In this document: positions 1 through 64,000 of the stretch, in pieces | How positions within the stretch are numbered: position 1 is the first letter of the stretch | Layout: each line of letters begins with the position of its first letter | From: a bacterium | GTDB lineage: Bacteria > Patescibacteriota > Minisyncoccia > Phycocordibacterales > UBA9973 | Assembly (NCBI GenBank): GCA_037200905.1 | Contig: JBBCGN010000001.1 | Location: 244,795-308,794, forward strand | Reading direction: 5' to 3' | Length of the DNA: 64,000 nt | Made by a program: the position numbers and the translations under genes | The notes under the pieces: generated by a model | The model's database searches: none | What the model was told of the DNA's origin: nothing | The model's input: only the letters and a program-made list of their open reading frames with translations

Positions 1-835
1 ATTTTGGCCTTCGTTCGTATCCTGATGTTCGTCTACTAATATGTACTGATATTTCTCCGATACATCTGCCTTGAAATCAGGATTTTTTTCTAGTTCAGCT
101 CGCACATACAAAATCATATCTGAAAAATCATATAAGCCTCGCTTCTTGATCTCTTCTTGGTATTTAATAAAAATATTTCCAAGCTCTTCGGCACGAGCGA
201 CTTTCTTGTTAACCTTTTCCACTTCAGTTGGTTTTAAATCACCCTTTTTATATTCCCCTGTTGCTCGTTTGTAATACATGTCATCACTCGCAAGCATATC
301 TTTCTTCCAGAGCGGCAATTTCGCCAGAAATTCATCAGGTGAAAGTCCTTCTTTTTTTATTGCGAGAATAGCGTTTACAATTTTTTTCAAAAAAGAAAAT
401 TCATCGTGAAAAGAAACAAGTTCTTTAAATTTATTTTTTTTGGATTATTGATTCTATAATTTCAACTCTTTCGAGATCAGTTACTACTCGTGCTCCTTGC
501 AACGCTGAAAAATAAAAGGGGAATTCTTTAATGAGATGCTCGCAGAATGCATGAAATGTAAAAATATTAACTCTATAACCACTATCACCGATGAGATTGA
601 CAAGTCTTTCACGCATAGAAATAACGCCGGCCGTAGTGTATGTCAGCGCTAAAATACTCTCGGGTTCATTGTGAGTATTGAGTATATTGGCAATACGAAA
701 TGTCAAAATTTGAGTCTTGCCAGTACCTGGCCCTGCAATCACCATTACAGGACCATCGATAGCTTTGACTGCTTTCTTCTGAGCATCGTTTAGGCCTTCT
801 AATGCTCGTTTAAAATCTTCTTCATACTGCTTCAT
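1..835 (-). pseudogene. UvrD/PcrA-family DNA helicase, N-terminal part (runs off window; frame broken at an A8 run near 434-441)
   Basis: Tail of ORF 431..1600 from M at 835 reads MKQYEEDFKRALEGLNDAQKKAV..IAGPGTGKT (Walker A). My translation of the minus strand of 1..430 in another frame gives ..YQYILVDEHQDTNEGQN (helicase motif II). Confidence 0.8.
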
Positions 836-837
836 GT

Positions 838-1600
838 CTACATAATACTCCTCTTGCCCCATTTGCCCAACTTGGTGCGCTCGATAGAGAAAGCCAGGGC
901 CGGAATGCCGAGGCGCTCGCCGAGCGAGTTCGCGATAGCGCGGACATACGTGCCGCCGCCGCAGGCGATCTTGAAATCCGCGATAAAAAATTCTTCTTTC
1001 GGCAGAGAAAGTTCTTTCTGCCCAGACTTTGAGAATCTCATCCTGCCTGAAATCACCTTTTACCTTTTTCACTCTGTTTGAAATGATTCTGAGCAATGCC
1101 CGTGAAGCGATTTTCTTCATGCTGCCGAGAGCAAGACTCTTCACTGATACTTTTTGAGCAGGAGATTCTACCGCTTCGCCTCCGCGCGCATAGGAAAAGA
1201 GCGGCCGGCCGTTCACCGTCCGCGACGAATACATCGGATACTCCTGCATGAACAAGCCGGTAAAGTGCTTCAGATTCTCTTTGATCTCTTTCTTCAATTC
1301 TTTTCCGTCTTTCCGATACATGAATTTTCTCGCTCTGACTTTGCCGAGGATGTCGTATGTGTCCGTAGCGAAACCGAATAAGACTTGGAACTTGTATTCC
1401 TTGTCGAGCTTCAGATACTTTTCTTTCTTCTTCGCCTCATCTCCGGCCAGGACCAGAAGGACGCCGGAAGCCATCGGATCGAGCCGGCCGGCATAGGTCA
1501 TAGGCACGTCCTTATATGCGGGAACGCGAACGCAAAACCGCTTGAGAGCTTCAAGCGGAGTTTCGCCTTCTTTTTTATTGAGCAAAATTATGTTCTTCAA
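838..1600 (-). pseudogene. truB: tRNA pseudouridine synthase TruB (frame switch near 1015-1030)
   Basis: N-terminal part has YAGRLDPMASGVLLVLAG. The C-terminal motif CGGGTYVRAIANSLGERLG lies in a second frame (ORF 838..1056). TTG start overlaps the msrB stop. Confidence 0.8.
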
Positions 1601-1999
1601 GCTTTCTTGTTAAATTTAAGAGATCGCGAATTCACGCAGAAGCGCTTGCCAGTCGTTTCCTTCGGGCCGTCGGGAAAGACATGCCCCAAGTGCCCGCCGC
1701 AGCGAGAGCAGGGTGATCTCGATGCGCTTCATGCCGAGCGTATTGTCTTCGGTATACGTAACTGCTCCGGGAATGCTCTCGTCGAACGCCGGCCAGCCGC
1801 AGCCGGAATCGTATTTATGAGTCGAATCGAAAAGCTGCGTGCCGCAAGCGGCGCATACGTACATGCCGTCTTCGAACTTCGTGTCATACTCGCCGGAAAA
1901 AGGCACCTCGGTGCCTTTTTCGCGCAGGATGCGGTACTCGTCCGGCGTGAGCTCTTTCTTCCATTCCTCTTCAGTTTTGGTCATTTTTTCTTCAGGCAT
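1597..1999 (-). pseudogene. msrB: Peptide-methionine (R)-S-oxide reductase MsrB (1-nt frame break at CCC about 1711-1713)
   Basis: GEYDTKFEDGMYVCAACGTQLFDSTHKYDSGCGWPAF in the ORF. After IEIT the expected [33 protein letters not shown] appears only in the +1 frame. Confidence 0.85.
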
Positions 2000-2037
2000 T
2001 ATTGCATCATGGCGCCGAAGCTGATTTCTGATAGAAG

Positions 2038-2609
2038 TTATTGCGCCTTCACGCTCGACATGTCTTGGAACTTGATGCTCGCAGGCAGGGCGAATTTCGC
2101 AGCATCGGCAGTCCAGGCTGTGCAGTTATAGTCGCCGATCTGATCGGCGTTCCACGAATACGTGCCGGAAGCGCCGGCGCCGGTATCAGTTGCCGCATCG
2201 GCAGATACTTTCATCTTCCAGGCCCATGTTCGGCATCATCGACGACCATGTGTACGAGTATCCGTCTTTCATGACGAAAGAGGTATCGATAGTCCTGCCT
2301 TCCGCTACGGTATTGTATTCGCCAGCAATATTGCCGCCGCTGATGTAGACGGTGCCGGTGTTATCCATATCGCTCAAGTACTGCTTCACCTCGCATTTGT
2401 ACGAGCCGCCTTGCTTTACGAATTGCGAGAAAGCCACTTTCTTGCCGCTTGTCGCAGGAGCCTGCTCTTCGGGGCTCGTGGAATCCGCGACAGCCGGGGC
2501 ATTTTCCGTCCTCTGCCGCCTGCTTGGAGCGGGAGACCGAATAAATGCCATAGCCTATGATGGCAACCGCTGCCACCCACAGGAGCGTTGTTTGTATTGT
2601 TTTTGACAT
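2038..2609 (-). pseudogene. Hypothetical secreted/membrane-anchored protein (two frame breaks)
   Basis: N-terminal TM segment MSKTIQTTLLWVAAVAIIGYGIY. ORFs 2361..2609 and 2186..2551 plus a third frame ending ..IKFQDMSSVKAQ join into one protein. Confidence 0.5.
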
Positions 2610-2627
2610 ATGCGTATTATACCATGC

Positions 2628-2657
2628 AAAAGAAAATACCGGCTACTTGCCGGTATC
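2628..2657 (-). terminator. Rho-independent terminator candidate after the 2692..3021 gene
   Basis: Hairpin taccggc/gccggta followed by a T-run on the minus strand. Confidence 0.5.
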
Positions 2658-2691
2658 GTCCTCGTATTACTTGGTGTTGTAGTAGAATTTC

Positions 2692-3021
2692 TCAATTCAC
2701 TACTTTGCCATCCTTCCAGTGCTGTACCGCCACCTGGCTGCGGGCGATGCGCCCGTAATCCTTATGCGTGACATCCATCGACGATTCGATGGTCGAGTAA
2801 TCCTCCCCGACAGCGACGCCGAGGACCTTGCCGTCATGGAATTCGGTGATGCCTTCGACGAAAGCCTTTTCATATCCGCGATTCGTCTCCTTGCCGACGC
2901 GAGGCGCATCTTCATTTTCCTGCATCACTACGTCCTCTGCATAATATTTTTCGAAGGCTTCCAATATCTTTCCTTCGCTGACCATCTTTGCCAGATCTTC
3001 CGCTAGTTCTTTTGTATTCAT
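2692..3021 (-). CDS. SnoaL-like / NTF2-fold family protein
   Basis: Intact 109-aa ORF. The size and pattern (..KYYAEDVVMQEN..GKETNRGYEKAFVEGI..) resemble SnoaL-like polyketide cyclase-fold proteins. Confidence 0.5.
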   Translation of the reverse strand: MNTKELAEDLAKMVSEGKILEAFEKYYAEDVVMQENEDAPRVGKETNRGYEKAFVEGITEFHDGKVLGVAVGEDYSTIESSMDVTHKDYGRIARSQVAVQHWKDGKVVN

Positions 3022-3025
3022 AATT

Positions 3026-3306
3026 TTATTTGTGTTCCTTTAATTTGATAATATTACCTTCAATGAGTGCCTTAGAAACTTTTTTATAAGCAGACGTCAA
3101 AATGCGCTGAAAAGTACTCTGCGAGATGCCCATCTTCTTGGCAGCCTCGCTCTGATCGAGATTCTCGATATTCTTCAAAACGAAGAGCTTCAGACTCTTC
3201 GATCTCTATCTCGACGAGCTTCATGCCTTTCGGACAGCCTTCAGGCTTGAATTCCTTGTATGTAGGACAGAAGTCCACTTTTTTGTCGCATTTTCGGTCT
3301 CACCAT
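3026..3306 (-). pseudogene. DUF134 (UPF0251) family DNA-binding protein (two frame breaks, one in a T6/A6 run near 3279-3284)
   Basis: Reconstructed as [78 protein letters not shown]. Confidence 0.65.
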
Positions 3307-3481
3307 ATAACGTTATTTGATTCTAACACACCATGCTCTGCAGATAATGGACGTTATGCACAGCATGGTGGAGCTAGAATCGCTTGCTATTAATCTCGAC
3401 CTCCTGTATTATGAATATATACCCATAACAAAAAGAAGTCAATTGTGGAAAACTTTTATGAATAATTACCCTATATAATAT

Positions 3482-4132
3482 ATGGAAAATAAAGAGACAA
3501 GAGAAAAGATACTCACCGCTATGAACTGGCGCGCTACGCAACGCAGGTGTTCGACAAGGAGAAAAAAGTCGCCGCGGAAGATATTCATACCATACTCGAA
3601 GCCGCTCGCCTCTCCCCCAGCTCGATCGGCATCGAGGCCTGGAAATTCTTGTCATCGAAAGTCCGGAAATACGCGAAAAGATATTCCAAGTCGGCAAGCA
3701 GCCGAAGATGCGGGATGCATCGCATCTTGTTGTTATCGCTTACCGTACTGATGCTGCAGAAAATATTACCCGTGAACGACTCGAACGCACTGCAAGATAC
3801 AAAACCAAAAAATTGAAAATCTCGACGGGCTCAAGGCCACACTCGAACGAGGCATCAATGCAAAGATACAAAGCGGCACGCTTGAAGCTTGGGTAAAATC
3901 CCAGACGTATATACCGCTCGGTATCATGATAGAGGCCGCATCGCTCTTGGGCATCGATAACGGACCCATGGAAGGCTTCCCGCCAGAACAGATCGATGAG
4001 ATTCTCGGACTGAAGGAGCAGAATTTAAAATCGGCGACGATGCTCGCGCTCGGCTATCGCGATGACGCAGACCCGGCCAGCCTGCGTCCGAAAGTGCGCC
4101 GCGCATTCGGCGACGTCGTGCAATTCATCTAG
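3482..4132 (+). pseudogene. NAD(P)H nitroreductase family protein (about three frame breaks)
   Basis: ORFs 3482, 3547, 3708 and 3926 join. Segments include ..[26 protein letters not shown].., ..[12 protein letters not shown].. and ..IEAASLLGIDNGPMEGF..ATMLALGYRDD. Confidence 0.75.
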
Positions 4133-4141
4133 GCCAATCGT

Positions 4142-5185
4142 CTAGCATTTGACACCAGTAGTAGGGCTGAATATCGTAGTCGGAGTACAGCCTGCTTTCG
4201 ATGTTGTCGTAGTGGCAGTTGCTGATAGAGCGGCGCGCGATTTCGCGCCGAACACTCCGTCCGCTATCAGCCCTTTGCTCTTTTGAAAAGCGATGACTGC
4301 GGCTTTGGTCTTCGGGCCGAAACTGCCGTCCGCGGCTATGCCGAGGCTTTCTTGCAGCGCCGCCACGTCATCGCCTTTCGAGCCGAGCTGGAGTACGCGC
4401 GCGATAGATGACGCTTGCGCTACCTTGTTCGCGAGAGCTTCGGTGATGGAGCTTGGTAATGCGATATCGAGCGCCTGGGCCTGCACGAGGTCCTTGCGAT
4501 ACAGCGCGACCACGCTCTCGGCCAGGGCTTTTTCGTCCTTGGCGTCGTCGAGGATCTTTTCCAGATAATCGATTTTGTCCGCGACGGGAAAGATCCTCGT
4601 CAGCCTCGGAAAGGGATCAGTAGCCGTCTTGTCTTCGCGCACTTCGAAATGCAGGTGCGTGGCTCCGCCTGCGGCATTCCCCGTGTTTCCGACATAGCCG
4701 ATCAGGTCGCCCGTTTCGAGCACATCGCCTTCGCTGATATCGGCGATCTCGTCGAGATGCATATAGGCGAAAGTTTCGCCGCCCGGATTGGCCGTGTATA
4801 CGTAATTGCCCGCGCTGTCGCCCGTGCCGGTACTGAGCACCACGGCCTCGGTCGGAGACACGACCAATGCCCGTCGGGGCGCCATGATATCGAGTCCTTC
4901 ATGGGTGCGGCCGCCCGAGCGCGGATCGCCGAAGTTCCGGGTAAGGTTGTCCGGGGTCAGTCCGAAGAGTATCGGCAGCGGCAAGTCTTCCACCATATCG
5001 TCGTCGAGCTTGCTGATCTTGTTTTGCAAAGCACTATTGCGCCCGCGGATATGGCTCCAGTCGCCGCCGAAAGGACTCTCTCCTTCCCTCGTCTGGGCAG
5101 AAATGGTTCCGGGCGCGAGACCGGCACAGAGGAACAAGAGGACGGCAAAGCCGGTAATTCTAAAGATGCGTTGTTTTTTTATCAT
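4142..5185 (-). CDS. M23 family metallopeptidase with C-terminal peptidoglycan-binding domain
   Basis: HEGLDI..GNTGNAAGGATHLHFEV (M23). The C-terminus has GSKGDDVAALQESLG..DGSFGPKTKAAVIAFQ (PG_binding_1). Signal/TM segment at the N-terminus. Confidence 0.85.
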   Translation of the reverse strand: MIKKQRIFRITGFAVLLFLCAGLAPGTISAQTREGESPFGGDWSHIRGRNSALQNKISKLDDDMVEDLPLPILFGLTPDNLTRNFGDPRSGGRTHEGLDIMAPRRALVVSPTEAVVLSTGTGDSAGNYVYTANPGGETFAYMHLDEIADISEGDVLETGDLIGYVGNTGNAAGGATHLHFEVREDKTATDPFPRLTRIFPVADKIDYLEKILDDAKDEKALAESVVALYRKDLVQAQALDIALPSSITEALANKVAQASSIARVLQLGSKGDDVAALQESLGIAADGSFGPKTKAAVIAFQKSKGLIADGVFGAKSRAALSATATTTTSKAGCTPTTIFSPTTGVKC

Positions 5186-5244
5186 ATATACCTATGGGGC
5201 GCATGCACGCGCTCGCCGCATGCGCATTACGTGCGGATGAATGA

Positions 5245-6305
5245 TTAATCTTTGTCTCCGAAGCGGAGTCCGGTGCGGAGAAAGATGCCGGCTTCTTTGG
5301 CCGAACTCTCCGAATCGATAAGTTTCGAGTATGCGCTGGCGCGGTCTCCCCTGCTGCTGTCATCGTCCGCTTCCTTGAGAAGCTCTCGTGCCTGATCGAG
5401 GGTCTTATGCGTATCGTCGATGATTTTCCTGCGGCGCGCGGACGCATCGGAAGAATCGTCGCCTGAATGCTGCGTATTGAGGTTGTCTACCGTCGAATCG
5501 ATAATAGATTGAATAGCGTTCTTATGCTTTGAATATGCATCGCTCTTGCCTGCATTGCCGCCCTTCCAGCTGCCGCGCATGTTCTCTGCATTGTCGCGGG
5601 CGGTGTTTGAAATCTTCGACGCATCGTCAGCGCTGCTCGGGTCATCCGCATCCGGGCCGTGGCCCCGGAGGACGTCGAGCACGCGGGCATGGCATTCATC
5701 TCCGCCTTGAAATTCGTCACGATCTCTTCGTCGCCGTCGTTCGAGTTCTTGCCGGCATCATCGCCGCGAGAAGCGGCCTTTTTCTCGGCACGGATCTTGC
5801 CCAAAGCCTTGTTGAGGGCATCGGCATGATTCTCGAGCAAGAGATTCAGCTCCGCTTCCTTGGAGGCATCGAGCTTGTTGTCGCTTGCGAGAGTCTCGGC
5901 TTCGATCAGGCGCTCCGTGGCGAGGTGGCTCTCGTACTCGGCCTTCGCTTCGAGCGAGAATGTCAGGGCGGAACGGAGCGGCTCGACGACATCGGTCTTC
6001 AGCGGATACAGGGCATTGCCGGGCAGGCTGCCGGACGAAGCATAGACCAGGCTCGTGCCGCCGAGCACGAGGACCAAAGTGCACGCTGCCGTATAAAAGG
6101 CGAACGTATGTTTTTTTGAAAATGAAGCGAAGGTATGCCTAAGCCACGGGCTGCGGACAGGTTTTGCCGGAAGCGGCGTTTTGAGCACTTGTTCGAGCAC
6201 GCGCTTCTTCTCCTCGGCAGTCATGCCGATCTTTCGTATTTCTTTGGCTCCAAATTGTATGTGTTCTTCGTTCATATGATTTTGCAAATCATGTCGCATC
6301 TTCAT
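5245..6305 (-). pseudogene. Anti-sigma-like membrane protein with DUF5667-type domain (one frame break near 5690)
   Basis: Lies directly downstream of the ECF sigma gene. It has a TM segment followed by the PGNALYPLK motif. ORFs 5487..6305 and 5245..5682 join. Confidence 0.6.
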
Positions 6306-6331
6306 TTGGAATGCGACGGGCGCGACGCTAT

Positions 6332-6901
6332 TTATACTTCCTCGGTATCGTATCCCGTGCGCTTACGGAGCTCGAGCATCCCCCGATTGATCCGCACCGA
6401 CGCCGCATTGGCGGATATGCCGAGGATCTTGGCGATGTCTTGCGGCAGCATGCCCTCCACGAAGCGCAGATAGAGCGGCTGGCGGTAGCTTTCGGGCAGA
6501 GCATCAAGGGCTTCGAGCAATTGCCTGCCTTCCGCTCCGGCCTCGATATTTTCTTTCGTCGTGGTCTCGTCCGCGACATCGAAGTCCGCCTCGCCTTCCT
6601 TGTGCATCATGGCATCGAGCGAGACGCTCTTCTTCTTGCGGTACCAGTCGATGACCAAGCGATGGGCTACGGTGAACAAGAAAGCCCTATTATTCAATAC
6701 TTCTTTCTCCAGGCTGAGGGTCTGCCACAGGCGCAGGAACGTTTCTTGGACGAGATCGAGCGCCTGCTCGCGGTTCGACACGCGGGTCAGGCAGAATCTG
6801 AAAATGGCATCGGATTCTTCCTCATATATCTTTTGAAATGTCAGGGTTGTATTCGATTCCATATGGATAAGACGCAGCACATGACCAATTCTTACTGCCA
6901 C
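6332..6901 (-). CDS. RNA polymerase sigma-70 factor, ECF subfamily (probable start 6862)
   Basis: ..DAIFRFCLTRVSNREQALDLVQETFLRLW.. (region 2) and ..LPESYRQPLYLRFVEGMLPQDIAKILGISANAASVRINRG.. (region 4). Confidence 0.85.
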   Translation of the reverse strand: MAVRIGHVLRLIHMESNTTLTFQKIYEEESDAIFRFCLTRVSNREQALDLVQETFLRLWQTLSLEKEVLNNRAFLFTVAHRLVIDWYRKKKSVSLDAMMHKEGEADFDVADETTTKENIEAGAEGRQLLEALDALPESYRQPLYLRFVEGMLPQDIAKILGISANAASVRINRGMLELRKRTGYDTEEV

Positions 6902-7040
6902 TCTCTATACAAAATACAGCAGTTACGGGCCGATGTCCATGTAAGAGTAGCTCCGCCTGGCTCGTCTACCCTGTCGCAGGGCCCGCATTCTGGCGCGCGT
7001 CCCGGCACATTATCAATATTGGAATAACAAATTACATAAT

Positions 7041-7865
7041 ATGAAAACACTCAATACCAAAGTAAAGATCATGGCCGCAAGCGCATTATTGGCTCTCGCC
7101 ATCGTGGCCCTTCCGGGCGCCGCTTCGGCTCATGGCGATGACAAGAAAGGTGGCGATCACCGCGGCGTAGAAGTATCAGAACATGCAGGCATCAAGCTCG
7201 GGCACTTCCGTTTCCATCCTCTGTGGTGGAGCCACTTCCGCACGTGGTTCGAGCACAAGCATGACACGGACGGCACCACTGCCTCAAAGCCGGTCATCAG
7301 CGATATCGACACGACGGACATCACCGATGACGAAGCTACCATTACCTGGACGACCGACGTGAACGCGTCCACGCTCATCTGGTACGGCGCCGATGCTTCC
7401 ATAGGCACGTCGGAGAACCCGACCATCACCCGCAGCGTGGCCGCAGGCAAGAGCCACAGCATCCACCTGACCGGCCTCAATGATGGCACAAAATATTACG
7501 TCATAGTCGGTTCGGCCACGGGCGCGGGCAGGACGCTGTCTTCGAAGTTCTCGTTCACCACGGACGACGATGCCGATAATGACGATCCGACCATCTCCAA
7601 TATCAGTGCGACCACAGGCTCCACCTCGACGACCATCACCTGGACCACGGACGAGCCCGCCACGTCCAAGGCCTACTACACTACCAATGCTTCGGTTGAC
7701 AAGGATGACAGCGCCACGAAGAGCGACAATACCCTGACCACTTCGCACTCCCTGCATATCACCGGGCTCAACATCGGCACGCTCTACCGCTATATCGTAG
7801 AGTCGATCGACGGCTCGGACAACAAGACTGATTCGAGCGAACACACCTTCACGACAAGCTCTTAA
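7041..7865 (+). CDS. Secreted protein with two fibronectin type III-like domains
   Basis: Signal peptide, then two repeats of ..ATITWTTD..HS(I/L)H(L/I)TGLN.GT.Y...V... Confidence 0.7.
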   Translation: MKTLNTKVKIMAASALLALAIVALPGAASAHGDDKKGGDHRGVEVSEHAGIKLGHFRFHPLWWSHFRTWFEHKHDTDGTTASKPVISDIDTTDITDDEATITWTTDVNASTLIWYGADASIGTSENPTITRSVAAGKSHSIHLTGLNDGTKYYVIVGSATGAGRTLSSKFSFTTDDDADNDDPTISNISATTGSTSTTITWTTDEPATSKAYYTTNASVDKDDSATKSDNTLTTSHSLHITGLNIGTLYRYIVESIDGSDNKTDSSEHTFTTSS

Positions 7866-7886
7866 GAGTAATGACGGACGACCGAT

Positions 7887-7918
7887 AAAAAAACCGCCAT
7901 TCTCATGGCGGTTTTTTT
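7887..7918. terminator. Bidirectional Rho-independent terminator
   Basis: aaaaaaaccgccattctcatggcggttttttt lies between convergent genes. Confidence 0.8.
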
Positions 7919-7919
7919 A

Positions 7920-8435
7920 TCATTTACATTCTTCTTCGGCGTAAGCGACGAGCTTCGGCTCGCTCGTCTTGTCGGGCACGAGCATCTTGTCTTTTTCTAC
8001 GAGCGCGTAGCGCGATTTCACGAGCGAATCATTCTTGAATTCATACTCTTCCTGTTCTTTGTTCTGCGAGCCTTCCACGGTATACGCATAGATCGCGACG
8101 ATCGAGTTGCCGGTCCTCGTGCCGCTCAATGTTCCCGTATAGCCGTTGGTCATGCCTGGGCCTGCCTGCATGCCCTCTTTCGTGCCGGTGACAGCGCTGC
8201 CGGCCACGCGGAGAGCGATGTGCTCTTCGACGCTGTACGGCTCGGCGTCGCTAGCCTTCTGTGTCCGGGAAAAGCAATAGGCACCGTCGGCAAGATCCAC
8301 GGAAGCAGCAGTGCCAGCCGCCGTATCCGCTTGCTCGGGGTCAGGAACCGCCTCGAACTGGCGCTGTTTGTACAGTACCGTGGCGATAGTGGCGACGAGG
8401 AGCAGGAGGAGGAGCATCCAGAGGATTTTCTTCAT
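7920..8435 (-). CDS. Hypothetical secreted protein
   Basis: Intact ORF with an N-terminal hydrophobic anchor. It looks paralogous to 39419..39884 (shared ..G.Y......GT.SGTR.G.. pattern). Confidence 0.5.
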   Translation of the reverse strand: MKKILWMLLLLLLVATIATVLYKQRQFEAVPDPEQADTAAGTAASVDLADGAYCFSRTQKASDAEPYSVEEHIALRVAGSAVTGTKEGMQAGPGMTNGYTGTLSGTRTGNSIVAIYAYTVEGSQNKEQEEYEFKNDSLVKSRYALVEKDKMLVPDKTSEPKLVAYAEEECK

Positions 8436-8439
8436 GAGA

Positions 8440-9213
8440 CTATTTGTACGGAGCCGCGAGATACGTATCGAGCTCAGTGAGCGGTATCAGGAACGGCACC
8501 GCGCCGAGCACGCCGGGACCGATCTCGTACTTGTCGAAATAAATAGTGAGATTCTTGCTATCCATAGACCAGCTGTCAAACGAAGAAAAGTTCAAGTCGC
8601 CGACTGCATCTGCGAAGACCACGTTCGTATCGGAACCCTGCGGGCGCCAGGCGATGAGCTTCTTCTTCACGAAGGCGGTAAAGGCTGCCTGCTGGTCGCT
8701 CTTGATGGCGTCGGAGAGAGTGATCATCTTGCCTGTCGCGTGCGACGCGGTAAAGACCTTGTACGAGCTGTTGCCGTTGGCGCCGCCGGTATACGCGTAT
8801 CCCGTCAGGATGATGGAATCCGTCTTGCCTCCCTTCTGGTACTTCGCTTCGATCTCGATGGTATACGTCGCCGGAGGGCTGTCCGCGCCGAATTTGGCCC
8901 GCATGTCGGGCACGTCGGCATTGGCCTGGGTTCTGAAATCGCCTACCGTCTTGTCTATGTACGCGCGAGCGGCCGTCGCGATCTCCGCGGAACCGGTGAT
9001 GACGGGCTGCTTGCCGGTGAAATTATCTTCCTTGATGTCTTTCTCGCTTATGGAAATAGGTGTAGCGGCCGGAACAGGCGCGGGAGCCGCAGGCGCGGTC
9101 TCCTTCGCCGGCGCCGGAGCTTTCTTAGTGTAATGGTATAGCAGCGTCGCGATGATGACGACCAAGATTGCGATGACTATATTTTTTATATTGGATTGGG
9201 TTTTTTTCTTCAT
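8440..9213 (-). CDS. DUF3298/DUF4163 (RsiV/PdaC-like) domain protein
   Basis: N-terminal anchor, then ..AARAYIDKTVGDFRTQA..YTIEIEAKY..TGGANGNSSYKVFT..NLTIYFDKYEIGPGVLG.. Confidence 0.6.
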   Translation of the reverse strand: MKKKTQSNIKNIVIAILVVIIATLLYHYTKKAPAPAKETAPAAPAPVPAATPISISEKDIKEDNFTGKQPVITGSAEIATAARAYIDKTVGDFRTQANADVPDMRAKFGADSPPATYTIEIEAKYQKGGKTDSIILTGYAYTGGANGNSSYKVFTASHATGKMITLSDAIKSDQQAAFTAFVKKKLIAWRPQGSDTNVVFADAVGDLNFSSFDSWSMDSKNLTIYFDKYEIGPGVLGAVPFLIPLTELDTYLAAPYK

Positions 9214-9215
9214 GA

Positions 9216-9867
9216 TTATGACGAGAGGCTCGCAGTCTGGATGACGGCATCGATCAAGGGATCAAGAGCGAAAGTATCTTTCTCCTTCTGGCACTCGCTC
9301 GCTTTCGGCTCGTCGTAGTTCGCGCATTGCGGAGCGCGGAGGGTGAAGGTGAAATAGAGGGTCTTGTCCCCCTCTTGCCATGCGTACGCGTACTGCGTGT
9401 AGGTGCTGCCGGCTGCGCCTTCAGCTTCGGTAGTGACGCAATAGGTATGGCCGTTAATGGTCTTAGTCCCAGTTTTGCCTGCAGGAGCATCTTGCTCTCC
9501 GGCATCGTTGCAGGAGAGCGAACCGGTGATACCGGTGACAGCCTGGACTTTCGGCGGCCAGTCTACGGTCTGGATATATGTCGTTGCAAGTTTCTCGGGA
9601 TATTTGAATGTCACCCCGCCGCTCGTAGAGGTCTTCCAGGTGCTCGTATCTACTTTCACTTCCGGGCAGGCCGCCGAACTCGCAGGCCGGGCCGGTGCGG
9701 CCCACGTAGGTGACGCCGTCCGGGCAGAGCTTGGCCTCCATGGTGCACATCACGCCCTGATCCGCCGCCTGTTCCTTGTTCTTGTGCGATACGTATATGC
9801 CGACGCCGAGAGCGATGACGAGCAGTACCACGAGCAATATGTTGTTTTTGGAATTATGACTTGCCAT
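9216..9867 (-). pseudogene. Hypothetical Cys-containing secreted protein (one frame break near 9665)
   Basis: ORF 9463..9903 (from MASHNSKNNILLVVLLVIALG) joins ORF 9216..9659. Confidence 0.45.
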
Positions 9868-9935
9868 GTGATCAGTATAGCACGTTCGGATATTTTCCTT
9901 CATCTCTTGGAGCTATAGAATGCCTGAGGACCGGA

Positions 9936-10714
9936 CTAAGGCTGCGGATACCAGTCGAGCTGCACCACGTCGATTGCGGGATTCTCGGCATTCACCAGCT
10001 CTTTGAACTTCGCCACGTCGCTGAAGCCGTCCTTGGTGCGATAGTGATACGGATAGACTTTCTTCGGAACGAATGCGAGCACGGCATCAGCCGCTTCTTC
10101 TATTCCCATGGTATACGGCAGGTTCATAGCCACGAACGCCATATCGATATCTTTCAGAGCTTTCATCTCCGGAGTGCCGGACGAATCGCCGGAGATGTAT
10201 ACCCGAGTACCCGCTTTTTCTATGACATAGCCGTTGCCCGCTCCCTTCGGATGAAAGCTTGTAGGCGTCTCCGCAGGTTGTACATGGGAACTGCTTCGAC
10301 GGAAAAGCCCAAGACATCAGCCTTGTCGCCGTTCTTCATGACGCGTACGTTTGATTTCAATTCTTCCGGCATGGCGTCCGCCACCGCCTGCGGCGCCATG
10401 ATGACGGTATTCGGGCTTAGTAACGGCCTTGAGCGTGGCCGCGTCGAAATGGTCGGCATGCCCGTGCGTGAGCAGTATGATGTCCGCACCGGCTTGCCCG
10501 TGTACAGGTCCGCCCCGACCGGATCGGCGTAGACGGCACTGCCGTCCCAGCCGAGGATCAGGCTGGCGTGCTCGATAGGATCCACGCTGACCGCGCTTGC
10601 AGGATTCACTGGCGCCGTATTGGCATTGTCTTCCCTGTGGTTCATCTTGATGATTATGAATATGACTATCGCGATGGCTATGATGAAAAGCACGATGTTC
10701 CTCATATTGTTCAT
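9936..10714 (-). pseudogene. MBL-fold metallo-hydrolase (several frame breaks)
   Basis: ADIILLTHGHADHFD lies in ORF 10317..10730. The flanking pieces 10220..10768, 10087..10317 and 9936..10166 join into one protein. Confidence 0.7.
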
Positions 10715-10802
10715 GCCGTAAGTATAGCATGCATCATTACTTGACAATTCTTTAAAAACTAGTATCATTTAGGAAAAGACTTGTATATGGATAAAGAAAT
10801 GG

Positions 10803-11129
10803 ATGCGCGCTGGCATTATTATCAGGTCCAGTACGCGAAAGGCAAAAAAATTCCTTTACGAATTCGGAAAAATCAGAAGAGATTCAGGGGCCTGCGTCAA
10901 GAAGCTCAACAGGATGGAACTTCTCGGCTTCATCGCCGGAGCCGTGGCGGGGTTCCTCGTCGCATTGATCATCATGGTCATTTTCGGCCGCCGGGCAGAC
11001 AGGGACATGGTCGTCTGGATAGCGGTAACCGTATTGGTGTGGAAGATCGTCGAAGCGCGGCTGCGGAGAAAGCTCATGGAGAAAAGAGATTTCCTCGAGT
11101 CCGACCGGCAGCTGCAATGTGTGTTCTGA
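10803..11129 (+). CDS. Hypothetical small membrane protein (start uncertain, possibly 10914)
   Basis: MELLGFIAGAVAGFLVALIIMVIF..VVWIAVTVLVW gives two TM segments. A terminator hairpin follows at about 11140-11175. Confidence 0.4.
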   Translation: MRAGIIIRSSTRKAKKFLYEFGKIRRDSGACVKKLNRMELLGFIAGAVAGFLVALIIMVIFGRRADRDMVVWIAVTVLVWKIVEARLRRKLMEKRDFLESDRQLQCVF

Positions 11130-11221
11130 AAGGAACTAAAACGGGATACTCATATATGTATGTATCCCGTTTTTTCTTGACAAAATGCCCATAAGCCGTA
11201 TTGTAAAGAAAACTTTGAAAT

Positions 11222-11664
11222 ATGAAATACAACAAGGAAGTTCTTCAGAGAGTGCTTTCCTCCTCTCGTCGCGGCAGGATCGTTATCGCGATCGAATGGG
11301 GCATACTGGCAAGCCTGGTATCCGCGCTAGTCTACGGAGCCGGAGCCTATTTCGTGGGATTCGGCGCGGACCTACGGTCGCCTCTGCAGCCATGGGTAGT
11401 ATTCCTCGTCTTTTTCGGCATCGGCTTCCTCTTCGGTTGTCTGTTCGGCTTAGCGAGCGAGCGTCCGTGTTCGCATGGAAGATCTGGCCGCCGAGCGCGG
11501 AACAGGTCGAAGCCTACAACCGCGAGCAAAGAGAAGAAAAGAAACTCGACCTGCTGGTGGAAATGGACTGGAACCAGAAATTCATATATGAGAAACTGGA
11601 TGAAGTATCCGCGCTGCAGCAGAAGAACACTTCTCTGAAGAGCGAATTCGACAAACTATCCTGA
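11222..11664 (+). pseudogene. Hypothetical membrane protein (one frame break near 11465)
   Basis: ORF 11222..11638 (TM-rich N-terminus) joins the tail of ORF 11185..11664 (..EQVEAYNREQREEKKLDLL..). A terminator hairpin follows at 11697-11730. Confidence 0.4.
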
Positions 11665-11731
11665 CCGTCATCGCGGTAAAATCGCTCTGACATCTTCAAT
11701 TCCCTTTTCAGCAATGAAAGGGAATTTTTAT

Positions 11732-11759
11732 TTGACAAAAGGCGTACAAAATGTAATAT
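11732..11759 (+). promoter_or_regulatory. Sigma-70-type promoter candidate
   Basis: TTGACA (11732-11737), 16-nt spacer, TAATAT (11754-11759), upstream of 11776. Confidence 0.5.
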
Positions 11760-11775
11760 CAGGAAAACGTCGCAC

Positions 11776-12237
11776 ATGGAAACAAAAGAAATGAGGCTGA
11801 ATTTTCAGGGCAATCACATGCCCCGCCCGCTGTTCCTGGAAAGGGGTGAAAAGCGATCTGCTTCCCTTCATCAGCATACATACGCTCCAGTGGAACATCT
11901 TCGCCATGCTCGTCGTCGAGATGATCAAGAATATCTACGACCATGCCGAAGGCGTCGGCTATGCCCGTTTGAGAAGGATACGGATGCCATCATCTTCGAG
12001 ATCCGGGACTACGGCAAAGTTCCTTTCAAGTATGACGTGATGTCCGCGACAGGGCAAAGCACGAGCGCCAAGGAGCACAACAGGGGGCCTCGGGCTTGCC
12101 ATCATCAGCGAACTCGCCAAGCAGCTCAAGATAGAGCTCGACATAGAGCAGTCGAAAGGGCTTATCTACAAGGGCTCCTGGGCGGTACAACAGATAGCAC
12201 GTTCGCGTGTTGTCTGTTTTTTATTTCATCTGAGTAA
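11776..12237 (+). pseudogene. HATPase_c-like ATP-binding protein (RsbW-type kinase-like; frame breaks, 3' end uncertain)
   Basis: Pieces read ..AMLVVEMIKNIYDHAEGVGYARL.., ..AIIFEIRDYGKVPF.. and, in a third frame, NRGLGLAIISELAKQLKIELDIEQSKG. Confidence 0.45.
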
Positions 12238-12429
12238 CTTTGACGACGCTGCCGTCCTTGGCATACGTGGTCCATTCTCCGACCTGCTTATTCTGCTTCA
12301 GATACCCGTACGCATTTTTGTACCGTCTTTGCGGAACCATTGCCAATATCCTTCCATCTTGCCACCGAGCATGAACCCCTTGGCCCAGACCGTACCGTCC
12401 TTATGATAATGCGTATATTTTTTCTTCAT
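12221..12429 (-). pseudogene. MORN-repeat (YwqK-like) small protein (one frame break)
   Basis: My translation gives MKKKYTHYHKDGTVWAKGFMLGGKMEGYWQWFRKDGTKMRTG / YLKQNKQVGEWTTYAKDGSVVKV. It is absent from the ORF track because both pieces are shorter than 60 aa. Confidence 0.55.
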
Positions 12430-12432
12430 GAT

Positions 12433-12761
12433 TTATTCGAATACTTCGATCGGATAGACATCGGTCGCAGGTTCTTCATATGGATGCACGTCCTTGATAG
12501 CCTTGAGCACTGCTTGCAATGCGTCGCCTTCGCAGACAGTCTCGATGCGGTCTTCGGAAATTTCTTCGAGCTTGCCCACTTCGCCGATCGCGGGATGCGC
12601 GCCGGTGCCGGGCTTGAACCTGCCCGTGCCCTTGATGGTAAAAGTGCAATACGTATACTTGCCTATCACGCCGCACCGGCAGCGCCTATAGCTTCGCGCA
12701 ATCGATCCGCGTCAGGCTCCGGAACATATACCACTATTTTATATCTTTTCTTTGGATTCAT
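12433..12761 (-). pseudogene. COG3323 / Nif3-associated PII-like domain protein (one frame break near 12670)
   Basis: MNPKKRYKIVVYVPEPDADRLREAIGAAGA joins VIGKYTYCTFTIKGTGRFKPGTGAHPAIGE..HPYEEPATDVYPI. Confidence 0.55.
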
Positions 12762-13000
12762 ATTTTTGATGACTGTTAATTTTTCTGCTCTTGATAATCT
12801 TTTCAAAGCTCCTTCTCGTGCTCGGGCCTTGGCATACGTCCGCACCCGTTCGGAATATTTCAGAGTGACCGGCCGGCGGATCTTGGTGTAGTGCGCGCCG
12901 TTCTTGGAATTGTTGTGCTGATGCAGTCTTTTTCTAAATCGTTAGTACTGCCTACATAGAGCGTCTTGTCTTTGCACTCGAGAATGTATACGAAGAACAT
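12762..13000 (-). pseudogene. Small GIY-YIG nuclease family protein (frame break; no stop before the next gene)
   Basis: MFFVYILECKDKTLYVGSTNDLEK, then in another frame RLHQHNNSKNGAHYTKIRRPVTLKYSE..AREGALKRLSRAEK. Confidence 0.65.
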
Positions 13001-13046
13001 GTATAAAGTATAGCAGATTCTCGGTGTCAGGGCCGGATGCCTGTAT

Positions 13047-13075
13047 TTGACAAAATATAACTTTAGATGTAATAT
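13047..13075 (+). promoter_or_regulatory. Sigma-70-type promoter candidate
   Basis: TTGACA (13047-13052), 17-nt spacer, TAATAT (13070-13075). Confidence 0.55.
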
Positions 13076-13355
13076 AAAGAAAACTATTCTTTCACAAAAA
13101 CAAATACACATGAAACACAAATCACTGAACATCGCCCTCACCTGCCTGATGGGCGGACTGATCGGCACCTTCGTCGGACTGCGATTCGCTTCTATCATCG
13201 GACTGATTGTCAGCATCTGTACGGCGGACTTACGGGCTACCTGCTCTGGGAAGTCAAAAAAGTATTCGCGGCCATTCCCGTAGCATTCACGGAAACAGGT
13301 CATGCTCTTAGAACATTCTTCAGGGTGCCATGGAGAAAGATAGGGGACGTTTATA

Positions 13356-13919
13356 TTGTTTCTCCTCATCGGCGTTTATGTTTTTCTGCTTATGACGATA
13401 AGCATACAGCTTGTGCAGGGTATGAGTATTACGAAGTCCGTTCATAACGTTGGAAATCTATTTGCTGATGATTTGGAGAACATGCCGTTTCTGTCCCGGG
13501 TATTATTGCATACCATCGGCATCATAATCTGCAGCTTCGGCGGAATGATATTCGGCGCTTTAGCTACATCAGGTAAAGCGTCAGGAAGAGAAGTAATGCG
13601 GAAGTTCTGGACGTATTATAATCCCGTCGTAGTGCCTTTTTTCCTCTTGTATTGGGCCGTATATGCTCTCGCACAGACTATCATCGCCGTCGCCAGGGCG
13701 CTGAAATTCACGGCAACGTTCGCAGGAGTATTCAGCAAGAAGCTTTTCCTGCTCATCCATTCGGAGCTCAGGCTGCTCTGCCTCACGGATTCGGCCATCG
13801 GCGCCGCGGTCGGCTACCTGTATCATTCCCCCATCATCGGCGGCATCATCGGGGCGGTCTTCGGCCTGGCGAACTATTGGATCGTAACGATCAAGATACT
13901 GAAACTGCAGCCGAAATAG
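13356..13919 (+). CDS. Hypothetical multi-pass membrane protein (may extend 5' to about 13110 through frame breaks)
   Basis: 187-aa ORF with several hydrophobic segments. ORF 13047..13283 upstream is also TM-rich. A terminator hairpin follows at about 13935-13975. Confidence 0.45.
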   Translation: MFLLIGVYVFLLMTISIQLVQGMSITKSVHNVGNLFADDLENMPFLSRVLLHTIGIIICSFGGMIFGALATSGKASGREVMRKFWTYYNPVVVPFFLLYWAVYALAQTIIAVARALKFTATFAGVFSKKLFLLIHSELRLLCLTDSAIGAAVGYLYHSPIIGGIIGAVFGLANYWIVTIKILKLQPK

Positions 13920-14039
13920 AAGTTGGACGAATAAGCTTTCTGAAGCCCTCTTATCCGAGAGGGCTTTTTATTTTCAGGAATTAATTGAAGACATGATATT
14001 CTCCTTCGGAAACGACCTCAACCTTGTCGCCATCGACTT

Positions 14040-14687
14040 TTACTGCGACATATCATCGAGCGCATAGATTTTTTCTGGAATCTGTTTCGCGATCTCAGCG
14101 ATATACTGATTATTTGCATGCGGAAAGTGGGATGAATTGAAATGCGGACGGATATAGAAATCTACGAAGTGCAGCGCATCATTGCTGGTGTAGCCGAATT
14201 CTTCTTCATAATAAATTTTCTTGTCATTATTCGAGAGCGCGAGGTTTGGCGCAGTGACCATGCTGCCGGCGCTGATACCTGCCCACACGCGAGTCTCCAG
14301 CAGCTTTGGCAATTCTGCCTGCAATCCTGACTGCACGATCCAGCGCATGAGGTGCACGCTGTTGCCGCCAGAAAAAAATAATACATCCGCAGCTTCGAAT
14401 TGCTGCCGGAATTCTGCTACGTTTTTATTCTCGATATCTATAATCTCAAATGACGCAAGGCTTTGCTTCTTGATGTTCTCGATATCAGTCATCAGCCAAT
14501 CCTTATCTCCTTCCTCGACATTCGCTGCCGTCGGAATAAAAACGATCTTTGTCTCGCTCGCCGGTTTTCCAACCAGCTCAAAAAGCGCCTTTGCGATAGA
14601 TGGATTAGAGAGACCGTTCGAAGTAAGCAGTAATTTCATTCTCTGCATTATCTCATACAAATCAAACTCTTCACTACTTATCCACAC
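14040..14687 (-). CDS. Peptidase S51 (dipeptidase E-like) family protein (probable start 14639-14648)
   Basis: MKLLLTSNG..KIVFIPTAA..ADVLFFSGGNSVHLM..WAGISAGSMV. Confidence 0.75.
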   Translation of the reverse strand: MWISSEEFDLYEIMQRMKLLLTSNGLSNPSIAKALFELVGKPASETKIVFIPTAANVEEGDKDWLMTDIENIKKQSLASFEIIDIENKNVAEFRQQFEAADVLFFSGGNSVHLMRWIVQSGLQAELPKLLETRVWAGISAGSMVTAPNLALSNNDKKIYYEEEFGYTSNDALHFVDFYIRPHFNSSHFPHANNQYIAEIAKQIPEKIYALDDMSQ

Positions 14688-14695
14688 ACACTACC

Positions 14696-15073
14696 TTGCA
14701 TTACAAGGTAGCTCGAGTTATATTCAGAATATGCGGAAAAGACAATGTAGAAAATGTAAAAGCCCAGATGCGCAAAGGCAGCCTCGAATTCTGCATCCTG
14801 CTCATCATCTCGCGCGGCGAAGTATACGCGAGCGACATATTGAAAGAGCTGAAAGCGGCGGACCTGATCGTGGTCGAGGGCACCCTCTATCCCCTGCTCT
14901 CCCGGCTCAAGAGCATGGAGCTCCTCGCCTATACCTGGAAAGAATCCGAAGAGGGCCCGCCGAGAAAGTACTACACCCTCACGGAGAAAGGAAAGAAGAA
15001 TCTGGAACAATTAAAACAAACATGGTCGAAGCTTAAGCAGTCGATTAACTCACTTAGAAAGAAAATTATATGA
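14696..15073 (+). CDS. PadR family transcriptional regulator (start possibly 14768)
   Basis: ..MRKGSLEFCILLIISRGEVYASDILKELK..EGTLYPLLSRLKSMELL..PPRKYYTLTEKG. Confidence 0.85.
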   Translation: MHYKVARVIFRICGKDNVENVKAQMRKGSLEFCILLIISRGEVYASDILKELKAADLIVVEGTLYPLLSRLKSMELLAYTWKESEEGPPRKYYTLTEKGKKNLEQLKQTWSKLKQSINSLRKKII

Positions 15074-16771
15074 AAAAAACTATACCCACAACGCTTGCAG
15101 GCACTCTCTTCTACATAGAAGAAGACGCATACGAAAAATTGAGCGCGTATCTTGATTCCATCAAGAAGCATTTCGCCGGCGACGCGGACAGCGCGGAGAT
15201 CATCTCCGACATCGAGAACCGCATGGCCGAGCAGTTCCTGGAGCACAGCAACAAGGACAAGGTGGTGACCCTCGCCGAAGTCGAGACGCTCATCGCTTCC
15301 ATGGGCCACGCCGAGGATTTCGGAGACGAAAACATGAACGGCGGCAAGGCCGGCACGGAGGAAGCCGCAGGCGGCATAAAGAGCAGGAAGCTCTTCCGCA
15401 ACCCGATGACAAGATGATCGCGGGCGTGGCGAGCGGACTGGCGGCCTTCTTCGGCATCGGACGCCGCGATCGTGCGCATCATCTTCGTCATCGTCACGCT
15501 CTTCGGCGGCTCGGGCGTGCTCATCTACATCATCCTCTGGCTCATCGTGCCGGAGGCCAAGACCAGCGCGGAAAAATTGGAAATGCGCGGCGAGAAGATA
15601 AATCTCGAATCACTGAAAGAAATGGCCAAGGAAAAGATAAACGAAGTCAAAGACAATCCCCGCGCACGCAGCAGCTTCCGCGAAGCCGTCCGTCTGCCCT
15701 TCGTTATCCTCCGTAAAATCCTGCATGCTATCGTTCCCATTATCCGAAAAATTGTCGGTATCTGCATCACTCTCGGCGCGAGCATCACGCTCCTCGGTTC
15801 GCTCTTCATCCTGACCGTGACGGTATTCAATATCCACTCCCCGTACGTCGACTTCCCGGTATTCGCCCTCGGGCACACTGCCCTGATATACGCGGTACTC
15901 TTTGCCGTCTTCTTTATCATCTTCATCCGATCATGTTCATCTTTCTGGCGGGCGTACGTCTGACGAGCAACACGAGGGTATTCCATCCGGCCGCAGCACT
16001 ATCGCTCGCAGGCTTGTGGTGCCTCTGTATCATATTCGCCGGCGCCGCCGGCACGCGCCTCGTGCCTGAATACCGGGATTACATCGCAACGAGTCCGGAC
16101 TATCAAGTAGCCACTCAAGATTTCCCGCTCGCTGATTTCACCGGCATGCGCGTAGAGAACGGCAACAAGGTCACCTTGGTTCATGACGCTACCTTCAAAG
16201 TCAGTGCTACTGGCACGGAAAAATCCATCTCCAATCTCTCCATGACAGTCGTCGACGGAGAGCTCGTCATAAACAGCACAAAGCATTGGTGGCTGTGCAT
16301 CTTCTGCAACGAGAGCCGTCCGGATATTTCTGTCACCATGCCGGAAATACAAACACTTTCTCTGGCGAACGGCTCGCGCCTGACTGCAAACGGCATCGCC
16401 GCGGATGATCTGACCCTCACTCTTGCCAACGGCTCGCGCGCGGACATGAGGTTTTGACGCCAAGAATTTCACCCTCGACGAAGCAAACGCTTCATGGGTG
16501 AAGCTCTCCGGCACGGCCGATGCGGCGGACTTCAAGCTCGCCAACGGCTCCGATGCCGATGCGAAAAAGCTCATCGTCGACGTCATGAAGATAATCGCTG
16601 AGAACGGCTCGGTAGCCGATATCCATGCCGACAAGACTCTCGACGCCCGATCTCGCGAACGGTTCCATCGTCACCTACACCGGCGACGCAAAAATCACCA
16701 AGGACATCAAGAACGGCTCGCGATTGCAGCAGAAAATGGAGAGCCTGGAATATATCCAGCCTGCGATATAA
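15070..16771 (+). pseudogene. PspC domain membrane protein with C-terminal DUF2807 (head GIN)-like repeats (about four frame breaks)
   Basis: KLFRNP..KMIAGVASGLAAFFGI..VRIIFVIVTLFGGSGVLIYIILWLIVPE (PspC). Later come repeated ..LANGSR.. beta-strand units. ORFs 15070, 15472, 15933 and 16498 plus a final frame join. Confidence 0.7.
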
Positions 16772-16811
16772 TGCGCAACGAAAAAAGACAGCAGATGCTG
16801 TCTTTTTTCGA

Positions 16812-17915
16812 TTATTCTTTTTCTCCCATGAGGAGGAGCGCGGAGTGGAGACGGCTATGACATTGAAACGCAAACGGCCGATGATCTTGCCTTCGGTCGT
16901 TTCGACGTTTACGCGCCATTTGCCGGGTGTAAGGTTCGAACGCATAGAGTAGGTACGGAATCCCCCGTCGCGCCCGCCGATGACCGGCAGGCTGATGATG
17001 CCTGTGGTGGCCCAGGCTCGTTCCGATTCGTCGTAATACTGCCATTCATGGAGAATGGTAATGTTCAGATTCCTCGGGGAGAATACGGCGCTGTAGGCAT
17101 ACGCTCCCGCGCCGGGCGCGGCGGTAAACGTCTTGAACAGCCTGAAGTAATCTTTCCACGAGTGCTTTTCATCAGAGACGTAATAATTGCCGCCAGCCAC
17201 TTTCTCTACGGAGTGATACACGCCGCCCTCCTTGAGCGACAGCGGGATGGGCGGAATGAGGTTGGTGAAATAAAGCGCGTTCACGATGGCGAAGATGCCG
17301 AGGATGAGCAGGGCGATCATCTTCCTGCTCTCGTACTTGTCGCGGACGGATTTATCCTTGATGAAATGAAAGAGTATCACGATGAATAGGCCGATGAACG
17401 CGAGGCTGGCGGCGCCGGAGAGCAGGAAGACCCACGTGCCGATGCGGTGCAAGACTACCGGCACGAGGAATATGGCGAAAGAATAGATCGACAGGAAGAA
17501 TAGGCTGATCTGGAAGCTGAAGCGGATGTAATGGCGCTTGAAAGACTGGTTTGCCACGAACGCCGCCACGAGGAGCAGGATGAATGGCCAGGTCACGAAG
17601 ATATCCGCGCTGCGGAAATAAAATACCAGATAGGTTGGAGAGGATGCCGCCGAAGAAGAACTGCAGGATATTCACGTACCAGAAGTGGGCCTTGTGGGGG
17701 TCTTTCTCGTCCCCCGCCTTGCTCTCCTGCACGTGTATGAGGATGATGAACACTGCCACGATAAGGAGATGGGCCAAGATCCAGACATTTTCCCAGAGCG
17801 TGTCCACGCGCTCGAGGGTAATGGCATCGAAGACGAATCCGGTGATGAGAGAGACGGAAGAGGATCGACCGCTCGAAGCGGCCGTAGAAATTCGTATCGG
17901 TGTGATCAAAAACAT
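16812..17915 (-). pseudogene. DUF2914-like integral membrane protein (two or more frame breaks)
   Basis: The middle of ORF 17352..18101 (MFLITP..WENVWILAHLLIVAVFIIL..) joins ORF 16583..17596 (..ITILHEWQYYDE..GKWRVNVETTEGKIIG..). The true stop is probably at 16812, just after the terminator at 16783-16810. Confidence 0.5.
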
Positions 17916-17946
17916 GCCATCAGTATAGCAAATCCCGGATAGACTG

Positions 17947-18411
17947 CTACGCCACTCCCTCTTCCTCGAAGACTTGCCTGACCTTGCCGCGAATGCCGAA
18001 GACCCGGCCGTACATGATGCCGGCCAGTATGGCGAAAGAAACGGCAAGAACGGACGGACCGTGCACGAAATAGCCGACGATCTTCGATCGGAATACCTCA
18101 AAGACGACGTACAGCACGAGAATGATTACCCCGACAGCATCGAACTTTGAGATGACTTGCGCGGCATTCTTGTCCCAGGAAATCTTGTACATGCGCGCCA
18201 CGACCGTGCCGATGACGATGCCGACGAGCAATCCCACGAGAGCCAGAAACGCGTTCGCGCCGTCTTTCAGGATATGGAAAATGGAAACGCCGAGGACCAC
18301 GATGGATATGACGAAGTATATGATGACGCGCATGCGTAAACGCTTGTGCACCTTGTCTTTCAGATCATTGAATGGAGGCATAGATATGATTCTATTATAT
18401 TTATGCCTCAC
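17947..18411 (-). CDS. Hypothetical 4-TM membrane protein (start possibly 18381)
   Basis: Intact ORF with four hydrophobic segments. A TATAAT on the minus strand lies at 18394-18399. Confidence 0.45.
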   Translation of the reverse strand: MRHKYNRIISMPPFNDLKDKVHKRLRMRVIIYFVISIVVLGVSIFHILKDGANAFLALVGLLVGIVIGTVVARMYKISWDKNAAQVISKFDAVGVIILVLYVVFEVFRSKIVGYFVHGPSVLAVSFAILAGIMYGRVFGIRGKVRQVFEEEGVA

Positions 18412-18553
18412 ATGCTAGACTCGTATATGATAGATCTTTCTCTCGTCGGAAAAAGAATCGCCCTAGAAAGCGAGCGCCGCTGCAAAGGATTCCCTGCGGG
18501 GATTCGGACTGCCTTATCATGTACCAGCGGGTCAGCCCCGACCAAATCGTACT

Positions 18554-18582
18554 AAGCCTCCGCCATGCCGGAGGCTTTTTTA
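18554..18582 (+). terminator. Rho-independent terminator
   Basis: gcctccgccatgccggaggc followed by tttttt. Confidence 0.7.
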
Positions 18583-18583
18583 T

Positions 18584-18612
18584 TTGACAAAACTAAATAT
18601 TATTGATATAAT
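18584..18612 (+). promoter_or_regulatory. Consensus sigma-70 promoter
   Basis: TTGACA (18584-18589), exact 17-nt spacer, TATAAT (18607-18612), 28 nt upstream of the ATG at 18640. Confidence 0.7.
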
Positions 18613-18639
18613 AGTAATGTACATTTAAAACTAAAGATA

Positions 18640-19059
18640 ATGAAAAGCTATTCATTCTTCCAAGCCTTCGTACTTCTGTACACCGCACTCTCCGCAGTAG
18701 CCGTCATGTATATGATATATACGCGGATCTTTCATCCCTATCGCATGAGCAGAGGATATTCTTACCGCACGCGGCAGCGTCTGCAGAGAAAGAAGACCGC
18801 CGTGTTCGCTATCCACGTGATAACGGCATGCTTCATCTTTGCCTGGCTGGCCCTTGCACTGCCCTGGATCGATACTATCATCGGCACCCATTGGTTCACC
18901 ACGCTGCACGATGGCACCATGACCACGTGGTTCGGGAACTTCCGCGATAACCTAGGCGACAAGTATTTCGTAACGGTCCTGCTCGGCATCGCCGGAGTAA
19001 AAGGGGCACTGCTGGTGACGCTGAAGGTCAGTGTTTCCACCCGGCAGCGGGTATGGTAA
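18640..19059 (+). CDS. Hypothetical membrane protein
   Basis: Intact 139-aa ORF with TM segments, its own promoter, and a terminator hairpin at about 19095-19120. Confidence 0.45.
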   Translation: MKSYSFFQAFVLLYTALSAVAVMYMIYTRIFHPYRMSRGYSYRTRQRLQRKKTAVFAIHVITACFIFAWLALALPWIDTIIGTHWFTTLHDGTMTTWFGNFRDNLGDKYFVTVLLGIAGVKGALLVTLKVSVSTRQRVW

Positions 19060-19202
19060 AAAGACGCAGTTTTCATGAATTTTCATCAGCAATCAAGAGC
19101 ACCGGCATCGGTGCTCTTTTATTTGACAATGCCTGATTTTAATGTAAAGTATGGGCAAACAGAGCTCTCTAAAAACTATTTCATACACTAAAACTACTCA
19201 TC

Positions 19203-20153
19203 ATGGACAACAAAGAACAGGCCGAGCTCCTCGGCTTGAAGTTTTACCAGGGCAAGGTGCGCGACACCTTTGCCAAAGACGGCTATATCTGCCTGGTCGC
19301 TACGGACCGCATCAGCGCGTTCGATCACATCCTGCCGAAAGACGTGCCAGGCAAGGGCATCGTCCTCAACGAGATGACGAAGTACGCCCTCGGAAAAATC
19401 GGTACTACCGTACCCCATTGGCTGATCGAGAGCCCGCATCCGAACATACTCTTCGGCCATGCCTGCAAACCCTTCAAGATTGAAGTGGTGATGCGCGCAT
19501 ATATCGTCGGAAGCCTCTGGCGGAAGTACAGCAAGGACCGCGTCAGAGAATGCTGGGGTTACCGCCTGCCGGAAGGCATGCAGGAAAATCAGAAGCTCGA
19601 CGAGATCATGCTCACGCCGACGACCAAGGCAGAAGAAGGGCATGATCTGGATATCACCGAAGCCGAGATCCTAGAACAAGGTCTCGCCACTGAAGAGCAG
19701 TGGAATACCATAAAGAAGTATTCCGAAGAGCTGTTCAATATCGGCACCCGAGCGGCGAAAGAACGTGGTCTGATACTGGTAGATACCAAATATGAGTTTG
19801 GTACAGATCCCCGCGGCACCATCCGCCTCATCGATGAGGTCCACACGCCGGATTCTTCCCGCTACTTTTATGCGGACGAATACGAAGAGCGCTTTACCAT
19901 GAAGGAGAAGCAGAAGCAGTTGAGCAAGGAATTCGTCCGCGAATGGCTCATGGCGCACGGCTTCGAGGGCAAAGAAGGACAGTTCATGCCCGACATTACC
20001 GACGAAGTCGTAGATCTGTGGCAGACCCGCTACTTCGAATTGCTCCAGGTCATGACGGGCGAAACCATGCATCATGCCCCGCCAAGCATCAACATGGACA
20101 ATGTCATGGAAGTGATGAAAAATACTTTCAAGAAGCACATCACGCCAGCGTGA
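19203..20153 (+). CDS. purC: Phosphoribosylaminoimidazole-succinocarboxamide (SAICAR) synthase
   Basis: ..YQGKVRDTF..LVATDRISAFD..GKG..LIDEVHTPDSSRY.. Intact 316 aa. TTGACA at 19123-19128 and TAAAGT at 19145-19150 lie upstream. Confidence 0.85.
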   Translation: MDNKEQAELLGLKFYQGKVRDTFAKDGYICLVATDRISAFDHILPKDVPGKGIVLNEMTKYALGKIGTTVPHWLIESPHPNILFGHACKPFKIEVVMRAYIVGSLWRKYSKDRVRECWGYRLPEGMQENQKLDEIMLTPTTKAEEGHDLDITEAEILEQGLATEEQWNTIKKYSEELFNIGTRAAKERGLILVDTKYEFGTDPRGTIRLIDEVHTPDSSRYFYADEYEERFTMKEKQKQLSKEFVREWLMAHGFEGKEGQFMPDITDEVVDLWQTRYFELLQVMTGETMHHAPPSINMDNVMEVMKNTFKKHITPA

Positions 20154-20154
20154 G

Positions 20155-20194
20155 AAAAAATCACAGCGATACGGGAAACCGTATCGCTTTTTTA
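20155..20194. terminator. Bidirectional Rho-independent terminator
   Basis: aaaaaa-tcac-agcgatacgggaaaccgtatcgct-ttttt lies between convergent purC and 20192..20509. Confidence 0.75.
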
Positions 20195-20509
20195 TTTGAA
20201 TTCGAACAATTTGTCGCGAAAGTTCACGATGCGGTTCTTTGCATCGAGCTTGATGCCTTCTTTTTTATAGAGCGCGAGACGCTTGGCTTTATGCTCATTG
20301 TCGAGCCAGACCTTGCCGTCGGCATAGACGATGCGATGGAACGGGATATTCTTCACGCCTTCATCCTCAGCCTTGCCGAGGATAGCCGTGATGCTCATGG
20401 CCGCCCGTGCTCCCCCGCCCGCGGCCCGGGCCATGGCGCCGTATGTGGCAACCCTACCCTTGGGGATCTTGAGCGCCATTTTTATGATACGTTCGCTGAA
20501 AGTTTGCAT
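20192..20509 (-). CDS. MGMT-family DNA-binding protein lacking the catalytic Cys (alkyltransferase-like)
   Basis: IPKGRVATYGAMARAAG..NIPFHRIVYADGKV. The canonical PCHRV motif reads PFHRI here. Confidence 0.7.
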   Translation of the reverse strand: MQTFSERIIKMALKIPKGRVATYGAMARAAGGGARAAMSITAILGKAEDEGVKNIPFHRIVYADGKVWLDNEHKAKRLALYKKEGIKLDAKNRIVNFRDKLFEFK

Positions 20510-20528
20510 ATGGTAATTGTAGCAGATA

Positions 20529-20987
20529 TCACGACAAGGTCCGCTTCAGGGCGCGCAAGGGCTTGAAGAGCCAGGGTGCCCGGCGTACTCGATCAGCGAG
20601 CATGGTTCGCGAAGTGGCAAAGAGTATCTTCCAGTCACGCGGCACGAAACGCCATCTGCCACCCTCATTGCGAACCCAAGCTACGACTTCTCCGACATCG
20701 AAATTTCGCAGAGAACTCGTGATGCTCCTCGAAAAATGCCTTACGAGCATAGGTACCGCAGACTGCTGATTGGCAGGCTTCGTATCGGAAAGAAAGCTCT
20801 TGATGCCTGCGGCAAAGCGAGCCGGATCGGCGTCGGCCCTGTGCCAATTGTCCCAGGAATTATTCTTCAGGAGCCACGAGCCTTTGCGGGCATATACGTC
20901 CACCGTGCACCCGGCCCGCTTGAACAACCCCGGAATCTCTCCCGACAAGTCGGCATTGCTATGGTCGAAGAGAAGGACTCGAGACAT
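20529..20987 (-). CDS. Hypothetical protein
   Basis: Downstream part of ORF 20529..21092 from MSRVLLFDHSNADL. No motif recognised. Confidence 0.35.
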   Translation of the reverse strand: MSRVLLFDHSNADLSGEIPGLFKRAGCTVDVYARKGSWLLKNNSWDNWHRADADPARFAAGIKSFLSDTKPANQQSAVPMLVRHFSRSITSSLRNFDVGEVVAWVRNEGGRWRFVPRDWKILFATSRTMLADRVRRAPWLFKPLRALKRTLS

Positions 20988-21025
20988 ACGGGATATGTAT
21001 GAGATTTCGGAATCCACGGTCGAGA

Positions 21026-22141
21026 TTACGATCCGCCGTCCATATCGAATAGGGCCGTGACAGCAAGAGAGTTCGTCATGGTGATGATGCATGCCCCGGT
21101 ACCCGAACAGCCGCTACCGAACCAGCCGACAAAGTGAGTACCGCTGTTCGGAGTTGCGGTTAGGGTAACCGTTGCGTCCGAATAGAAGTAGGCCGCGCAT
21201 ACCATCCCGCAGTTTATGCCGAATGGAGAGCTCGTGACCTGTCCGCTCGCGCTGCCGGCTTGGTTGACGGTCAAGATATATCTGTCGAAGTCAAAGGTTG
21301 CTGTCACGAAGGTATCATTACTGAGAGTAACTGTACACATGCCGGTCCCTGAACAGCCGCCGCCGGACCAGCCGACAAAGTGAGAACCATCAGATGCAGA
21401 GGCAGTCAAAGTGACGACGGTACCTGAATCGTAAGAATGGGAACAAGTCACACCGCAGTCGATAACAGGATCATCGGTAACCGTACCCAAACCTGTGCCG
21501 GCTTTAGCGACGGTCAAAAGAAAAGCTTCTGCTGGCGGCGGTTCCTCGTCTTCGCAGGCATTGCCGATACCGTCATTGTCATCATCCGCCTGGCCGGCAT
21601 TGAATATTGCAGGACAGTTGTCGCATGAGTCGCCCACGCCGTCGGCATCTTCATCTATCTGATCCTCGTTCGAGGTATTCGGACAGTTGTCTGCGGTATC
21701 GGCTATGCCGTCTCCATCTTCGTCAACGATATTCTGCCTCGATGACGAGCGATGGCTGCCGCGATGCTGCGTTGCCCCCAGCAAATTCACGGTCGCCCCG
21801 ACACCCAGTGTCGATGCGCTGATATCCTTCTGGGACGTCAATTCGAGTATCTTGGCCCGGGTGATGGGACCGGCGATGCCGACAGGGTCGATGGCATACG
21901 CTTTTTGGAATGCGATGACCGCGTCTTTGGTTATCGGGCCGAAGTACCGCGTCGGAGATGGAAAATTAAAAAGTCCCTTATTCAAGAGAAATCCCTGAAG
22001 CAAAGCCACGTCATCGCCGCGAGACCCGCCCATGAGCGTGTGAGTGAGATTGAGAGGACTGGTCTGCGCATGGGCCACGAGAACAGGAGCGCCGACAGCG
22101 ATGGATAGGAATAATACAATCGAAACAATGTATTTTTTCAT
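21026..22141 (-). CDS. Secreted protein with a PG-binding domain, thrombospondin type-3-like Ca-binding repeats and two divergent InlB B-repeat-like domains
   Basis: Signal peptide. GSRGDDVALLQGFL..FGPITKDAVIAFQ. DEDGDGIADTADNCPNTSNEDQIDEDADGVGDSCDNCP. Two copies of ..GSHFVGWSGGGCSGTGMCTV../..GTHFVGWFGSGCSGTGACII.. Confidence 0.7.
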   Translation of the reverse strand: MKKYIVSIVLFLSIAVGAPVLVAHAQTSPLNLTHTLMGGSRGDDVALLQGFLLNKGLFNFPSPTRYFGPITKDAVIAFQKAYAIDPVGIAGPITRAKILELTSQKDISASTLGVGATVNLLGATQHRGSHRSSSRQNIVDEDGDGIADTADNCPNTSNEDQIDEDADGVGDSCDNCPAIFNAGQADDDNDGIGNACEDEEPPPAEAFLLTVAKAGTGLGTVTDDPVIDCGVTCSHSYDSGTVVTLTASASDGSHFVGWSGGGCSGTGMCTVTLSNDTFVTATFDFDRYILTVNQAGSASGQVTSSPFGINCGMVCAAYFYSDATVTLTATPNSGTHFVGWFGSGCSGTGACIITMTNSLAVTALFDMDGGS

Positions 22142-22200
22142 GGGGAAATTATATCATCCGGCAGGATGATATGCCAAGCCCGGCCGCCGGCGCAGGATCC

Positions 22201-22539
22201 TTACGCGCCCGGCTGGACGAACATGTACATGATGATATTGAGAACGGTCAGGACGAGGCTGAAGATCATGGCCGTGAACAGGCCGTTGATCCGGAATCCG
22301 GGCACGATGGCGCTCGCGAGCATGATGAGCAGGCCGTTGATGACCAGCGTGAAGAGGCCGAGGGTCAGCACGTTGACCGGCAGGGTGAGAAGGATGATGA
22401 AAGGCCGGATAAAGACATTGATAAGACCGATGACGACAGCAGCTCCCAGGGCCGAGAACGCCCCTACCGTGGCGCCGGGAACCAAGAACGCCGTCAAGCC
22501 GATGAGGATTGCTGACACTATCCAATGAATGATGAACAT
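22201..22539 (-). CDS. DUF360 / phage-holin-IV family membrane protein
   Basis: 112 aa with four TM segments: ..ILIGLTAFLVPG..GLINVFIRPFIILLTLPVNVLTLGLFTLVINGLLI.. Confidence 0.65.
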   Translation of the reverse strand: MFIIHWIVSAILIGLTAFLVPGATVGAFSALGAAVVIGLINVFIRPFIILLTLPVNVLTLGLFTLVINGLLIMLASAIVPGFRINGLFTAMIFSLVLTVLNIIMYMFVQPGA

Positions 22540-22734
22540 GGTTTTGAATTACTATTTAAAAATTCGCTAATAATAATATAAGTATGGCACATGCCGCATC
22601 AAGAAAAGATAAAGAAGTGGTAAAGAAAAGCATAAGATACTAGCCCCGTAAAGCCTTCGCTCTGCGGAGGCTTTTTGCTTAAAACTTAGGCTGAGAGAAG
22701 AAATCTTGATTGTCCCAAACCGCCATACGCTATA

Positions 22735-24816
22735 TTATTGCCCATTGGCTACCGCCATGCTCATCGTTCCGAAAAAACCCGTTCCCCGAGTGAGGTGTAT
22801 CGGACGCAAGATAACGGAAGCGTTGGCCTCCTGGAACTTGATGAGCGCCGCTTCGGTAGCAGGGCCAAAATAATGGGTCTCGTTAGCAAGAGAACCCGGC
22901 AGGGGCGACGGCGCCACCGCAAAGCCATGGGCATTGAGGTATTGCTGCAGATGGTAGACATCCGTATCGGTCATCCCCCGTCGCAGAGTCTTAGTGAAGA
23001 GGTATGCAGGAGACTCGGGCAAAATGACAGGCACGGATGAAGCCGGCGTCACAGTGCGCGCCCTGCCTCCTCCGCTTCCCCCGCTCGAATGCGAAGAGGA
23101 GCGCCGCGGTTCGGACTCGAGCGCAATGGTGACGGAATCTTCCGCCGTACCTCCCGGACCCGTGCATGAGAGCGTGAAAGTGCTCTCTGAATCAAGGGCG
23201 GCAGTAGTCTCCGTGCCGGCTGACGGCTTAGCGCCGCTCCAATCTTCCGAGGCAGTACAGGTGCCGTCATAGAGGTTGGCGACGGACCACGTGAGTTCGG
23301 CGGTGCCGCCACTTGGGACCGTATCGTGATCCGCGGTAAAAGTAATTACCGGAGCGATGGGGTCGCCGACGGTAATAGAGGCATCTTCTTCCGCCGTTCC
23401 TCCGGGGCCGGTACAGGAAAGCGTGAATGTGCTGTCTCCTGTCAGGTTCTCGACCGTTTCCGTGCCGCTTGAGGCTTTGGAGCCGGACCAGTCGCCGCTC
23501 GCAGTGCAGGAATCAACATATCCTGTAACATTCCATGAGAGTTCAACGGATCCGTCGTACGCTACGGTGTCGGAATCAGCAGAGAATGCAATAGCAGGAG
23601 CCGCAAAGCCGAGGCGGACAACAGCGCCCGTGGTAGTGCCGTTGTATGTAGTAAATGCTCCTCCCGCAAGCACATTGTCGTCGGGATCGATAAGAAGCGC
23701 ATTCAAAGTACTATTAAATCCGCTACCCGCATCGAACATATCATCGCGCGTCCCATCGGCATTGAGGCTGACGATCCTATTAGTGGTAGTGGCGTTAAAC
23801 GACGTGAAGCTGCCGCCGACGAGAATCTTGCCGTTGCCGTCGACCGCGATGGAGGACACGATGTTATTGCCAAACCCTGTTCCAGGATTGAAGCTCCCAT
23901 CGACCGAGCCGTCAGCATTCAAGCGGATGATCCTGTTTGCCGTCGTGCTGCCATACAACGTGAAGCTGCCGCCGACGAGAATCTTGCCATCATCAAGAGT
24001 GATGGCTCGCACGGTTCCGCCAGTTCCGCCGATGCTGAATCCGGTCCCCGTGTCAAAATCTTCATCAATCGAACCGTCCGTGTTCAAACGGGCGAGCCTG
24101 TTGGCGGTCGTACCGTCAAATGACGCGAAATCTCCGCCGACAATCACTTTTCCGTCAGATTGGAGTGCGACGGTCCGGACGGTGGCGGCGGCGAATCCTG
24201 TGCCGATATCGAACGACGTATCGAGCGTTCCATCAGCGTTGAGGCGCATGATGCGAGAAGGAGTATCAGCGCCGTACGCTATGAAGTTCCCTCCGACGAT
24301 ATATTTCCCGTCCGGCTGGAGGGCGAGCGCCGTCAGCGTGCTGATGCCGGTGAATAAACTGGTGAACGTCTCGTCGCGGGAGCCGTCGGCGTTGAGGCGA
24401 ACCAGCATGTTGGTAGTAGCGCCGTCGTACGCGCTAAAAGAGCCGCCGACGAGAACCTTGCCGTCTGGCTGGAGTACGAGCGCGAACACCCCTGGGCTTG
24501 CGCCTCCTGAGATGCCAGTGCCAATATCGAAAGTTTCGTCTCGCGAGCCGTCGGCGTTGAGGCGGATGATCCTATTAGCAGCGATGCCCTTATACGAGGT
24601 GAAGGTGCCGCCGACGAGAACCTTGCCGTCTGGCTGGCGGGCTAAGACACTCACGGTGCCAGAAGGGGCGAATCCCGCGCCGGTATTGAAGCTCGCATCG
24701 AGTGTTCCGTCGGATGCGGAGGCATGCAACGGCAAAAAAGAACTCAGTAAAAAGAGAGAAAGTATACTAAAGAAAAAATACTTCTTCATAATACTATATA
24801 AGTATAGTATATTCAT
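22735..24816 (-). CDS. Large secreted protein with delta-60-type repeats, Ig-like domains and a C-terminal PG-binding domain (probable start 24789)
   Basis: About eight repeats of DG(T/S).D.(S/T)F..G.GF....V..(L/I).(L/V)Q.DGK(V/I)LVGG.F. The C-terminus has ..TDVYHLQQYLNAHGF..FGPATEAALIKFQ. Confidence 0.7.
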   Translation of the reverse strand: MNILYLYSIMKKYFFFSILSLFLLSSFLPLHASASDGTLDASFNTGAGFAPSGTVSVLARQPDGKVLVGGTFTSYKGIAANRIIRLNADGSRDETFDIGTGISGGASPGVFALVLQPDGKVLVGGSFSAYDGATTNMLVRLNADGSRDETFTSLFTGISTLTALALQPDGKYIVGGNFIAYGADTPSRIMRLNADGTLDTSFDIGTGFAAATVRTVALQSDGKVIVGGDFASFDGTTANRLARLNTDGSIDEDFDTGTGFSIGGTGGTVRAITLDDGKILVGGSFTLYGSTTANRIIRLNADGSVDGSFNPGTGFGNNIVSSIAVDGNGKILVGGSFTSFNATTTNRIVSLNADGTRDDMFDAGSGFNSTLNALLIDPDDNVLAGGAFTTYNGTTTGAVVRLGFAAPAIAFSADSDTVAYDGSVELSWNVTGYVDSCTASGDWSGSKASSGTETVENLTGDSTFTLSCTGPGGTAEEDASITVGDPIAPVITFTADHDTVPSGGTAELTWSVANLYDGTCTASEDWSGAKPSAGTETTAALDSESTFTLSCTGPGGTAEDSVTIALESEPRRSSSHSSGGSGGGRARTVTPASSVPVILPESPAYLFTKTLRRGMTDTDVYHLQQYLNAHGFAVAPSPLPGSLANETHYFGPATEAALIKFQEANASVILRPIHLTRGTGFFGTMSMAVANGQ

Positions 24817-25065
24817 GTAAAAAATGAAGAGTATGCTCTCTCGAGAGGCAATTATCTCAGCCGTAGGAGAGATACGAATCTATACAATCTTATAGAAACG
24901 TTTTCTAAACGCGTCTCGGGCGCAATAACCTCGCACGACTTGGCTGCAATGTCTGGTCATGAAACTAATCACGCCAGACGTCATAAGGGTATTCTAACAC
25001 TTTCCCGTCTTCCAAACTAACGGCTTTGGGTCTATATATAATATAAGCCCTTTACAGCATAACGA

Positions 25066-25083
25066 TATAATCAAATATTTGAT
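25066..25083 (+). promoter_or_regulatory. -10 box overlapping a perfect 14-bp palindrome (candidate operator)
   Basis: TATAAT at 25066-25071. ATCAAATATTTGAT at 25070-25083 is its own reverse complement and ends 12 nt upstream of the ATG at 25096. Confidence 0.45.
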
Positions 25084-25095
25084 ACAATGTGATAC

Positions 25096-25623
25096 ATGAA
25101 ATTAGGAAGCGATGCAAAGGAACGGCTCAAGCAAATCGTCAGAAACGCGGTAGCGCTCGACCCTATGATTTCCCTTCGAGACCTGCAGGCAGTACTTCTC
25201 CAGAAAGGCATCAAGATCGGCAACCTCAATTCGCTGGCTAGGATCAGGAAAGAACTGACCGAAGATGCGATAGAGGAAATGGACCGGCCACAAGTGCTCA
25301 AGCGGTATGCGGATATGGAGGAACGGATGCGGGTGCTCCGAACGGAGCTATTCAAGATCATCTACCCTGACGGCAAGAGCGGTATGTATCCGAGCTACAG
25401 CGAACAGATCTCTGCGATGAAGATATTGATGGAAAGCGACATCAAGCTCTTCCGAGCCGGACTTGATATGGGTATCTACCGCAAGGACGTGGCTAAAGGA
25501 AAGAAGTATACGAAAGAGGAAGAGTTGGCTATGCGAAATAGGCCATTGAATCCTGAGCACAGAGAAAGTATGTTAAAGGCGTTCAAGAACTTTGGATTGA
25601 TTCCGAAGGATGCGGAGATATAA
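25096..25623 (+). CDS. Hypothetical protein, possible HTH partner/antitoxin of the downstream AbiEii-type gene
   Basis: 175-aa intact ORF. Its stop is 4 nt before the next start. The N-terminal ..ISLRDLQAVLLQKGIKIGNLNSLARIRKEL.. looks HTH-like. I see no resemblance to the AbiEi families. Confidence 0.35.
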   Translation: MKLGSDAKERLKQIVRNAVALDPMISLRDLQAVLLQKGIKIGNLNSLARIRKELTEDAIEEMDRPQVLKRYADMEERMRVLRTELFKIIYPDGKSGMYPSYSEQISAMKILMESDIKLFRAGLDMGIYRKDVAKGKKYTKEEELAMRNRPLNPEHRESMLKAFKNFGLIPKDAEI

Positions 25624-25627
25624 ATAT

Positions 25628-27049
25628 ATGATTTTAAAAGACGAGATTGATCAAAAATCAAAAGAGCAACAAATAACAACCGCTAACGTGCAGCGGGATT
25701 ATCTTTTTGGTTGGCTGTTAAATTATATTTTCACTCAGAGCGAATTGAAGGACTCACTTTTCCTTAAGGGCGGAAACGCACTGAGAAAAGCCTATTTTAT
25801 AAAAACTCGTTTTTCAACCGATCTGGATTTCGGTACTCCAAACGATATTGACCAAGAATTTTTGAAACAAGAGATTGAAAAAGCGTGTCAGTTCGTAAGC
25901 GAGAAAGCTGGTATCGCTTTTGTCCTTGAAAGGAACGACGTAAGGGAAAAGTTCAATTGGAACGAACCGCGCTGGAAAGTTTTTGAGGTAAAAATTTATT
26001 TTAAAGATTTCTATGGAAACTCTGATCACATCACCCTCAAAATCTCTCTCGATGTAACCAGATTTGATAAAACATATCTTGATATACAGGAACGCACGCT
26101 TCTGCATCCCTACTCAGATGTAGCCGAGGTGGCATGCCAAATAAAATGCATGCAACTGGAAGAAGTTTTGGCGACAAAGTTAAAATGCTTGCTACAACGC
26201 GACCATGCGCCAGACCTTTTTGATTTTATATACAGTATCTATTTGAATACAGACATACCGATCAATAAGGCAGACATTCGAAGAGTTTTCCTTCAGCGAA
26301 CAATTTTTGAACGCAGTCCTCTCGTCGCAAAGAATATTCTTCTCAAATTACCATTCGAATACATGAAGGCGGTATGGCTAAAAACGATTATCTGTACACA
26401 AGATATTCTCTTTGAGTTTGATGATGCCTTTGCAAAATTCACTTCTGAAATTGAGGCCTTGTTTGCGGAGGACACAGAGAATCCGTGGCATGACCGCTTT
26501 TTCTTTGAAGCGGACGTACGAAATAAAATTATGAAGGCCGGAAAGGATCAAACTCTTTTGCGTATCGTTTACCAAGGATCGGAAAGACTTGTTGAACCCT
26601 ATTCTTTGAAGTTTCAAGAGAAGAGTGACGGTGCTACAAAAGAGTACCTGTATGTTTGGAATAGAAACGGTGGAAGTAGTCCCAAGCCTGGAATACGAAT
26701 GTTTGTTCCTGAGAATCTGACATCTATAGAAAATACCGAAGAAAAATATGAGCCTCAGTACGAGATAGAATTATGCCGTGCAGGAGAATACCCTGAAGAC
26801 AGATATCTATACGATGTAAAAAAGAAGCGAGAGAAAGAACATAACAAACTGTATAAAGTAAAAGCGCCTCGACAATCTCGACCGACCAGAACGAGAGTGT
26901 CTTCTTTTGGCCCTACTTACGTTTACAAGTGCGGTAACTGCGGAAAACTATCATATCGCAAAACCATGGACGGAACCTTAAAGCCACACAAAAGCAAGAA
27001 TGGTTATTTGTGTTACGGATATGGAATCTACCAGACCACAAAATTTTAG
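25628..27049 (+). CDS. AbiEii/AbiGii-type nucleotidyltransferase (DUF1814) fused to a WYL-like domain and a C-terminal zinc ribbon
   Basis: VQRDYLFGWLLNYIF..LFLKGGNALRKAYF..RFSTDLDF is the DUF1814 signature. LLRIVYQGSERLVEPYSLKF..EYLYVWN..IRMFVPENLTSIE fits the WYL pattern. YKCGNCGK..HKSKNGYLCYGYG is CxxC..H..C. Confidence 0.75.
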   Translation: MILKDEIDQKSKEQQITTANVQRDYLFGWLLNYIFTQSELKDSLFLKGGNALRKAYFIKTRFSTDLDFGTPNDIDQEFLKQEIEKACQFVSEKAGIAFVLERNDVREKFNWNEPRWKVFEVKIYFKDFYGNSDHITLKISLDVTRFDKTYLDIQERTLLHPYSDVAEVACQIKCMQLEEVLATKLKCLLQRDHAPDLFDFIYSIYLNTDIPINKADIRRVFLQRTIFERSPLVAKNILLKLPFEYMKAVWLKTIICTQDILFEFDDAFAKFTSEIEALFAEDTENPWHDRFFFEADVRNKIMKAGKDQTLLRIVYQGSERLVEPYSLKFQEKSDGATKEYLYVWNRNGGSSPKPGIRMFVPENLTSIENTEEKYEPQYEIELCRAGEYPEDRYLYDVKKKREKEHNKLYKVKAPRQSRPTRTRVSSFGPTYVYKCGNCGKLSYRKTMDGTLKPHKSKNGYLCYGYGIYQTTKF

Positions 27050-27057
27050 ACTCCATT

Positions 27058-27130
27058 CGACCGTTTATAGCTTAACTTCCTTCTTTAAAATTGTGTAGTT
27101 GACTTGTTAGCTATATTGCTCCGTAAATCT
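27058..27130. repeat. Left copy of a ~72-bp direct repeat flanking the ABC/TrmB cassette
   Basis: cgaccgtttatagCTTAACTTCCTTCTTTAAAaTTGTGTAGTTGACTTgttagctatattGCTCCGTAaaTCTC, compared with 30477..30548. The 35-bp core has one mismatch. Confidence 0.85.
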
Positions 27131-27803
27131 CTTTACGCAATTGATTAAATTCCTCGGTAAATTTAATTTCTGGATTTCGTGGTCTTGGAAACGGAACGAT
27201 GAATTCTTTTGTAAAACCCGTCGGATGAAGAACCAATACTCGGTCAGCTAAAAATAGTGCTTCCTCAATATTGTGAGTAACAAAAATGACTGTCTTTTTG
27301 TGCGTGGTCCACACATCCAACAACCACTTCTGCATTTTATCTCTGGTATACGCGTCAAGCGCTCCGTATGGTTCGTCCATAAGAAGAACATCTGTGTTGT
27401 GAGCAAGTGAACGCGCAATAGCAACTCGCTGAACTTGTCCCCCAGATAGCTCGTCAGGGTACGCGTCCGCTTTGTCTTCCAGTTCTGCAAGCTTGAGGTG
27501 TTCATTTACCATTGCACAATTGTCTTTTGTATCACCTTTCAATCCGAAAGCTATATTTTCGGAAACTGTCAGCCATGGGAAGGCGGCATAATTTTGGAAA
27601 ACCATTCCAATGTTTCCAGACAAAGAGACCTCTCCTTGATACGGAATGAAATTCGCAAGAGCATGAAGCAAGCTACTTTTACCACTTCCAGATTTACCGA
27701 CAATCGCTACAAATTCTCCTTTGCTCACTTCGAAGGAAACATTCTCAAGTGCAGAGTGGTTCTTGTAACTTACATTTAGATTTTTGACAGTTATCTGGTT
27801 CAT
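27111..27803 (-). CDS. ABC transporter ATP-binding protein (nitrate/sulfonate/taurine NitT-type)
   Basis: GKSGSGKSSLL (Walker A), LSGGQVQRVAIARSL (signature), VLLMDEPYGALD (Walker B). Confidence 0.85.
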   Translation of the reverse strand: MNQITVKNLNVSYKNHSALENVSFEVSKGEFVAIVGKSGSGKSSLLHALANFIPYQGEVSLSGNIGMVFQNYAAFPWLTVSENIAFGLKGDTKDNCAMVNEHLKLAELEDKADAYPDELSGGQVQRVAIARSLAHNTDVLLMDEPYGALDAYTRDKMQKWLLDVWTTHKKTVIFVTHNIEEALFLADRVLVLHPTGFTKEFIVPFPRPRNPEIKFTEEFNQLRKEIYGAI

Positions 27804-28555
27804 TTTTGTGAAAGAGTTAGCCATGGAAAGATTCGGCGAGTAGCCAACACAAAGAGTTGATCGGTAACAGCGCCGAGCGTCCCTAGAACAACTAATGCCG
27901 CTATCATTTCATCAATCCGGTACGAAAGAGATGATATTGAGATTCGATATCCAATACCGCTTGAGGCTCCTGACAGTTCAGACACGAAGACCATTACAAA
28001 CCCGATTGCGATAGCTGTTCGAATACCGGAAATAATGAAAGGAAGACTTGCAGGAAAAATTACTTCCCGAAACATCTTGAAACGAGACAAAGCAAAAAGT
28101 CTTGCGCTCCACAAGAACGTCTGCGGTATTTGTTGGGCGCCGATATATGCACCAATCCATACTGGGAAAAAGACAGCGAATGCTATGGAAAATATCTTTG
28201 CGCCATCATCAATACCAAACCAAACAATAATGAGTGGGATAATGGCTACAGGAGGCAACGGCCTAAGTATCTGAATGATAGGGTTTATTGCCTTTGCTAT
28301 GGACTTTATACGGCCTGTAACTAAACCGGTACAAATACCGATAACTGAACCGAGAGTCAGCCCGACTACAAGTCTCCAAAGACTGTCTCTGAAATCATAA
28401 AAGACAGTACCGGATATAATCATTTCCCAAAGAGCTATGGCAACTTTTGATGGTGGCGGAAATAAAGCAGGATTAACAAAACCACTACGAGATACTAATT
28501 CCCACAGTATACATACTGAAATAATTGGAAGAATAAACCATAGGAATTTTTTCAT
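27800..28555 (-). CDS. ABC transporter permease (NitT/TauT family)
   Basis: 251 aa, six TM segments, BPD_transp_1-like ..FREVIFPASLPFIISGIRTAIAIGF.. Confidence 0.8.
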   Translation of the reverse strand: MKKFLWFILPIISVCILWELVSRSGFVNPALFPPPSKVAIALWEMIISGTVFYDFRDSLWRLVVGLTLGSVIGICTGLVTGRIKSIAKAINPIIQILRPLPPVAIIPLIIVWFGIDDGAKIFSIAFAVFFPVWIGAYIGAQQIPQTFLWSARLFALSRFKMFREVIFPASLPFIISGIRTAIAIGFVMVFVSELSGASSGIGYRISISSLSYRIDEMIAALVVLGTLGAVTDQLFVLATRRIFPWLTLSQK

Positions 28556-28571
28556 GGGTCATGAGATTGCT

Positions 28572-29591
28572 TTAAATACCAACTGCTCCCGAAGAAATCT
28601 TTTTGAGCGGAGCACTGTAGATAACATCCTGGAAATTTGGAATTACAGTATCTTTAGTTACTTTACCGCTATCTTTAGCCCACTGTGCTTCTCGATTCAA
28701 GTATTCGAGCAATTGAGGAGTAAGAGCGATGCGGAAATCAAAACTACCCCAGATTCCATCGACTGTTTCCTTGTCGAGTTTTGTGTATTTCATCACTACA
28801 GCTTTTGCTTCCTCTGGATTGTTCTTGGTAAACTTTTCTGCTTCAACAAGTCCTTTCAATAGTTTTTCAAGTGTTGCAGGATTTTCTTTAACAGACTCTT
28901 TTGCTTCTATGACATAAAGTTCTGAATAAATACTCGCGTCAGTGAAAGTGATGGATTTATCACCAAGCTGCTTTTCAGCTATGTACGCGAATGGATCAAA
29001 TACTGCAATAGCATCTACACTTCCACTTATTAGAGCAGCCGGCATATCCTTTGGCGCCTGACTCACGATTTCAACTTGGTCTTTGGAAATACCGAGCTTG
29101 TTCAAAAATTCATAGGTAAAGAATTCCGGCCCACCACCAATAGACGTAGCTATCTTTCGCTTCTTTGCTTTGAAGTATTGATCAGAAGTCTCGAGTCCTG
29201 CTTCTTTGCGCGCAACAACTCGTACTTCATTCTGAGTCTTGCCAACTACTTGCGCAGGCACAACAAATTTATTTCCCTGAAGGGAGGCAAGAGTTACTGG
29301 AACATCACCAGAAATTGAAAAATCCAAAGATCCTCCGAGAAATGCTTCGAGGGCAAACTTACCAGCAGTAAATTCCTTGAGCTCAACATTAAGTCCCTCT
29401 TTTTCAAAAAAGCCTTTGTCTTTTGCCACCATGACCAAGGCCATAGCAGGAGAGGTTTGAATTCCCACTGTTACATGTTCCAGTTCTTTGGGCTGCTTTA
29501 ATCTGGCATGCCAAGCAAATAACCCACCTATTAAGGCAAGGATGATAATGGTCCACAAAATATTTTTTGATGTTTTTGACATATACACCAC
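28572..29591 (-). CDS. ABC transporter substrate-binding protein (NMT1/SsuA-like; probable start 29582)
   Basis: N-terminal anchor, then ..VTVGIQTSPAMALVMVAKDKGFFEKEGLNVELKEFTAGKFALEAFLGGSLDF.. Confidence 0.75.
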   Translation of the reverse strand: MVYMSKTSKNILWTIIILALIGGLFAWHARLKQPKELEHVTVGIQTSPAMALVMVAKDKGFFEKEGLNVELKEFTAGKFALEAFLGGSLDFSISGDVPVTLASLQGNKFVVPAQVVGKTQNEVRVVARKEAGLETSDQYFKAKKRKIATSIGGGPEFFTYEFLNKLGISKDQVEIVSQAPKDMPAALISGSVDAIAVFDPFAYIAEKQLGDKSITFTDASIYSELYVIEAKESVKENPATLEKLLKGLVEAEKFTKNNPEEAKAVVMKYTKLDKETVDGIWGSFDFRIALTPQLLEYLNREAQWAKDSGKVTKDTVIPNFQDVIYSAPLKKISSGAVGI

Positions 29592-29670
29592 AATCTACAG
29601 TTTTGGTAAAGTATTGTAAACACTGTTGTACATTATTGACAACATAAACCGACTTTGATAGCATGAGGAT

Positions 29671-30489
29671 ATGATTGAAGACATACTCAAAAAGCTTGAT
29701 TTGCGCGACGAGGAAATAAAGGCCTTCCTTTTCCTTCTGGAGAACGGACCTCAAACGGCTGGCAATCTAGCTAAAAAGACCGGCCTATCCCGCCCTTCCC
29801 TATATGGGTTCATGCGCAAACTCCAAAAAATGGAGCTAGTTATTGAATCTCAGAAAAACGGCATCAAGACTTTCACAGCAAGTTCAAAAGAAAAAGTTTC
29901 TAGCCTTTTCGATGAGAAAATACAAGAACTAGAGCAAGGCAAGCTCTCAATCGAAAAAGTCTACAGCGAAATCCTCAAAACCGGAGCGACTATCAGTCCG
30001 AAGTTTCAATTATTTGAAGGCAAAGATGGAATGAAGCTCGTACTCAAAGACATGCTTATGTATCGAGACATTGAGACGAAATCATATTGGCCTATAAAAG
30101 CCATGATTGAAATTCTCTCTGAAGATTTTTTCAAAACATTAAATAAGGAGCGTATCCAGCGAAAACTTACGACTCGAGCAATCTGGCCCCAGAACCAAGT
30201 CGTGGATATAAAAAAATACCCTTATCTTGGGACTGGAGAGAAATTTCTCCGAGAAATCCGTGTAGCACCGAAAGATATTGGTTTCTCTATGGGTTACTGG
30301 ATATACGGAAATAAAGTTGCTTTTATTTCTTCCAAGAAAGAAGCTTTCGGATTTATTATCGAGAGTAAGGAGCTCGTTGAAATGCTCTCTTCTCAGTTTG
30401 AAGTCATGTGGAAACTTTCACGTCCCATAAAAGCAAAAGAGAGTGATTCCGCAGAATTTTTAAAAGAACTAAAAAACGACCGTTCGTAA
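29671..30489 (+). CDS. TrmB family transcriptional regulator
   Basis: LDLRDEEIKAFLFLLENGPQTAGNLAKKTGLSRPSLYGFMRKLQKMELV is a TrmB-type wHTH. Transcribed divergently from the ABC operon. Confidence 0.75.
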   Translation: MIEDILKKLDLRDEEIKAFLFLLENGPQTAGNLAKKTGLSRPSLYGFMRKLQKMELVIESQKNGIKTFTASSKEKVSSLFDEKIQELEQGKLSIEKVYSEILKTGATISPKFQLFEGKDGMKLVLKDMLMYRDIETKSYWPIKAMIEILSEDFFKTLNKERIQRKLTTRAIWPQNQVVDIKKYPYLGTGEKFLREIRVAPKDIGFSMGYWIYGNKVAFISSKKEAFGFIIESKELVEMLSSQFEVMWKLSRPIKAKESDSAEFLKELKNDRS

Positions 30490-30548
30490 CTTAACTTCCT
30501 TCTTTAAATTTGTGTAGTTGACTTATATCTTATTCTGCTCCGTATCTC
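30477..30548. repeat. Right copy of the ~72-bp direct repeat
   Basis: cgaccgttcgtaaCTTAACTTCCTTCTTTAAAtTTGTGTAGTTGACTTatatcttattctGCTCCGTATCTC. It overlaps the TrmB stop codon and precedes the recombinase gene. Confidence 0.85.
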
Positions 30549-30592
30549 GTTATTCACTAGACTTCGCACGTTGTTCCGGTATGTTCGTGTGT

Positions 30593-31924
30593 ATGGAACA
30601 AATAGCACCATATGGAGCTCAAATAGGCATACCTCCAGTATTGCAGACAGAGCCAGTCAGATACTGTTTATATGCCCGTAAATCGAGCGAGGCAGAAGAA
30701 AAGCAAGCACTCTCAATTGATTCTCAAGTAAAGGAGATGCTCGATATCGCTCAAAAAGATAATCTGAACGTTACCGATATGTACCGCGAATCTCACTCGG
30801 CAAAAGATTGCGGACAGAGACCAGTTTTCAATAAATTACTTCTTGATATCCGTGAGGGTAAATTCGATGGCGTCCTCGTTTGGCATCCAGACCGCCTCTC
30901 TCGAAACGCTGGTGACCTCGGCGCTATAGTCGATTTGCTTGACCAGAAAAAATTGATTGAGATACGGACATATAGCCAGCGCTTTACCAATAATCCAAAT
31001 GAGAAATTCCTTTTGATGATTCTCGGATCACAAGCAAAACTCGAAAATGACAACAAGAGCATCAATGTGAAGCGTGGATTACGAACTCGAGTTGAAAGTG
31101 GTCTATGGCCCAGCGTTGCTCCTACCGGATATCTTAATCACCCTGATCGAACAATGAAATGCCATGTGATTGTTGATCCATTACGATCGCATGTAATACG
31201 ACTCATTTTTGAGAAAGCGGCCTATGAGAAAATGAGTATCCGAAAACTATTCCGCTGGCTCAAAGAGGACGTCCGATTTACTACGAGACATGGAAAACCA
31301 CTCAGTCTAAGCAATATCCAGCTCATTCTTCGTAATAATTTCTATATGGGACTGATCGAATATCCACGAGGGTCAAGCAAGTGGTACCCTGGCAAACACG
31401 AACGCATAATTAGTGAAGAACTTTTCAAAAAGGTTCAGGAAAAATTGGATGCAAGTAAAAATGGTGAACAACGCACTAAAAAAGAGTTCGCGTTTACCCG
31501 TCTTATGAAATGCGGTATGTGTAAATCCGGAGTGACTGCTGAAGAAAAGTTCAAGAACTTAATTGATGGAAGTGTTGCAAAGTACATTTATTATGGCTGT
31601 ACAAGGTTCAATGATAAAAATTGCAAGAATACTTACCTACGCGAAGATAATCTAATTGAGCAATTGCTCGAGATTGTAGATCGAATTGATATCAATAACG
31701 TAGGCATCAAAAGTAAACTTGAAAAAGAAATCGAACGTTTTGGAGAATTTAGAAGCAAGGTTTTGGGAACCACTGAACAAGAGAAAATCGTACAGACAAA
31801 AATTGATGTACGAAACTATATGAAATACCTACTCCGAGAAGGAACGATTCAAGAAAAGCGAGATTTGATGCAGTCGTTCACGAGTAAGCTCATTTTGATC
31901 AACAAAAGAGTTGTGCTCGAGTAA
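30593..31924 (+). CDS. Large serine recombinase (resolvase domain, recombinase domain, zinc ribbon)
   Basis: YCLYARKSSEAEEKQALSIDSQ (catalytic Ser region), VWHPDRLSRNAGD, ..CGMCKSGVTAEE..YYGCTRFNDKNCKN. Start taken as MEQIAPYG; an alternative start is 30581. Confidence 0.85.
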   Translation: MEQIAPYGAQIGIPPVLQTEPVRYCLYARKSSEAEEKQALSIDSQVKEMLDIAQKDNLNVTDMYRESHSAKDCGQRPVFNKLLLDIREGKFDGVLVWHPDRLSRNAGDLGAIVDLLDQKKLIEIRTYSQRFTNNPNEKFLLMILGSQAKLENDNKSINVKRGLRTRVESGLWPSVAPTGYLNHPDRTMKCHVIVDPLRSHVIRLIFEKAAYEKMSIRKLFRWLKEDVRFTTRHGKPLSLSNIQLILRNNFYMGLIEYPRGSSKWYPGKHERIISEELFKKVQEKLDASKNGEQRTKKEFAFTRLMKCGMCKSGVTAEEKFKNLIDGSVAKYIYYGCTRFNDKNCKNTYLREDNLIEQLLEIVDRIDINNVGIKSKLEKEIERFGEFRSKVLGTTEQEKIVQTKIDVRNYMKYLLREGTIQEKRDLMQSFTSKLILINKRVVLE

Positions 31925-31928
31925 AAAA

Positions 31929-32768
31929 CTATTCTGATTTTACTTCTCCAGATTCAAGCTTAGTAACGATTTCATTCATAGTGTAATGCACAAATTGTTT
32001 TCCAAGCTCAGTTAATTCATATTGTTTATCATCATCAAAAGCAGAGGTAGCATAGCGCACACTACCCGCAGGCTTCGATGTTTTTTTGCTGGGACGTATT
32101 ATTACATTTCCTTGATAATCCCTTTCTTTATGCTGTCTTATTACATGCCCTGTACTTAAATCATGTACGAGTAACTTAAATAAATCTGCTTCGGCCGAAT
32201 CTTCTCGAACAGCTTCACCGTGTATTTGATCCCAAATTTCTTGCCTTGTATAACCTGGATTATTAAATACAACTCTTACAACAGCAAAGTGAGCTTCTGA
32301 ATATATGTCAATCCATGAGACAAACATGCGAACTACATCATCTGAGCAAATTTTAGTAGAAGCCGAATTTGCAAGTAAATTTCTTATCAACTTTCTCTTC
32401 TCTTCGCTTTCTGCCGCAGACCAATCTCGGAAACACTTTTTCACAATCTTTAAATACTCAGGACTTTGCAACCTTTCTCTAATTTTTTCATCGGTTTGAT
32501 CTACACGTGCCATAACTTCCATGATAGTTATGGCAATCTCTTTTATTTCATCCTCTTGTAGTTTAAGCCATGTACCAAATATGTTATTCAAATTTTCTTG
32601 CTCTTTTTCAGACCATGATCCTCCTATGCCACCAATGGCTCCCCCAATAACCGGAATAGCACTTAAACAAGCAAGTGCAAAGCGAGCAGCTTTTGGTCCT
32701 GAACCTGATTCTAAAGCTTCATCAAGTTGTTTTCTTAAGTCACTTTTTTCTTCTTTGTCATCTTTCAT
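31929..32768 (-). CDS. Hypothetical protein with an N-terminal glycine-zipper hydrophobic segment
   Basis: ..AARFALACLSAIPVIGGAIGGIGGSW.. followed by a helical region. It lies 16 nt downstream of the HEPN-like gene on the same strand. Confidence 0.4.
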   Translation of the reverse strand: MKDDKEEKSDLRKQLDEALESGSGPKAARFALACLSAIPVIGGAIGGIGGSWSEKEQENLNNIFGTWLKLQEDEIKEIAITIMEVMARVDQTDEKIRERLQSPEYLKIVKKCFRDWSAAESEEKRKLIRNLLANSASTKICSDDVVRMFVSWIDIYSEAHFAVVRVVFNNPGYTRQEIWDQIHGEAVREDSAEADLFKLLVHDLSTGHVIRQHKERDYQGNVIIRPSKKTSKPAGSVRYATSAFDDDKQYELTELGKQFVHYTMNEIVTKLESGEVKSE

Positions 32769-32784
32769 ATTAATTTACTTTAAA

Positions 32785-33576
32785 CTACTTAGAGCTTTTA
32801 TCTGCTAATTTAGCAAGTAAACTTACGAAAGCAATGAACTCTAGAGCCATTTCTGGATCATCTTTTATAATTTTATGTGCACGAGGATTTCTTAAGCCAG
32901 CGACTGCACCCGAGAACATCATCATGAATCCTTTTTGCTCATCAATATCTGAAGTATCTGCAAGAGTATTAAATTTCAATACAGGACTCTTGGAACTAAA
33001 TACAAACTCCATAAGTGCTATTCCGTCTTTATCATCAATCCCACTATTCATTCTCACAAGAGCATTTAATGCTTTAACTGCATCTTCAATCGCGTTGGAA
33101 TAATGCCCATCTTTAAAAAGATTTCCAACTGCTCTTTCAATTGCAGGATGAAGCTCAAGACCCTCATATGCTTTAAGTGTTTTCCCAGATGAAGTTTGCC
33201 CAGCATCCCCAAGTTCTTCTAAAAAGATTGCTTTTATACCCTCAAGTTGTTGCCTAGATTCTGTTACTGATTCACTGACGCTTTGTTTAATTTCTCCAAG
33301 AGTTATATCTGGCCACCAACTACCTGGATTAAGGCTAGTAACACCATGGCGGTATCTTTCATACTCAACCGTATTAGTTCCAAAAATAGAAGCCAGAGTA
33401 GCCTCAAGGGTTTTTTCTAATGTAAGAACTGTGGGATCGCCATATTTAGTGATCGAATTTATATCTAGATTTTCTAGATCTTTGATTCTTCTGTCGATCT
33501 TAGGAATAGCTGCTTGCATCTGTTGAAATGACAAATTAGCTTCTACAGGTTCTGATTTCTTAGGTTTTTGGGACAT
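32785..33576 (-). CDS. TIGR02391 (Hypoth_Ymh)-like protein with an Rx4H HEPN-type motif
   Basis: ELHPAIERAVGNLFKDGHYSNAIEDAVKALNALVR..GFMMMFSGAVAGLRNPRAHK.. The N-terminal ~130 aa look like coiled coil. Confidence 0.65.
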   Translation of the reverse strand: MSQKPKKSEPVEANLSFQQMQAAIPKIDRRIKDLENLDINSITKYGDPTVLTLEKTLEATLASIFGTNTVEYERYRHGVTSLNPGSWWPDITLGEIKQSVSESVTESRQQLEGIKAIFLEELGDAGQTSSGKTLKAYEGLELHPAIERAVGNLFKDGHYSNAIEDAVKALNALVRMNSGIDDKDGIALMEFVFSSKSPVLKFNTLADTSDIDEQKGFMMMFSGAVAGLRNPRAHKIIKDDPEMALEFIAFVSLLAKLADKSSK

Positions 33577-33652
33577 ATATAAATTATACTCTTAATCTTA
33601 ATTTTTAAACGAACAGACCACTTTAGGTCACTGGGTACGAAAAACTAAACTG

Positions 33653-33723
33653 CTGGGAGACTAGGACTCGAACCTAGATAAACAGGACCAGAACCTGTTG
33701 TCCTACCATTAGACGATCTCCCA
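33653..33723 (-). tRNA. tRNA-Gln (anticodon CTG)
   Basis: TGGGAGA TC GTCT AATGGTA GGAC A ACAGG TTCTGGT CCTGT TTAT CTAGG TTCGAGT CCTAG TCTCCCA G. Cloverleaf drawn by hand. No encoded CCA. Confidence 0.85.
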
Positions 33724-33726
33724 ATG

Positions 33727-33963
33727 CTACATCTTCGATCTTAACTCCTTCTTTCCTTTTGCAGTCTTGTAGTACCTTTCTTTACGGAATGCCTCATATT
33801 TATCATCATACGGTTCGAAATATAAAATCTCAAATGGAACACGAGATTTGGTAGATTTTACTTTGCCCGAATTGTGATAATTCAAACGATTTTCTAAAGA
33901 TTCAGTACAACCAATATATTGGTTATCGTCCTTTTTGCTTTTTAAGACATACACGTAATGCAT
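33727..33963 (-). CDS. Small GIY-YIG nuclease family protein
   Basis: MHYVYVLKSKKDDNQYIGCTESLENRLNYHNSGK..R.PFEILYFE..KYEAFRKERYYK. Its stop codon is 3 nt from tRNA-Gln position 1. Confidence 0.8.
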   Translation of the reverse strand: MHYVYVLKSKKDDNQYIGCTESLENRLNYHNSGKVKSTKSRVPFEILYFEPYDDKYEAFRKERYYKTAKGKKELRSKM

Positions 33964-33964
33964 A

Positions 33965-34032
33965 CTGTTGTCCTACATTAGCCTCGCCCGTAGGCTGGAG
34001 CCTTCGGGCTACGGCCGAGGGACGATCTCCCA
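33965..34032 (-). pseudogene. Decayed copy of the tRNA-Gln 5' half, interrupted by a 39-nt GC-rich hairpin
   Basis: Minus strand reads TGGGAGATCGTC[CCTCGGCCGTAGCCCGAAGGCTCCAGCCTACGGGCGAGG]CTAATGTAGGACAACAG, against the intact TGGGAGATCGTCTAATGGTAGGACAACAGG. Confidence 0.8.
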
Positions 34033-34116
34033 ATACCCGTATACATTACTAGAAAACCGGACTTTTTTCAACTTTTGCCATTTTTGACTTTCGGGAATTA
34101 AAGGTATAATAAGCCA

Positions 34117-34377
34117 ATGGTTTGCCCGGTGTCACAAATGGATATTTTCTTCATCATCTCGTCGATCGGGTTCGTCTCGGTGTGGATCTTCGGCACCATC
34201 GTCCTGGTGCGTCTGGCGCGCATCCTGGGCACGTTCCGCCGCATAGCGGACGGGCTCGAGAAGAACATCGAGAACATCGGCGACTCCGCCGAAGAGATGG
34301 TGGAGGACGTGCGCGACAGTACAGCGTACCGCCTGCTGTTCGGCAAGAAGAGGAGGAAGCACAAAAAGAGCGAATAA
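34117..34377 (+). CDS. Small membrane protein (DUF948-like)
   Basis: One N-terminal TM segment and a charged helical tail. TTGACT at 34084 upstream. Confidence 0.45.
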   Translation: MVCPVSQMDIFFIISSIGFVSVWIFGTIVLVRLARILGTFRRIADGLEKNIENIGDSAEEMVEDVRDSTAYRLLFGKKRRKHKKSE

Positions 34378-34460
34378 GTTCTTATTATTAGCAGATTAAA
34401 AGTAATCCAGATGCGTCGCGTTCCTTTTCGACAGTGCGCGACGTGATTTTGCAAAATCAT

Positions 34461-34820
34461 ATGGCAACAAAAAAGAAAGGCATGAGCATGGGCAAGAAAG
34501 TGGCGATAGGCGCAGGAGTGGCGGCAGTCGGCGCGGGAGCGTATTACTTCCTCGGCCCGAAGGGCAAGAAGCACCAGAAGGACGCGAAGGCATGGGCTAC
34601 GACGGCCGAGAAGAAATTCATGACGGAAGTCGGCAAGGCGGAAAAAGTACTGACCGGCAAGGCCAAAGCCGTCGCGGGAAAGGCCATGAAGATGGAAAAG
34701 AAGATCGTTGCCAAGGCCAAGAAAGTGCAGGCCAAAGTCACGAACAAGGCGAAGGCCGCGGTCAAGAAGGCTGCCGGCAAAGTAGCGAAGAAAGCTACGA
34801 AGATCGCCAAAAAGAAATAA
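34461..34820 (+). CDS. Lys/Ala-rich small protein with an N-terminal glycine-rich anchor (YtxH-like)
   Basis: MATKKKGMSMGKKVAIGAGVAAVGAGAYYFLG, then KA-rich repeats. Confidence 0.45.
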   Translation: MATKKKGMSMGKKVAIGAGVAAVGAGAYYFLGPKGKKHQKDAKAWATTAEKKFMTEVGKAEKVLTGKAKAVAGKAMKMEKKIVAKAKKVQAKVTNKAKAAVKKAAGKVAKKATKIAKKK

Positions 34821-34829
34821 TCGAAATGG

Positions 34830-34877
34830 AAAGGCAAATAAAAATCCCGCAGTCTGCGGGATTTTTATTTGCCTTTT
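34830..34877. terminator. Long bidirectional terminator palindrome
   Basis: aaaggcaaataaaaatcccgcag-t-ctgcgggatttttatttgccttt. The right arm overlaps the pyrG stop codon. Confidence 0.8.
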
Positions 34878-36520
34878 TGCTTGATGCAGGCTTTGACGAA
34901 TGCCGTGAAGAGCGGATGCGGACGGAGCGGGCGGGCCAAGAATTCCGGATGGAACTGCGTGCCGAGGAAGAACGGATGCACTTTCTTCGGCAGCTCGGCG
35001 ATCTCCATCAGATGGCCGTCAGGAGAGCGGCCGGAGAACACCAGTCCCTTGGCCTCGAGATCGGCCACATAGGCCGGATTGACCTCGTAGCGATGCCTGT
35101 GGCGCTCGGTAACGACTTTCTCGCCGTACGCAGTACGAGCGATGGTCCCTTCGCGCAAAGTGGCCTTATAAGCGCCAAGACGCATACTGCCGCCATAGCG
35201 ATTGTTAGCCAAGACATCCTTTTGGGACTCCATGACGTCGATGACGATATTCTTCGAGCTCGGGTTCACTTCCCTGGTATTGGCGTCCCGGAGGCCGAGA
35301 ACGTCGCGGGCGTATTCGATGACGATCATCTGCATGCCGTAGCATAGGCCGAAATACGGGATCTTGTTCTCGCGGGCATACTTCACTACCTTCAGCTTGC
35401 CTTCGACGCCGCGGGTGCCGAAGCCTCCGGGCACGATGATGCCGTCGTATTTCTTCAAATCTTTGAGCTTGTTCGGATCCTTCTCGAAATCCACGGAATT
35501 GAGCCATGAGATGACCGGCTTCTTGTTCTGCGCGTATGCGGAATACTTGATAGCCTCGATGACGGAAAGGTACGAGTCGGAAAGCACGAAGTCACCTGTC
35601 TCGAAGTATTTGCCTACCATGGCGATGGAGATAGTTTCTTTGCCGTTATGGGAATGCTTGGTAAAGGCTTTCCATGCGTTCCAATTCTTCTGGTCCGGCT
35701 TCTTGCAGGCGACGCCGAGAATGTCGCAGAGCTTGTCGGAGAGGCCTTCTTTCTCGAAATTGATCGGGATGTCATAGATGCTCTCTACGTCCGGCGCGGA
35801 CACCACTCGGTCCGGCGGCATGTTGCAGAAGAGCGAGAGTTTTTCCTTGCGCTTTACGTCGAGGCTCGTCGTAGCGCGGGCGATCATGATGTCGGGCTGG
35901 ATGCCGGAAGCGTTCAAGGCTCGCACGGCGTGCTGGGTCGGCTTGGTCTTCATCTCTCCGACCGTGCCCGGCGTCGGCAGATAGGAAACCATGACGAACG
36001 CCACGTCTTTCGGGCGCTCGAGCTTCATCATGCGGCCAGCCTCGAGGAAGAGCATGTTCTGATACTCGCCGATGGTGCCGCCGATCTCGATGACCACGAC
36101 GTCCGCCTTGGCCTTCTTCCCCGCTTCCTTGATGCGATGGATGACTTCCATCGGGATATGCGGCACCACTTCCACGCACTTGCCGCCGTATTCGAGATTG
36201 CGCTCCCGCTCGATGACCCTCTGATAGACGCGGCCGGTAGTCATATAGTTCACGCGGGTGAGGTTGAGATCCAGGAAGCGCTCATAGTTGCCCATGTCCT
36301 GGTCGCACTCGTCGCCGTCGCCCAAAACAAAAACCTCACCGTGCTCGGTGGGGTTCATAGTGCCTGCGTCGACGTTGATGTAGGGATCGATCTTGATAGC
36401 GGTAACATTGAGTCCGCGATTCTTGAGGATGAGGCCGAGCGAGGAGGATGTTATGCCTTTCCCTACTCCGGAAATGACGCCTCCCACTATGAATATGTAT
36501 TTCGTTTCTTGCTTGGCCAT
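34865..36520 (-). CDS. pyrG: CTP synthase
   Basis: KYIFIVGGVISGVGKGITSSSLG..GLCYGMQM..RHRHRYEVN. Intact 551 aa. Confidence 0.95.
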   Translation of the reverse strand: MAKQETKYIFIVGGVISGVGKGITSSSLGLILKNRGLNVTAIKIDPYINVDAGTMNPTEHGEVFVLGDGDECDQDMGNYERFLDLNLTRVNYMTTGRVYQRVIERERNLEYGGKCVEVVPHIPMEVIHRIKEAGKKAKADVVVIEIGGTIGEYQNMLFLEAGRMMKLERPKDVAFVMVSYLPTPGTVGEMKTKPTQHAVRALNASGIQPDIMIARATTSLDVKRKEKLSLFCNMPPDRVVSAPDVESIYDIPINFEKEGLSDKLCDILGVACKKPDQKNWNAWKAFTKHSHNGKETISIAMVGKYFETGDFVLSDSYLSVIEAIKYSAYAQNKKPVISWLNSVDFEKDPNKLKDLKKYDGIIVPGGFGTRGVEGKLKVVKYARENKIPYFGLCYGMQMIVIEYARDVLGLRDANTREVNPSSKNIVIDVMESQKDVLANNRYGGSMRLGAYKATLREGTIARTAYGEKVVTERHRHRYEVNPAYVADLEAKGLVFSGRSPDGHLMEIAELPKKVHPFFLGTQFHPEFLARPLRPHPLFTAFVKACIKQKGK

Positions 36521-36565
36521 TCTGATGACTCTGTTACTGGTGACGTTCCATTATACCACTCTCGA

Positions 36566-37483
36566 TCATCTGTTCAAGTATTTCCGGACGGCGAGGAAGG
36601 AAGAGAACACGCCGAGGAGCACGCCGGAGACGAGGATGATGAGCATGATCTGGAAAAGGTTCGAGACATAGTACTGGTAGAGGTCGAGGCCGAGGAAAGC
36701 CGTCATGTGGTGGCCGAACCAGGAGGTCACGGGCCAGAGGACGAGCAGGGTGATGACCGTGGCGATGGCCCCGTAGATCACGCCCTCGATGAGGAACGGG
36801 CCGCGGACGCGCATCTTGGATGCCCCCACGAGGCGCATGACGCCGATCTCTTCCTTGGAGATGAAGATGGTCAGGCGGATGGTGTTGAAGGTGATGATGA
36901 CGGAAATGACGATCAGGAGGAGCGTCAGCAGGTAGCCGAGGCGGTTGGCCCCGGCGATGATCGAGTCGAGGCGCTCGATGACGAGCTTGTTCTGGTAATA
37001 ATTGATCTTGTCGATGATGGAGGCCGAACCGAGCACCATGGCATTGTCGGATTTCATGAAATTTGCGATGCTCTCGTACTGCGACACTTCCTTGGCCTTG
37101 ACGTTCAAGTAGGCGCCGAGCGGGTTCTCCCCTATCTCGTCGAGGGCCTGGATGGTCGGATAGTCGTCAGAATGCCTCTCTCGGAACAGGTCGAGGGCCT
37201 CGTCGGCGCTGGTATAGGTGACGCTCGCCACCTCGGGCAGCTTCTCGAGCGAGCCCTTCAGGGCCATGATCTTGTCCTCGGAGGTGCCGACGTTGAAGTA
37301 GATGGTGACGTCGACCTTGTTCTTGATCTGGTCGAGCGAGAAGTGCAGCACCGCCTGCAGGAGGATGATGGTGGAGATGACGAAGAGCGTGATGGTGACC
37401 ACGAGCACCGCCGCCCACGAGGTGATGCCGCTCCGGCGGAAGTTGATGAAACCTGATTTGATTATTCTTCGCAATATGCTCAT
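36566..37483 (-). CDS. ftsX: Cell division permease-like protein FtsX
   Basis: 305 aa. TM1, an extracellular domain, then three C-terminal TM segments. Downstream of ftsE. Confidence 0.85.
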   Translation of the reverse strand: MSILRRIIKSGFINFRRSGITSWAAVLVVTITLFVISTIILLQAVLHFSLDQIKNKVDVTIYFNVGTSEDKIMALKGSLEKLPEVASVTYTSADEALDLFRERHSDDYPTIQALDEIGENPLGAYLNVKAKEVSQYESIANFMKSDNAMVLGSASIIDKINYYQNKLVIERLDSIIAGANRLGYLLTLLLIVISVIITFNTIRLTIFISKEEIGVMRLVGASKMRVRGPFLIEGVIYGAIATVITLLVLWPVTSWFGHHMTAFLGLDLYQYYVSNLFQIMLIILVSGVLLGVFSSFLAVRKYLNR

Positions 37484-37574
37484 AGTGATTGATTATAACA
37501 ACAAACGAGGAGCATAAACAAGATCGCTTGTTTGATGTCCGAGTGCCGTTGTTATATGGTACTCCATATAACAA

Positions 37575-38255
37575 CTACATCATGTATTTGCCGGCCTTGT
37601 CGTCGCGGACTATCTTGCCCTTTTCCATGGTGATGACGCGCTTGCCGACGGACTCCACGACACCGCGATTGTGGGTGGTCAGAATGACTGTCGTGCCAAG
37701 ATCATTGATCTTTTTAAGAATCTGGACGATTTCGTAGGTATTGACCGGATCGAGGTTGCCGGTCGGCTCGTCGGCGATGATGAGCTCGGGCTGGTTGATG
37801 ATGGCGCGGGCGATGGCCAGGCGCTGCTGCTCGCCGCCCGACATCTGATGCGGAAAATGATGGGCTCGAGGGGCGAGATTCACCAGTTCGAGCACGTGCG
37901 GCACGTCAGTCTTGATCTCCTTGTCGGTCTTGCCGACCGCTTCCATGGCGAAAGCGATATTCTCATAGGCGGTCTTGTTCGGCAGGAGCTTGAAGTCCTG
38001 GAAAATGGCGCCGATGCGGCGGCGGAGCTTGGTCAGATTCTCGTTCTTCACTTTGTGCACGTTGATAGACTCGAAAAAGACCGTGCCATTGGACGGACTT
38101 TCGTCGGCAAGGATCATTTTGATGAGAGTGGACTTCCCGGCTCCGGAATGGCCCACGATAGAAACGAATTCCCCCGCAGTGACCGTAAATGTGACATCAT
38201 CGAGCGCCAGAAGGTCTTTGTTATACAGCTTTGAAACATTGTTGAAATAAATCAC
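37575..38255 (-). CDS. ftsE: Cell division ATP-binding protein FtsE
   Basis: [37 protein letters not shown]. Confidence 0.9.
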
Positions 38256-38309
38256 CCATCTATCTTAACATACATCAGGCTCTGGCGACAACGGAAAAGA
38301 GGCCAGATT

Positions 38310-39197
38310 CTACAAGCCTTTCTCGGCCTCGATGAACATATCCAGGTCCCCGTCCAGGACTTCTTTGACATTGGCCGTTTCTACGCCCGTACGGAGATCT
38401 TTCACTAATTTATAGGGATGCAGGACATAGTTCCTGATCTGGTTTCCCCATTCGATGTCAGTTCCTTTGCCTCCCTGCATGCTCTCGACGAGGGATTTGT
38501 GCTCGTCCTCGGATTTCTTATAGAGCTTGCCGCGCAGGAGCTCGAGCGCGCGCTCCCGGTTCTGCTCCTGGCTGCGCTCTTCCCTGACATGGACGGTTAT
38601 GCCGGTCGGCGTATGCGTGGCCCGTACGGCGGTCTCGCGCTTGTTCACGTTCTGGCCGCCCGGGCCGCCGGACTTGGCGAAGTCTATCTCGACATCAGCC
38701 TCGCGGAGCTCGGGCATGGCCGCCTTCGGGATTTTCGGTATGACTTCCACCAGGGCGAAGCTAGTGCTGCGCTTGGCTTTCGAGTTGAACGGACTGGTAC
38801 GCACCAGGCGATGCACGCCGGACTCGTGCTTGAGGGTGCCATAAGCATTCTTGCCGGAGACTTCGAACATGATATTCTTGATGCCGTTGTGCTCGTTCCA
38901 ATGGTCATGGACCAGAGCGGCGGAAAAATTCTTCGAGGAAAAATATTTGCCGTACATGTCGTAGAGCATGCGGGCGAAATCTTCGGCGTCGTCCCCTCCC
39001 GCCCCGGAGATGATGCTCATGATGGCGTCTCCGCGGTCAAAAGCTGCGAGACCTTCTTTTTTTGCCTTCAGATCTGCGAGCGTACGAAGCGAAGCCTGAG
39101 CCTTGTCCTTGTCGCTCCAGAAATCCGACGCTTGCATGGCCGCTTCGAGAGCGGCAATCTGCTTGTCTATTTCGCTTTCATCTCGAGATTCGTTCAT
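38310..39197 (-). CDS. prfB: Peptide chain release factor 2 (short form, single frame)
   Basis: The SPF tripeptide (RTSPFNS) and SGGPGGQNVNKRETAVR (GGQ) are present. 295 aa. Confidence 0.9.
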   Translation of the reverse strand: MNESRDESEIDKQIAALEAAMQASDFWSDKDKAQASLRTLADLKAKKEGLAAFDRGDAIMSIISGAGGDDAEDFARMLYDMYGKYFSSKNFSAALVHDHWNEHNGIKNIMFEVSGKNAYGTLKHESGVHRLVRTSPFNSKAKRSTSFALVEVIPKIPKAAMPELREADVEIDFAKSGGPGGQNVNKRETAVRATHTPTGITVHVREERSQEQNRERALELLRGKLYKKSEDEHKSLVESMQGGKGTDIEWGNQIRNYVLHPYKLVKDLRTGVETANVKEVLDGDLDMFIEAEKGL

Positions 39198-39198
39198 G

Positions 39199-39271
39199 AG
39201 CCGAAGGTGAGGATTGAACTCACGACCCCGTCTTTACGAAAGACGTGCTCTACCAACTGAGCTACTTCGGC
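39199..39271 (-). tRNA. tRNA-Thr (anticodon CGT)
   Basis: GCCGAAG TA GCTC AGTTGGTA GAGC A CGTCT TTCGTAA AGACG GGGTC GTGAG TTCAATC CTCAC CTTCGGC T. Confidence 0.85.
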
Positions 39272-39288
39272 AGCTTGGTTCCCTTTGG

Positions 39289-39361
39289 AGCCGTTGATCG
39301 GGATTGAACCGATGACCTCGTCATTACCAATGACGTGCTCTACCAACTGAGCTACAACGGC
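39289..39361 (-). tRNA. tRNA-Thr (anticodon GGT)
   Basis: GCCGTTG TA GCTC AGTTGGTA GAGC A CGTCA TTGGTAA TGACG AGGTC ATCGG TTCAATC CCGAT CAACGGC T. Confidence 0.85.
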
Positions 39362-39418
39362 AAAACTGCATAGCGCTCATACTACTATAATTTTGCCTTA
39401 TTTTCAATTGGTGCGACC

Positions 39419-39884
39419 TTACGAGGCGCAGTTCGGAGTATTGACGAACGTCGTGCTGGCGTCGTATGTCACGTTTGACGGATCGACGAAATTCTCGCCC
39501 TGGGCATCATACGCGCCGAAACCTTCGATAAAATCATTGCCGCTCTTCTTGAATATGACCTGGCGGACGGAATCCATGCCTTCGGAGCTGAAGGAATAAT
39601 TGCCGAGCAGGATGCCGTCGCGGTTAGGTGCCGCTGAACGTGCCATGAGAACTGTCTTTCTCGAAATTGTCATAGGCGAGAGTGCCGGAGAACATATCGA
39701 GATCCTGCGAATTCACGTGCAGGGTATAGACGTCCTGAGCCAAATGGGCAACATAACAGCCGGTAATGGATTCCGGAGCAGGCGGTAGGACAGCCTGTTC
39801 GTCTGCCTTCTTATGATAAAAGGAAAACCACGCGATAAGGATAATAGCGATGATAACCAACAGCCAGATTGTAAATTTCTTCAT
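39419..39884 (-). pseudogene. Hypothetical secreted protein, paralog of 7920..8435 (one frame break near 39640)
   Basis: ORF 39624..39884 (MKKFTIWLLVIIAIILIAW..) joins ORF 39419..39673. Confidence 0.45.
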
Positions 39885-39914
39885 ATATAGGTAGACGTTT
39901 CAGGAGAGCTTTTA

Positions 39915-41108
39915 TTACGAAGGCTCTTTCCCGGGGAAAATCCTTTTAATGTGGTAGGCCATGCGCACCTTGTATTTGCGCCAGACGAACGGCAGCAGGT
40001 CGCGCTTGCGTTCGAGCCCCCAAGCCTGTGCGAGATAATCCACAAAGCGGTATGCGTCGCGAGAAGACTTCCCTTTTGCTTCGAATTGCCAATAGGTGCG
40101 CCACAGCCTCGGCACCCCGCCCCAGGGGGCATGGACCGTATTGGTCTTTTTATAATATGCTCTGACTTTCTGCGATTCGAGCGGCAAAGCGAGGATTGCC
40201 GCTTTTGCTGGTTCCGGCAAGGAGATGAAATTACTATTAAGCAGATAGCGAAATGCCATATATATTTCCACCTCAAAACCGTATTTCTTCGTCTTTTCCA
40301 GAAACAAGTCCCAGTCGATCGGCAGCGTACGGATGAGATATACTGCATCGGTGACGAAATGCAATGTCTTTACGGGAGCGCCTTCGGCGCCGTGGACAAT
40401 GACATGAATGAGCATGTCTTCGGCACGCAATGTGCGATACTGTTTTTCTTTATACGCGAATGCCCGAGCATGCCCCCATACGTCGCGAGCAAGAACGGTT
40501 TCCCGCTCATCAATGCCGCCTTTGGCTTCGAAGATCCGCCAGTGCATGTCGATTTCCATGCGCTGCTCATTCATGAACGTAATTTCTTTGACGATGCGCG
40601 GCAGGCTCTCGTCGGAGAAGTGGTCGAGCTTCGGAAATTGCCTGGTTTTCAGCTTCCAGCCGGCACCGAGCATGAGCGTAATGGCCCGCTTTGCGTTCTC
40701 GGGATGAACAAGCACGTCGGAATCGCCCAAGAATCGCGCACCTTCATCTTTATAGGCCTCGATCAATAGCGGTATGCCCTTGAGAAGCAGCACAGGGATG
40801 CGGTTTTCTTCGAGCAACGCGACAGTTTTTGCCATAGCGTCAAGCAGTCCCTGATTCTTCACCCAAGCCAGTTTGTACACGCCCCTGATCCTCCCCAAGA
40901 GGGGATCCTGCATGTTCAGTTTCTTGAGACGGATGGCGAGGAGCGGCAGGAGACGGAGAGTGCCATGGTCGACGGCATCGAAAGCGACAGCGTTCTTCCA
41001 CGCGTCCCACAGGAGCGGGAAATCCTTGTCGGCGCACAGCAGGAGATCGAGAAACAGCTGCTCGTCTTTGTCGGGAAAACTCTTGGGAAAAGGCAGAGGG
41101 GCTGACAT
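39915..41108 (-). CDS. Uncharacterised nucleotidyltransferase family protein (NTP_transf_5-like)
   Basis: 397 aa. ..LLLKGIPLLIEAYKDEGARFLGDSDVLVHPENA.. matches the family pattern. Last gene of the PqqD/kinase operon. Confidence 0.6.
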   Translation of the reverse strand: MSAPLPFPKSFPDKDEQLFLDLLLCADKDFPLLWDAWKNAVAFDAVDHGTLRLLPLLAIRLKKLNMQDPLLGRIRGVYKLAWVKNQGLLDAMAKTVALLEENRIPVLLLKGIPLLIEAYKDEGARFLGDSDVLVHPENAKRAITLMLGAGWKLKTRQFPKLDHFSDESLPRIVKEITFMNEQRMEIDMHWRIFEAKGGIDERETVLARDVWGHARAFAYKEKQYRTLRAEDMLIHVIVHGAEGAPVKTLHFVTDAVYLIRTLPIDWDLFLEKTKKYGFEVEIYMAFRYLLNSNFISLPEPAKAAILALPLESQKVRAYYKKTNTVHAPWGGVPRLWRTYWQFEAKGKSSRDAYRFVDYLAQAWGLERKRDLLPFVWRKYKVRMAYHIKRIFPGKEPS

Positions 41109-41113
41109 ATTAC

Positions 41114-41803
41114 TTATTTCTCTTTTTTCCTGCCGAGAGACTCCCTGACGATCTTCAGATAATCGGCGCGGGAAGCGCGTTCCGTGACACCGGTATTAGT
41201 CTCATGGATGCGGCGCATCAGGAACACTTCCGGAATGACCTCCGACACGAGGCCCGCTTCTTCGGCTTTGGCGATCCAGTCGATGAATTCCCCCACCCGC
41301 CATCTCGGATCGAACAGTCCGGCTTTCCGGAAAAACGATGCTCGCGCGAGCATCGTCCCCGCGATGCGTCCCGGCATGGGATCGGGATCGCAGTAGCGCA
41401 GCTTCTTCACTTCGTCGGAAAGCTCGGGACTCGCGAAGCACTGCAGATGGGTGAACGACAGATCGAGGGCGGGATTTGCCGCGAAGCGATCGAGCTGGGC
41501 CGCCAGCTTGCCCGGCTTCCAGACGTCGTCGGCATCGAGGAACGCGATGAAGTCTCCCCCTGCCAGGGACACCCCCTTGTTGCGCGCTTCGCCGCTGCCC
41601 GTATTCTCGGGACTGTCGATCAGCCGTATCGCGTCGCCGAACGACCTGAGCACCTCGAGTGAACCGTCTGTCGACGCGTCATTGACGCAGATGATCTCGA
41701 TATGCCGATGCATTTGCGCCAAAACGCTTTCGACGGCTTCCTTGACATATTTTTCGGCGTTGAATACCGGCATGATGACGCTTACGAGCGGTTGGTCTTG
41801 CAT
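41114..41803 (-). CDS. Glycosyltransferase family 2
   Basis: VSVIMPVFNAEKYVKEAVESVLAQ..IEIICVNDASTDGS..FLDADD. Confidence 0.8.
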   Translation of the reverse strand: MQDQPLVSVIMPVFNAEKYVKEAVESVLAQMHRHIEIICVNDASTDGSLEVLRSFGDAIRLIDSPENTGSGEARNKGVSLAGGDFIAFLDADDVWKPGKLAAQLDRFAANPALDLSFTHLQCFASPELSDEVKKLRYCDPDPMPGRIAGTMLARASFFRKAGLFDPRWRVGEFIDWIAKAEEAGLVSEVIPEVFLMRRIHETNTGVTERASRADYLKIVRESLGRKKEK

Positions 41804-41811
41804 AAATACCG

Positions 41812-42879
41812 CTATATCATAGCACTTTTCAGGAATGATTTGATGGTGTCCGGAACTGTCCGCACATCCGGGCCGAGATCGAGGAAATAGCATGGGATTT
41901 TCTCTAGAATCTCCTTGAACATGGCGATCTTGTTCGTCTCGGCGAGCGGCAGTTGGAACAGCGTGGTCGGAGCGATAGCTATCATGGCTTCCATCTTCGA
42001 AGCTCGCACGATACGCGTCTCGGTACTAGTAATGCGCGGGATGAGCACGGCCCTGAGCGGCGATGCGCGCTTCACCTGTTCGGGAAAGATATCCGAGAGG
42101 AATATGACCGCTTTCTCGCGCTCTCCGAAATCCTTGTTCCAGATTTTTTCGGCAAACTCTGGAAAGTGAGTGAGTCCTTCCCGCGTAACTATAGCTGAAT
42201 GATACAGGCTGTGCGCCATAACCTTGTCCGCTGTCTCGATCGCCACGTAATCATCGCCCAAGTAATCCATGCCGGAGAGGATCGAGGAAAGGGCAGTAGT
42301 CGATTTCCCGGAGCCGCTTTTTGCGGTCAGAAGTACCGATATTCCATCCTGTCCCACTACTGCGCCATGGATGAAATGAATGCGAGATTCGCTGAAGAAC
42401 CAGTGGAAGATAGTGCGAAATGGTGCGCCGAGCACCCAGTCCGGCAACTGCGATGCATCCTGGGTCCAAAAATATCCGACGTGTTTTTCCTTATCATAAA
42501 AATTGAGCGACTCTTCGCCGCCGACATATACTCCGAGGAAAGAATCGCCGTCTATAGCGGCATCTTTCTCGAAACTGCTGTCGTTCCACGGCGGAATGAC
42601 TTCCGTCGCGGCCCCTTTTGAATCCCATGCGTGGATAGTGAGATCAGCGTGAAATGATTCATGTGTTTCATTATGCGCGAGAGCGAGAGTAAAGATGTTG
42701 GCAACTTCCCTGCCATAGAGATGGACTGCAATTCGCTTGTCTGCGATGACGTAATGCTTCACTGTCGGAGGAGATATCCTTTTTCTCTCTTCAAGAGAAG
42801 GTACCATGATGCGCTTGAAATACTCACGCGACACCGCGAGAAAATTCTTCATGAGGATGTGTCGGGGTTTGAAACTCAT
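41812..42879 (-). CDS. HPr kinase-related (HprK-like) P-loop protein
   Basis: FIHGAVVGQDGISVLLTAKSGSGKSTTALS. Start taken at MSFKPRH (42879), 4 nt after the upstream GT2 stop. Confidence 0.65.
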   Translation of the reverse strand: MSFKPRHILMKNFLAVSREYFKRIMVPSLEERKRISPPTVKHYVIADKRIAVHLYGREVANIFTLALAHNETHESFHADLTIHAWDSKGAATEVIPPWNDSSFEKDAAIDGDSFLGVYVGGEESLNFYDKEKHVGYFWTQDASQLPDWVLGAPFRTIFHWFFSESRIHFIHGAVVGQDGISVLLTAKSGSGKSTTALSSILSGMDYLGDDYVAIETADKVMAHSLYHSAIVTREGLTHFPEFAEKIWNKDFGEREKAVIFLSDIFPEQVKRASPLRAVLIPRITSTETRIVRASKMEAMIAIAPTTLFQLPLAETNKIAMFKEILEKIPCYFLDLGPDVRTVPDTIKSFLKSAMI

Positions 42880-42883
42880 ATCG

Positions 42884-43555
42884 TTATCCTGCCTGGCCGC
42901 GGGCGCGGGCCAGCTTTTTCCTGAGAGAAGCCATCTGCCCTTGCGCGACATAGCCCCTGTCATTGGTCTGATTGTTTTCGTGCCTGCGGAACATGAACGT
43001 CACCTCGGGAATGCGCTTTTCCCTCGCGGCGCTTTCTCGGAGCCGTATGTTCCAGTCAAAGTCTTCCCCTTTACGCATCGTCTCGTCAAAAAAGCCGACC
43101 ATATTGAAGACTTCCCTCTTGTACAATGCCGCTCCCAAAAGTTCCGGATGGAAAAGCGTCTCGATCACCTCTCTCGTCCGGTCCGGCTGTATGCGGAAAA
43201 TTTCTGTCACTCCTTGCGCGTAATCGTACCCATCGTTTCCGAGATGCGGCAAAAGAAGTTTGATGTGTTCGTCCGTCCACAGATCGTCTTGATCGATAAA
43301 TGCAATGATGGAACCCTTCGCATGCTTCAAGCCGAGGTTTCTCGCGGCCGCCTGGCCCTTGTTCTCTTGCGAGAGCAAGGTGATGCGATCCCCGTAGGGC
43401 GCGAGCACAGCGAGAGATTCTTCCGGAGAACCGTCATTGACCACGATCACTTCCAGAGTCGCATACTTCTGCCTAAATATCGATTCAAGCGCGAGAGCGA
43501 TGAATCGCTCGCCTCTGTAATACGGTATGATCACTGAGATGAGCGGCGCTTCCAT
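42884..43555 (-). CDS. Glycosyltransferase family 2
   Basis: ISVIIPYYRGERFIALALESIFRQKYATLEVIVVNDGSPEES..FIDQDD. Confidence 0.8.
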   Translation of the reverse strand: MEAPLISVIIPYYRGERFIALALESIFRQKYATLEVIVVNDGSPEESLAVLAPYGDRITLLSQENKGQAAARNLGLKHAKGSIIAFIDQDDLWTDEHIKLLLPHLGNDGYDYAQGVTEIFRIQPDRTREVIETLFHPELLGAALYKREVFNMVGFFDETMRKGEDFDWNIRLRESAAREKRIPEVTFMFRRHENNQTNDRGYVAQGQMASLRKKLARARGQAG

Positions 43556-43558
43556 GAG

Positions 43559-43994
43559 TTATTTATTTTCCTTCAGCTTCGGCCAGCCCGCGATGTCCAC
43601 GTCGTGGATCGGATCGGCAAGGAGCATCTCCTGCATGTCGGAATACTTGGTGATGCCCGGCACGATAAAAGATTTTTTCTCCGCCTGAGTTTCCGGTACG
43701 AGCAGTGCCGGAGCTGTTGGGGATTCCGAGATAAGATTATCAGCTTGGAGCGATGCGATAAGATCTGTTACAGATTTTTCTATCGTTTCGATAGACGCAT
43801 CGTAGCGAGCAGCCAGAGCTTGCGTGATTTGCCCGAGAGAATGCCCGGCTTTGAGATATTCCCAGACCAGGCTGCCTGTCTCGTTCATGCTGTAATACGT
43901 GCCGTTCTGTAGATCGATGATGATGGTCTCGCCGTCGAGAGTCTCGCTGATGGCGCGGGAATGCGTTTATCGCATACGTTTTATCTGAAGACAT
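43559..43994 (-). pseudogene. PqqD-family (RRE-type) protein (one frame break near 43945)
   Basis: MSSDKTYAINAFP, then in another frame AISETLDGETIIIDLQNGTYYSMNETGSLVWEYLKAGHSLGQITQALAARY..SVTDLIASLQADNLI..LLADPIHDVDIAGWP. Confidence 0.7.
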
Positions 43995-44105
43995 ACCGCT
44001 ATATTATACAAAAAATACCGAAAAGCAAAGGCACGCAGCAATATGACTAGGATTGTTACCCATCAGATGTGGAGAATACATTTCCACAGATCTCGTCGGC
44101 GCGAA

Positions 44106-44785
44106 CTAGCGAGCGCCGGTTGAACCGTTGATTTCAGTGGAGGCTGCCGGCTCGATGACGCTGAAGGTGCTCTGTTCGCTCGTGCCGAGAAACGGCACCG
44201 CTCTTCGCGATGGCCTGCACGTCCCAGGCGAAGTCGCACAAATACGGCGGCTTGCACGGACCGGTATATATGCCGCTCACTGCCACCTCTGTGGCAGTAC
44301 CCGCGTCTTTCGTGACGATAGGCTGGCTTGATTTCATGGCCGGCGTCCCGTTTCTGCCCCTGCATCAATTGCCAGAACCCTGAGGCGGTACGTGACCGGT
44401 TCTTTCGGCTTCGGGACAAGAGGCGTCCATCTGAAGGCGATAGCCTTGAGCGCCTCATCGGCTGCCAGTTTTTTCTTGTCTTCGGGAAGAAGATTATGAG
44501 CATTTTCCTGCTGCTCATTCTTTTCACTGATTTTAATATCAGAATCTATGACGGCGTTGAATTGGCCTGCCGTCGGCTTGTCGCCCTTGGCTGAATCCCG
44601 TCCAGCCGGAATATCTCCGTCTTGGAATTTATCTTTCAGTTCGGTTCTCTGGCTTTCAGCGGGCTTGTCCCCTTTTTCAAATAACTCTTCAATGCCTCGC
44701 GCTTGACGACGGCTTATGTTCCGGCACCAACTAAAATTACGATTAATACAATAAAGATAGGCGAAAATCCTTTTTGATTTTTCAT
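44106..44785 (-). pseudogene. Hypothetical protein with a pilin-like N-terminal anchor (three or more frame breaks)
   Basis: My translation gives MKNQKGFSPIFIVLIVILVGAGT / ..GIEELFEKGDKPAESQRTELKDKF.. / ..KSSQPIVTKDAGTATEVAVSGIYTGPCKPPYLCDFAWDVQA.. / ..AVPFLGTSEQSTFSVIEPAASTEINGSTGAR. Confidence 0.4.
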
Positions 44786-44941
44786 ATCCAGATTATACCA
44801 CTTTTCTCTCTGCGCGACTTAGTGGACGATGTTAGAACTGCTATTAGGAATTATAATAAGCATATTTATATCCCTGATTTAACATCTTTTATTTTATCTT
44901 GATTCTTTCTAAATTCAACACCCTGCATACCATTATCACTA

Positions 44942-45253
44942 TTACCTCCCTTCTGCTATGGGATTAGGAGGAATTAAGCCTACAATATTATCCCAACTCG
45001 TTTTTAAATTTTGAATAGTTACTCCACTTTGAGGTTTGAAAATTATAGCAATTTGTCCATTGTTTTCAGTAACAATTATATCTGAAGACAAGCTTGTCCG
45101 TATTAAATCGATATTTGCTCCTTGGGCTTGAAGAAAAATAGCTTGGGTTCCTTGTAATAAATCGTAAAACCAGAACCTATTGGGTCGGTAACCTTTTTTA
45201 TATAATTCGAAAACAGCATCGCGGACTTGCGTTTCAAGCTGTTCTCGATACAA
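44942..45253 (-). CDS. Hypothetical protein (TTG start, or continuation of 45256..45615 through a frame break)
   Basis: AT-rich. The frame stays open about 14 codons upstream of the TTG. No motif recognised. Confidence 0.35.
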   Translation of the reverse strand: MYREQLETQVRDAVFELYKKGYRPNRFWFYDLLQGTQAIFLQAQGANIDLIRTSLSSDIIVTENNGQIAIIFKPQSGVTIQNLKTSWDNIVGLIPPNPIAEGR

Positions 45254-45255
45254 GC

Positions 45256-45615
45256 CTAAGTTATACTCATCTTCTGTCGCAAGCGGATTATCAGCTCTCT
45301 TTGTTCAAGCTCCTTTTTATTTTTTATAACTTCTCCATTGCGTATTCGAATATTTTGCGCGATAAACTTCGCTTCTTCCGGAGACAAAACTCTTTCACTA
45401 ATGGCATAGAAAATTAAGTCGAAGTAATCGGGATAATCTCTAATTAACGCCTGAAGTTCTTTGCTGTCTTTAACATTTTGTAAGTAGTTTTCCTTGTTTT
45501 TTTGCAATGAGGGTCCTGTTATATCGTGAAAATATAACCCTAACTTCTCGTCGAGGCCATCAAGATTTAATGGAATATCCTGAGAACTATTACTGAACGA
45601 AGCTTCAATGCTCAT
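45256..45615 (-). CDS. Hypothetical protein
   Basis: Start taken as MSIEASFSNSS at 45615, 3 nt below the tRNA-Asp 3' end. The longer track ORF reads into the tRNA. Confidence 0.35.
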   Translation of the reverse strand: MSIEASFSNSSQDIPLNLDGLDEKLGLYFHDITGPSLQKNKENYLQNVKDSKELQALIRDYPDYFDLIFYAISERVLSPEEAKFIAQNIRIRNGEVIKNKKELEQRELIIRLRQKMSIT

Positions 45616-45618
45616 ATG

Positions 45619-45692
45619 CGCGACCGAGCGGATTTGAACCGCCAACCTCCCGCGTGACAGGCGGGTGCTCTAACCAGTTGAGCTACGATCGC
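45619..45692 (-). tRNA. tRNA-Asp (anticodon GTC)
   Basis: GCGATCG TA GCTC AACTGGTTA GAGC A CCCGC CTGTCAC GCGGG AGGTT GGCGG TTCAAAT CCGCT CGGTCGC G. Confidence 0.85.
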
Positions 45693-45739
45693 ATTTTTTT
45701 CTTGCTACCATACCTTTCTCAATTATACCTGTCCGCCTC

Positions 45740-45782
45740 GGCGGGTGCTCGCTACAGTCTAATTGAGTTGAGCTACGAACGC
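45740..45782 (-). pseudogene. Decayed copy of the tRNA-Asp 5' half with a D-loop insertion
   Basis: GCGTTCGTAGCTCAACTCAATTAGA[CTGTAGCGA]GCACCCGCC, against the intact GCGATCGTAGCTCAACTGGTTAGAGCACCCGCC. Homology stops at the anticodon loop. Confidence 0.7.
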
Positions 45783-45801
45783 ATTTTTCCTCTAACGAGG
45801 G

Positions 45802-45874
45802 TGTCGGCGACAGGGATCGAACCTGTGACCTGAGGCTTATGAGTCCTCCGCTCTACCGACTGAGCTACGCCGAC
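45802..45874 (-). tRNA. tRNA with CAT anticodon (Met type)
   Basis: GTCGGCG TA GCTC AGTCGGTA GAGC G GAGGA CTCATAA GCCTC AGGTC ACAGG TTCGATC CCTGT CGCCGAC A. One A/G mismatch at the base of the anticodon stem. Confidence 0.8.
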
Positions 45875-46080
45875 ATGAAGCAAACTGCTTTGCTTCATGT
45901 CGAGGACGATACCGCGAGGTGAAGCATAAGGACGATGCGAGGCTGAAGGCCGAGCCGTCCTTTCAAGCAACTTATCTAAAACGAGCAAACTGCTTTGCTT
46001 CATGTCCGATGGCGATACCACCGAGTATAGCAAGAGGGCGATGCGAGGCGGTAGCCGAGCAGCCCTTTCAAGCAATTTAC
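45875..46080. repeat. Two tandem ~100-105-nt units, each starting (plus strand) with an 8-10-bp hairpin
   Basis: Unit A is 45875-45976 and unit B is 45983-46080. Shared blocks are gcaaactgctttgcttcatgtc, cgatacc, gcgatgcgaggc, gccgagc and cctttcaagcaa. Confidence 0.8.
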
Positions 46081-46129
46081 TACTTACTACTTCGGCGTGA
46101 GAGACACTGGCATGTCACTTGCCGACTTG

Positions 46130-46200
46130 TTGCGGGGTCCGGAATTGAACCGGAGTCTCAAGGTTATGAGCCTTGCGAGATACCTCTTCTCTACCCCGCT
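46130..46200 (-). tRNA. tRNA with CAT anticodon (Met or Ile2 type; A1/A72 mismatch)
   Basis: AGCGGGG TA GAGA AGAGGTA TCTC G CAAGG CTCATAA CCTTG AGAC TCCGG TTCAATT CCGGA CCCCGCA A. Confidence 0.7.
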
Positions 46201-46233
46201 ATATATTTAATCATAACAAGGAGATTTCGGTAT

Positions 46234-46295
46234 GGCTCATAACCTTGGTTATTCGCGCTTATCGTCCTTTCGGAGATACCTTTCTCTACCTCGCT
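46234..46295 (-). pseudogene. Decayed copy of the CAT-tRNA 5' half with an insertion and an inverted anticodon hairpin
   Basis: AGCGAGGTAGAGAAAGGTATCTC[CGAAAGGACGATAAGCGCGAATAAC]CAAGGTTATGAGCC. The loop TTATGAG is the exact complement of CTCATAA. Confidence 0.65.
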
Positions 46296-46337
46296 ATAAA
46301 GCGTTCAAAATAGATTTTTACGCTTTGCCTATTCTAC

Positions 46338-46935
46338 TCATATTTGGCAGAAAAGCAAGCCAAATGAGGCTATATATACCCGAAAATCCCTGAAAATGTC
46401 CTCGTACAGGGCCGTCACCCGCTTGGCCTCGTGAGCGGAGAGATGGAACTGCGGTGCCCTCGTGGGCGACGCGGTTGCGCACCGCATGGGCCTCCCAGGC
46501 GGCGGTCAGATGCGGAAAGGTCTCGCGGTCGGCTTCCCTTGAGCTTGTCGCCGAGCGTTTCGCCCTTGAAGCCCATCTGATGAAGCAGATCTTCGAGCAT
46601 GGAATCAGCCTCGATAATGGCGATCTTCCAGTCCGCGGGCGTCGGAGAAAAGACATGGTCGAGGACCTGGTTCCAGCGGGGATTTTTCGAGCGTGCGCCC
46701 CTCTTGGTCTTCTTGGCCTCCTCGGCGTGGTGGTGGGCATACTCGGCGAGCTCATGCTGCAGAAATTTTTTCTCCTTCGCCCGATCTCAAAGATCCTGAC
46801 CACGGAATACGAGATCAGGAACAGGAAAAAGATGGCGAAAAATGGAAAATACGTCGCGAGGATATTCCCAAGCACCACGAAGTGCGGAAAAGCGATATGC
46901 GGCAGGGCGATGTGAGGGAGGGTGAAAGAAGGCAT
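46338..46935 (-). pseudogene. Membrane-anchored hypothetical protein with a C-terminal Rx4H (DUF4145/HEPN-like) motif (frame breaks; 3' end uncertain)
   Basis: MPSFTLPHIALPHIAFPHFVVLGNILATYFPFFAIFFLFLISY.., ..MLEDLLHQMGFKGETLGDKLK.., ..FPHLTAAWEAHAVRNRVAHEG.. Confidence 0.4.
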
Positions 46936-46974
46936 ATGGATATGATGACCCCTAGATTATAGCACGCCCTCCGG

Positions 46975-48405
46975 CTAGCGGATCGCTTCGAATTTCTTGC
47001 CGGCCTCGAAACAAGGCATCCTCGTCCCAGTGCGAGGCCATGAACTGGATGGAAAGCGGCAGACCCTCGTCGGTCTTGCCGGAAGGGCACCGCGAGCGAC
47101 GGCACGCCCGGGAGAGGTTTGCCGGCGCGGAGAAAATGTCGGAGAGATACATGGAAACAGGATCGTTCACCTTTTCTCCGATCTTGAATGCCGGGGTCGG
47201 CGTGGTAGGAGTGGCGATCAGGGAGACGCCTTCAAAGGCCTTCTTGAGCTCGGCGCGGATCCTTTCGCGCACCTGCACGGCCTTGTTGTATAGGCATCAT
47301 AGTATCCGTGCGAAAGCACGTACGTGCCGAGACAGTATGCGCCTGCGGGCTTCCTTGCCGAAGCCCTTTCCCCCTGCTCTTCTTGTAGACTTCCATCAGG
47401 TTCGCGCTTTCGCGGTCGGTGTAGCCGTAGCGGATGCCGTCGAAGCGGGACAGGTTGGTGGAAACTTCCGCCGGCATGATGATGTAATACGCCGCGAGGG
47501 AATATCTGCACTCTGGAAGCTCGACGTCGACGATCTCATAACCCGCATTTTTGAGCTTTTCGACAGACTGTTTGAAATTTTCCATGACGACGGGATCCAC
47601 GCCATCGGTAAAGAGGTGCCACGGCACGCCGATCTTTTTCATATTCTTCGCATCTCCTTTTTTGACGCGCTTATCCTCTGGGACAGAAGTAACTGTCGTG
47701 CTCGTCATATTTTGAGAGCGCTTTGAAAATTATTTCCGTATCATTCACGGTTTTCCCCGAAGGGCGATACCTGGTCGAGAGAGTTTCCCATGGGGATGAT
47801 GCCCTGGCGTGAAAGGGCGCCGTAGGTGGGCTTGAGCCGACCAGGCCGCAGAAAGACGATGGTTCGCGCACCGAGCCGCAGGTCTCCGTTACCGAGAGCC
47901 ACGAGGGCCATGTCGGCCGCCACGGCGATGGCCGAGCCGCCCGAAGATCCGCCGGGTACGCGGGAAGTATCATGCGGATTGCGAGAAACGCCATAGGCGC
48001 TGTTTTCCGTCGAGGAACCCATGGCGAACTCGTCCATGTTCGTACGGCCCAAAAATACCGCTCCCGGCCGCTTTCAATTCCCTGGATGACCGTGGCATCA
48101 TAGCTGGCAGATAGTTTTCCAAGATTTTTGACGCTGCGGAAGCGATGCGTCCTTCGATCAGGATATTATCCTTATAGCGAACGGTATGCCAGTGAGAAGC
48201 GTGGCCGAGCCGTCGGAAAATTTCTGCTGCGCTACTTCAGCTTGTGCCAGCACGTCGCCATAGACTTCGAGGTAGGCATGGAGCTCGGTATTTTTCTCTG
48301 CAATAACCCCAAGATATGCTTCCGCTAATTCTTTGCAGAGTGCAATCGCCCGCCTTGAGCGCTGCATGAGCTTTTTTCGATTGTCAGATGTTCCAGATCG
48401 ATCAT
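46975..48405 (-). pseudogene. gatA: Glu/Asp-tRNA amidotransferase subunit A (five or more frame breaks)
   Basis: [36 protein letters not shown] in ORF 47741..48052. N-terminal, middle and C-terminal pieces lie in ORFs 48158, 47232 and 46952. The reconstructed end is ..DALFEAGKKFEAIR. Confidence 0.8.
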
Positions 48406-48676
48406 AGTATCTTTTTTACTTTCAGGAAACCGTCTTGCGAATCCGGAAACTGCCTGACGATAAGCTCCTTGGAAAATGGGAACGGCGCGCTCGCGTCTTC
48501 GCGCCAGGCATTATAAAGCTCGGGAGTAAACAGCCGAGCTGTCCGCTTCCGCTTTTTCGATGATCTTCACGTATGCGATGACGCCGCCCAAGATCGGCGA
48601 GCATCTCTCTCTTCTCTTCTGCCGACAGATCGAGCCGGGCCAGTTCCATTAAATTTTCTACAGCTTTGATATCCAT
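48402..48676 (-). pseudogene. gatC: Glu/Asp-tRNA amidotransferase subunit C (frame breaks)
   Basis: MDIKAVENLMELARLDLSAEEKREMLADLG, then in other frames ..VIAYVKIIEKAEAD.. and ..FPDSQDGFLKVKKIL. The stop overlaps the gatA ATG (ATGA). Confidence 0.7.
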
Positions 48677-48680
48677 ATCA

Positions 48681-49574
48681 TTATTCGTGCCCGACAAGAG
48701 CCTGGATGCGGGCCGGTATCGGCGGATGGGTCGAGAACAGGTTCGAGACCCTCTTGCCGAGACTGCCGCCGAAAGGGTTGGCGATAAAAAGGTGGGCGGT
48801 CGCGGTATTGGCGTATTTCATCGGCTTGGCATACTGGTCGATCTTCTTGAGCGCGCTCGCAAGGCCCTCGGGATAGCGGGTCAAAAGGGCGCCCGAAGCA
48901 TCGGCCAGGAATTCCCGCTTGCGCGAGATGGCGAGCTCTATGAGAGTGGCGATGATCGGCGAGAGGATGGAAAGTATCACGCCTATGAGCATGAGTATGC
49001 CTCCGCCACGAGTGTCATCGTCCCTTCTCGCGCCTGCCCAGGTGAGCGAACGCAGGAACATGTTTGCCGCCAGAGAGATGAATCCCACCAGGACGACTAC
49101 CACGGTCGAAAGCAGGATGTCGCGGTTGCCGATATGCGAGAGCTCGTGCGCGATCACGCCTTCGAGTTCGGCCTTGTCGAGGATCGCCAAGATGCCGGTC
49201 GTCACCGCCACTACGGCATGCTCCTTGTCCCTGCCAGTGGCGAAAGCGTTCGGAGCCGGGTCGGCGATGATGTAGACTTTCGGCATCGGCAGGCCCGCCG
49301 TGATGGCGAGATTTTCCACGATATTCCAGAGCATCGGATTATCTTCTTTCTTGACCGGCTTGGCATGATTGACCGCCAGAGCCACCTTGTCCGAATACCA
49401 GTAGCCCGCCACGTTCATGACGATGCTGAAAATGACGAAGACGTAGAGGATGTCCGGATTGCCGTAATACTGCGAGAAGAAGAAGCCGATAGCGATGACA
49501 ATGACGAAAAAGATGCTCATCAGGAGCCATGTTTTCGAGACATTTTTCGATTGCTGGGTATATAACGTGGCCAT
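48681..49574 (-). CDS. htpX: Zinc metalloprotease HtpX (M48 family)
   Basis: Four TM segments. HELSHIGNRD (HExxH). ..FSTHPPIPARI.. Confidence 0.9.
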   Translation of the reverse strand: MATLYTQQSKNVSKTWLLMSIFFVIVIAIGFFFSQYYGNPDILYVFVIFSIVMNVAGYWYSDKVALAVNHAKPVKKEDNPMLWNIVENLAITAGLPMPKVYIIADPAPNAFATGRDKEHAVVAVTTGILAILDKAELEGVIAHELSHIGNRDILLSTVVVVLVGFISLAANMFLRSLTWAGARRDDDTRGGGILMLIGVILSILSPIIATLIELAISRKREFLADASGALLTRYPEGLASALKKIDQYAKPMKYANTATAHLFIANPFGGSLGKRVSNLFSTHPPIPARIQALVGHE

Positions 49575-49576
49575 AG

Positions 49577-50101
49577 GGTCATTGTATCACGACGGGAATG
49601 TCGATGGTCTTTTCGTTTTTTTTCATCCCCTGACGGATTGTCATTATGGATTTCGATATATCCCGGGCCTTTCGGCGCTTTCGAGAAATCGATGTCAGCG
49701 CCGAAGGTTACCGGCCCGGCGGTCATCCAGTCCGTAGTGGCCGTGCCGTGCGTCTCAAAGACGTGTTTCTTGTCCGCATCGAGCGCGTGAATGACGATGT
49801 TGCCTTCGAAGAAGTAATTATTCTTAACCACGCCCGTGACATGAGTCATGCCATGCACAGCTCCTCCGGGAGCGATAGAGAAAGACACGAGATCATCCTT
49901 GTTCGGGCCTATGACTGCAGGCACGGCATCGGCGCTATCGCCTTTCGGCGATGCGTCTCCCATCTGCATATCGTCCGAGTTTGGAAAATATACCTGCTTG
50001 TTCTGGTACATGAAACGGAGGGCGATGACCATGAGTATAATCAACACCAGAAGTAGTGCCGTATTGAGCTTTGAGCCGAAAAACCAGTATTTCTTATCCA
50101 T
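49577..50101 (-). pseudogene. Gmad2 Ig-like domain protein with an N-terminal anchor (one frame break in an A8 run at 49616-49623)
   Basis: ..VTGVVKNNYFFEGNIVIHALDADKKHVFETHGTATTDWMTAGPVTFGADIDF.. The shifted frame ends ..GMKKNEKTIDIPVVIQ just before htpX. Confidence 0.6.
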
Positions 50102-50105
50102 GATC

Positions 50106-50654
50106 TTAGAATTTCACTTCTACGGGATTCTGCGCCGCATCGTTGTCCGGCAGGTCGAAGAATTCCATTTTCGTGAAGTGAAAGGCGCCGGCAAGAATAT
50201 TCGAAGGAAAGACTTCGATCTTGGTATTGAAGTCGCGGACGTTCGCGTTGTAGAAACGGCGAGCGGACTGAATCTTGTTCTCGGTATCGGAGAGTTCGTT
50301 CTGCAAGGCCAGGAAATTCTGATTGGCCTTGAGATCCGGATAGGCTTCAGCGACGGCAAAGACGGATTTCAACGCGCCCGTGAGCATGTTTTCGTTCGCC
50401 GCCTTGTCGGAGAGGCTCCCCCCGCTCATGGCGGCCGCGCGGGCTTTGGTCACGTTGTCGAATGCCGTGGACTCGTGCGTGGCATAGCCCTTGACCGTAT
50501 TCACGAGGTTCGGAATCAGGTCATATCTGCGCTTGAGCTGGACCTCGATGTCCGCCCAGGCTTCCTTGGCGCGATTGCGCAGCGTCACCAGGCCGTTGAA
50601 GGCGAAAATGACCCACAGAACTATAATGCCCAATATTATCAATATGATTGTCAT
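50106..50654 (-). CDS. lemA: LemA family protein
   Basis: ..FNGLVTLRNRAKEAWADIEVQLKRRYDLIPNLV..AEAYPDLKANQNFLALQNEL.. Confidence 0.9.
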   Translation of the reverse strand: MTIILIILGIIVLWVIFAFNGLVTLRNRAKEAWADIEVQLKRRYDLIPNLVNTVKGYATHESTAFDNVTKARAAAMSGGSLSDKAANENMLTGALKSVFAVAEAYPDLKANQNFLALQNELSDTENKIQSARRFYNANVRDFNTKIEVFPSNILAGAFHFTKMEFFDLPDNDAAQNPVEVKF

Positions 50655-50688
50655 AATGAGGAGTATATCACAATCCTGAAAAATTGTG

Positions 50689-51606
50689 TTATTTGCTTTT
50701 CTTGCTTGCCGCCTTCTTGGCCTGCGCTTCTTCGATTATGACGAGAAGCGGAGACGCGAGGAAGATCGAGGAATACGTTCCGAAGAACATGCCTGCGGTC
50801 ATCATGAGCGCGAAGTATTTCGTGGATACGGGGCCGTAGAAGAAGAGCGAGAGCAAGACGAGGATGACAGTAAGCGATGTGCAGATAGATCGGACATACG
50901 ACTGCTTCAAGCTCATGCCCACGATTTCCGCGAATTGCGTCTTGGCAACGTTCGCCTGATTCTTCAAGTTCTCGCGGATGCGGTCGAAGACCACGATGGT
51001 ATCGGAGATGGAAAGACCGAGCACTGTCAGCACTGCGACGACGAACAGCGTGTCCATCTCCGCGCCATAGTAGTGCGAAAGGATGGCGAAGATGCCGACC
51101 GGGATGGCCACGTCATGGAGCAGGGTGATGATAGCGATGATGCCGTACCTCCAAGAAGACACCGGCTTGGAAACTTTCCTGAAGGCGTATGCGATGAAGA
51201 GGATGATGGCGAGCGACACCAGGATGCCGGCCACGATGGCCTTGCGGGTCAGCTCATGGCCGACGGAAGGGCCGATGGAATTGAAGCCCTTTTCTTCGAG
51301 CGGAAAGGCGCCGTCCTTGGAAAGGACCTTGAGCAGGGCCGCGTGTTCCGCATCGGAAATATCACGGCTCTTGATGATATAGCCCGTGTCGCCGGTCGGC
51401 TGCACAAGCACTTCGCCGATGTTGAGCGGAGCAAGATTGAGATCAGCCTGGGCCGGGCGGGCGGCGGTATAAGCGACTTCCGTCAGCGCTCCCCCTTTGA
51501 AGTCGATGCCGACGTTGAGGCCGAAATACGCGAGCGCGCCGATGGCCAGTATGACGAGCGCTATGGAGATGCCGACGAATATTTTTTTGTATTTGATGAT
51601 GAACAT
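50689..51606 (-). CDS. secF: Protein translocase subunit SecF
   Basis: ..GIDFKGG.. with six TM segments. ..TIVVFDRIRENL.. Directly downstream of secD. Confidence 0.9.
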   Translation of the reverse strand: MFIIKYKKIFVGISIALVILAIGALAYFGLNVGIDFKGGALTEVAYTAARPAQADLNLAPLNIGEVLVQPTGDTGYIIKSRDISDAEHAALLKVLSKDGAFPLEEKGFNSIGPSVGHELTRKAIVAGILVSLAIILFIAYAFRKVSKPVSSWRYGIIAIITLLHDVAIPVGIFAILSHYYGAEMDTLFVVAVLTVLGLSISDTIVVFDRIRENLKNQANVAKTQFAEIVGMSLKQSYVRSICTSLTVILVLLSLFFYGPVSTKYFALMMTAGMFFGTYSSIFLASPLLVIIEEAQAKKAASKKSK

Positions 51607-51609
51607 AAA

Positions 51610-53004
51610 TTATTTTGAAAAGCCGCTCGAGAAAAGGAATCTGGTAAATCTGTTCTCTTTCTTGAAACGCATGGTCGAAAGGAATACACGGGTCACCGTG
51701 ATGGCCGAGAACATGGATATGAGCACGCCCAAGCCGAGCGTCAGGGCGAAGCCCTTGATGAGCGACGTGCCGAACCAGTACAGGATGACTGCAGTGATGA
51801 GGCTCGAAGAATTCGAATCGCGGATAGAAGACCAGGCTCGGGCAAAGCCGTGAGATACGGCATCGGCAATAGTGCGTCCGGTATGCAGTTCCTCCTTGAT
51901 GCGCTCGAAGATGAGCACGTTGGCATCGACGGCGATGCCCATGGAAATGATGAAGCCGGCGATGCCTGCCGCGGTGAGGGTGACAGGGATCAATTTGAAC
52001 AATGCCAGCATGATGACGATGAAAATAGAAAGCGAAATAGTTGCGATCAATCCCGGCAGCCTGTACCAGACGATCAGGAAAAGGGCGACAAGCAGGAAAC
52101 CGATGACTCCGGCTTCGATGCCGGCACGGACTGCCGTACCACCAAGAGTGGCGCCGATGGTCTGCTTCGAGAGCAATGTGATCGGTACGGGCAAGGCGCC
52201 GGAATTCAAGCGGCCGACGAGCTGCTTTGCTTCGCTCGGAGTGAACTTCCCGGAAATGACCGCGGTGCCGTCAGGGATTTCCTGGCGGACTACCGGGGTA
52301 GATATGGGCGCGCCGTCGAGATAAATGGCGACAGTCTTGCCGATGTTGTTCTTGGTGATGTCCGCGAAGAGCTTCGTGCCCGTATCGTCGAACTGCAGCG
52401 TCACCGTCGGCTCGCGCGTAGTCGGATCGAATTGCAGGATTGCCTTCTTCAGATATCTGCCTGTAAGATCCGTAGAGACGTATGGAGAAATATTGCCGAT
52501 GTTCACCGAAGGCTTGCCGTCCTTGCCGACAGTGATGTCCTGCACGGGCACAGGCGTATTGGCATCGCGTTCCGTCTTGAATTCGAGCAGCGGCGTCTGG
52601 CCGATCATGGCGGTGGCTTTTTCGACATCAGTGATGCCCGGCAGGTCGACGACGAGCTTCTGTTCCCCGCCCGAGACGAGGCCGCCCTTCTGCACCTGCA
52701 CGACAGGCTCGGAAACGCCGAAGAGGTTCACGCGGCGCTCGATGACGTCGCGGAGGGCGTCCATGGATTCGCTGACTTGGCCCGGTTCGACGGCGCTCAC
52801 GTCAGCCTTGTACACCAGATGGCTGCCGCCGGAGAGATCGAGACCGAGGCGGAATTCATGGTTCTGGAAGAAATGCTTCTCCGTGCCGAAATGCGGATTG
52901 AGCTTGTACTCGGACTTATAGACGAAAAGCCCGACGCCCGCGCCGAGGATGAGTATTATGAGGGCCAAAACTCTTTTCTTCCACATATAGGTATTGAGAG
53001 ACAT
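51610..53004 (-). CDS. secD: Protein translocase subunit SecD (start 53004 or 52986)
   Basis: ..LGLDLSGGSHLVY..GISMGIAVDANVLIFERIKEE.. Confidence 0.9.
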   Translation of the reverse strand: MSLNTYMWKKRVLALIILILGAGVGLFVYKSEYKLNPHFGTEKHFFQNHEFRLGLDLSGGSHLVYKADVSAVEPGQVSESMDALRDVIERRVNLFGVSEPVVQVQKGGLVSGGEQKLVVDLPGITDVEKATAMIGQTPLLEFKTERDANTPVPVQDITVGKDGKPSVNIGNISPYVSTDLTGRYLKKAILQFDPTTREPTVTLQFDDTGTKLFADITKNNIGKTVAIYLDGAPISTPVVRQEIPDGTAVISGKFTPSEAKQLVGRLNSGALPVPITLLSKQTIGATLGGTAVRAGIEAGVIGFLLVALFLIVWYRLPGLIATISLSIFIVIMLALFKLIPVTLTAAGIAGFIISMGIAVDANVLIFERIKEELHTGRTIADAVSHGFARAWSSIRDSNSSSLITAVILYWFGTSLIKGFALTLGLGVLISMFSAITVTRVFLSTMRFKKENRFTRFLFSSGFSK

Positions 53005-53091
53005 GATATACGCAAACGGCCGAAGATGCAAGCAAACAAAGCGCGCAGCGGACATTTGCGCCAAAGGGTTATTTTCTATACAATATCAGGT

Positions 53092-53817
53092 ATGAAAAAC
53101 CTCAACAAAAACTACATAGCGTTCGCGGCCATCCTGGGCCTGTCTCTCGTCCTGTCCTTTATCATCGCTTCGGCCACGTTCTACCACCTGCGTTCCGAGG
53201 ATTCCCTCACGTCGACTGGCAGCGCCAAGCAGTCTGTCACTTCCGACAAGGTGAAGTGGACGTCGAGCATTTCGCGCCCGGTCACCGTCTCGACCATGAG
53301 CGCCGGCTATGCCAAGATGGACGCCGACCTCAAGGCCGTGAAGGACTTCATGTCCGCGAACGGCATCGCCGCGGACTCGCTCGACATCTCTCCCGTCTTC
53401 ATGAACGAAGTCTATGACCAGAACTACAGCGCCGAGAAACGTTACAATCTCCTGCAGAATATCACCGTACAGTCGGACGACGTGGCAAAGATCGATAATC
53501 TCTCCAAGAACACGAGCTCGCTCGTCACGGAAAAGGGCGTGCTATTCGCCACCAATTCCGTGGAATACTATTACTCCAAGCTCGCCGATGCCCGCGTCGA
53601 GCTCCTGGCCGCCGCTGTCGCCGATGCCAAGGCCCGAGCCGGACAGCTCGCCGTCGCAGGAGGCAAGAAAATCGGCGTGCTTAAATCCGCTTCGAGCGGC
53701 GTGGTACAGGTCATGGCTCCGAACTCCGTCGAAGTTTCCGACTACGGCTCATATGATACCTCGTCCATCGACAAAGAGATAATGGTCACGGTCAAAGCGA
53801 CCTTCGGTATAAAATAA
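53092..53817 (+). CDS. SIMPL (DUF541) domain protein
   Basis: This is the real 3' part of the artefactual ORF 51850..53817, from MKNLNKNYIAFAAILGLSLV. ..LAAAVADAKARAGQLAVAGGKKIGVLKSASSG.. is typical of SIMPL. Confidence 0.7.
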   Translation: MKNLNKNYIAFAAILGLSLVLSFIIASATFYHLRSEDSLTSTGSAKQSVTSDKVKWTSSISRPVTVSTMSAGYAKMDADLKAVKDFMSANGIAADSLDISPVFMNEVYDQNYSAEKRYNLLQNITVQSDDVAKIDNLSKNTSSLVTEKGVLFATNSVEYYYSKLADARVELLAAAVADAKARAGQLAVAGGKKIGVLKSASSGVVQVMAPNSVEVSDYGSYDTSSIDKEIMVTVKATFGIK

Positions 53818-53824
53818 ATCTCCT

Positions 53825-54613
53825 CTAGAGCAGGAACAAGAGAATAAGTACGCCCGCGATGATGCGGTACCATCCGAAAATGACGAAGGAGTGCTTTTTG
53901 ATATAGCCGAGCAGCCATTTGACGACGGCGAGGGCAACTATGAAAGAGACAATGAAGCCGAGGGCAATGGTGCCCCACTCTCCGCCAGTGAAAGCGAAAC
54001 CGGATTTGTATAGATCGTATGAGGTCGCCGCGAGCATGGTGGGTATGGCGAGCAGGAACGAAAACTCGACGACTGCGGCGCGGGAAAGCCCGCGAGCGCG
54101 GCCGGAAAGGATGACCGCGAGCGAGCGGGATACGCCGGGCACGACGGCGAGGGCCTGGGCAGTACCGATCAGGAGCAGATCTTTGACCGAAAGCTGTTCG
54201 ACGTTCTTGTGAAAGATATTGTCCACTTTATGGAGTTCTGCTTCCCTCTCGCGGTATTCGAAAAAGATGATCAGTATGCCGCCGATGATGAGCATGGAAG
54301 CAGAGAGCATGATATTGCCGAGGAGATACGACTTGATGAGCTTGTAGAGCAGGAATCCTATGATGCCCGTCGGGATGAAAGCGATGGCGATATTGCGGAA
54401 ATACGTCCACGAGGTGAAAACTTTCTTCCAGTACAAGAGCACCACGGCGAGGATGGCGCCGAGCTGGATGACGATCTCGAAGCTCTTGATGAAGTCGCTG
54501 TCGGCGATATGGAGCAGGGTCCGGGTGATGTCAAGGTGCGCAGTCGAAGATATCGGCAGGAATTCCGTCACCCCCTCGACGATGCCCATGATGATAGTGT
54601 GTAAGAATGTCAT
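53825..54613 (-). CDS. uppP: Undecaprenyl-diphosphate phosphatase
   Basis: GIVEGVTEFLPISSTAHL..PGVSRS.. 262 aa, multi-TM. Confidence 0.9.
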   Translation of the reverse strand: MTFLHTIIMGIVEGVTEFLPISSTAHLDITRTLLHIADSDFIKSFEIVIQLGAILAVVLLYWKKVFTSWTYFRNIAIAFIPTGIIGFLLYKLIKSYLLGNIMLSASMLIIGGILIIFFEYREREAELHKVDNIFHKNVEQLSVKDLLLIGTAQALAVVPGVSRSLAVILSGRARGLSRAAVVEFSFLLAIPTMLAATSYDLYKSGFAFTGGEWGTIALGFIVSFIVALAVVKWLLGYIKKHSFVIFGWYRIIAGVLILLFLL

Positions 54614-54825
54614 GATTCTATTATATCAGAACCGTGATAGTTATATGCTTTGAAAAAGGCTTACTTAGAGCAATAAAGTGATACCGTATCGTACCAACAA
54701 GAATAACTACCAAAAGTTATATATGATATATATTGACTAAATCTTTAAACTGTAATATAATATTGTTAGATTTTTACTCGTTATTATTTGACAACAAAAT
54801 TGCTCACAATCAAAATCATTAAGTC

Positions 54826-56037
54826 ATGAAGCTACATGAACTAGACTTTAACTCCCCACTCACGACATCGATTTATTGTGAAAGGTACATTAATGACTCA
54901 AGGGGTCGTTTCGATCAGTACTCGGATGTAAATCCTATATATGACCCGCAAGGAACTTTATCTGAACTTCAGGTACCGTTTATGTGGATACAGGAAGAAG
55001 ACCTTGAAGTGTACAGCTTCAACCCGTCAACGATGCTTTTAGCAAGTGTTTTCAGTAAAAATGCCTACAAATTCTTTTGGCATCCTGATACTATCCGCAA
55101 AGGCTTTGAAATTGATGGATATGCTGTGATGCAGCCAACAAGTTCAACAAGGACAATGCTCGAAATGGGAACGATGCTGTATTACGTTAAAACTGATCTT
55201 GACAAGAAACATTTCCGCTTCGTTCGAAGATTGAAAAAAGACTCTGTTATTCACAGCATAGAAATCTGTAGAGATCTGCACCTTTTAACATCGCAACTAA
55301 TTGCGAATTCAAGATACAGTTTTCTGCCCGAATCACTCGGTCTCGTCATTGCCAACGGTGCCCACAAAGAATCTGGTGTTCTCTTTAGAGATACCACGCC
55401 ATTTCCTCTTCGTGAGGATAGAAGAGTTTTGATACCTTACCATTCACTCTACGCTGATGATCAAAATGACATCGAATCAAAACCATTATTAATTCAGTTA
55501 TGCGAAAGACATTCGCAGTTTGATCCGCTTGGATTCTTTTTGGAACACATTGTAGGTTATATACAAGATGCTTGGGCGTTATTAGTTACCAAACGAGGTT
55601 TATTGCCTGAACTACATGGGCAAAATTCTTTGATTGAAATTGATGAGAACCTATTTCCTCAAAGGATTGTTCATCGTGATTTTCAAGGAACTTACAGTGA
55701 TTCTAAAATCAGAGCATCTCTTGGTTTGAAATTGTTCAATAAGCATCTTGCCGGTGAGGAATCCGGAACAACAAGGCAGTCCCAATACAGCCATGTCTAT
55801 GACGGAATGATTGGTAGGTATTTACTTGAAAGAATGACGAAGACCTTCTGTGCTTATTACGGCAGGTATAGTTATAAAATTGTTGCTCAAGAAATTGCTC
55901 GACGATTTAACCTGATTCCAGGAAACGCAATTGAGATGTTTCCGTCAACTACTTACAAATTTAAGAACACGGCAATAGAGCAAGATGGGAATGATGTAGA
56001 ACTGATAGATACAGGAGAATCACCTGATTTCCGTTGA
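54826..56037 (+). CDS. IucA/IucC-like (NIS synthetase-like) family protein, divergent
   Basis: ..FFWHPDT..MQPTSSTRTM..YVKTDLDKKHFRFVRRL..LPELHGQNSLIEID..IVHRDFQGTYSD resemble the IucA/IucC motifs (HPWQ, S.RT, lKlsl..R.l, EaHgQN, RDf.g). Pattern recognition only. Confidence 0.45.
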   Translation: MKLHELDFNSPLTTSIYCERYINDSRGRFDQYSDVNPIYDPQGTLSELQVPFMWIQEEDLEVYSFNPSTMLLASVFSKNAYKFFWHPDTIRKGFEIDGYAVMQPTSSTRTMLEMGTMLYYVKTDLDKKHFRFVRRLKKDSVIHSIEICRDLHLLTSQLIANSRYSFLPESLGLVIANGAHKESGVLFRDTTPFPLREDRRVLIPYHSLYADDQNDIESKPLLIQLCERHSQFDPLGFFLEHIVGYIQDAWALLVTKRGLLPELHGQNSLIEIDENLFPQRIVHRDFQGTYSDSKIRASLGLKLFNKHLAGEESGTTRQSQYSHVYDGMIGRYLLERMTKTFCAYYGRYSYKIVAQEIARRFNLIPGNAIEMFPSTTYKFKNTAIEQDGNDVELIDTGESPDFR

Positions 56038-56110
56038 TTTAGCTAAAAGAATGATAAGAACTGCTCGGCATAAATATGCTTTGCAGTCCTATATTTTTTA
56101 ACGTAAAATA

Positions 56111-56896
56111 GTGACAATGAAAGAAACATTAAGAACATCGGATTTCGGCACGGGATTAACTGAACTGCATGTATATGAATCCAGGAATAAAACAAGCCGG
56201 GTCATCTTGCTTCTTAAGGGCATCTATAGTTATCATTTCGAACTTGATGATTTCAAAACAGACTTGACTGGATTAAAATGGGATCAGGCTTTTGTCAGGT
56301 ACTTTCTTGAACATGCTCATGTCATATGCGTAAATACTTCCAGATTGGCGGATCATGACCAGACTATTTTTTCTCAGAGGGAAGATTCATTCTATGGGAA
56401 AAATTATTCGCAAGAAGTCTCGGATGTCAAAATTGCATTTGAGAAAGCCCTCCAGATACTTGGTGCAAAAGGCGTACAAGAGCCTATCATTCATCTCATC
56501 GGTAAATCATTCGGCGGTACGGTTTTTCTCGGAATGCCGGAAGTCACTTCAAAAGCTTGCTCGATCGCTATGCTCGGGAGCGGCTGCGGTCGTAGCAAAG
56601 AAACCGCAAAACCGCTTCTGAGTACTCTGCCAGATGAGGAAAAATTGCTTGAAACAATCCGCGATTATTCGGGATTCTTTTCATTGTATAGGGGCGAGTT
56701 TGACGAAGTTGTTCCTATCGAATCGCAAGAAAAGATCGTAAAGGCAAGCGGCGCAAAAGTGACGAATTATGTCACCATAAGAGATACCGATCATGAGTTC
56801 GAAAAAATAAATGGTCAAGACAGCCTGGAGCCGGGCATCTTACTTAGAAAGATGTTATTAGACACCATCCTATTAAGCGAAAAACATAGAACCTAG
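56111..56896 (+). CDS. Alpha/beta hydrolase fold protein (ATG at 56117)
   Basis: HLIGKSFGG is a GxSxG nucleophile elbow. ..GEFDEVVP.. and ..RDTDHEF.. are candidate acid and His residues. Confidence 0.6.
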   Translation: MTMKETLRTSDFGTGLTELHVYESRNKTSRVILLLKGIYSYHFELDDFKTDLTGLKWDQAFVRYFLEHAHVICVNTSRLADHDQTIFSQREDSFYGKNYSQEVSDVKIAFEKALQILGAKGVQEPIIHLIGKSFGGTVFLGMPEVTSKACSIAMLGSGCGRSKETAKPLLSTLPDEEKLLETIRDYSGFFSLYRGEFDEVVPIESQEKIVKASGAKVTNYVTIRDTDHEFEKINGQDSLEPGILLRKMLLDTILLSEKHRT

Positions 56897-56924
56897 CATG
56901 CATTGTTAGGTTCTATTTATTTTG
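56888..56924 (+). terminator. Rho-independent terminator
   Basis: agaaccta-gcatgcattgt-taggttct followed by atttatttt. It overlaps the stop codon. Confidence 0.65.
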
Positions 56925-56948
56925 AACTTCTGATCGCGGTTAGATGGG

Positions 56949-57440
56949 TCATATCTTTTTGAATAATTTTACGTATAAGATCGCTACGATCGAACCCACT
57001 AAAAATCCTCCCAGCACGTCTATGGGATAATGCACGCCGAGGATGATGCGCGAGAGGCCGACCAAGACTGCGAGGATGCCGAGAGCGACGCCTGCCCGCT
57101 TGTGGATGAAAAACATGCTCACGGCCAGGGCCGAGAAGACGGCGCAATGCTCTGACGGGAAGGAATAATTGCTCTGATACACGAGCGGCGTGATGCCGAG
57201 CTCGACGAACGGCCGCGATACGTGAAAGATAAGCTTGAGGGTATGGGCGATGATCCAGGCCGATCCGCTCGAGACGAGGAGAAGCAGGATAGTGAACAAT
57301 TTGTGCGTGGCGAAAGAGATGACCCATACGATGATGAGCACGAGAAAGACGTAGGTGAACTTGTTCAGGAAGACGGCCGCGCCGGCGATGACCGGATTGG
57401 TAGAAAGGCTGAATATGAAATTGAAGAATAAGCTACTCAT
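56949..57440 (-). CDS. PAP2 family phosphatase
   Basis: ..KLIFHVSRPF..SFPSEHCAVF..SRIILGVHYPIDVLGG.. (PAP2 motifs KxxxxxxRP, PSGH-like, SRxxxxxHxxxD). Confidence 0.8.
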   Translation of the reverse strand: MSSLFFNFIFSLSTNPVIAGAAVFLNKFTYVFLVLIIVWVISFATHKLFTILLLLVSSGSAWIIAHTLKLIFHVSRPFVELGITPLVYQSNYSFPSEHCAVFSALAVSMFFIHKRAGVALGILAVLVGLSRIILGVHYPIDVLGGFLVGSIVAILYVKLFKKI

Positions 57441-58305
57441 GTGATTCAGCGGAATCATGCCGCGCAACGTCCTTTGAAGCGCGACGCTTGGCGACGGCGA
57501 GCACATTCTCGAGGAGCATGGCCACCGTCACCGGACCGACTCCCCCGGGCACGGGCGACAGGCATGCCGCTTTTTTCGCTACTGATTCTCGATCGATGTC
57601 GCCGACGATGCCGCTGCCGGATTCCGACGTGCCGGCATCGACGAGCACGGCGCCCTCTTTGATCATATCGCCCGTGATGTAGTTCCCTCGGCCGATGCCG
57701 GAAATGATGACGTCGGCCTCCTCGATGATCTTTTCCTTGCCGGGCGTATCATTGTCGACGGCGACGGGCGCGAATCCTTTCGAGCGGAGCAGGGCCGTGA
57801 CCGGCCTGCCGACGAGCTGGCCCTGGCCGAGCACCGCGATCTTCTTGCCCGCGAGATCGAGGCCGAGAGATTCGAGCACCTTCATGCAGGCGAGCGCCGT
57901 CGGGAAACCGAGGCCGGGCAGACCGCCATAGAACCGCGCGCTCGCCGCCGCGCCCAGGCAGTCGACATCGAGCTCGGGATCAATGCTGTCCAGAACCCTA
58001 GCTATATCGATAGATACTGGCAACGGCAGCTGGGCGATGATGCCGCACATATGCGGCACGGCGTTGAGCTTTTGTATCTCCCCTATCAGGGCGTCGGTCG
58101 TGATAGTTGCGGGAAATTCCGCGCGCTCGAAACGAATGCCGGCCGATTCGGCAGTCTTTTCCTTCATGCGTACGTACTGGAGCGAGGCCGGATCGCCTCC
58201 CACCAGGATGTCCGAGAACACCGGCTGGAACGGCAAGGCTGCCACCTCTTTGCTGACGTGTTCCAAAATTTCGTCTCTCAATTTTCTGCCGTCAATTATT
58301 TGCAT
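57433..58305 (-). CDS. folD: Bifunctional methylenetetrahydrofolate dehydrogenase/cyclohydrolase
   Basis: MQIIDGRKL..VGGDPASLQYVRMKEK..GQLVGRPV..PVPGGVGPVTVAMLLEN. Confidence 0.9.
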   Translation of the reverse strand: MQIIDGRKLRDEILEHVSKEVAALPFQPVFSDILVGGDPASLQYVRMKEKTAESAGIRFERAEFPATITTDALIGEIQKLNAVPHMCGIIAQLPLPVSIDIARVLDSIDPELDVDCLGAAASARFYGGLPGLGFPTALACMKVLESLGLDLAGKKIAVLGQGQLVGRPVTALLRSKGFAPVAVDNDTPGKEKIIEEADVIISGIGRGNYITGDMIKEGAVLVDAGTSESGSGIVGDIDRESVAKKAACLSPVPGGVGPVTVAMLLENVLAVAKRRASKDVARHDSAESHE

Positions 58306-58365
58306 AGGCTTTAGGCTTTAGGCTTTAGCATCTTATTGCGAGCGCCTAACGGCCTGTGTTAACCA

Positions 58366-59496
58366 TCATACTCCCAAGAACTCGTGCTTCATGTCGTCGC
58401 GATGGACGCTGCGGGCATAGCGGCTCATGCTCATGAGGATGCCGAGGCCCATGAACTCGGTCAGGAGGTGCGACCCGCCGTAGCTCATGAACGGCAGCGG
58501 GATGCCCGTGACCGGCAGGAGCCCCATGTTCATGCCGATATTTATCAGTATATGCGCGGAGAGATAAATTGCCAGGCCCATGCCGAAGAGCATCTCGAAA
58601 TTCGTGGCGCCGAACGACGCATGATGCAGGATGCGCCAGATGACGAGCCCGAAGAGCACGAGCACCAGGAGCGAGCCGATGAAGCCCCACTCCTCCGCGA
58701 AGGCGGCGAAGATGAAGTCCGTCTGGTATTCCGGCAGGAAGTTCAGGCGGGACTGCGTGCCGAAGCCCAAGCCTTTGCCCATGACCTGCCCCGAGCCGAC
58801 GGCGATGGTTGACTGGAAGGCGTTGTAGCCCGAGCCGTGGATATCGGCGAGCGGATTGAGGAAGTTCATGATGCGAGCTTTCTGATAGGGAGCAAAAGCG
58901 AAAGCCCAGAGCAGCGCGAATATCGCCAGTCCGGACACGAACACTACGAGCAGGTGCCTCTTCGAGATGCCGGACACGAGCACCATGCCGAACCAGATGA
59001 AGAATATGATCATGGCCGAGCCGAAGTCGGGCTGCAGGAACACGAGCACGAACGGCACGAGGGCGTAGAATCCGGAAATGAATATGTGCTTGATGTCACG
59101 GATTTCCACGTGCCGGCGGGAAAAATACTTGGCGAGGATGAGCACGAGCACGAGCTTCATCATGTCCGCCGGCTGGAAGGAAAAGCCGCCGAACGAGAGC
59201 CAGCTCTGGGCGCCGTGCGATATGTGCCCGAGCACGAAGAGCACGAGCAGCAGGCCGCAGAGAGTGAGGAATATTGTTATCAGGACGTCAGTGCGTTTCA
59301 GGAACCGGAAATCGATGAAAGAGAATATGAAGAATACCGCGAGCGATATGACGCACCAGATGATCTGCCTGCCGAAGAAGTTTCCGGCGTTCTCTTCCGG
59401 GACGAAGGCTTTCATGGTGACGAGGCCGGAGAGCAGTATCGGGACAATGAAAAAAACCAAGAGCCAGTCTATTCGTTTGATCGCCTTTTCCGCCAT
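58366..59496 (-). CDS. FtsW/RodA/SpoVE family peptidoglycan glycosyltransferase
   Basis: 376 aa with about ten TM segments. ..LQPDFGSAMIIF..PEYQTDFIFAAFAEEWGFIG..TGIPLPFMSYGGS.. Confidence 0.9.
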   Translation of the reverse strand: MAEKAIKRIDWLLVFFIVPILLSGLVTMKAFVPEENAGNFFGRQIIWCVISLAVFFIFSFIDFRFLKRTDVLITIFLTLCGLLLVLFVLGHISHGAQSWLSFGGFSFQPADMMKLVLVLILAKYFSRRHVEIRDIKHIFISGFYALVPFVLVFLQPDFGSAMIIFFIWFGMVLVSGISKRHLLVVFVSGLAIFALLWAFAFAPYQKARIMNFLNPLADIHGSGYNAFQSTIAVGSGQVMGKGLGFGTQSRLNFLPEYQTDFIFAAFAEEWGFIGSLLVLVLFGLVIWRILHHASFGATNFEMLFGMGLAIYLSAHILINIGMNMGLLPVTGIPLPFMSYGGSHLLTEFMGLGILMSMSRYARSVHRDDMKHEFLGV

Positions 59497-59499
59497 GGC

Positions 59500-60282
59500 T
59501 TACTTGAAGGTCACTTCGAAGATGTTGTACATCGGCAGGATGTCTTCGGAGACGATATGCTCCGGAAACGGCTCCGGCCAGGTGAAGCTGAGATCGGCCG
59601 ATCCCTCGGGCAGGAGGGCGCTCACGTACGTGCGGCTGGCGTTGACGGCGTCGCCTTTCTGATTGTACAGGATGCTCACGACGCTGATATCGGGGATGCG
59701 CCACAGCGAATCGTTGGTGATGGTAGCAGTCAGGCGCGGGCTCGTCGTTTCGCCCTCGAGATCGATGCCGTTGACCGCTATCTTGAGCTGGTCGATCTTC
59801 GCCTGCGACACTTTCACCCAAGTCGGCTCCTCGGTGAACTGGAACGTCGTGTATACCGGCATGCCGGTGCCCACGTCGATGGCCGGCTCGAAGACCGCGA
59901 AACGGCCGGACGGCGGCACCGACGTCACGCCCGTGCGCTTGCCGAGATAGACGTTGTCCTTGTCGGCGAAGCGGAACTCATAATGCACCTGCCCGACGGC
60001 ATTGTTGGTATTCTTGTTCTCGAGATAGGCCACGGCGTTATACCTGTCGCCGACGACGCGGAACGACCGCGCCCACAGCACCGCCACGGGGTCCACTTCG
60101 GCGTTGCAGGATTTGGCGCACGAGCCGCCGCAGTCGATACCCGTCTCGTCCCCGTCCTTCTGGAAATTGAAACAGCTCGGCGCCTTGTGCAGATACGGAT
60201 AGCTGACGAAGAATCCGAGTGCCAGGAAGAACGCGAGGAGGATGCATACGTAGAGGAATTGTCTCCGCAGGGCCCATGTCAT
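59500..60282 (-). CDS. Hypothetical membrane-anchored extracytoplasmic protein
   Basis: MTWALRRQFLYVCILLAFFLALGF, then CFNFQKDGDETGIDCGGSCAKSC and a beta-rich region. Confidence 0.45.
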   Translation of the reverse strand: MTWALRRQFLYVCILLAFFLALGFFVSYPYLHKAPSCFNFQKDGDETGIDCGGSCAKSCNAEVDPVAVLWARSFRVVGDRYNAVAYLENKNTNNAVGQVHYEFRFADKDNVYLGKRTGVTSVPPSGRFAVFEPAIDVGTGMPVYTTFQFTEEPTWVKVSQAKIDQLKIAVNGIDLEGETTSPRLTATITNDSLWRIPDISVVSILYNQKGDAVNASRTYVSALLPEGSADLSFTWPEPFPEHIVSEDILPMYNIFEVTFK

Positions 60283-60363
60283 AATGCCTATTATACCCTT
60301 TGTAGGAATTTTTATCAAAAAATCAGCCAGTAAAACAAAGGAGAAAACAGCATATCGCTATAC

Positions 60364-60392
60364 TTGACATTTATCATAAAAAATGATATAGT
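60364..60392 (+). promoter_or_regulatory. Near-consensus sigma-70 promoter
   Basis: TTGACA (60364-60369), 17-nt spacer, TATAGT (60387-60392). Confidence 0.6.
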
Positions 60393-60460
60393 TTATACAG
60401 ATTACAGTATTGTAGTTCTTGGCAGGGGTATTCCCTGTCAATATTCAAAAACTGAATAAA

Positions 60461-60943
60461 ATGAAATTGTTTAAAAGTAAAAAGAGGCAAATCCTTCTTT
60501 CAAATTCCACAGTATGCATGTACGAAACAATCGAAAACGCATTATTGTTTCTTTACAAGGAAAACTGGGGAAAAGCTGAAGATGAAAGACGGCTACGTAA
60601 AGTTTTCAGCACCAGGGGCATAGCAATTACCGCCCTAGATGTATCAGAGGATAAAAGTGAAGAAATCCTTGATGTAAAAGCAGAGATGAGGTATGTGTTG
60701 AGTTTCCTGTCAGGCGGACCTCACCTTGTCAAAATGCACTTCACTGTACACAGATACCATGCGATGGCTGATTGGTATTTGAAAACGAACTCAACAATCA
60801 ATGTTAAGTTCATCAGGGAGTACCATTATACAAGGCGTTTAGAAGTACCAGAAATTAATGAGCACAACTTAACGGTTGACGAAAAAAGTTTTATTGTTTC
60901 TAGCGAAAAAATTCCACAGGTTTTCGATTACGATTTAAAGTGA
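60461..60943 (+). CDS. Hypothetical protein (AT-rich orphan)
   Basis: ATG at 60461 (MKLFKSKKRQ..). No motif recognised. It has its own promoter and terminator. Confidence 0.4.
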   Translation: MKLFKSKKRQILLSNSTVCMYETIENALLFLYKENWGKAEDERRLRKVFSTRGIAITALDVSEDKSEEILDVKAEMRYVLSFLSGGPHLVKMHFTVHRYHAMADWYLKTNSTINVKFIREYHYTRRLEVPEINEHNLTVDEKSFIVSSEKIPQVFDYDLK

Positions 60944-60952
60944 TTAAGCTTG

Positions 60953-60982
60953 AAGCGACTGATATCCTCAGTCGCTTTTTTA
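60953..60982. terminator. Rho-independent terminator between convergent genes
   Basis: aagcgactg-atatcct-cagtcgctt followed by tttttt. Confidence 0.7.
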
Positions 60983-60992
60983 TTTTTAGAAA

Positions 60993-62672
60993 CTATGCCG
61001 CATCCAGTTCGAGCGAGAATGTCGAACCTTTGCCTGCTCCTTCCGAGTCCGCCCAGACGCGGCCCTTGTGCGCTTCGGCGATGATGCGGGCGAGATAGAG
61101 GCCGAGGCCGGAGCCGGTGGTATTCATCTTGGCGCCCTCGCCGCGGGCGAATTTCTGGAAGAGCGTTTCCTTTATCTCGGGAGGGATGCCCATGCCAGTG
61201 TCGCTGACGGACCACGTGATTTTTTTCTTCTTGTCGTCCTTTGCGAGCTTCACCTTGATGCTTCCCTCTTTGGTGTACTTGATAGAGTTGTCTATCAGGT
61301 TGAGCATGACCTGGCGCAGCTTCTCCATATCGCCATTCACAGTGTACGGAGCTTTGCCGTCGGTCTCGAACGAGAGCTTCAGACCTTTCTTTTCTGCGGT
61401 GACCGAGAGATCAGTCGCCAAATCCTTCGCCGCCTTCTCGAAATCGAACGGCGCCATGGTGTACTTCATGCCGCCCTGCTCTATCTTTGAAACGTTGAGC
61501 AAATCTTCGACGACGGTTGTCAGGTGTCTGCTCGATTCGAAGACGCGATCGATCATTTCCTTCTGCTTGTCGTTCACTGCGCCGAAATCTCCTGCAAGGA
61601 GCATGGAAGTATAGCCATTGATAGCGGTCAGCGGGCTGCGCAGCTGATGGCTCGCGAGCGACAGGAATTCCGTCTTTAATTTATCGAGTCCCTTGAGCTT
61701 ATCGTTGGCATCTTCGAGCTTCAAGTTCGATTCCTCAATCCTCATCTTCGATGCCTGCAATTCGCCGGAGAGCTTTTCGATACGCACGCGCTGATCGGAT
61801 TCTTTTTTAAGGTTTCTGAAGAGAATGACGCTCAGACCGAGAGTTATGACGATAGTAAGTATCGTCAGAAGCCTGTCAGTCTCGCTCGAGATGAAAAATA
61901 ATTGTCCGGCGATGAGCACCATCAAGCCGATGACCAAATAGTGCGTGCCAATGATCTTGAAATTGAAGATGTCGAGCTCGAATACCGAATAAATGATGGC
62001 GATGAGAAATATCGGCAGGAGGAACAGGCTGTAGAGATTCATCTCGTAATACCCCGTCGTAGAAGCCAGGTATTCAGTCACGCCGAATGTCGCGAGGAAC
62101 AGGAACATGGATCCGAGCACGATAAGGTCGGCTGCTTTTGCTTTCGTCGTCAGCTTCTTCAGGAAAGGCACCAGCATATAAATGGCCATGACGATGAGAA
62201 TCAGCGATTCGAGCGCCAATTTGTAATAGCCGAGAAAATCATTATTGAATGCTTCGCACATCGGCTGGTTGAAGCCGAGCACAGACTGCTTGGTGACGGT
62301 CATATAGAGCGCAGGCACGGTCAAAGCGAAGAAGGCGATCTTGAGAAGCGCAGAGATATCGGATTTCCTGATGAACACCGTGGCGAAATACAGTCCGAGT
62401 ATATAAAAGACTATTTCGAGATAATCGAGGAATGACCAGACCGTGTAGATAAGACGATAGTTGGTGGCAGTCCAAGTAATCAGGTCTCCGATGAGCCAGA
62501 GTGAGAACACCACGATGAACGCGAGGAATAATCGGGAGAAAAGATTCTTCGACTTGAAGAAGACAAGGCACCCTAGGATGAGCGAGAGGACGATCGGAAT
62601 GATATGGGAATAATTTGCCAGCGTGACCTGGGTAGTGTTGAGCGTCGTGACGAAAATGTAGCAAGAATTCAT
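60993..62672 (-). CDS. Sensor histidine kinase with an N-terminal 7TM domain
   Basis: About seven TM segments, a coiled coil, ..FLSLASHQLRSPLTAI.. (H box), then ..DNSIKYT..DTGMGIP..GSGLGLYLAR.. (N, G1, G2 boxes). Confidence 0.9.
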   Translation of the reverse strand: MNSCYIFVTTLNTTQVTLANYSHIIPIVLSLILGCLVFFKSKNLFSRLFLAFIVVFSLWLIGDLITWTATNYRLIYTVWSFLDYLEIVFYILGLYFATVFIRKSDISALLKIAFFALTVPALYMTVTKQSVLGFNQPMCEAFNNDFLGYYKLALESLILIVMAIYMLVPFLKKLTTKAKAADLIVLGSMFLFLATFGVTEYLASTTGYYEMNLYSLFLLPIFLIAIIYSVFELDIFNFKIIGTHYLVIGLMVLIAGQLFFISSETDRLLTILTIVITLGLSVILFRNLKKESDQRVRIEKLSGELQASKMRIEESNLKLEDANDKLKGLDKLKTEFLSLASHQLRSPLTAINGYTSMLLAGDFGAVNDKQKEMIDRVFESSRHLTTVVEDLLNVSKIEQGGMKYTMAPFDFEKAAKDLATDLSVTAEKKGLKLSFETDGKAPYTVNGDMEKLRQVMLNLIDNSIKYTKEGSIKVKLAKDDKKKKITWSVSDTGMGIPPEIKETLFQKFARGEGAKMNTTGSGLGLYLARIIAEAHKGRVWADSEGAGKGSTFSLELDAA

Positions 62673-62678
62673 GGCGAT

Positions 62679-63488
62679 TTATATTTTAGGGATAAAATTT
62701 TTAACTTCCGGCATGTGACTGATCCAATACTCTTCGTCCTCCATGTCCATCAGCGACAGCGGGACGATCAGCGGTTTTGCGCCGGTGAGTTCGGTGATCT
62801 CTTCGATCGCGGGAAGCACGACGTCTTTCGAAAAGGCGCCTTCCCGGCCATTCGTCAGATAGTTCTCGAAAAGAATGCCATGCGTTACGAACAGCAGTAA
62901 GTAGTTGCGATAAAATTTCACCGCTTCGGGGCCGTTGCGATGGAACCATTCCGAAATATCGTAAAAAATCAGATCCTCCGGAAGCTTGCACTGGGTGAAG
63001 AGCTTCCTGTGGAAGTCGATCAATGGCTCGCCCCAGAGCGTCGCGATGTCTTTCAATTTTTTCCCGTCGTTCTTGACCATGTCGATGATATTTATCTTTT
63101 CAAGCAGGTCATTGCCATTCTTGTTGAAGCCGCTGTTGATCCTGATCTGGCTCAAAGAATGCTTGAAAGCGTTGTTCGAGGTGAACTTGTCCTCGGGATA
63201 TTCGAAAAGCACCGTTTCAAGCCCATTTTCCTTGGTTATTTTGACAAAGCGCCTCGTATCGAAATTCGGCGTGGCGAGCTGCCTGGCGAACACCCCGCAT
63301 TTCTTGCTCCTGAAAAATTCTGGAATATCTCCTTTCAATATCTCTTCCACCTTTGCCACGAGATCGGGATCATTTCTGCGCTCCTCAAGCAGCCGCAGCG
63401 CTTCCGACAAAGGAGTATATATCGCCTGATTGAAGGCGTTCTTGTCGGACAATATGCCGCTGTAGTCCCGCACGGGTGTATTACTCAT
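62679..63488 (-). CDS. Hypothetical protein
   Basis: Start taken as MSNTPVRD (63488), overlapping the upstream stop. Intact, no motif recognised. Confidence 0.4.
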   Translation of the reverse strand: MSNTPVRDYSGILSDKNAFNQAIYTPLSEALRLLEERRNDPDLVAKVEEILKGDIPEFFRSKKCGVFARQLATPNFDTRRFVKITKENGLETVLFEYPEDKFTSNNAFKHSLSQIRINSGFNKNGNDLLEKINIIDMVKNDGKKLKDIATLWGEPLIDFHRKLFTQCKLPEDLIFYDISEWFHRNGPEAVKFYRNYLLLFVTHGILFENYLTNGREGAFSKDVVLPAIEEITELTGAKPLIVPLSLMDMEDEEYWISHMPEVKNFIPKI

Positions 63489-63864
63489 CGTTGTGCTGTT
63501 CCGCGACAGGGATACTGCAAGACTCTCCGACGGTAAGGTCTTCTGTGCACTCGATTTGTTCGCATTGTATTTCTCCGCTCGCGCATGCGCTGGTGCAGTC
63601 TTCGTCTGCGCACGATGCATAGTCCTTGGCGCTTACGCTATAGCGGTTGAAGTCCGAAAGCCCGTTCGGTGGACAGTCATCAGGATTGGTGCAGTCGCGC
63701 TGAAAACATGTTTCGGTGAGCGGATCGCACGAAGTCTCCACTATAAAATCAAAATCTTTCTTGAAATAGAAGAAATAGAACGAAACGAGAATCACGATCA
63801 CCGAGCATATCAAGAGCGCCCACAAGAACCAGCCGTTCGATTTCTTTTCCTCTGTTTCTCCCAT
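63481..63864 (-). CDS. Hypothetical membrane-anchored Cys-rich protein
   Basis: ..WFLWALLICSVIVILVSFYFFYF.. followed by about 12 Cys. Confidence 0.45.
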   Translation of the reverse strand: MGETEEKKSNGWFLWALLICSVIVILVSFYFFYFKKDFDFIVETSCDPLTETCFQRDCTNPDDCPPNGLSDFNRYSVSAKDYASCADEDCTSACASGEIQCEQIECTEDLTVGESCSIPVAEQHNDE

Positions 63865-63930
63865 AATGGTATTATTTTAGCATAAAAACAGAGAATAGTA
63901 GAAACTGCTATCTCGTGGTAAAATCCACTC

Positions 63931-64000
63931 ATGAAAGACAATACCGACAAAATAAGGAGACTGCCTATCGTACTCGAGGCAAGGAGAATAGGCCTAAAAG
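63931..64000 (+). CDS. Start of an unidentified gene (runs off window)
   Basis: ATG at 63931, MKDNTDKIRRLPIVLEARRIGLK.., open to the window edge. Confidence 0.3.
   Translation, partial: MKDNTDKIRRLPIVLEARRIGLK

Follow-up and report, generated by a model that had tools for sequence, protein, structure and literature searches.

The characterised large serine integrases of phages mostly target protein-coding or intergenic sites, and the repeats of SCCmec-type cassettes are roughly 15 bp long. The ssrA genomic islands of Dehalococcoides are mobilised by DsiB, a CcrB-like serine recombinase (McMurdie et al., 2011; PMC3146451). Islander-type tRNA islands and prophages use tyrosine integrases (Hudson, Lau & Williams, 2015; PMC4383910), and serine-family integrases are stated in the same paper not to be known to target tRNA genes.

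In this study, an AT-rich block within a 64-kb stretch of DNA from a member of the Patescibacteria (the window, i.e. the whole stretch analysed) was compared with related loci, designated L. The 8,709-bp segment at 24943-33651 is very probably an integrated mobile island that carries a large serine recombinase as its integrase and lies at the 3' end of a tRNA-Gln(CTG) gene. Its family consists of widespread tRNA-targeting serine-recombinase elements that apparently have not been described so far.

Composition and extent of the AT-rich block

Overall, the GC content falls from ~0.52 to 0.40 between ~24.8 and 34.05 kb. In 1-kb windows it was 0.52-0.58 up to 25 kb, 0.365-0.43 across 25-34 kb and 0.53-0.57 thereafter, and a 200-nt profile sited the drop at ~24.70-24.80 kb and the recovery at ~34.05-34.10 kb. 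The segment 24943-33651 has a GC content of 0.399, compared with a mean of 0.523 (standard deviation 0.014, minimum 0.49) for 150 windows of the same length elsewhere in the 64-kb window. Furthermore, third-position GC (GC3) is 0.24-0.41 in the island genes versus 0.59-0.90 in the flanking genes; the exception is p175 (25096-25623), which has a GC3 of 0.62 but is still a member of the element. A GC discontinuity had been claimed in an earlier, sequence-only reading of this DNA, and computation of the profile revealed a sharp and statistically extreme break in both GC and GC3. The boundaries given in that reading, 24830-34050, hold for the AT-rich block but not for the ends of the element, which lie at 24943 on the left and at 33651/33652, the tRNA 3' end, on the right. 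The interval as first stated is made up of host intergenic sequence (24817-24942), the element, the tRNA gene and a second small mobile cassette, and the AT-rich stretch thus holds two separate things, the 8,709-bp element and an independent GIY-YIG cassette:

24943-33651, mobile element, 8,709 bp, with precise junctions at both ends
33652-33723, minus strand, tRNA-Gln(CTG), the integration target (ARAGORN; Rfam tRNA, 60.7 bits; 3'-end comparison)
33727-33963, minus strand, GIY-YIG nuclease-domain protein, 78 aa (Pfam GIY-YIG, 7e-16)
33965-34033, minus strand, partial copy of the tRNA-Gln 5' half: its first 13 nt and the next 16 nt, to about position 30
33981-34020, GC-rich hairpin of 40 nt interrupting the tRNA copy in the D-loop (fold -29.7 kcal/mol, z = -2.45)

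The GIY-YIG cassette (33727-34033) is situated on the 5' side of the tRNA and is a small mobile unit in its own right, distinct from the recombinase element; as the remaining AT-rich part, upstream of the tRNA, it would have duplicated the 5' half of that gene. Homologous cassettes are found upstream of other tRNAs (L009, L021, L064, L137 and L139), and the architecture of a partial tRNA copy with a hairpin is repeated in five other loci. The partial copy at 33965-34033, a component of the cassette rather than of the island, had also been missed in the earlier reading. No literature description of a GIY-YIG cassette with a 5' duplication of its target and a hairpin was found.

Element junctions and related loci

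The 3' end of tRNA-Gln(CTG) faces the island. The tRNA body is intact, and element sequence replaces the encoded CCA (...CCCAGC/AGT, with a slash at the junction). The two junctions comprise the following sequences:

24909..24942, minus strand, host sequence displaced from the tRNA (B' side of attR): former tRNA-Gln CCA end and 32-nt 3' trailer (comparison with L059 and L105)
24943..24947, left-junction common core: GCTGC (plus strand), GCAGC (tRNA orientation) (start of the L163-L170 similarity; L059 overlap)
33616..33651, minus strand, element-borne junction block (P' side of attL), 36 nt, conserved next to the tRNA in occupied loci

When related genomes were compared for empty sites, as the sequence-only reading had proposed, L059 provided an unoccupied site and L105 an independent replicate of the occupied arrangement. 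In L059, a distant relative with 59% CTP-synthase identity, positions 5363-5436 match the window tRNA (33725-33652) and positions 5432-5470 match window positions 24947-24909; the two matches, which are 8.7 kb apart in the window, are contiguous there with an overlap of 5 nt (GCAGC), so that tRNA-Gln-CCA and trailer adjoin. L105 contains a 12.6-kb recombinase island whose far-left end carries this trailer and which has a CCA-less tRNA-Gln at its other end. The displaced piece, CCA-AGTCGTGCGAGGTTATTGCGCCCGAGACGCGT in tRNA orientation, shows ~90% identity over 24909-24942 to two sequences, the one directly after tRNA-Gln-CCA in L059 and the one at the far-left junction of the L105 island, and similar trailers follow tRNA-Gln-CCA in the unoccupied loci L041 and L012. 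No same-species empty site was found among the indexed data, which comprise one assembly of this genome and one Logan contig, in the integrated state.

The earlier reading reported no copy of the tRNA-Gln 3' end at the far boundary. This holds for any long repeat, as there is no duplicated tRNA 3' half, but the reading overlooked that the end of the original tRNA gene (GCAG-CCA and the 32-nt trailer) had been displaced to 24909-24947. The suggestion made there of an integrative element that uses a serine recombinase without long att identity is supported by the comparison, the junctions having a core of only 4-5 nt (CAGC/GCAGC) in common. At the left end, the p175-bearing islands L163-L170, which lie in other host contexts, have 91.5% nucleotide identity to the window beginning exactly at 24943; the GCTGC core is the element's first bases, which mimic the tRNA 3' terminus. 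At the right end, the junction block (AGTTTAGTTTTTCGTACCCAGTGACCTAAAGTGGTC in tRNA orientation) stands immediately 3' of tRNA-Gln. In many species, loci occupied by a recombinase show this conserved block beside the tRNA, also where the tRNA is a different one, and the block is therefore carried by the element. A second or inverted copy of the block was not found at the far end of the window element, and a circular junction was not found in the one collection searched.

On this evidence, the recombinase would have joined the element attP, reconstructed as ...CATGACCAGACATTGCAGC/AGTTTAGTTTTTCGTACCC..., with a chromosomal attB spanning the extreme 3' end of tRNA-Gln(CTG), reconstructed as ...GAGTCCTAGTCTCCCAGC/CAAGTCGTGCGAGG... 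The exchange point, and presumably the exact crossover dinucleotide, would lie at about the discriminator and the first C of CCA, the partners having just CAGC/GCAGC (4-5 nt) in common. Insertion, presumably catalysed by the island's own recombinase, would have left the tRNA body intact and followed by the element-borne 36-nt block, and would have separated it by 8.7 kb from its former CCA and 3' trailer, which now lie at the far junction. The element may still be able to excise.

Characterised serine-integrase sites usually show some dyad symmetry; the reconstructed attB and attP show none that is convincing (5-8 of 24 positions, the chance level). This would suit a different history, in which unrelated events built up a long-standing variable defence or cargo hotspot beside tRNA-Gln and the recombinase is a passenger (for example an invertase or resolvase) or a relic. 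The same can be said of the mosaic structure with its R1/R2 repeats (see below), of the position of the recombinase away from the element's very end and of the cargo, which is wholly different between relatives at the same locus. However, such a history is very improbable: the element has sharp ends that are found again in unrelated host flanks, a single insertion fits the displaced trailer, the L059 empty site and the L105 replicate, and Recombinase and zinc-ribbon domains are typical of integrases, not of invertases. Insertion by the recombinase is also favoured by the nearest relatives (L003, L025, L057 and L111), where recombinases of 54-78% identity lie at the shared CTP synthase/tRNA-Gln locus together with different cargo and recombinase identity does not correlate with CTP-synthase identity. 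Furthermore, wherever a tRNA was found downstream of a homologous recombinase (45/45 loci), it is encoded on the other strand and points its 3' end towards the recombinase, and the junction block moves with the recombinase to other tRNAs. About 33 of these 45 tRNAs are tRNA-Gln and the rest are Ser, Lys, Asp or Tyr; in some loci no more than 94-200 nt separate tRNA and recombinase, and IMG/VR contigs show the same geometry.

Recombinase, cargo and internal repeat

Islands of this integrated family share a layout that runs from a left-end gene (p175) through variable cargo, the recombinase and further variable cargo to the tRNA. The window element is a modular assembly of p175 at the left end, three kinds of cargo (AbiEii toxin-like, ABC importer with TrmB, and HEPN) and a recombinase with a conserved upstream region:

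24943..25624, plus strand, left-end module: 153-nt upstream region and p175 (comparison with other recombinase islands)
25096-25623, plus strand, p175 coding sequence, 175 aa, all-alpha (homologs P0001 and P0004)
25628-27049, plus strand, cargo 1: AbiEii-family nucleotidyltransferase, 473 aa (Pfam AbiEii, 3e-22; PADLOC AbiEii, 6e-45)
27058..27133, plus strand, R1: 'ghost' of the recombinase promoter/leader region at a distal position (repeat of R2)
27111-29591, minus strand, cargo 2a: ABC importer of SsuABC/TauABC (NitT/TauT) type (Pfam ABC_tran, BPD_transp_1, NMT1_2)
27111-27824, minus strand, ABC ATPase
27800-28555, minus strand, ABC permease
28572-29591, minus strand, NMT1/SsuA-family binding protein
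29671-30489, plus strand, cargo 2b: TrmB-family transcriptional regulator (Pfam TrmB, 3.7e-12)
30477..30592, plus strand, R2 and leader: conserved region upstream of the recombinase gene (conservation among loci)
30593-31924, plus strand, large serine recombinase, 443 aa (Pfam Resolvase, Recombinase and Zn_ribbon_recom)
31929..33576, minus strand, cargo 3: putative two-gene defence module (Pfam, PADLOC)
31929-32768, minus strand, 279-aa partner of the HEPN protein (weak Abi_alpha similarity, Pfam 1.4e-4, below cut-off)
32785-33576, minus strand, Hypoth_Ymh/HEPN protein (Pfam Hypoth_Ymh, 1e-28)

The recombinase, for which 30581 and 30518 are alternative starts, has all three serine-integrase domains and the YARKSS catalytic-serine motif; no tyrosine integrase was found in the island with Pfam. 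Its gene, which 1.7 kb separate from the tRNA junction and ~5.6 kb from the opposite end, is thus not terminal, unlike that of many relatives. The best NCBIfam model is CcrB, and assignment as a Ccr orthologue was rejected because the score of 148 bits is far under the cut-off of 900.

The cargo genes named in the sequence-only reading were borne out by Pfam, PADLOC and NCBIfam. The AbiEii protein has a C-terminal extension of ~190 aa without annotation, and no AbiEi partner or antitoxin domain is recognisable upstream of its gene. NCBIfam matches of the ABC importer (SsuA_fam, SsuC and SaoA-like) are all under the equivalog cut-offs. The HEPN module is matched in PADLOC by Aga_HEPN and PD-Lambda-3_B, and the equivalent position in L003 holds Hypoth_Ymh and DUF4145. 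Homologs of p175 (P0001, 94% identity; P0004, 57%) are always located at the far end of recombinase islands, adjoining host genes. The protein has no match in Pfam, PHROG, NCBIfam or PADLOC, and is a candidate accessory or directionality factor.

The island could alternatively be a degenerate prophage or phage satellite with a phage-type serine integrase, anti-phage cargo and a packaging protein, similar to a small terminase, in p175. Relatives of the recombinase (43-58% identity) are indeed encoded by 23 IMG/VR viral contigs, which reach 55 kb in length and in some cases share the tRNA geometry; its best PHROG match is a phage integrase (1e-70), and the left-end genes of L111 and L105 resemble DUF5681, a family that phages also carry. 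Small terminases are also among the fold matches of the p175 AlphaFold model (pLDDT 76), but these matches are not significant (best E 0.04-1) and p175 homologs are absent from the viral loci examined. A phage origin is unlikely, as comparison of the element proteins with Pfam, and partly with PHROGs, gave no capsid, portal, terminase, tail, replication or lysis match.

The R2 and leader region contains a -35-like TTGACT and is conserved in L083, L086, L100, L111, L116, L163 and L171. R1 is 84% identical to R2 over 68 nt (~76 nt with gaps) and is a second, truncated copy of the recombinase upstream region between two cargo blocks, which suggests mosaic assembly, either from two related elements or by cargo insertion. 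It is quite possible, if not what would be expected, that the 8.7 kb did not arise in one step: two tandem recombinase elements at the same tRNA may have lost one recombinase, or a 3.4-kb ABC-importer/TrmB cassette may have entered the recombinase promoter region. R1 (27058-27133) leads into the 3' end of the ABC ATPase gene and not into a recombinase, whereas in the closest p175 islands (L163) only one R and one block of cargo separate p175 from the recombinase. The R core also precedes the recombinase genes in L083, L086 and L100, with distal copies in L086 and L111, and in L111 the junction block occurs a second time in direct orientation (score 43, null maximum 28), as expected after tandem accretion, for which the tandem arrays of the Dehalococcoides serine-recombinase ssrA islands are a documented example (PMC3146451). 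However, a donor element with ABC/TrmB cargo was not found, both cargo blocks are uniform in GC and GC3, and the repeat could be a regulatory duplication instead.

Comparison with described systems

The GIY-YIG cassette resembles T4 SegB, which lies in a tRNA gene cluster (PMC2330249), in being a small free-standing GIY-YIG gene among or next to tRNA genes, and shares with free-standing GIY-YIG homing endonuclease genes an AT-rich composition, a patchy distribution and evident mobility. In contrast to these, its 78-aa protein consists of the catalytic domain only, a duplicate of the 5' part of the target gene is contained in the cassette, and in the tRNA cases the pseudo-copy bears a GC-rich D-loop hairpin.

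The integrated island itself shares its recombinase domain architecture and att sites of minimal identity with the phage large serine integrases (SPbeta SprA, A118, TP901-1, phiC31 and Bxb1); relatives of the enzyme occur on viral contigs, and its closest solved relatives are the phage integrases SPbeta SprA, TP901-1 and A118. However, recognisable phage genes are absent and no recombination directionality factor was identified in the element. Like the SCCmec-type cassettes (CcrAB/CcrC, rlmH 3' end), the island carries modular, mosaic cargo that includes no transfer genes, encodes a large serine recombinase and occupies the very 3' terminus of a conserved housekeeping gene, which remains functional. 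It differs in its single recombinase gene, its tRNA target, the lack of a Ccr orthologue and a common core (4-5 nt) shorter than the SCCmec repeats.

With the Dehalococcoides ssrA islands it has in common a low GC content, variable cargo, insertion at the 3' end of an essential gene for a small structured RNA, accretion in tandem there and a conserved integration module in which a large serine recombinase adjoins the target; DsiB is CcrB-like, and CcrB is also the best model for the window enzyme. The Dehalococcoides target, however, is tmRNA, with a crossover in the T-loop and a 20-bp direct repeat, whereas that of the window element is a tRNA, with a putative crossover at the discriminator/CCA and 4-5 nt in common. 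Furthermore, the host phylum differs, and the window element has no second small serine recombinase (DsiA/CcrA equivalent) and no ParB, RecF or Mom module.

Like Islander-type islands, the element is inserted in a tRNA gene with preservation of tRNA function, has an integrase on board and is marked at its far end by a displaced original fragment, but the tyrosine recombinase is absent. The displaced fragment of Islander-type islands is the tRNA 3' half (15-45 nt), whereas here only the last few bases, the CCA and the trailer were displaced, so that Islander-type detection would miss such elements.

Limits of the element and its junctions

The GC content calculated in 1 kb steps is 0.52–0.58 before 25 kb, 0.365–0.43 at 25–34 kb and 0.53–0.57 beyond, and a 200 nt profile places the transitions at ∼24.7–24.8 kb and ∼34.05–34.1 kb. 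The contrast between an AT-rich island and a GC-rich core, which the sequence-only reading had drawn by eye, was borne out by this discontinuity: the element has a GC content of 0.399, whereas 150 segments of equal length elsewhere in the window have a mean of 0.523 (s.d. 0.014, minimum 0.49). The GC3 is 0.59–0.90 in the flanking genes versus 0.24–0.41 in the island genes. The features on which the analysis turns are the following.

24943–33651: integrated element, 8709 bp
25096–25623 (+): left-end gene p175, 175 aa
27058–27125 and 30477–30544: direct repeat, distal copy R1 and recombinase-adjacent copy R2
30593–31924 (+): large serine recombinase (LSR), 443 aa
33616–33651: junction block, directly 3′ of the tRNA
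33652–33723 (−): tRNA-Gln(CTG), 3′ end directed into the island

The island genes encode AbiEii, an SsuABC/TauABC-type ABC importer, a TrmB regulator, the LSR and a Hypoth_Ymh/HEPN protein with a 279 aa partner, matching the cargo that had been read earlier (an AbiE-like module, an ABC importer with its regulator, a serine recombinase and HEPN). An Rfam scan of the region returned nothing beyond the tRNA. The AT-rich stretch also encodes a 78 aa GIY-YIG protein, which belongs to a cassette 5′ of the tRNA gene and therefore lies outside the island, accounting for the AT-rich tail at 33.72–34.05 kb. The earlier delimitation of a single island at 24830–34050 thus holds as regards composition but not as regards the element, which is confined to 24943–33651. 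Two further AT-rich patches were observed in the window. One (54700–57000, GC 0.32–0.41) adjoins BacA (53825–54613) and encodes a 403 aa protein with weak similarity to IucA/IucC and FhuF and a 261 aa protein without a family match, with neither a recombinase nor a tRNA adjacent; the other is short (60400–61000, GC ∼0.37) and contains a 174 aa ORF (60419–60943) without a Pfam match.

The 34 nt to the left of the element (24909–24942) are ∼90% identical to sequences in two loci of relatives, L059 and L105. In L059 the matching trailer directly follows a complete tRNA-Gln(CTG) with the end ...CCCGCAG-CCA. In a single BLAST comparison, L059 5363–5436 corresponds to 33725–33652 of the window and L059 5432–5470 to 24947–24909; the two matches are contiguous in L059, with a 5 nt overlap (GCAGC), and their counterparts lie 8.7 kb apart in the window, which is the signature of an empty site. 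L105 is an independent occupied case, in which the trailer, after GCAGC-CA, is found at the extreme left of a 12.6 kb LSR island and the tRNA-Gln at the opposite end reads ...CCGGCAGC/AGTCTAG. Trailer-like sequences also follow tRNA-Gln-CCA in two other unoccupied loci (L041 and L012).

Attachment sites and predicted junctions (the slash marks the junction)
attL: ...GAGTCCTAGTCTCCCAGC/AGTTTAGTTTTTCGTACCCAGTGACC...; tRNA orientation; observed
attR: ...TTTCATGACCAGACATTGCAGC/CAAGTCGTGCGAGGTTATTGCGCC...; tRNA orientation; observed
attB: ...GTCTCCCAGC/CAAGTCGTGCG...; tRNA orientation; reconstructed
attP: ...GACATTGCAGC/AGTTTAGTTTTT...; tRNA orientation; reconstructed
Predicted circular-form attP junction: ...GGGTACGAAAAACTAAACTGCTGCAATGTCTGGTCATG...; synthetic, reconstructed
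Predicted empty attB junction: ...GGTTCGAGTCCTAGTCTCCCAGCCAAGTCGTGCGAGGTTATTGCG...; synthetic, reconstructed

The identity common to attL and attR is CAGC/GCAGC only, and no att repeat longer than this 4–5 nt core was found in the window; judging from the site sequences, attP and attB would share the minimal identity that is found with serine integrases. Comparison of the four sites suggests that exchange occurs at about the discriminator and the first C of CCA. Dyad symmetry of the reconstructed attB and attP was at chance level (5–8 of 24 positions at all offsets of −3 to +3), a weak negative given that the exact centre is uncertain. At the 3′ end of tRNA-Gln, AGT... supplied by the element replaces CA. 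Four of the five other tRNAs in the window (39198–46200; Thr, Asp and Met) have no encoded CCA, so that the genome must rely on a CCA-adding enzyme; assuming that this enzyme is present, the loss of the encoded CCA at tRNA-Gln should therefore be harmless.

Scans of the window for a copy of the tRNA 3′ end at the far boundary (up to three mismatches, k-mer, ungapped and gapped) gave none, nor was a copy of the tRNA 3′ half found in the window with three mismatches allowed, or a direct or inverted copy of the junction block at the far end of the element. The earlier statement that the far boundary carries no copy of the tRNA 3′ end consequently stands for a long copy, but the displaced CCA and trailer are located there. 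The palindromic motif GACCnnTnTAGGTC was rejected as a repeated core, since it has a single good match in the window. The block is a genuine integrated element, and the sequence-only reading guessed its mechanism rightly: the precise ends, the empty site in L059 and the 4–5 nt core agree with an integrative element that uses a serine recombinase and no long att identity. The comparison with relatives that it had proposed yielded the unoccupied L059 but no same-species empty site or alternative assembly among the indexed genomes; the predicted circular attP junction had no match in IMG/VR.

Two further tRNA-related sequences were noted in other loci. In L105 (628–720) the first ∼90 nt inside the left end hold a tRNA-like T-arm/acceptor fragment (GGCGGGTTCGAGTCTCAGTCCC) followed by a copy of the palindromic junction-block motif (AACCCGTCTAGGTCGGG). 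In L011 (4633–4800) a near-perfect copy of the 3′ 42 nt of tRNA-Gln lies 31 nt beyond the gene itself; this copy is either a displaced fragment of the classical tyrosine-integrase type or the remnant of a tiny insertion, and it indicates that other kinds of elements use the same tRNA.

The recombinase and its tRNA targets

The N-terminal part of the LSR matches Pfam Resolvase (3e-25, residues 51–195 of a 468 aa ORF), contains a YARKSS motif with the catalytic serine required of serine integrases and aligns with the catalytic region of SprA. The C-terminal part matches Pfam Recombinase (1e-15) and Zn_ribbon_recom (1e-6) as well as the structure of the A118 integrase C-terminal domain (4kis). 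The match to the PHROG integrase family is 1e-70, and the closest solved structures are the SPbeta SprA, TP901-1 and A118 integrases. By its catalytic, Recombinase and zinc-ribbon domains the protein is classified as a large serine recombinase and is predicted to integrate by attP × attB recombination; enzymes of this class require a directionality factor for excision. The best NCBIfam model is CcrB, at 148.5 bits against a cut-off of 900, and the CcrC model gives 74 bits against 900; scores below the CcrA/B and CcrC cut-offs indicate that it is not a Ccr orthologue. A tyrosine-recombinase domain is absent from all ten island proteins as judged by Pfam.

A scan with the CTP synthase encoded beside the island gave matches only in Patescibacteria/CPR ('Paceibacterota', 'Nomurabacteria' and others), the best being L003, L004 and L005 (82, 80 and 77% identical), and the nearest relatives have a genomic GC content of ∼0.31–0.36 versus ∼0.52–0.58 for the core of the present genome. 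An LSR also lies downstream of CTP synthase in L003 and L004, the nearest loci by CTP synthase (56–58% LSR identity), and in L025 (67%), L057 (54%) and L111 (78%); the cargo of the window element is common to none of these five loci. The identity of the LSR is uncoupled from that of CTP synthase (65% for CTP synthase versus 67% for the LSR in L025, and 82% versus 58% in L003), which speaks for horizontal transfer into the same site.

A metagenome scan yielded 80 further LSR loci. Wherever a tRNA lies downstream of the LSR (45 of 45 loci), it is encoded on the other strand, and the 3′ ends of the tRNA and LSR genes point towards each other at a distance of 94 nt to 7 kb; ∼33 of the 45 are tRNA-Gln (CTG or TTG) and the remainder Ser, Lys, Asp or Tyr. 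The same geometry is found in IMG/VR contigs. Occupied loci in different species have in common a conserved block of ∼36 nt directly 3′ of the tRNA, variants of which accompany different tRNAs (.../AGTCATGTGAG beside both tRNA-Gln and tRNA-Lys), so that the block is carried by the element. This family of LSR elements is widespread in Patescibacteria. A separate conserved motif was observed ∼60–130 nt 3′ of tRNA-Gln in L096, L098 and L021, beyond the junction block in several loci: GGCATACC(T/G)GCTGAG(C/A)GC(A/C)GTAT(T/C)CAGA, followed by a terminator-like hairpin. This motif, which is absent from the window, may represent a small structured RNA or else serve in regulation.

Left-end gene, internal repeat and GIY-YIG cassette

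Homologs of p175 (P0001, 94%; P0004, 57%; and others) always lie at the far end of LSR islands, beside unrelated host genes, in the order host, p175 (+), variable cargo, LSR (+), further cargo. Among the cargo of these islands are a radical-SAM protein, AbiTii and a reverse transcriptase with bAvd in L163–L170, and an HTH protein with two unknown proteins in L171 and L172. Nucleotide similarity between the window and L163–L170 (91.5%) begins exactly at 24943, ends at 25624, one base past the p175 stop codon, and resumes at the region upstream of the LSR; in both, the element starts with GCTGC(A/G)ATGTCTGGTCATG and the left flanks are unrelated. With a GC3 of 0.62, p175 is host-like, unlike the other island genes, but a host assignment, which would move the boundary to ∼25.6 kb, was rejected, as the homologs terminate LSR islands in unrelated flanks. 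In L111 and L105 a DUF5681-like gene takes the place of p175. Both p175 and the L111 gene (5000–5700) have a clearly higher GC content and a strongly positive AT skew (∼0.3) relative to the rest of their islands, and composition alone would therefore misplace the island boundary in this family. The p175 protein is predicted to be all-alpha (AlphaFold2, pLDDT 76), with nothing significant in Pfam, PADLOC, PHROGs or NCBIfam, or in Foldseek searches of the AlphaFold2 model against PDB and BFVD. Because its terminal position is conserved, p175 is a candidate for an accessory or directionality factor. The AbiEii of the window element (Pfam 3e-22, PADLOC 6e-45) qualifies as an AbiE toxin; no recognisable AbiEi partner lies directly upstream, where p175, without an AbiEi or other domain, is located, and elsewhere p175 is the conserved left-end gene of islands without AbiEii.

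The direct repeat R1/R2 (68 nt, 84% identity; ∼76 nt when gapped, 27058–27133 and 30477–30552) flanks the ABC importer/TrmB block. R2 is the upstream region conserved at LSR genes in many loci, with a −35-like TTGACT, whereas the distal R1 is a truncated copy that merges with the 3′ end of the ABC ATPase gene, the last codons of which are encoded by repeat-derived sequence. The repeat was rejected as a remnant of the ABC ATPase 3′ end, since the same sequence occurs upstream of LSRs without ABC genes. Distal copies are also present in L086 and L111, directly past the left-end gene, and L163 has one copy and one cargo block. The simplest reading of the mosaic is that two related elements fused with the loss of one LSR gene, or that cargo was inserted into the repeat. 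L111 uniquely contains a second direct copy of the junction block (4823–4860 versus 12216–12255; 38 nt, one 3 nt indel) 7.4 kb from the first, scoring 43 against a null maximum of 28, which suggests tandem accretion at the same tRNA-Gln.

To the right of the GIY-YIG gene, the window contains the first 13 nt of tRNA-Gln, a 40 nt GC-rich hairpin and the next 16 nt (33965–34033), the copy stopping one base before the GIY-YIG start codon. This partial copy was discarded as a candidate att repeat of the island, since it derives from the 5′ part of the tRNA and lies on the far side of that gene, and since the same architecture with GIY-YIG occurs at other tRNAs without an island. The recurrent order is a tRNA 5′ fragment (26–38 nt) with a GC-rich D-loop insert (a 29–40 nt hairpin), a GIY-YIG ORF (78–88 aa) and the complete tRNA.

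GIY-YIG cassettes and associated tRNA genes
Window 33727–34033: tRNA-Gln
L009 1–407: tRNA-Thr
L021 12800–13196: tRNA-Gln
L137 and L139: upstream of tRNA-Ser gct
L064 ∼5000–5434: tRNA-Ala, degenerate

The match of the window protein to the GIY-YIG catalytic domain (Pfam 7e-16) covers residues 1–71 of 78, and an extra domain is not evident. When four fragment-plus-hairpin sequences were compared with shuffled versions, two folded into significantly more stable structures (z = −2.45 and −2.35). A possible role of the hairpin is to interrupt the direct repeat and so prevent loss of the cassette, or else to destroy a nuclease site in the pseudo-copy. Homologous genes were also observed at protein genes, duplicating the 5′ end of a GxxGxxG Rossmann gene (MKLLVTGGAGF) in L079 (2500–2990) and the 3′ end of prfB in L005 (7100–7640), so that the habit of duplication on insertion is not limited to tRNAs. 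No description of the cassette was found in an incomplete literature search, and one may already exist.

Interpretation and comparison with known systems

We regard as possible, although just short of probable, a joint reading in which an undescribed, tRNA-specialised LSR lineage serves as a cargo vehicle, together with a left-end factor, a repeat hotspot and a second undescribed mobile unit, the GIY-YIG cassette. The LSRs of this large lineage in Patescibacteria would be specialists for tRNA genes, above all tRNA-Gln; the conserved acceptor/T-arm end would supply one half of attB, and strand exchange would take place at the discriminator/CCA. The tRNA would remain functional without a duplicated tRNA segment, which makes the elements invisible to standard tRNA-island finders. 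At the left end, the conserved gene (p175 or DUF5681-like) may act as a directionality or accessory factor, and the recombinase-promoter repeat as a hotspot of cargo swapping. The GIY-YIG cassette would invade the 5′ part of a tRNA while rebuilding it, its D-loop hairpin shielding the pseudo-copy from recombination or cleavage.

If this reading is true, LSR elements are a main vehicle by which defence and transport genes are exchanged among these reduced genomes. A serine integrase family that sits systematically in tRNA genes is an exception to the textbook rule. The mechanism leaves almost no repeat, and repeat-based island finders would therefore miss the elements. The variable cargo of the family (abortive-infection, HEPN, restriction-modification, radical-SAM, retron/DGR-like and transporter genes) illustrates how very small genomes gain defence and uptake functions. 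Genome engineering could also profit from serine integrases whose sites are short, defined and located in a conserved tRNA terminus, and the neighbouring GIY-YIG/tRNA cassette is an additional lead. Genomic islands have been counted in Patescibacteria, in a study in which the words integrase, recombinase and tRNA are absent from the text (PMC12455944); the present analysis adds precise boundaries for such islands and a concrete predicted integration mechanism.

The kind of element, a cargo island mobilised by a large serine recombinase, is known; what is unusual is the tRNA 3′ terminus as target, the 4–5 nt common core and the displacement of the CCA and trailer. Tyrosine integrases are the classic enzymes of integration into tRNA genes, and tDNA islands of the Islander type combine a tyrosine recombinase with a duplicated tRNA fragment, whereas the window island has neither. 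Compared with the type IV AbiE system, the island has the AbiEii nucleotidyltransferase toxin but not its cognate AbiEi. The Islander authors stated that serine-family integrases were not known to target tRNA genes (PMC4383910), and the reviewed targets of serine-recombinase integrative elements lie inside protein-coding genes (PMC5704250). Serine integrases specialised on tRNA 3′ termini were not found described in our incomplete search, and an earlier description is possible. The nearest precedent is provided by the ssrA islands of Dehalococcoides, in which a CcrB-like serine recombinase acts at the tmRNA gene; a second, small recombinase and a 20 bp direct repeat are present there, and the islands form tandem arrays (PMC3146451). 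Their module comprises the large DsiB and the small DsiA, ParB, RecF and Mom, whereas the window island has one recombinase and no such accessory domains, and their 20 bp direct repeat of the target 3′ end contrasts with the 4–5 nt of the window element.

Follow-up and report, generated by a model that had tools for sequence, protein, structure and literature searches.

Two direct repeats bracket a four-gene ABC-transporter/TrmB cassette just upstream of a large serine recombinase (LSR) gene in the 64-kb stretch of Patescibacteria DNA that we analysed (the window). On balance, we consider these repeats to be paralogous copies of a conserved non-coding, putatively protein-recognised block that marks the cargo-insertion point of LSR islands. 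How CPR bacteria, whose genomes are tiny, acquire and shed genes is poorly understood. In hundreds of their species, tRNA-Gln adjoins a conserved module of recombinase and site; at the loci studied, defence systems of unrelated kinds, and in our case a nutrient importer, interchange at one nucleotide-precise point, which would amount to a major route of gene flow in these bacteria.

The repeats and the genes that they bracket

The cassette forms a single module within a low-GC island of roughly 9 kb, which lies between a DUF5122/PG-binding gene and tRNA-Gln/pyrG and contains no transposase. Its features, and those of the two copies of the block, are the following:

24938..33723, no strand: low-GC genomic island, ~9 kb, GC 0.37-0.43 against ~0.52-0.58 (composition, island-end conservation)
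24938-25050: conserved non-coding left-end element of the island
25096-25623, plus: 175-aa protein of unknown family, upstream module
25610-27049, plus: long AbiEii toxin-family protein (Pfam AbiEii); the upstream module ends at 27049
27058..27131, plus: left (distal) copy of the recombinase-linked site (nhmmer E=9e-12 to 1e-17; junction analysis)
27058-27070, plus: left copy, relic of a DUF5681-gene 3' end, CGACCGTTTATAG
27071-27083, plus: left copy, motif A, CTTAACTTCCTTC, followed by a spacer
27091-27098, plus: left copy, motif B, TTGTGTAG
27099-27105, plus: left copy, core 'o', TTGACTT
27106-27125, plus: left copy, C-like part, GTTAGCTATATTGCTCCGTA, running into the clipped ATPase 3' end
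27111..27824, minus: ABC ATPase, SsuB/TauB-like (Pfam ABC_tran, NCBIfam)
27800..28555, minus: ABC permease, SsuC/TauC-like (Pfam BPD_transp_1, NCBIfam)
28572..29591, minus: NMT1/SsuA-family substrate-binding protein (Pfam, NCBIfam)
29671..30489, plus: TrmB-family regulator, divergent from the ABC operon (Pfam TrmB)
30477..30549, plus: right (proximal) copy of the recombinase-linked site (repeat, profile and alignment analyses)
30477-30489, plus: right copy, CGACCGTTCGTAA, source of the last codons and stop of TrmB
30490-30502, plus: right copy, motif A
30510-30517, plus: right copy, motif B
30518-30524, plus: right copy, core 'o', TTGACTT
30525-30549, plus: right copy, motif C, ATATCTTATTCTGCTCCGTATCTCG
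30550..30592, plus: single-copy continuation of the block to the recombinase start (alignments)
30557-30566, plus: continuation, motif D, CTAGACTTCG
30575-30589, plus: continuation, motif E, TCCGGTATGTTCGTG, containing the ATG at 30581
30581..31924, plus: LSR, 447 aa (Resolvase, Recombinase and Zn-ribbon domains)
31929-32768, minus: Abi_alpha-like cargo gene between recombinase and tRNA
32785-33576, minus: Hypoth_Ymh cargo gene between recombinase and tRNA
33652-33723, minus: tRNA-Gln(CTG), right limit of the island

A repeat search aligned 27058-27125 with 30477-30544 in direct orientation over 68 nt at 84% ungapped identity, with a spacing of 3419 nt; with two small gaps the similarity extends to ~27131 and ~30549, in agreement with the preliminary description of ~72-bp repeats around a 35-bp core with one mismatch. 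That 35-nt core, CTTAACTTCCTTCTTTAAAWTTGTGTAGTTGACTT, is present at just two places in the window (27071-27105 and 30490-30524, one mismatch between the copies) and has no match in 100 dinucleotide-preserving shuffles, even when three mismatches are allowed; a third copy of the repeat is absent from the window. As also described, the left copy overlaps the 3' end of the minus-strand ATPase gene, covering its stop and last codons, while the right copy begins within the last four TrmB codons and lies directly upstream of the recombinase, ending 33-37 nt before its ATG. Both copies are internal to the island, whose conserved ends are the 24938-25050 element and tRNA-Gln. Because the chromosomal junctions are thus elsewhere, the internal site is not the integration att site of the island, and we rejected the repeats as attL and attR of a prophage-like island.

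The gene ends at the repeats are not the natural ones. The ATPase has lost its C-terminus after ..LRKEIY and carries three site-derived codons (GAI*) instead, and TrmB, which lacks its natural end ..FLKEIF*, reads KNDRS* from the left edge of the site after ..FLKEL. Since the gene ends of this operon are intact where it lies in plain chromosomal surroundings (L167-L169), the four genes of the window represent an insertion into the site; the operon is an ordinary CPR chromosomal one for a sulfonate-type importer and its regulator. L164, at 74.7% nucleotide identity, has this cassette in the same position, and its ATPase and TrmB genes are clipped in the same way, so the capture is old. The earlier proposal that the cassette came in by recombination through this sequence is partly supported: it did enter through the recombinase-linked site, whether by the LSR or by homologous recombination between related elements. 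The cassette had also been described as potentially excisable; neither an excised circle nor a cassette-free AbiEii-site-recombinase junction was found in any assembly reached. In L165 and L166, the same cassette lies downstream of a related LSR, directly after the recombinase gene.

The LSR of the window is intact, with PF00239 (E=3e-25), PF07508 (1e-15) and PF13408 Zn_ribbon_recom (1e-6) in that order, a PHROG match to integrase phrog_95 (1e-70) and the SprA/YokA, TP901-1 and A118 integrases as PDB relatives. It belongs to a large family that is widespread in Patescibacteria. Its nearest named families are CcrB, XisF and CcrC, and it most resembles CcrB (NCBIfam E=2.7e-43), as a relative rather than an orthologue: scores of 148.5 bits for CcrB and 73.9 bits for CcrC, each against a cut-off of 900, together with the single gene, exclude a ccrAB or ccrC orthologue.

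The block upstream of related recombinases

The block spans ~70 bp in the repeat and ~115 bp in full, up to the recombinase start codon, and its single-copy continuation is likely to contain the promoter or leader of the recombinase gene. Intact sites have the consensus TTA.CTTCcTTc...AAtTTGTGTAGTTGACTt.t.c.c.cTTCTGCTCcGT.T.tCg.Tattca.CTAGACTTcGta.g...ttcCGGTATGTTCGTg. Within it, motifs A, o and D have a common direct 8-10-mer, (A/G)ACTTC, and the only palindrome is imperfect and ~16 bp long (GTGTAGT-TG-ACTTCTC around TG), with no extended dyad seen. The left edge, CGA(C/A)C, ~13 nt before motif A, is common to five different upstream contexts. The core is better conserved than the surrounding coding DNA, with one mismatch between the copies of the window against 25% coding divergence since the split from L164.

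The 35-bp core had been proposed as a sequence to look for beside related recombinases in other genomes, and the repeat is indeed conserved there, directly 5' of LSR homologues of 63-81% identity. Searching a profile of the block in the window and 162 related loci gave 30 matches, all of them on the same strand as the recombinase gene and 5' of it. Motifs A-B could be recognised in no more than 24 of the 66 loci of the closer recombinase family; in the alignments (about 40 of the 160 loci), the D-E part precedes almost all recombinase homologues, even those of ~57% identity. Among recombinases of at least 60% identity, six loci have a single proximal copy, 15 a distal copy only (split loci) and three both copies, namely the window, L088 and L012. 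A single intact site without an insert at that point was found in L010, L017, L029, L008, L084, L108 and L170.

In split loci, unrelated cargo, chiefly defence genes, interrupts the block at its short core (TTGACTT / GTTATCC) and is flanked by an imperfect core repeat of 7-27 nt. Examples include a subtilase with an AAA ATPase, DUF2130 with GmrSD/HNH, a LexA-fused C5 methylase, a Mrr-like nuclease and an HSP70-like protein with an HTH protein. Within one locus, the distal and proximal copies vary together in their type of core (GTTATCCCC, GTTACCAAC or TTGACT). Whatever the cargo, the distal core keeps its right half conserved, whereas the sequence to the left of the proximal core shows no such conservation.

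Routes by which the cassette may have arrived

Under the reading that we favour, a chromosomal SsuABC-like importer and TrmB operon would have been captured at the point directly 5' of the recombinase gene, with the target segment, which runs from CGACC over motifs A and B and the core TTGACTT into most of motif C, duplicated on both sides and the last codons of both outer genes clipped; the capture is old, and both copies of the block have stayed conserved since. We infer that the adjacent LSR may bind and cut this site, recombining at core 'o' (GTAGT-TG-ACTTC, a short imperfect palindrome), and that the cassette may still be mobile. The partners would be the resident site and an incoming or neighbouring module that bears such a site, much as Ccr recombinases build SCC/ECC arrays with recombinase-less cassettes between direct-repeat att sites.

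In some respects, the anatomy of the block sits uneasily with a role as LSR substrate. Serine integrases use att sites of ~40-50 bp, each an imperfect palindrome centred on a 2-bp crossover; the canonical enzymes need a shared core of only those 2 bp, and their attL and attR do not have 70 bp in common. The lack of a convincing extended dyad symmetry like that of characterised att sites and the 70-bp length of the shared repeat both count against such a role, and the asymmetric conservation of the core in split loci would be odd for symmetrical half-site recognition. The missing circle and cassette-free junction, the small share of loci with recognisable motifs A-B (24 of 66) and the location of the island's chromosomal junctions elsewhere also weigh against the reading that we favour. 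We put forward only tentatively that the LSR and its 5' block form a gene-capture platform, which would insert and excise multi-gene cargo at the TTGACTT / GTTATCC core and mobilise recombinase-less modules in trans. Such a platform would be functionally akin to an integron or an SCC array, with one LSR and a ~70-115-bp site. If the LSR does act on the site, this would be a natural cassette system built on a single serine recombinase, and its defined ~70-bp site could be useful to genome engineers; otherwise, the locus remains a clean case of a cargo hot spot with a boundary element under strong selection.

Rather unlikely, in our estimate, is a homologous or illegitimate exchange between two related islands, with neither a site-specific step nor a role for the recombinase. 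Tandem or co-resident elements, each with its block, would have been fused by deletion or unequal crossover, so that a left module with block and cargo came to precede a block with its recombinase, and the repeats would be orthologous pieces. L224, where a second recombinase-type module lies downstream, provides such tandem elements, and deleting the recombinase gene from the layout of L165 and L166 would bring the block beside the ATPase end. Both L088 and L012 have a distal copy of the short core type (GTTATCCCC) and a proximal copy of the long type (TTGACTT plus C), and in L012 the small-gene-end relic of the proximal copy mismatches the distal small gene of the same locus; these different site lineages point to the joining of modules from different elements rather than to duplication in situ, and fit element fusion as well as cassette integration. 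Module boundaries also fall at stop codons, as is typical of mosaic exchange under selection: homology of the upstream module to L170 (87% at the nucleotide level) stops exactly at the AbiEii stop codon, and past the stop codon of the recombinase, homology breaks off immediately in every locus. However, several independent deletions would all have had to stop at one identical position, CGA(C/A)C, in the left and right copies of the window, L088, L012 and L010, and the longest perfect identity between the two copies of the window (19 nt) makes a poor RecA substrate. Nor does such an exchange account for the ~15 loci whose cargoes are unrelated and yet all interrupt the block at one short core, with core repeats on either side.

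We find it quite improbable that the block is purely regulatory, be it a promoter, operator or leader of the recombinase or a pac-like binding array for the DUF5681 small-terminase-like protein, with its duplication a by-product of cargo shuffling that has no function in recombination. The D-E part, conserved across homologues in the alignments, overlaps the start codon, TAGACT-N16-TATGTT stands 7 nt before the recombinase ATG and may be a promoter, and the 8-10-mer in A, o and D resembles an array of binding sites. Moreover, A-B lies directly 3' of a DUF5681 gene in L006, L012, L016, L088, L122, L164 and L225, and more distant relatives carry TerS and TerL genes at that position; yet A-B is missing from all IMG/VR viral contigs that bear related recombinases. 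In the window, the left copy faces the 3' end of a convergent gene, with no obvious promoter or operator target, but its core is conserved anyway, and a regulatory role leaves unexplained why cargo always breaks the block at the core, with core repeats. A σ70 consensus scan gave one weak match in the left copy (9/12 at 27064-27091), while the right copy and the stretch that follows it up to the ATG had none; promoter-like matches around the left copy are fewer than in shuffles. By the tests run, the block is not a structured RNA (riboswitch, sRNA or leader), as both copies fold no better than shuffles on either strand (z -0.50, +2.23, -0.25 and +0.11) and Rfam returned no match at E<=1 in 26900-30700. 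Neither copy matches the terminator consensus, and no inverted repeat was reported in either.

That the pair is an assembly artefact or a chance similarity has a negligible probability even for a metagenome-assembled genome, since the copies differ at 11 of 68 positions (84%, not 100%, identity) and thus are not a collapsed or duplicated assembly repeat, no such pair is expected by chance, a 13,170-bp Logan assembly of SRR28211700 from an independent assembler is 100% identical to 24608-37777 with both copies present, and samples unrelated to this one (L164, L088, L012) show homologous arrangements, either two-copy or split.

Resemblance to known cassette systems

The closest analogue is the SCC/ECC group of cassette chromosomes (SCCmec, psiSCC and the Enterococcus cassette chromosome, with CcrAB or CcrC). 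Ccr elements have ~50-bp direct-repeat att sites at their flanks, and ccr-less cassettes are among them (PMC6222049, PMC12648241). The locus described here has in common with SCC/ECC a recombinase from the same broad LSR clade, cargo-rich islands of highly variable content, and tandem or composite arrays; direct repeats of tens of base pairs with a conserved central motif delimit a recombinase-less cassette here too, although the motif and the position of the repeats are different. It differs in its Patescibacteria host, in having one recombinase gene rather than a ccrAB pair, with a CcrB score (148 bits) far under the family cut-off of 900, and in the repeat, which has TTGACTT / GTTATCC as its central motif instead of TATCATAA. 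Whereas SCC/ECC sites are at the element ends, the site here is inside the island, directly 5' of the recombinase gene and co-evolving with it. The island abuts tRNA-Gln rather than the rlmH (orfX) target, and with no rlmH beside it, SCC-type integration at the rlmH 3' end is excluded.

Like integrons (intI-attI with attC cassettes), these loci place an insertion site directly 5' of a recombinase gene, have cargo units that are mostly transcribed divergently from it and dominated by accessory or defence genes, and show short core repeats at cargo boundaries (here GTTGACT / GTTATCC). Nevertheless, the sole recombinase of the island is a serine rather than a tyrosine enzyme, each cargo unit is an operon of several genes with promoters of its own, and there is usually one unit per locus; a serine recombinase in place of IntI and the lack of folded, attC-like hairpins (shuffle-level folds) exclude an integron. 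The Tn3/gamma-delta res-resolvase arrangement is similar in that the site (here ~115 bp) is directly upstream of its own recombinase gene and overlaps the control region, and in that two directly repeated sites around DNA form a natural deletion substrate. A 447-aa LSR with Recombinase and Zn-ribbon domains is not a small resolvase, however, and three inverted-repeat subsites are not recognisable; the LSR C-terminal domains, the protein length and the transposase-free island exclude this family.

In the defence or cargo hot spots of phages and satellites, such as those of P2/P4 type, unrelated defence systems interchange at a fixed spot between backbone genes, with boundaries at gene ends, as here. 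By contrast, at the recombinase-linked site a conserved non-coding block forms the boundary, and a short core from it recurs to the left and right of the cargo, which suggests a site-specific step and not flank homology alone.

The repeat pair and the island that holds it

The repeats lie within an island of low GC content (0.37-0.43, compared with roughly 0.52-0.58 in the flanks) that extends from ~24.9 to 34.0 kb of the window and carries the following features.

Features of the island, in order (window coordinates)
5' of the left repeat, plus strand: 175-aa protein of no known family
25610-27049, plus strand: long AbiEii protein
27058-27125: left repeat copy
27111-27824, minus strand: ABC ATPase
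following the ATPase, minus strand: permease
following the permease, minus strand: NMT1/SsuA-type binding protein
29671-30489, plus strand: TrmB, between the binding-protein gene and the right repeat
30477-30544: right repeat copy
30581-31924, plus strand: large serine recombinase (LSR; Resolvase + Recombinase + Zn ribbon)
between the LSR and the tRNA, minus strand: Abi_alpha-like gene
between the LSR and the tRNA, minus strand: Hypoth_Ymh gene
33652-33723, minus strand: tRNA-Gln(CTG), last feature

The preliminary description had reported direct repeats around an ABC-transporter/TrmB cassette, and this holds: the copies match over 68 nt with 84% ungapped identity at a spacing of 3419 nt, and their 35-nt core occurs exactly twice in the 64 kb, with 0 matches in 100 shuffles when up to three mismatches were allowed. 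Its placement of the copies at gene ends also holds. The left copy extends over the ABC ATPase stop and final codons, and the right copy starts within the last four codons of TrmB and ends ~35 nt before the recombinase ATG. The source of the window is a 320-kb contig of the metagenome-assembled genome GCA_037975565.1. An assembly artefact, named in the description as a possible refutation, is countered by the Logan assembly of SRR28211700, in which a 13,170-bp contig is 100% identical to window 24608-37777 with both copies included; the arrangement is thus not the product of one assembler.

The transporter is SsuABC/TauABC-like. Good divergent promoter consensus matches lie in the intergenic region between the binding protein and TrmB, which gives the cassette the look of a self-contained, regulated operon. 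The neighbouring AbiEii-family protein is about 470-480 aa long and has a ~240-aa C-terminal extension that ends in a Cys-rich zinc-ribbon-like motif. Proteins of this long form are widespread, with >1000 homologues in many settings, type I R-M operons (L171) among them, and the 175-aa partner of AbiEii in the island has no match in Pfam, PHROG or NCBIfam.

A conserved site 5' of the recombinase and its cargo

The LSR belongs to a family that is very large in Patescibacteria (CPR), with at least 8000 homologues and, among the matches listed, identities down to ~66%. We retrieved 80 genome and 80 metagenome loci for comparison. Looking for the repeat near related recombinases, a check suggested in the preliminary description, showed that it lies directly 5' of homologues that are 63-81% identical in eight loci (L010, L017, L029, L012, L008, L084, L108 and L170). 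The intact site has the consensus TTA.CTTCcTTc (A) ... AAtTTGTGTAG (B) TTGACTt.t.c.c.c (core 'o') TTCTGCTCcGT.T.tCg (C).Tattca.CTAGACTTcGta (D) ... ttcCGGTATGTTCGTg (E, with the start codon). A profile of A-B-o found 30 copies in the window and 162 loci, and 30/30 are on the recombinase strand, 5' of the gene, at -27 to -7069. INPHARED gave 0 matches to the site and IMG/VR only distant recombinase relatives, all without A-B; 27 exact 16-mer matches in IMG/VR were treated as chance, since profile agreement was confined to the 16-mer itself. Searches of the literature turned up nothing relevant on either an already known CPR serine-recombinase element or the function of DUF5681.

Among loci with a recombinase at least 60% identical and enough upstream sequence, the block takes three layouts. 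In six, one intact block stands beside the gene with variable genes to its left. The L170 locus carries the AbiEii module as in the window, at 87% nucleotide identity and with homology ending exactly at the stop codon, followed by HSP70-like/HTH cargo and a single intact block. In 15 others the block is split at the core: A-B-core lies 1.5-7.8 kb 5' of the recombinase, often directly after a DUF5681 gene, followed by cargo that is almost always on the minus strand with its 3' end against the distal site, and then by core-(C)-D-E-recombinase. This cargo is flanked by a 7-27-nt imperfect core repeat, and within a locus the two copies, distal and proximal, co-vary in their core variant (GTTATCCCC, GTTACCAAC or TTGACT...). 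In the remaining three (the window, L088 and L012), the cargo sits between two A-B-containing copies. Cargo at this position includes a subtilase with an AAA ATPase, DUF2130 with GmrSD/HNH, a LexA-fused C5 methylase and an Mrr-like nuclease. The layouts show cargo of unrelated content, with short core repeats on both sides, placed at a single precise point of a conserved block, and this block accompanies an intact LSR gene.

Several other identities for the block were considered and rejected. Folds of both copies on both strands were no better than shuffles and Rfam was empty at gathering and E-value thresholds, which speaks against an RNA element; there were 0 terminator consensus matches in either copy; and the one weak promoter-like match is confined to the left copy (27064-27091), in a region with fewer matches than shuffles. 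A-B-o-C-D-E is not the attP of the island itself, as A-B is never 3' of the recombinase within 10 kb and the island ends elsewhere, and A-B read from sequence has no similarity to the 3' end of a terminase large subunit. A third copy was sought at the island ends, where local alignment gave one marginal A-like match (33733-33762, inside a GIY-YIG gene; score 30 against a null 95% of 27); the profile search did not return this match, and it was treated as chance.

Proposed recombination at the core

Most likely, the LSR would recombine at the core, whose consensus GTGTAGT-TG-ACTTCTC forms a short imperfect palindrome around TG; by eye, the 73-nt block has no extended dyad symmetry. Excision of the cassette would leave ...CAGACCACAAAATTTTAG-ACTCCATT-CGACCGTT[A-B-TTGACTT]ATATCTTATTCTGCTCCGTATCTCGTTATTCACTAGACTT, with AbiEii joined to the recombinase via one site, and the circle junction would join the TrmB end via one site to GTTAGCTATATTGCTCCGTAAATCTC at the ATPase end. 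Neither junction was present in any assembly reached: when the exact proteins AbiEii, TrmB and recombinase were looked up, the source contig and its Logan twin were the only matches, and the AbiEii relatives lie in unrelated contexts, without the site.

The main rival is that two related islands recombined by a homologous or illegitimate route, which would fit the two copies from different core lineages in L088 and L012, the coincidence of module borders with stop codons and the existence of tandem modules. However, the left edge of the block is identical (CGA(C/A)C) in five different contexts, and the break falls at the same core for all of ~15 independent cargos. A role in regulation alone, for instance as a leaderless promoter, is plausible for D-E, which overlaps the ATG and is conserved 5' of nearly every homologue aligned, but leaves the cargo boundaries of the block unexplained.

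The nearest named relatives of the LSR are CcrB, XisF and CcrC. Ccr elements (SCC, ECC) have direct-repeat att sites of ~50 bp at their bounds, and some are composite arrays or cassettes without a recombinase (PMC6222049, PMC12648241). In its workings the locus most resembles SCC/ECC arrays and integron platforms, yet belongs to neither: unlike in SCC/ECC, the LSR is not a ccr orthologue, there is no rlmH target and the core motif differs, and unlike in integrons, the recombinase is a serine rather than a tyrosine enzyme and the attC fold is absent. Nor is the recombinase a small resolvase. If demonstrated, LSR-dependent movement of the cassette at the core would sharply raise the interest of this locus.

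History of the cassette and its surroundings

CPR genomes commonly carry TrmB homologues alongside the same ABC operon, in three kinds of context.

Contexts of the ABC/TrmB operon and ends of its outer genes
L167-L169: ordinary chromosomal neighbourhood, without recombinase; ATPase ..QIFESLSHTNSEPLPK-stop, full length; TrmB ..FLKEIF-stop, full length
L165/L166: intact operon directly 3' of a more distant LSR, then tRNA-Trp; both ends natural
Window: between two site copies; ATPase ..LRKEIY + GAI-stop; TrmB ..FLKEL + KNDRS-stop
L164 (TrmB 94% aa identity): position as in the window; ATPase ..LRKEIY + RVI-stop; TrmB ..FLKEI + HR-stop

In the window and L164, ATPase and TrmB are both clipped and read into site sequence. 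The two loci share these junctions yet are only 74.7% identical over 4 kb, so a single old capture accounts for both. The proximal copy in L164 is without A-B (TrmB ...CAT CGT TAA|TTGACTT...). The 9-10-mers of A (TTAACTTCC) and of the core (TTGACTTCC) resemble each other, and a CGTTAA relic persists in L164; we therefore infer that L164 lost A-B through deletion between the two. On that reading, the duplicated state would be older than the window/L164 split, and the near-identity of the 35-nt cores against 25% coding divergence would therefore indicate selection or conversion on both copies.

In more distant members of the recombinase family (L036, L038, L045, L165 and L224), the genes ahead of the recombinase encode a methyltransferase, a small-terminase-like protein and a large terminase (PHROG phrog_38, E=1e-78), so a phage-like element is probably the ancestor of the family, or still its home. 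Only a small DUF5681 gene is retained in the closer family.

The recombinase 3' end marks a second cargo position. Homology ends at the recombinase stop codon (window 3' end at 31924-31929) in the ~45 closest loci compared, and in ~13 gene-mapped loci a different minus-strand cargo gene ends a few nucleotides from it or overlaps it. Further downstream, most related loci have a tRNA-Gln 0.1-10 kb from the recombinase, in many cases followed by pyrG and ftsEX, and the 36 nt past its 3' end (33616-33651) are also conserved in several, which together suggests that the island family targets the tRNA-Gln region. On the minus strand of the window, 33652-34035 holds in a row the tRNA-Gln(CTG), a 78-aa GIY-YIG gene (33727-33963) and a duplicated tRNA 5' half (33966-34035) that is broken by a GC-rich, hairpin-like insert of 40 nt; L014 likewise has a GIY-YIG gene adjoining tRNA-Gln. 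The arrangement has the look of a GIY-YIG insertion during which the tRNA was partly duplicated, or of an island/host junction within the tRNA.

At the left end of the island, a conserved non-coding element of ~110 nt (24938-25050; GCTGCAATGTCTGGTC...CCAGACGTCATAAGGGTATTCTAACAC...AACTAACGGCTTTGGGTC) lies 5' of the 175-aa gene, with homologues 5' of the first gene in related islands (L010, L031, L012, L016, L170 and L164). By eye, a hairpin can be drawn in which three pairs are compensatory when groups are compared (GTCTGG/CCAGAC versus GCTTA/TGAGC); the RNAalifold consensus was only weak and Rfam had 0 matches. Candidate roles for the element are a leader RNA, an operator palindrome and the end or att sequence of the island. 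Other low-GC patches of the window (55001-57000, 60001-61000 and 3001-4000; 0.39-0.44 against ~0.55 otherwise), none with the repeat, may be other foreign islands.

Follow-up and report, generated by a model that had tools for sequence, protein, structure and literature searches.

We identified a recurrent cassette in which a small GIY-YIG nuclease gene and a conserved DNA hairpin are placed at the 5' end of a tRNA gene. The copy described here lies on the minus strand of the window, by which we mean the whole 64-kb stretch of DNA that was analyzed. Our analysis gives about an even chance that the locus is one copy of a conserved module, carried at the 5' ends of tRNA-Gln and tRNA-Glu genes in Patescibacteria, that combines an Ssn-type nuclease with its cognate hairpin. 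In the literature searched, we found no prior description of GIY-YIG genes with tRNA fragments in Patescibacteria (CPR).

Layout of the locus

Read along the minus strand, the locus consists of tRNA-Gln positions 1-12, a 39-nt hairpin, positions 13-29, a single T, the GIY-YIG open reading frame (ORF) with its TAG stop, CAT, and tRNA-Gln(CTG) (Table 1). The initial annotation had described a copy of tRNA-Gln positions 1 to about 30, an ATG one nucleotide past the end of the homology, an ORF stop 3 nt before position 1 of the intact gene, and an AT preceding both copies. The partial copy is there to the base, as positions 1-12 plus 13-29, and the other three points hold as well. The similarity of the fragment also withstood testing: the split pattern TGGGAGATCGTC-N30-60-TAGGACAACAG matches the window at a single place and none of 100 shuffles. 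A 39-nt hairpin does split the copy, as had been noted, but the site is not the D loop proper: the inserted block, 40 nt with the C that follows the hairpin, interrupts the D stem on its 5' strand (12/13).

Table 1. Features of the tRNA-Gln locus and its surroundings (positions in the 64-kb window)
Feature	Position	Strand	Basis or remark
Promoter-like TTGAAA-17 nt-TAATGT	34043..34071	minus	10 nt upstream of fragment position 1
Dinucleotide AT before fragment	34034-34033	minus	read from sequence
TGGGAGATCGTC, tRNA-Gln positions 1-12	34032-34021	minus	sequence comparison
Upstream direct repeat, AT + TGGGAGATCGTC	34021..34034	minus	identical to 33712-33725
Hairpin, 39 nt	34020-33982	minus	C follows at 33981
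Conserved imperfect palindrome CCTCGGCCGTAG-loop-CTACGGGCGAGG plus C	33981..34020	minus	putative cognate hairpin of nuclease
TAATGTAGGACAACAG, tRNA-Gln positions 13-29, one G deleted	33980-33965	minus	
Single T between fragment and ORF	33964	minus	
GIY-YIG ORF, 78 aa, ATG start, single domain	33963-33727	minus	Pfam PF01541 E=7e-16
CAT between ORF stop TAG and tRNA	33726-33724	minus	
Intact tRNA-Gln(CTG), working gene, downstream direct repeat	33723-33652	minus	ARAGORN; Rfam tRNA 60.7 bits
Serine recombinase	30518-31924		outside tRNA repeats, 1.7 kb beyond tRNA
Low-GC island, GC 0.37-0.42 vs about 0.54	24820..33651		starts right after tRNA 3' end

Between the two tRNA repeats there is only the 237-nt GIY-YIG ORF and no integrase or recombinase, unlike the content of a tRNA island. 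tRNA genes with group I introns are known in Patescibacteria (PMC13011429, which does not mention GIY-YIG). We rejected an intron here: the tRNA copy downstream is complete rather than a 3' exon, the space is too short for a ribozyme, and an Rfam scan of positions 33500-34200 at E<=10 matched only the tRNA and no intron. A reading as a split or permuted tRNA was also dropped.

The cassette recurs at tRNA-Gln and tRNA-Glu genes

The survey that the initial annotation had proposed, of small GIY-YIG ORFs at tRNA 5' ends with half copies, returned 67 related loci with 58 distinct ORFs from Patescibacteria genomes and metagenomes, each directly upstream of tRNA-Gln(CTG/TTG) or tRNA-Glu(CTC/TTC). 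The tally over genome and metagenome loci is 30 for Gln-CTG, 23 for Gln-TTG, and 9 for Glu. From 80 genome loci we took the relatives that were at least 54% identical and had enough downstream sequence; each of the 31 has a tRNA-Gln or tRNA-Glu gene downstream on its own strand, at a distance of 0-40 nt in 26 cases. The shared layout is a tRNA promoter, a pseudo 5' piece (-2..12), the hairpin, positions 13 to about 25/29, a nuclease gene of 78-85 aa, and the working tRNA.

The two ends of the ORF behave differently. Its junction with the tRNA is constant: 33 of the 56 ORFs have their stop codon in the D-loop TAA of the tRNA, and for 18 it falls 0-9 nt upstream, whereas the fragment-to-ORF junction varies across cassettes; this combination fits an element that carries the ORF beside a tRNA 5' segment. 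Most other cassettes retain tRNA positions 13 to about 25, and the fragment may end anywhere from position 12 to about 35. The proposed cassette is thus confirmed: it is real and recurrent, associated with tRNA genes, and accompanied by a partial duplicate of the tRNA 5' side, but the anticodon-arm breakpoint is peculiar to this copy. The further suggestion of a 5'-side mirror image of classical tRNA-targeted integration does not strictly hold, as a sister ORF clade sited at tRNA-Cys, with a different hairpin (CCCGCC..GGCGGG), duplicates on the 5' or the 3' side.

The fragment resembles its own tRNA. Its first segment (AT + 1-12) is identical to the local tRNA in 22 of 38 distinct cassettes, with a mean of 1.1 mismatches to the local tRNA versus 2.66 to other loci (permutation 0/5000). 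Cassettes occur at both tRNA-Gln and tRNA-Glu genes sharing ATCGTCTAA. Tandem and nested copies exist, and comparison of L088 with L151, L099, L127, and L144 reveals ORF-deleted remnants and tandem units.

Gain, loss, and inheritance

Uninterrupted alleles, which the initial annotation had suggested looking for, exist in close relatives (PyrG 89% identical). Two of these, L202 and L203, carry a cassette-free tRNA-Gln that is 100% identical to the window copy over 74 nt (AT + tRNA), with a promoter and nothing else. The empty allele and the ORF-adjacent copy being identical over these 74 nt, the latter has no sequence protection unless upstream context matters.

Gln-CTG cassettes have prfB-ftsEX upstream and Gln-TTG ones mostly dnaX. 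ORF identity correlates with host-gene identity, and ORF GC with host GC (rho 0.83). With dN/dS of about 0.2 and 66 of 67 ORFs intact, the protein is under purifying selection. Synonymous sites between copies are saturated, and for this reason no recent transfer was caught. We conclude that inheritance is mostly vertical under purifying selection, with patchy loss. The window is the largest outlier in GC (0.33 for the ORF vs 0.56 for the host), which suggests a fairly recent arrival of the cassette in this genome.

A conserved hairpin is part of the cassette

The hairpin has a 12-bp stem with a central G.G mismatch. As single-stranded DNA it folds at -14.1 kcal/mol (z = -3.0), and 0 of 200 shuffles were as good. 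Of the 63 cassettes whose tRNA is in view, 62 carry it, embedded in a duplicate of the 5' end of the local tRNA and either forward at D-arm position 12/13 (51 cassettes) or reversed in the acceptor strand (11 cassettes). Because all but one of the cassettes have it, and neither its sequence nor its G.G mismatch changes, we regard it as a conserved component and not as secondary decay.

Hairpins also occur on their own. Among 121 instances, 79 lie in other contexts, and in most of these the GIY-YIG gene is absent from the fetched flank. The solo hairpins in other metagenome contexts number at least 79, and 77 of 78 have a C at both -1 and +1; in this metagenome sample, cassette hairpins are mostly 38-40 nt long, whereas solo hairpins mostly have a shorter 25-26-nt form. 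A second copy lies downstream of the gene in L013, L020, L024, and L099, and full-length pseudo-tRNAs with hairpins exist in L020, L024, and L053. We found no second hairpin in the 64-kb window, either at <=3 mismatches or with relaxed arms, and the hairpin pattern was not found in viral contigs.

These solo copies and hairpin-bearing pseudo-tRNAs count in favor of a passive origin, in which an old tandem, perhaps partial, tRNA duplication carries a hitch-hiking or domesticated small GIY-YIG gene that makes use of the tRNA promoter. The hairpin would then be a REP/MITE-like palindrome of Patescibacteria, functionally unconnected to the nuclease, that persists only where the tRNA copy is dead. 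The switches of hairpin orientation and position that we see between close ORF relatives fit such an origin, and so do the conserved synteny and the co-divergence with host genes, which suggest vertical descent. An unrelated palindrome is harder to reconcile with the confinement of the hairpin, in 62 of 63 cassettes, to one of two narrowly defined sites, with the length difference between cassette and solo hairpins, with a different hairpin family in the sister ORF clade, and with the published precedent for a single-domain GIY-YIG enzyme paired with a flanking hairpin (PMC11893778). We therefore consider a passive origin unlikely.

The protein is a single-domain GIY-YIG nuclease

The ORF belongs to the GIY-YIG superfamily by motif, conserved residues, and fold order (E-E-H-E-H-H); the superfamily is recognized by GIY and YIG motifs spaced about 10-11 residues apart, with conserved Arg, His/Tyr, and Glu, and Foldseek returned GIY-YIG domains as hits. 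Residues Y5, Y16, G18, R26, H30, and E62 are invariant in 38 homologues, and the AlphaFold model (pLDDT 96) has the bbabaa fold. The whole chain is the GIY-YIG core, with no DNA-binding domain; homologues are 78-93 aa long, their ORFs extending by at most a few codons and running into the tRNA itself. The ORF matches no NCBIfam model, and an exact match to the protein was found only in the contig of the source organism. The best PDB matches, in sequence and fold, are UPF0213/YhbQ-type proteins and Slx1 (1zg2, 1ywl, 7cq3, 6sei), namely UPF0213 BH0048 (37% identity, profile E=6e-11) and the Slx1 nuclease domain (TM 0.70). In Foldseek, the I-TevI catalytic domain is a weaker match (TM 0.54). Slx1 enzymes are structure-selective rather than sequence-specific homing enzymes; they differ from the protein described here in having a RING domain and in needing Slx4. 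We know of no described tie between bacterial UPF0213 proteins and hairpin repeats or tRNA genes.

Ssn enzymes offer the closest functional parallel. These single-domain GIY-YIG enzymes bind a flanking hairpin repeat as single-stranded DNA only and cut a few nucleotides upstream, needing ..GTC before and C after the palindrome (PMC11893778). A further mark of the family is inactivity on double-stranded DNA and on RNA. Membership is set at blastp E<1e-10 to Neisseria meningitidis SsnA or a best CDD hit to cd10448 (site-specific ssDNA nucleases). Against the presumed SsnA (P0243, 94 aa, Y6/Y17/E64), our ORF is 27% identical over 64 aa with a pairwise E=1e-6, so it is homologous to SsnA and below the published cut-off; hhalign gives a probability of 96.5% (E=8e-10). 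Because this identity is below the family threshold, we argue for activity on single-stranded DNA and hairpins by analogy. Other hallmarks of Ssn are present: a single domain under 150 aa (78 aa here) without a DNA-binding domain, and a directional hairpin repeat both flanking the gene and elsewhere, with the solo copies counted in metagenome contigs. A CCCGC..GCGGG motif lies near 8 of 48 distant relatives, mainly in the tRNA-Cys group, and is no general gauge of Ssn membership.

The domain structure weighs on a second alternative, raised as a possibility in the initial annotation, in which a free-standing GIY-YIG homing cassette, made up of the ORF and a replacement tRNA 5' half, cuts the uninterrupted double-stranded tRNA-Gln gene and is copied in by break repair, the hairpin being a later and incidental addition. 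Several observations are in line with homing: empty and occupied alleles of an identical tRNA in close relatives, the contrast between constant and variable junctions, movement between tRNA-Gln and tRNA-Glu genes, and ORF-deleted remnants that resemble the decay cycle of homing endonucleases. There is also a precedent, as T4 SegB is reported to be a GIY-YIG homing enzyme that acts in a tRNA gene cluster (PMC2330249). However, homing-type enzymes join the nuclease to a DNA-binding domain, whereas this ORF is a 78-aa catalytic domain that ends 3 nt before the tRNA. Its nearest characterized relatives are structure- or hairpin-directed, and an enzyme that cut the uninterrupted gene would also cut the neighboring intact tRNA. 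A near-universal, sequence-conserved hairpin is not incidental. Moreover, the intact ORFs, the dN/dS of 0.2, the saturated synonymous sites, and the host-tracking GC argue for long residence rather than a cycle of invasion and decay. For these reasons we regard homing on the intact tRNA gene as improbable.

Promoter and transcription

We presume that the promoter-like element upstream of the fragment is the tRNA promoter, which would now drive the whole cassette. The same architecture precedes the fragment in 14 of 57 cassettes (25%), ending 3-15 nt before it; immediately before the intact tRNA it is found in 1 of 57, and at random positions in 3%. In empty alleles, TTGATT-17-TATTGT precedes the tRNA by 13 nt. 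A generic promoter scan of the window instead lists GTGACA-18-TATTAT at 34135-34106.

The fragment lies between promoter and ATG, a position compatible with a role in RNA, as a tRNA-like leader whose hairpin regulates or stabilizes the nuclease mRNA from its 5' UTR, or as a decoy for tRNA-binding factors, a role that would by itself account for its conservation. In many copies the TAGGA of the D arm or the GAGG of the hairpin is at ribosome-binding-site distance; in the window, TAGGA in fragment 13-29 is 7 nt upstream of the ATG and is a possible ribosome-binding site. CTACGG/CTATGG variation opposite G is frequent in the hairpin, and its RNA equivalent is a G.U pair. Such a role is very improbable as the explanation of the locus, given that the hairpin may point either way with respect to the ORF and is also found in many contexts outside UTRs, that the RNA fold of the whole leader is unexceptional (z = -1.75), and that the leader has no Rfam match. 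It is not exclusive of a nuclease-hairpin module.

A model for the nuclease-hairpin module

In the module that we favor, the nuclease gene would have no promoter of its own and would be transcribed from the tRNA promoter with the pseudo-fragment as its 5' UTR, and RNase P would release the tRNA that forms the 3' end of that transcript. The hairpin, which is directional, preceded by ..TC and followed by C, would be the cognate recognition element of the nuclease in single-stranded DNA, as in SsnA/NTS pairs. By the same analogy, we expect a cut a few nucleotides 5' of the hairpin, within the duplicated tRNA core, and the intact hairpin-free tRNA would not be a substrate. The short repeats formed by the fragment and the intact tRNA could permit precise deletion and tandem duplication of the cassette by recombination, and recombination could also move it between tRNA genes sharing ATCGTC|TAA; nicking beside the hairpin probably stimulates such events. 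The following observations count against this model: (i) the window holds one hairpin copy; (ii) for most solo hairpins of the metagenome sample, the flank that was fetched contains no GIY-YIG gene, and most of them have the shorter 25-26-nt form; (iii) the orientation of the hairpin with respect to the ORF can be reversed; (iv) the strict promoter pattern is found in only a quarter of cassettes; and (v) the identity to SsnA, 27%, is below the family threshold.

It is possible, though we think it doubtful, that the hairpin and the GIY-YIG gene form an autonomous element mobilized as single-stranded DNA, with the 12-14-nt tRNA 5' core (..ATCGTC) as its attachment site. The nuclease would then cut just 5' of the hairpin, at the exact cassette boundary; unit-length strands from A-hairpin-ORF-A-hairpin arrays would re-insert at D-arm sites of tRNA-Gln and tRNA-Glu genes; and the dispersed 25-26-nt hairpins would be non-autonomous derivatives. 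If true, such an element would parallel the IS200/IS605 and REP/RAYT systems with a GIY-YIG enzyme as its driver, and it would add a new class to the mobile elements that target tRNA genes.

Comparison with known systems

The nuclease-hairpin module shares with N. meningitidis SsnA and other Ssn systems a single-domain GIY-YIG protein of about 80-95 aa, in which Y5/Y16/E62 align with Y6/Y17/E64, a directional imperfect hairpin of 25-50 nt that flanks the gene and recurs elsewhere in genomes, and ..(G)TC before and C after that hairpin. It differs in the C-terminal third of the protein, which is unrelated (KTAKGKKEL here versus KKWNRAWK..W.DLW), in the longer stem (12 bp) of other sequence, in its Patescibacteria hosts, in its place within a partial tRNA duplicate fused to a tRNA transcription unit, and in having one hairpin copy per 64 kb of the window rather than clusters. 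In the Ssn paper (Chenal et al. 2025, PMC11893778), tRNA and Patescibacteria do not come up.

Three other systems are similar in part. T4 SegB and I-TevI likewise place a GIY-YIG gene beside tRNA genes with presence/absence polymorphism, but the Seg and Tev enzymes have 200-250 aa with a DNA-binding domain, cut double-stranded DNA, and come without a tRNA half-duplication or a hairpin. Integrative elements that target tRNA genes (e.g., PMC9897764) likewise restore an intact tRNA and leave a partial direct repeat of it, as a tRNA gene fragment, beside the insert; they run to kilobases and carry an integrase gene, and as a rule it is the 3' part that they duplicate, whereas the cassette insert is about 0.3 kb, has no recombinase, and always has a hairpin-bearing 5' duplicate. 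REP/RAYT and IS200/IS605 also combine an enzyme gene with short hairpin repeats read as single-stranded DNA and with dispersed intergenic solo repeats. Their enzymes, however, are HUH/Y1 transposases with covalent intermediates, and a GIY-YIG hydrolase cannot rejoin DNA alone.

If our reading is correct, it would extend the recently described nuclease-hairpin partnership to a second protein clade (UPF0213/Slx1-like) and to Patescibacteria, with the module built into an essential tRNA gene whose promoter it borrows and whose repeats would allow scar-free loss. The defined pair of a 78-aa protein and a 40-nt hairpin is a candidate for a new site-specific single-stranded DNA nuclease system, and mobility via single-stranded DNA, if true, would be a new way of targeting tRNA genes. 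The module would also account for a class of 5' tRNA gene fragments, which annotation pipelines can be expected to encounter time and again in these genomes, and for odd N- or C-terminal extensions of GIY-YIG ORF calls, as translated hairpin or tRNA.

The neighboring low-GC island

We treat the low-GC island next to the locus as a separate element, outside the cassette. The fragment could in principle be an attachment-site scar of this 9-kb island, left by its large serine recombinase, given that it lies at the edge of the low-GC stretch with the recombinase nearby; we rejected this hardly credible and already largely refuted reading because the cassette is found at about 50 loci without such an island, the island is on the 3' side of the intact tRNA rather than between fragment and tRNA, and no tRNA 3' half is present at the far end of the island or, at <=3 mismatches, elsewhere in the window. 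Reading through the left edge of the island likewise revealed no tRNA remnant. Downstream sequence departs from that of the relatives immediately after ..CCCAGC. In addition to the serine recombinase, the island encodes a TrmB regulator, an ABC transporter, AbiEii, an Abi_alpha-like protein, and Hypoth_Ymh. At seven cassette loci, recombinases of a similar kind converge on the tRNA 3' end, an observation that would fit the scar reading.

A small GIY-YIG gene recurs at the 5' end of tRNA-Gln and tRNA-Glu genes

Homologues of the 78-aa GIY-YIG ORF originate from Patescibacteria, and their alignment gave the first clue to a family-wide arrangement: many terminate in ..HCGIV*, ..QCGVV* or ..NWEIV*, which is the translated 5' end of a tRNA with the D-loop TAA serving as stop, and several mis-called N-terminal extensions (SAVARRL, GEAN) are a translated hairpin. 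We scanned one genome per species and retained the best 80 of 456 ORF relatives, among which 32 loci had at least 54% identity. One of these, L003 (L-numbers denote loci from other genomes or metagenomes), was set aside because only 62 nt of contig follow the ORF, leaving its tRNA partly in view. Within this best 80 of 456, all 31 remaining loci are followed on the same strand by tRNA-Gln(CTG/TTG) or tRNA-Glu(CTC/TTC), at a distance of 0-40 nt in 26 loci and 82-247 nt in the other five. Directly before the ATG, nearly all 31 carry the first 12 nt of the local tRNA, a common hairpin, and the tRNA stretch from position 13 to about 25.

With metagenome loci included, the collection comprises 67 loci with 58 distinct ORFs (30 at Gln-CTG, 23 at Gln-TTG and 9 at Glu; four further loci end at a contig edge with the tRNA start still visible). 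The ORF stop codon falls within the tRNA in 33/56 ORFs and 0-9 nt upstream of it in 18/56. The window cassette is a family member and no accident; the initial annotation's question whether small GIY-YIG ORFs systematically adjoin tRNA 5' ends with half copies is answered positively for this family, and its description of fragment, hairpin, ORF and intact tRNA-Gln proved accurate. The literature covered by our search does not describe this arrangement.

Features of the cassette and of the adjoining island in the window
Feature	Position	Strand	Remark
Sigma-70-like site TTGAAA-17-TAATGT	34071-34043	-	sequence reading
AT dinucleotide	34034-34033	-	before fragment position 1
TGGGAGATCGTC	34032-34021	-	tRNA-Gln positions 1-12
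GC-rich palindrome, 39 nt	34020-33982	-	followed by C at 33981
TAATGTAGGACAACAG	33980-33965	-	tRNA-Gln positions 13-29 minus one G
T	33964	-	single nt before ORF
GIY-YIG ORF, 78 codons	33963-33727	-	Pfam GIY-YIG, E=7e-16
CAT	33726-33724	-	between ORF and tRNA
tRNA-Gln(CTG), intact	33723-33652	-	ARAGORN; Rfam
Large serine recombinase	30518-31924	+	within low-GC island
AbiEii toxin-like protein	25610-27049		within low-GC island

The fragment matches its neighbouring tRNA

The split tRNA match occurs once in the window and in 0/100 shuffles. Of 38 distinct forward cassettes, 22 have a 12-nt fragment that matches the neighbouring tRNA exactly and 27 have one with at most one mismatch; the mean is 1.1 mismatches to the local tRNA versus 2.66 to those of other loci (permutation 0/5000). 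The post-hairpin segment tracks the local tRNA more weakly (1.05 versus 1.53). In 14/57 cassettes a promoter-like site ends 3-15 nt before the fragment, versus 1/57 immediately upstream of the intact tRNA (random positions, 3%), which places the fragment at the native +1 of the tRNA promoter. For the ORF itself no obvious promoter is present. We note a promoter-like TTGAGA-17-TATGAT (10/12 matches) within the ORF at 33805-33833 (-), some 80 nt before the intact tRNA, which could be a second, cassette-internal start for the tRNA.

The most likely explanation, to which we give about an even chance, is a nuclease-plus-hairpin module embedded in a partial tRNA duplication. The module would be co-transcribed from the tRNA promoter, and would be gained, lost and amplified through short repeats.

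The hairpin is a cassette component

The initial annotation described the hairpin as splitting the D-loop of a decayed tRNA half. Its presence in 62/63 cassettes and its conserved central G.G mismatch identify it as a component. The stem is CCTCGGCCGTAG/CTACGGGCGAGG, and the mismatch gives it a direction: 51 cassettes have a forward hairpin between tRNA positions 12 and 13, and 11 a reverse hairpin within the acceptor strand, where the fragment stops at about position 12-15. Both forms are intermingled on the ORF tree (the closely related L007 and L197 are of opposite type), indicating repeated turnover of hairpins. Tandem hairpins (two in L015 versus one in L017; four in L090) and nested copies (L010, L018, L024, L028) also occur. 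As ssDNA, the window hairpin folds at -14.1 kcal/mol, beating 200/200 shuffles, and it is the only copy in the 64 kb.

A pattern scan of metagenome contigs returned at least 121 distinct hairpin instances. Among the matches listed, at least 32 lie in a tRNA D-arm context (mainly 38-40 nt), at least 5 are tandem and at least 5 reversed, and at least 79 lie in unrelated, often AT-rich contexts (mainly 25-26 nt); 77/78 solo hairpins among them have C at -1 and +1. Viral contigs searched with the pattern yielded no copy.

Bacteroidota, Ignavibacteria and Desantisbacteria have, next to tRNA-Cys, ORFs about 51% identical to the window ORF (53-63% among themselves). These ORFs have their own hairpin, CCCGCC-loop-GGCGGG, within a pseudo-tRNA-Cys. 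In L052 and L053 this pseudo-copy is upstream; in L058 and L064 it is downstream and consists of a 3' fragment. The 5' side is therefore dispensable to the design, and the arrangement is not strictly the proposed 5'-side mirror image of tRNA integration. In three genomes the hairpin takes the place of tRNA positions 39 to about 57, and its boundaries coincide. Further related ORFs outside Patescibacteria adjoin tRNA-Ser (L079), tRNA-Thr (L072) and tRNA-Asp (L048).

The leading rival is passive duplication, in which the palindrome has nothing to do with the nuclease. We consider it improbable; ORF clade, hairpin type and tRNA species vary together, in support of cognate pairing. A role at the RNA level alone is a good deal less probable still.

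The protein may work like the single-strand-specific Ssn nucleases

The AlphaFold model of the ORF (pLDDT 96) consists solely of a complete, minimal GIY-YIG core. It is matched best by UPF0213 BH0048 (profile E=6e-11, 37% identity) and by the Slx1 nuclease domain (TM 0.70), with I-TevI further off (TM 0.54). Ssn nucleases (about 94 aa, with a single GIY-YIG domain) bind a flanking hairpin repeat as ssDNA only and cut a few nt upstream of it; ..GTC before the palindrome and C after it matter (PMC11893778). The cassette likewise has CGTC before the hairpin, supplied by the tRNA itself, and C after it. Compared with P0243, the presumed N. meningitidis SsnA (94 aa, Y6/Y17/E64), the ORF has 27% identity (pairwise E=1e-6; hhalign 96.5%). 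By sequence the two are homologous, yet short of the PMC11893778 family threshold, so our claim is limited to Ssn-like working rather than Ssn membership: by analogy, the single-stranded hairpin would be the substrate, with a cut just upstream. The initial annotation had raised homing as a possibility. Double-strand homing seems unlikely, somewhat more so than passive duplication.

Empty alleles, turnover and age

By CTP synthase, the nearest relatives are L202 and L203 (89% identical) and L205 (86%), which share prfB-ftsE-ftsX-pyrG-DUF948 with the window. The uninterrupted alleles sought in relatives exist: tRNA-Gln(CTG) of L202/L203 is 100% identical to window 33652-33725 over 74 nt (AT + 72), is preceded by TTGATT-17-TATTGT, and has no fragment, hairpin or GIY-YIG gene upstream. 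The L205 site is likewise empty, and the cassette is thus accessory. The tRNA of these relatives has another location and the opposite orientation, so the window locus has been rearranged. In a comparison of window 34033-34120 with L202 and L203, the window's tRNA-Gln is inverted and relocated beside the DUF948 gene; the pilin-like (N_methyl) and neighbouring genes that separate the two there are absent from the 64-kb window.

ORF-deleted remnants (L127, L144, L151) retain fragment, hairpin and both ORF ends. L088 has two tandem units versus one in near-identical L151, in L099 and L137 a full unit precedes an ORF-deleted one, and L020 and L024 have full-length pseudo-tRNAs with a D-arm hairpin adjoining the intact copy. 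These forms are as expected from unequal recombination between direct repeats combined with decay.

The family is mainly an old, selected resident, as several observations indicate. ORFs are intact in 66/67 loci, with a median dN/dS of 0.2 and saturation at synonymous sites. Upstream prfB-ftsE-ftsX is common to sixteen Gln-CTG cassettes, and upstream dnaX to seventeen, mostly Gln-TTG. ORF identity correlates with that of FtsX (rho 0.42) and of DnaX (rho 0.34), the ORF being the more conserved (65% versus 39%), and ORF GC follows that of the host (rho 0.83). With 0.33 versus 0.56 the window is the strongest outlier, and its copy is probably a recent arrival, as is the adjoining low-GC island. 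The Glu-associated ORFs group in what is essentially a single clade, implying that the cassette moved from one tRNA species to another at least once.

Neighbouring features

The low-GC island (24820-33651; GC 0.37-0.42 versus about 0.54) starts exactly past the tRNA-Gln 3' end and also encodes a TrmB-family regulator, an NMT1-type ABC transporter, an Abi_alpha-like protein and Hypoth_Ymh. In six other cassette loci (L005, L017, L021, L089, L094, L152), genes for related recombinases run convergently up to the 3' end of tRNA-Gln or tRNA-Glu or overlap it, which suggests a family of islands targeting these tRNAs. That the tRNA fragment is an island attachment scar is very improbable.

A second, distinct small GIY-YIG gene (MFFVYILECKDKTLYVGSTNDLEK..) at 12770-12998 (-) is frameshifted; intact relatives closely follow the cassette tRNA in L014 (3440-3690) and L020 (3872-4096). 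In L020, the tRNA is followed at 3555-3790 by a GC-rich tandem array with a repeat length of about 45 nt (CCGACGAACGAAGGTGAGGAGGTACTGAGCCCAACAGGGCGTAGCA), interrupted by a masked N run. A perfect inverted repeat of 23 nt, its arms separated by a 1-nt spacer (34830-34876), between convergent pyrG and a lysine-rich ORF, is probably a bidirectional terminator. Six diverged units of about 156 nt (23716-24627) inside a gene for a 693-aa DUF5122 beta-propeller (22735-24816, -) are the blade repeats of that protein.
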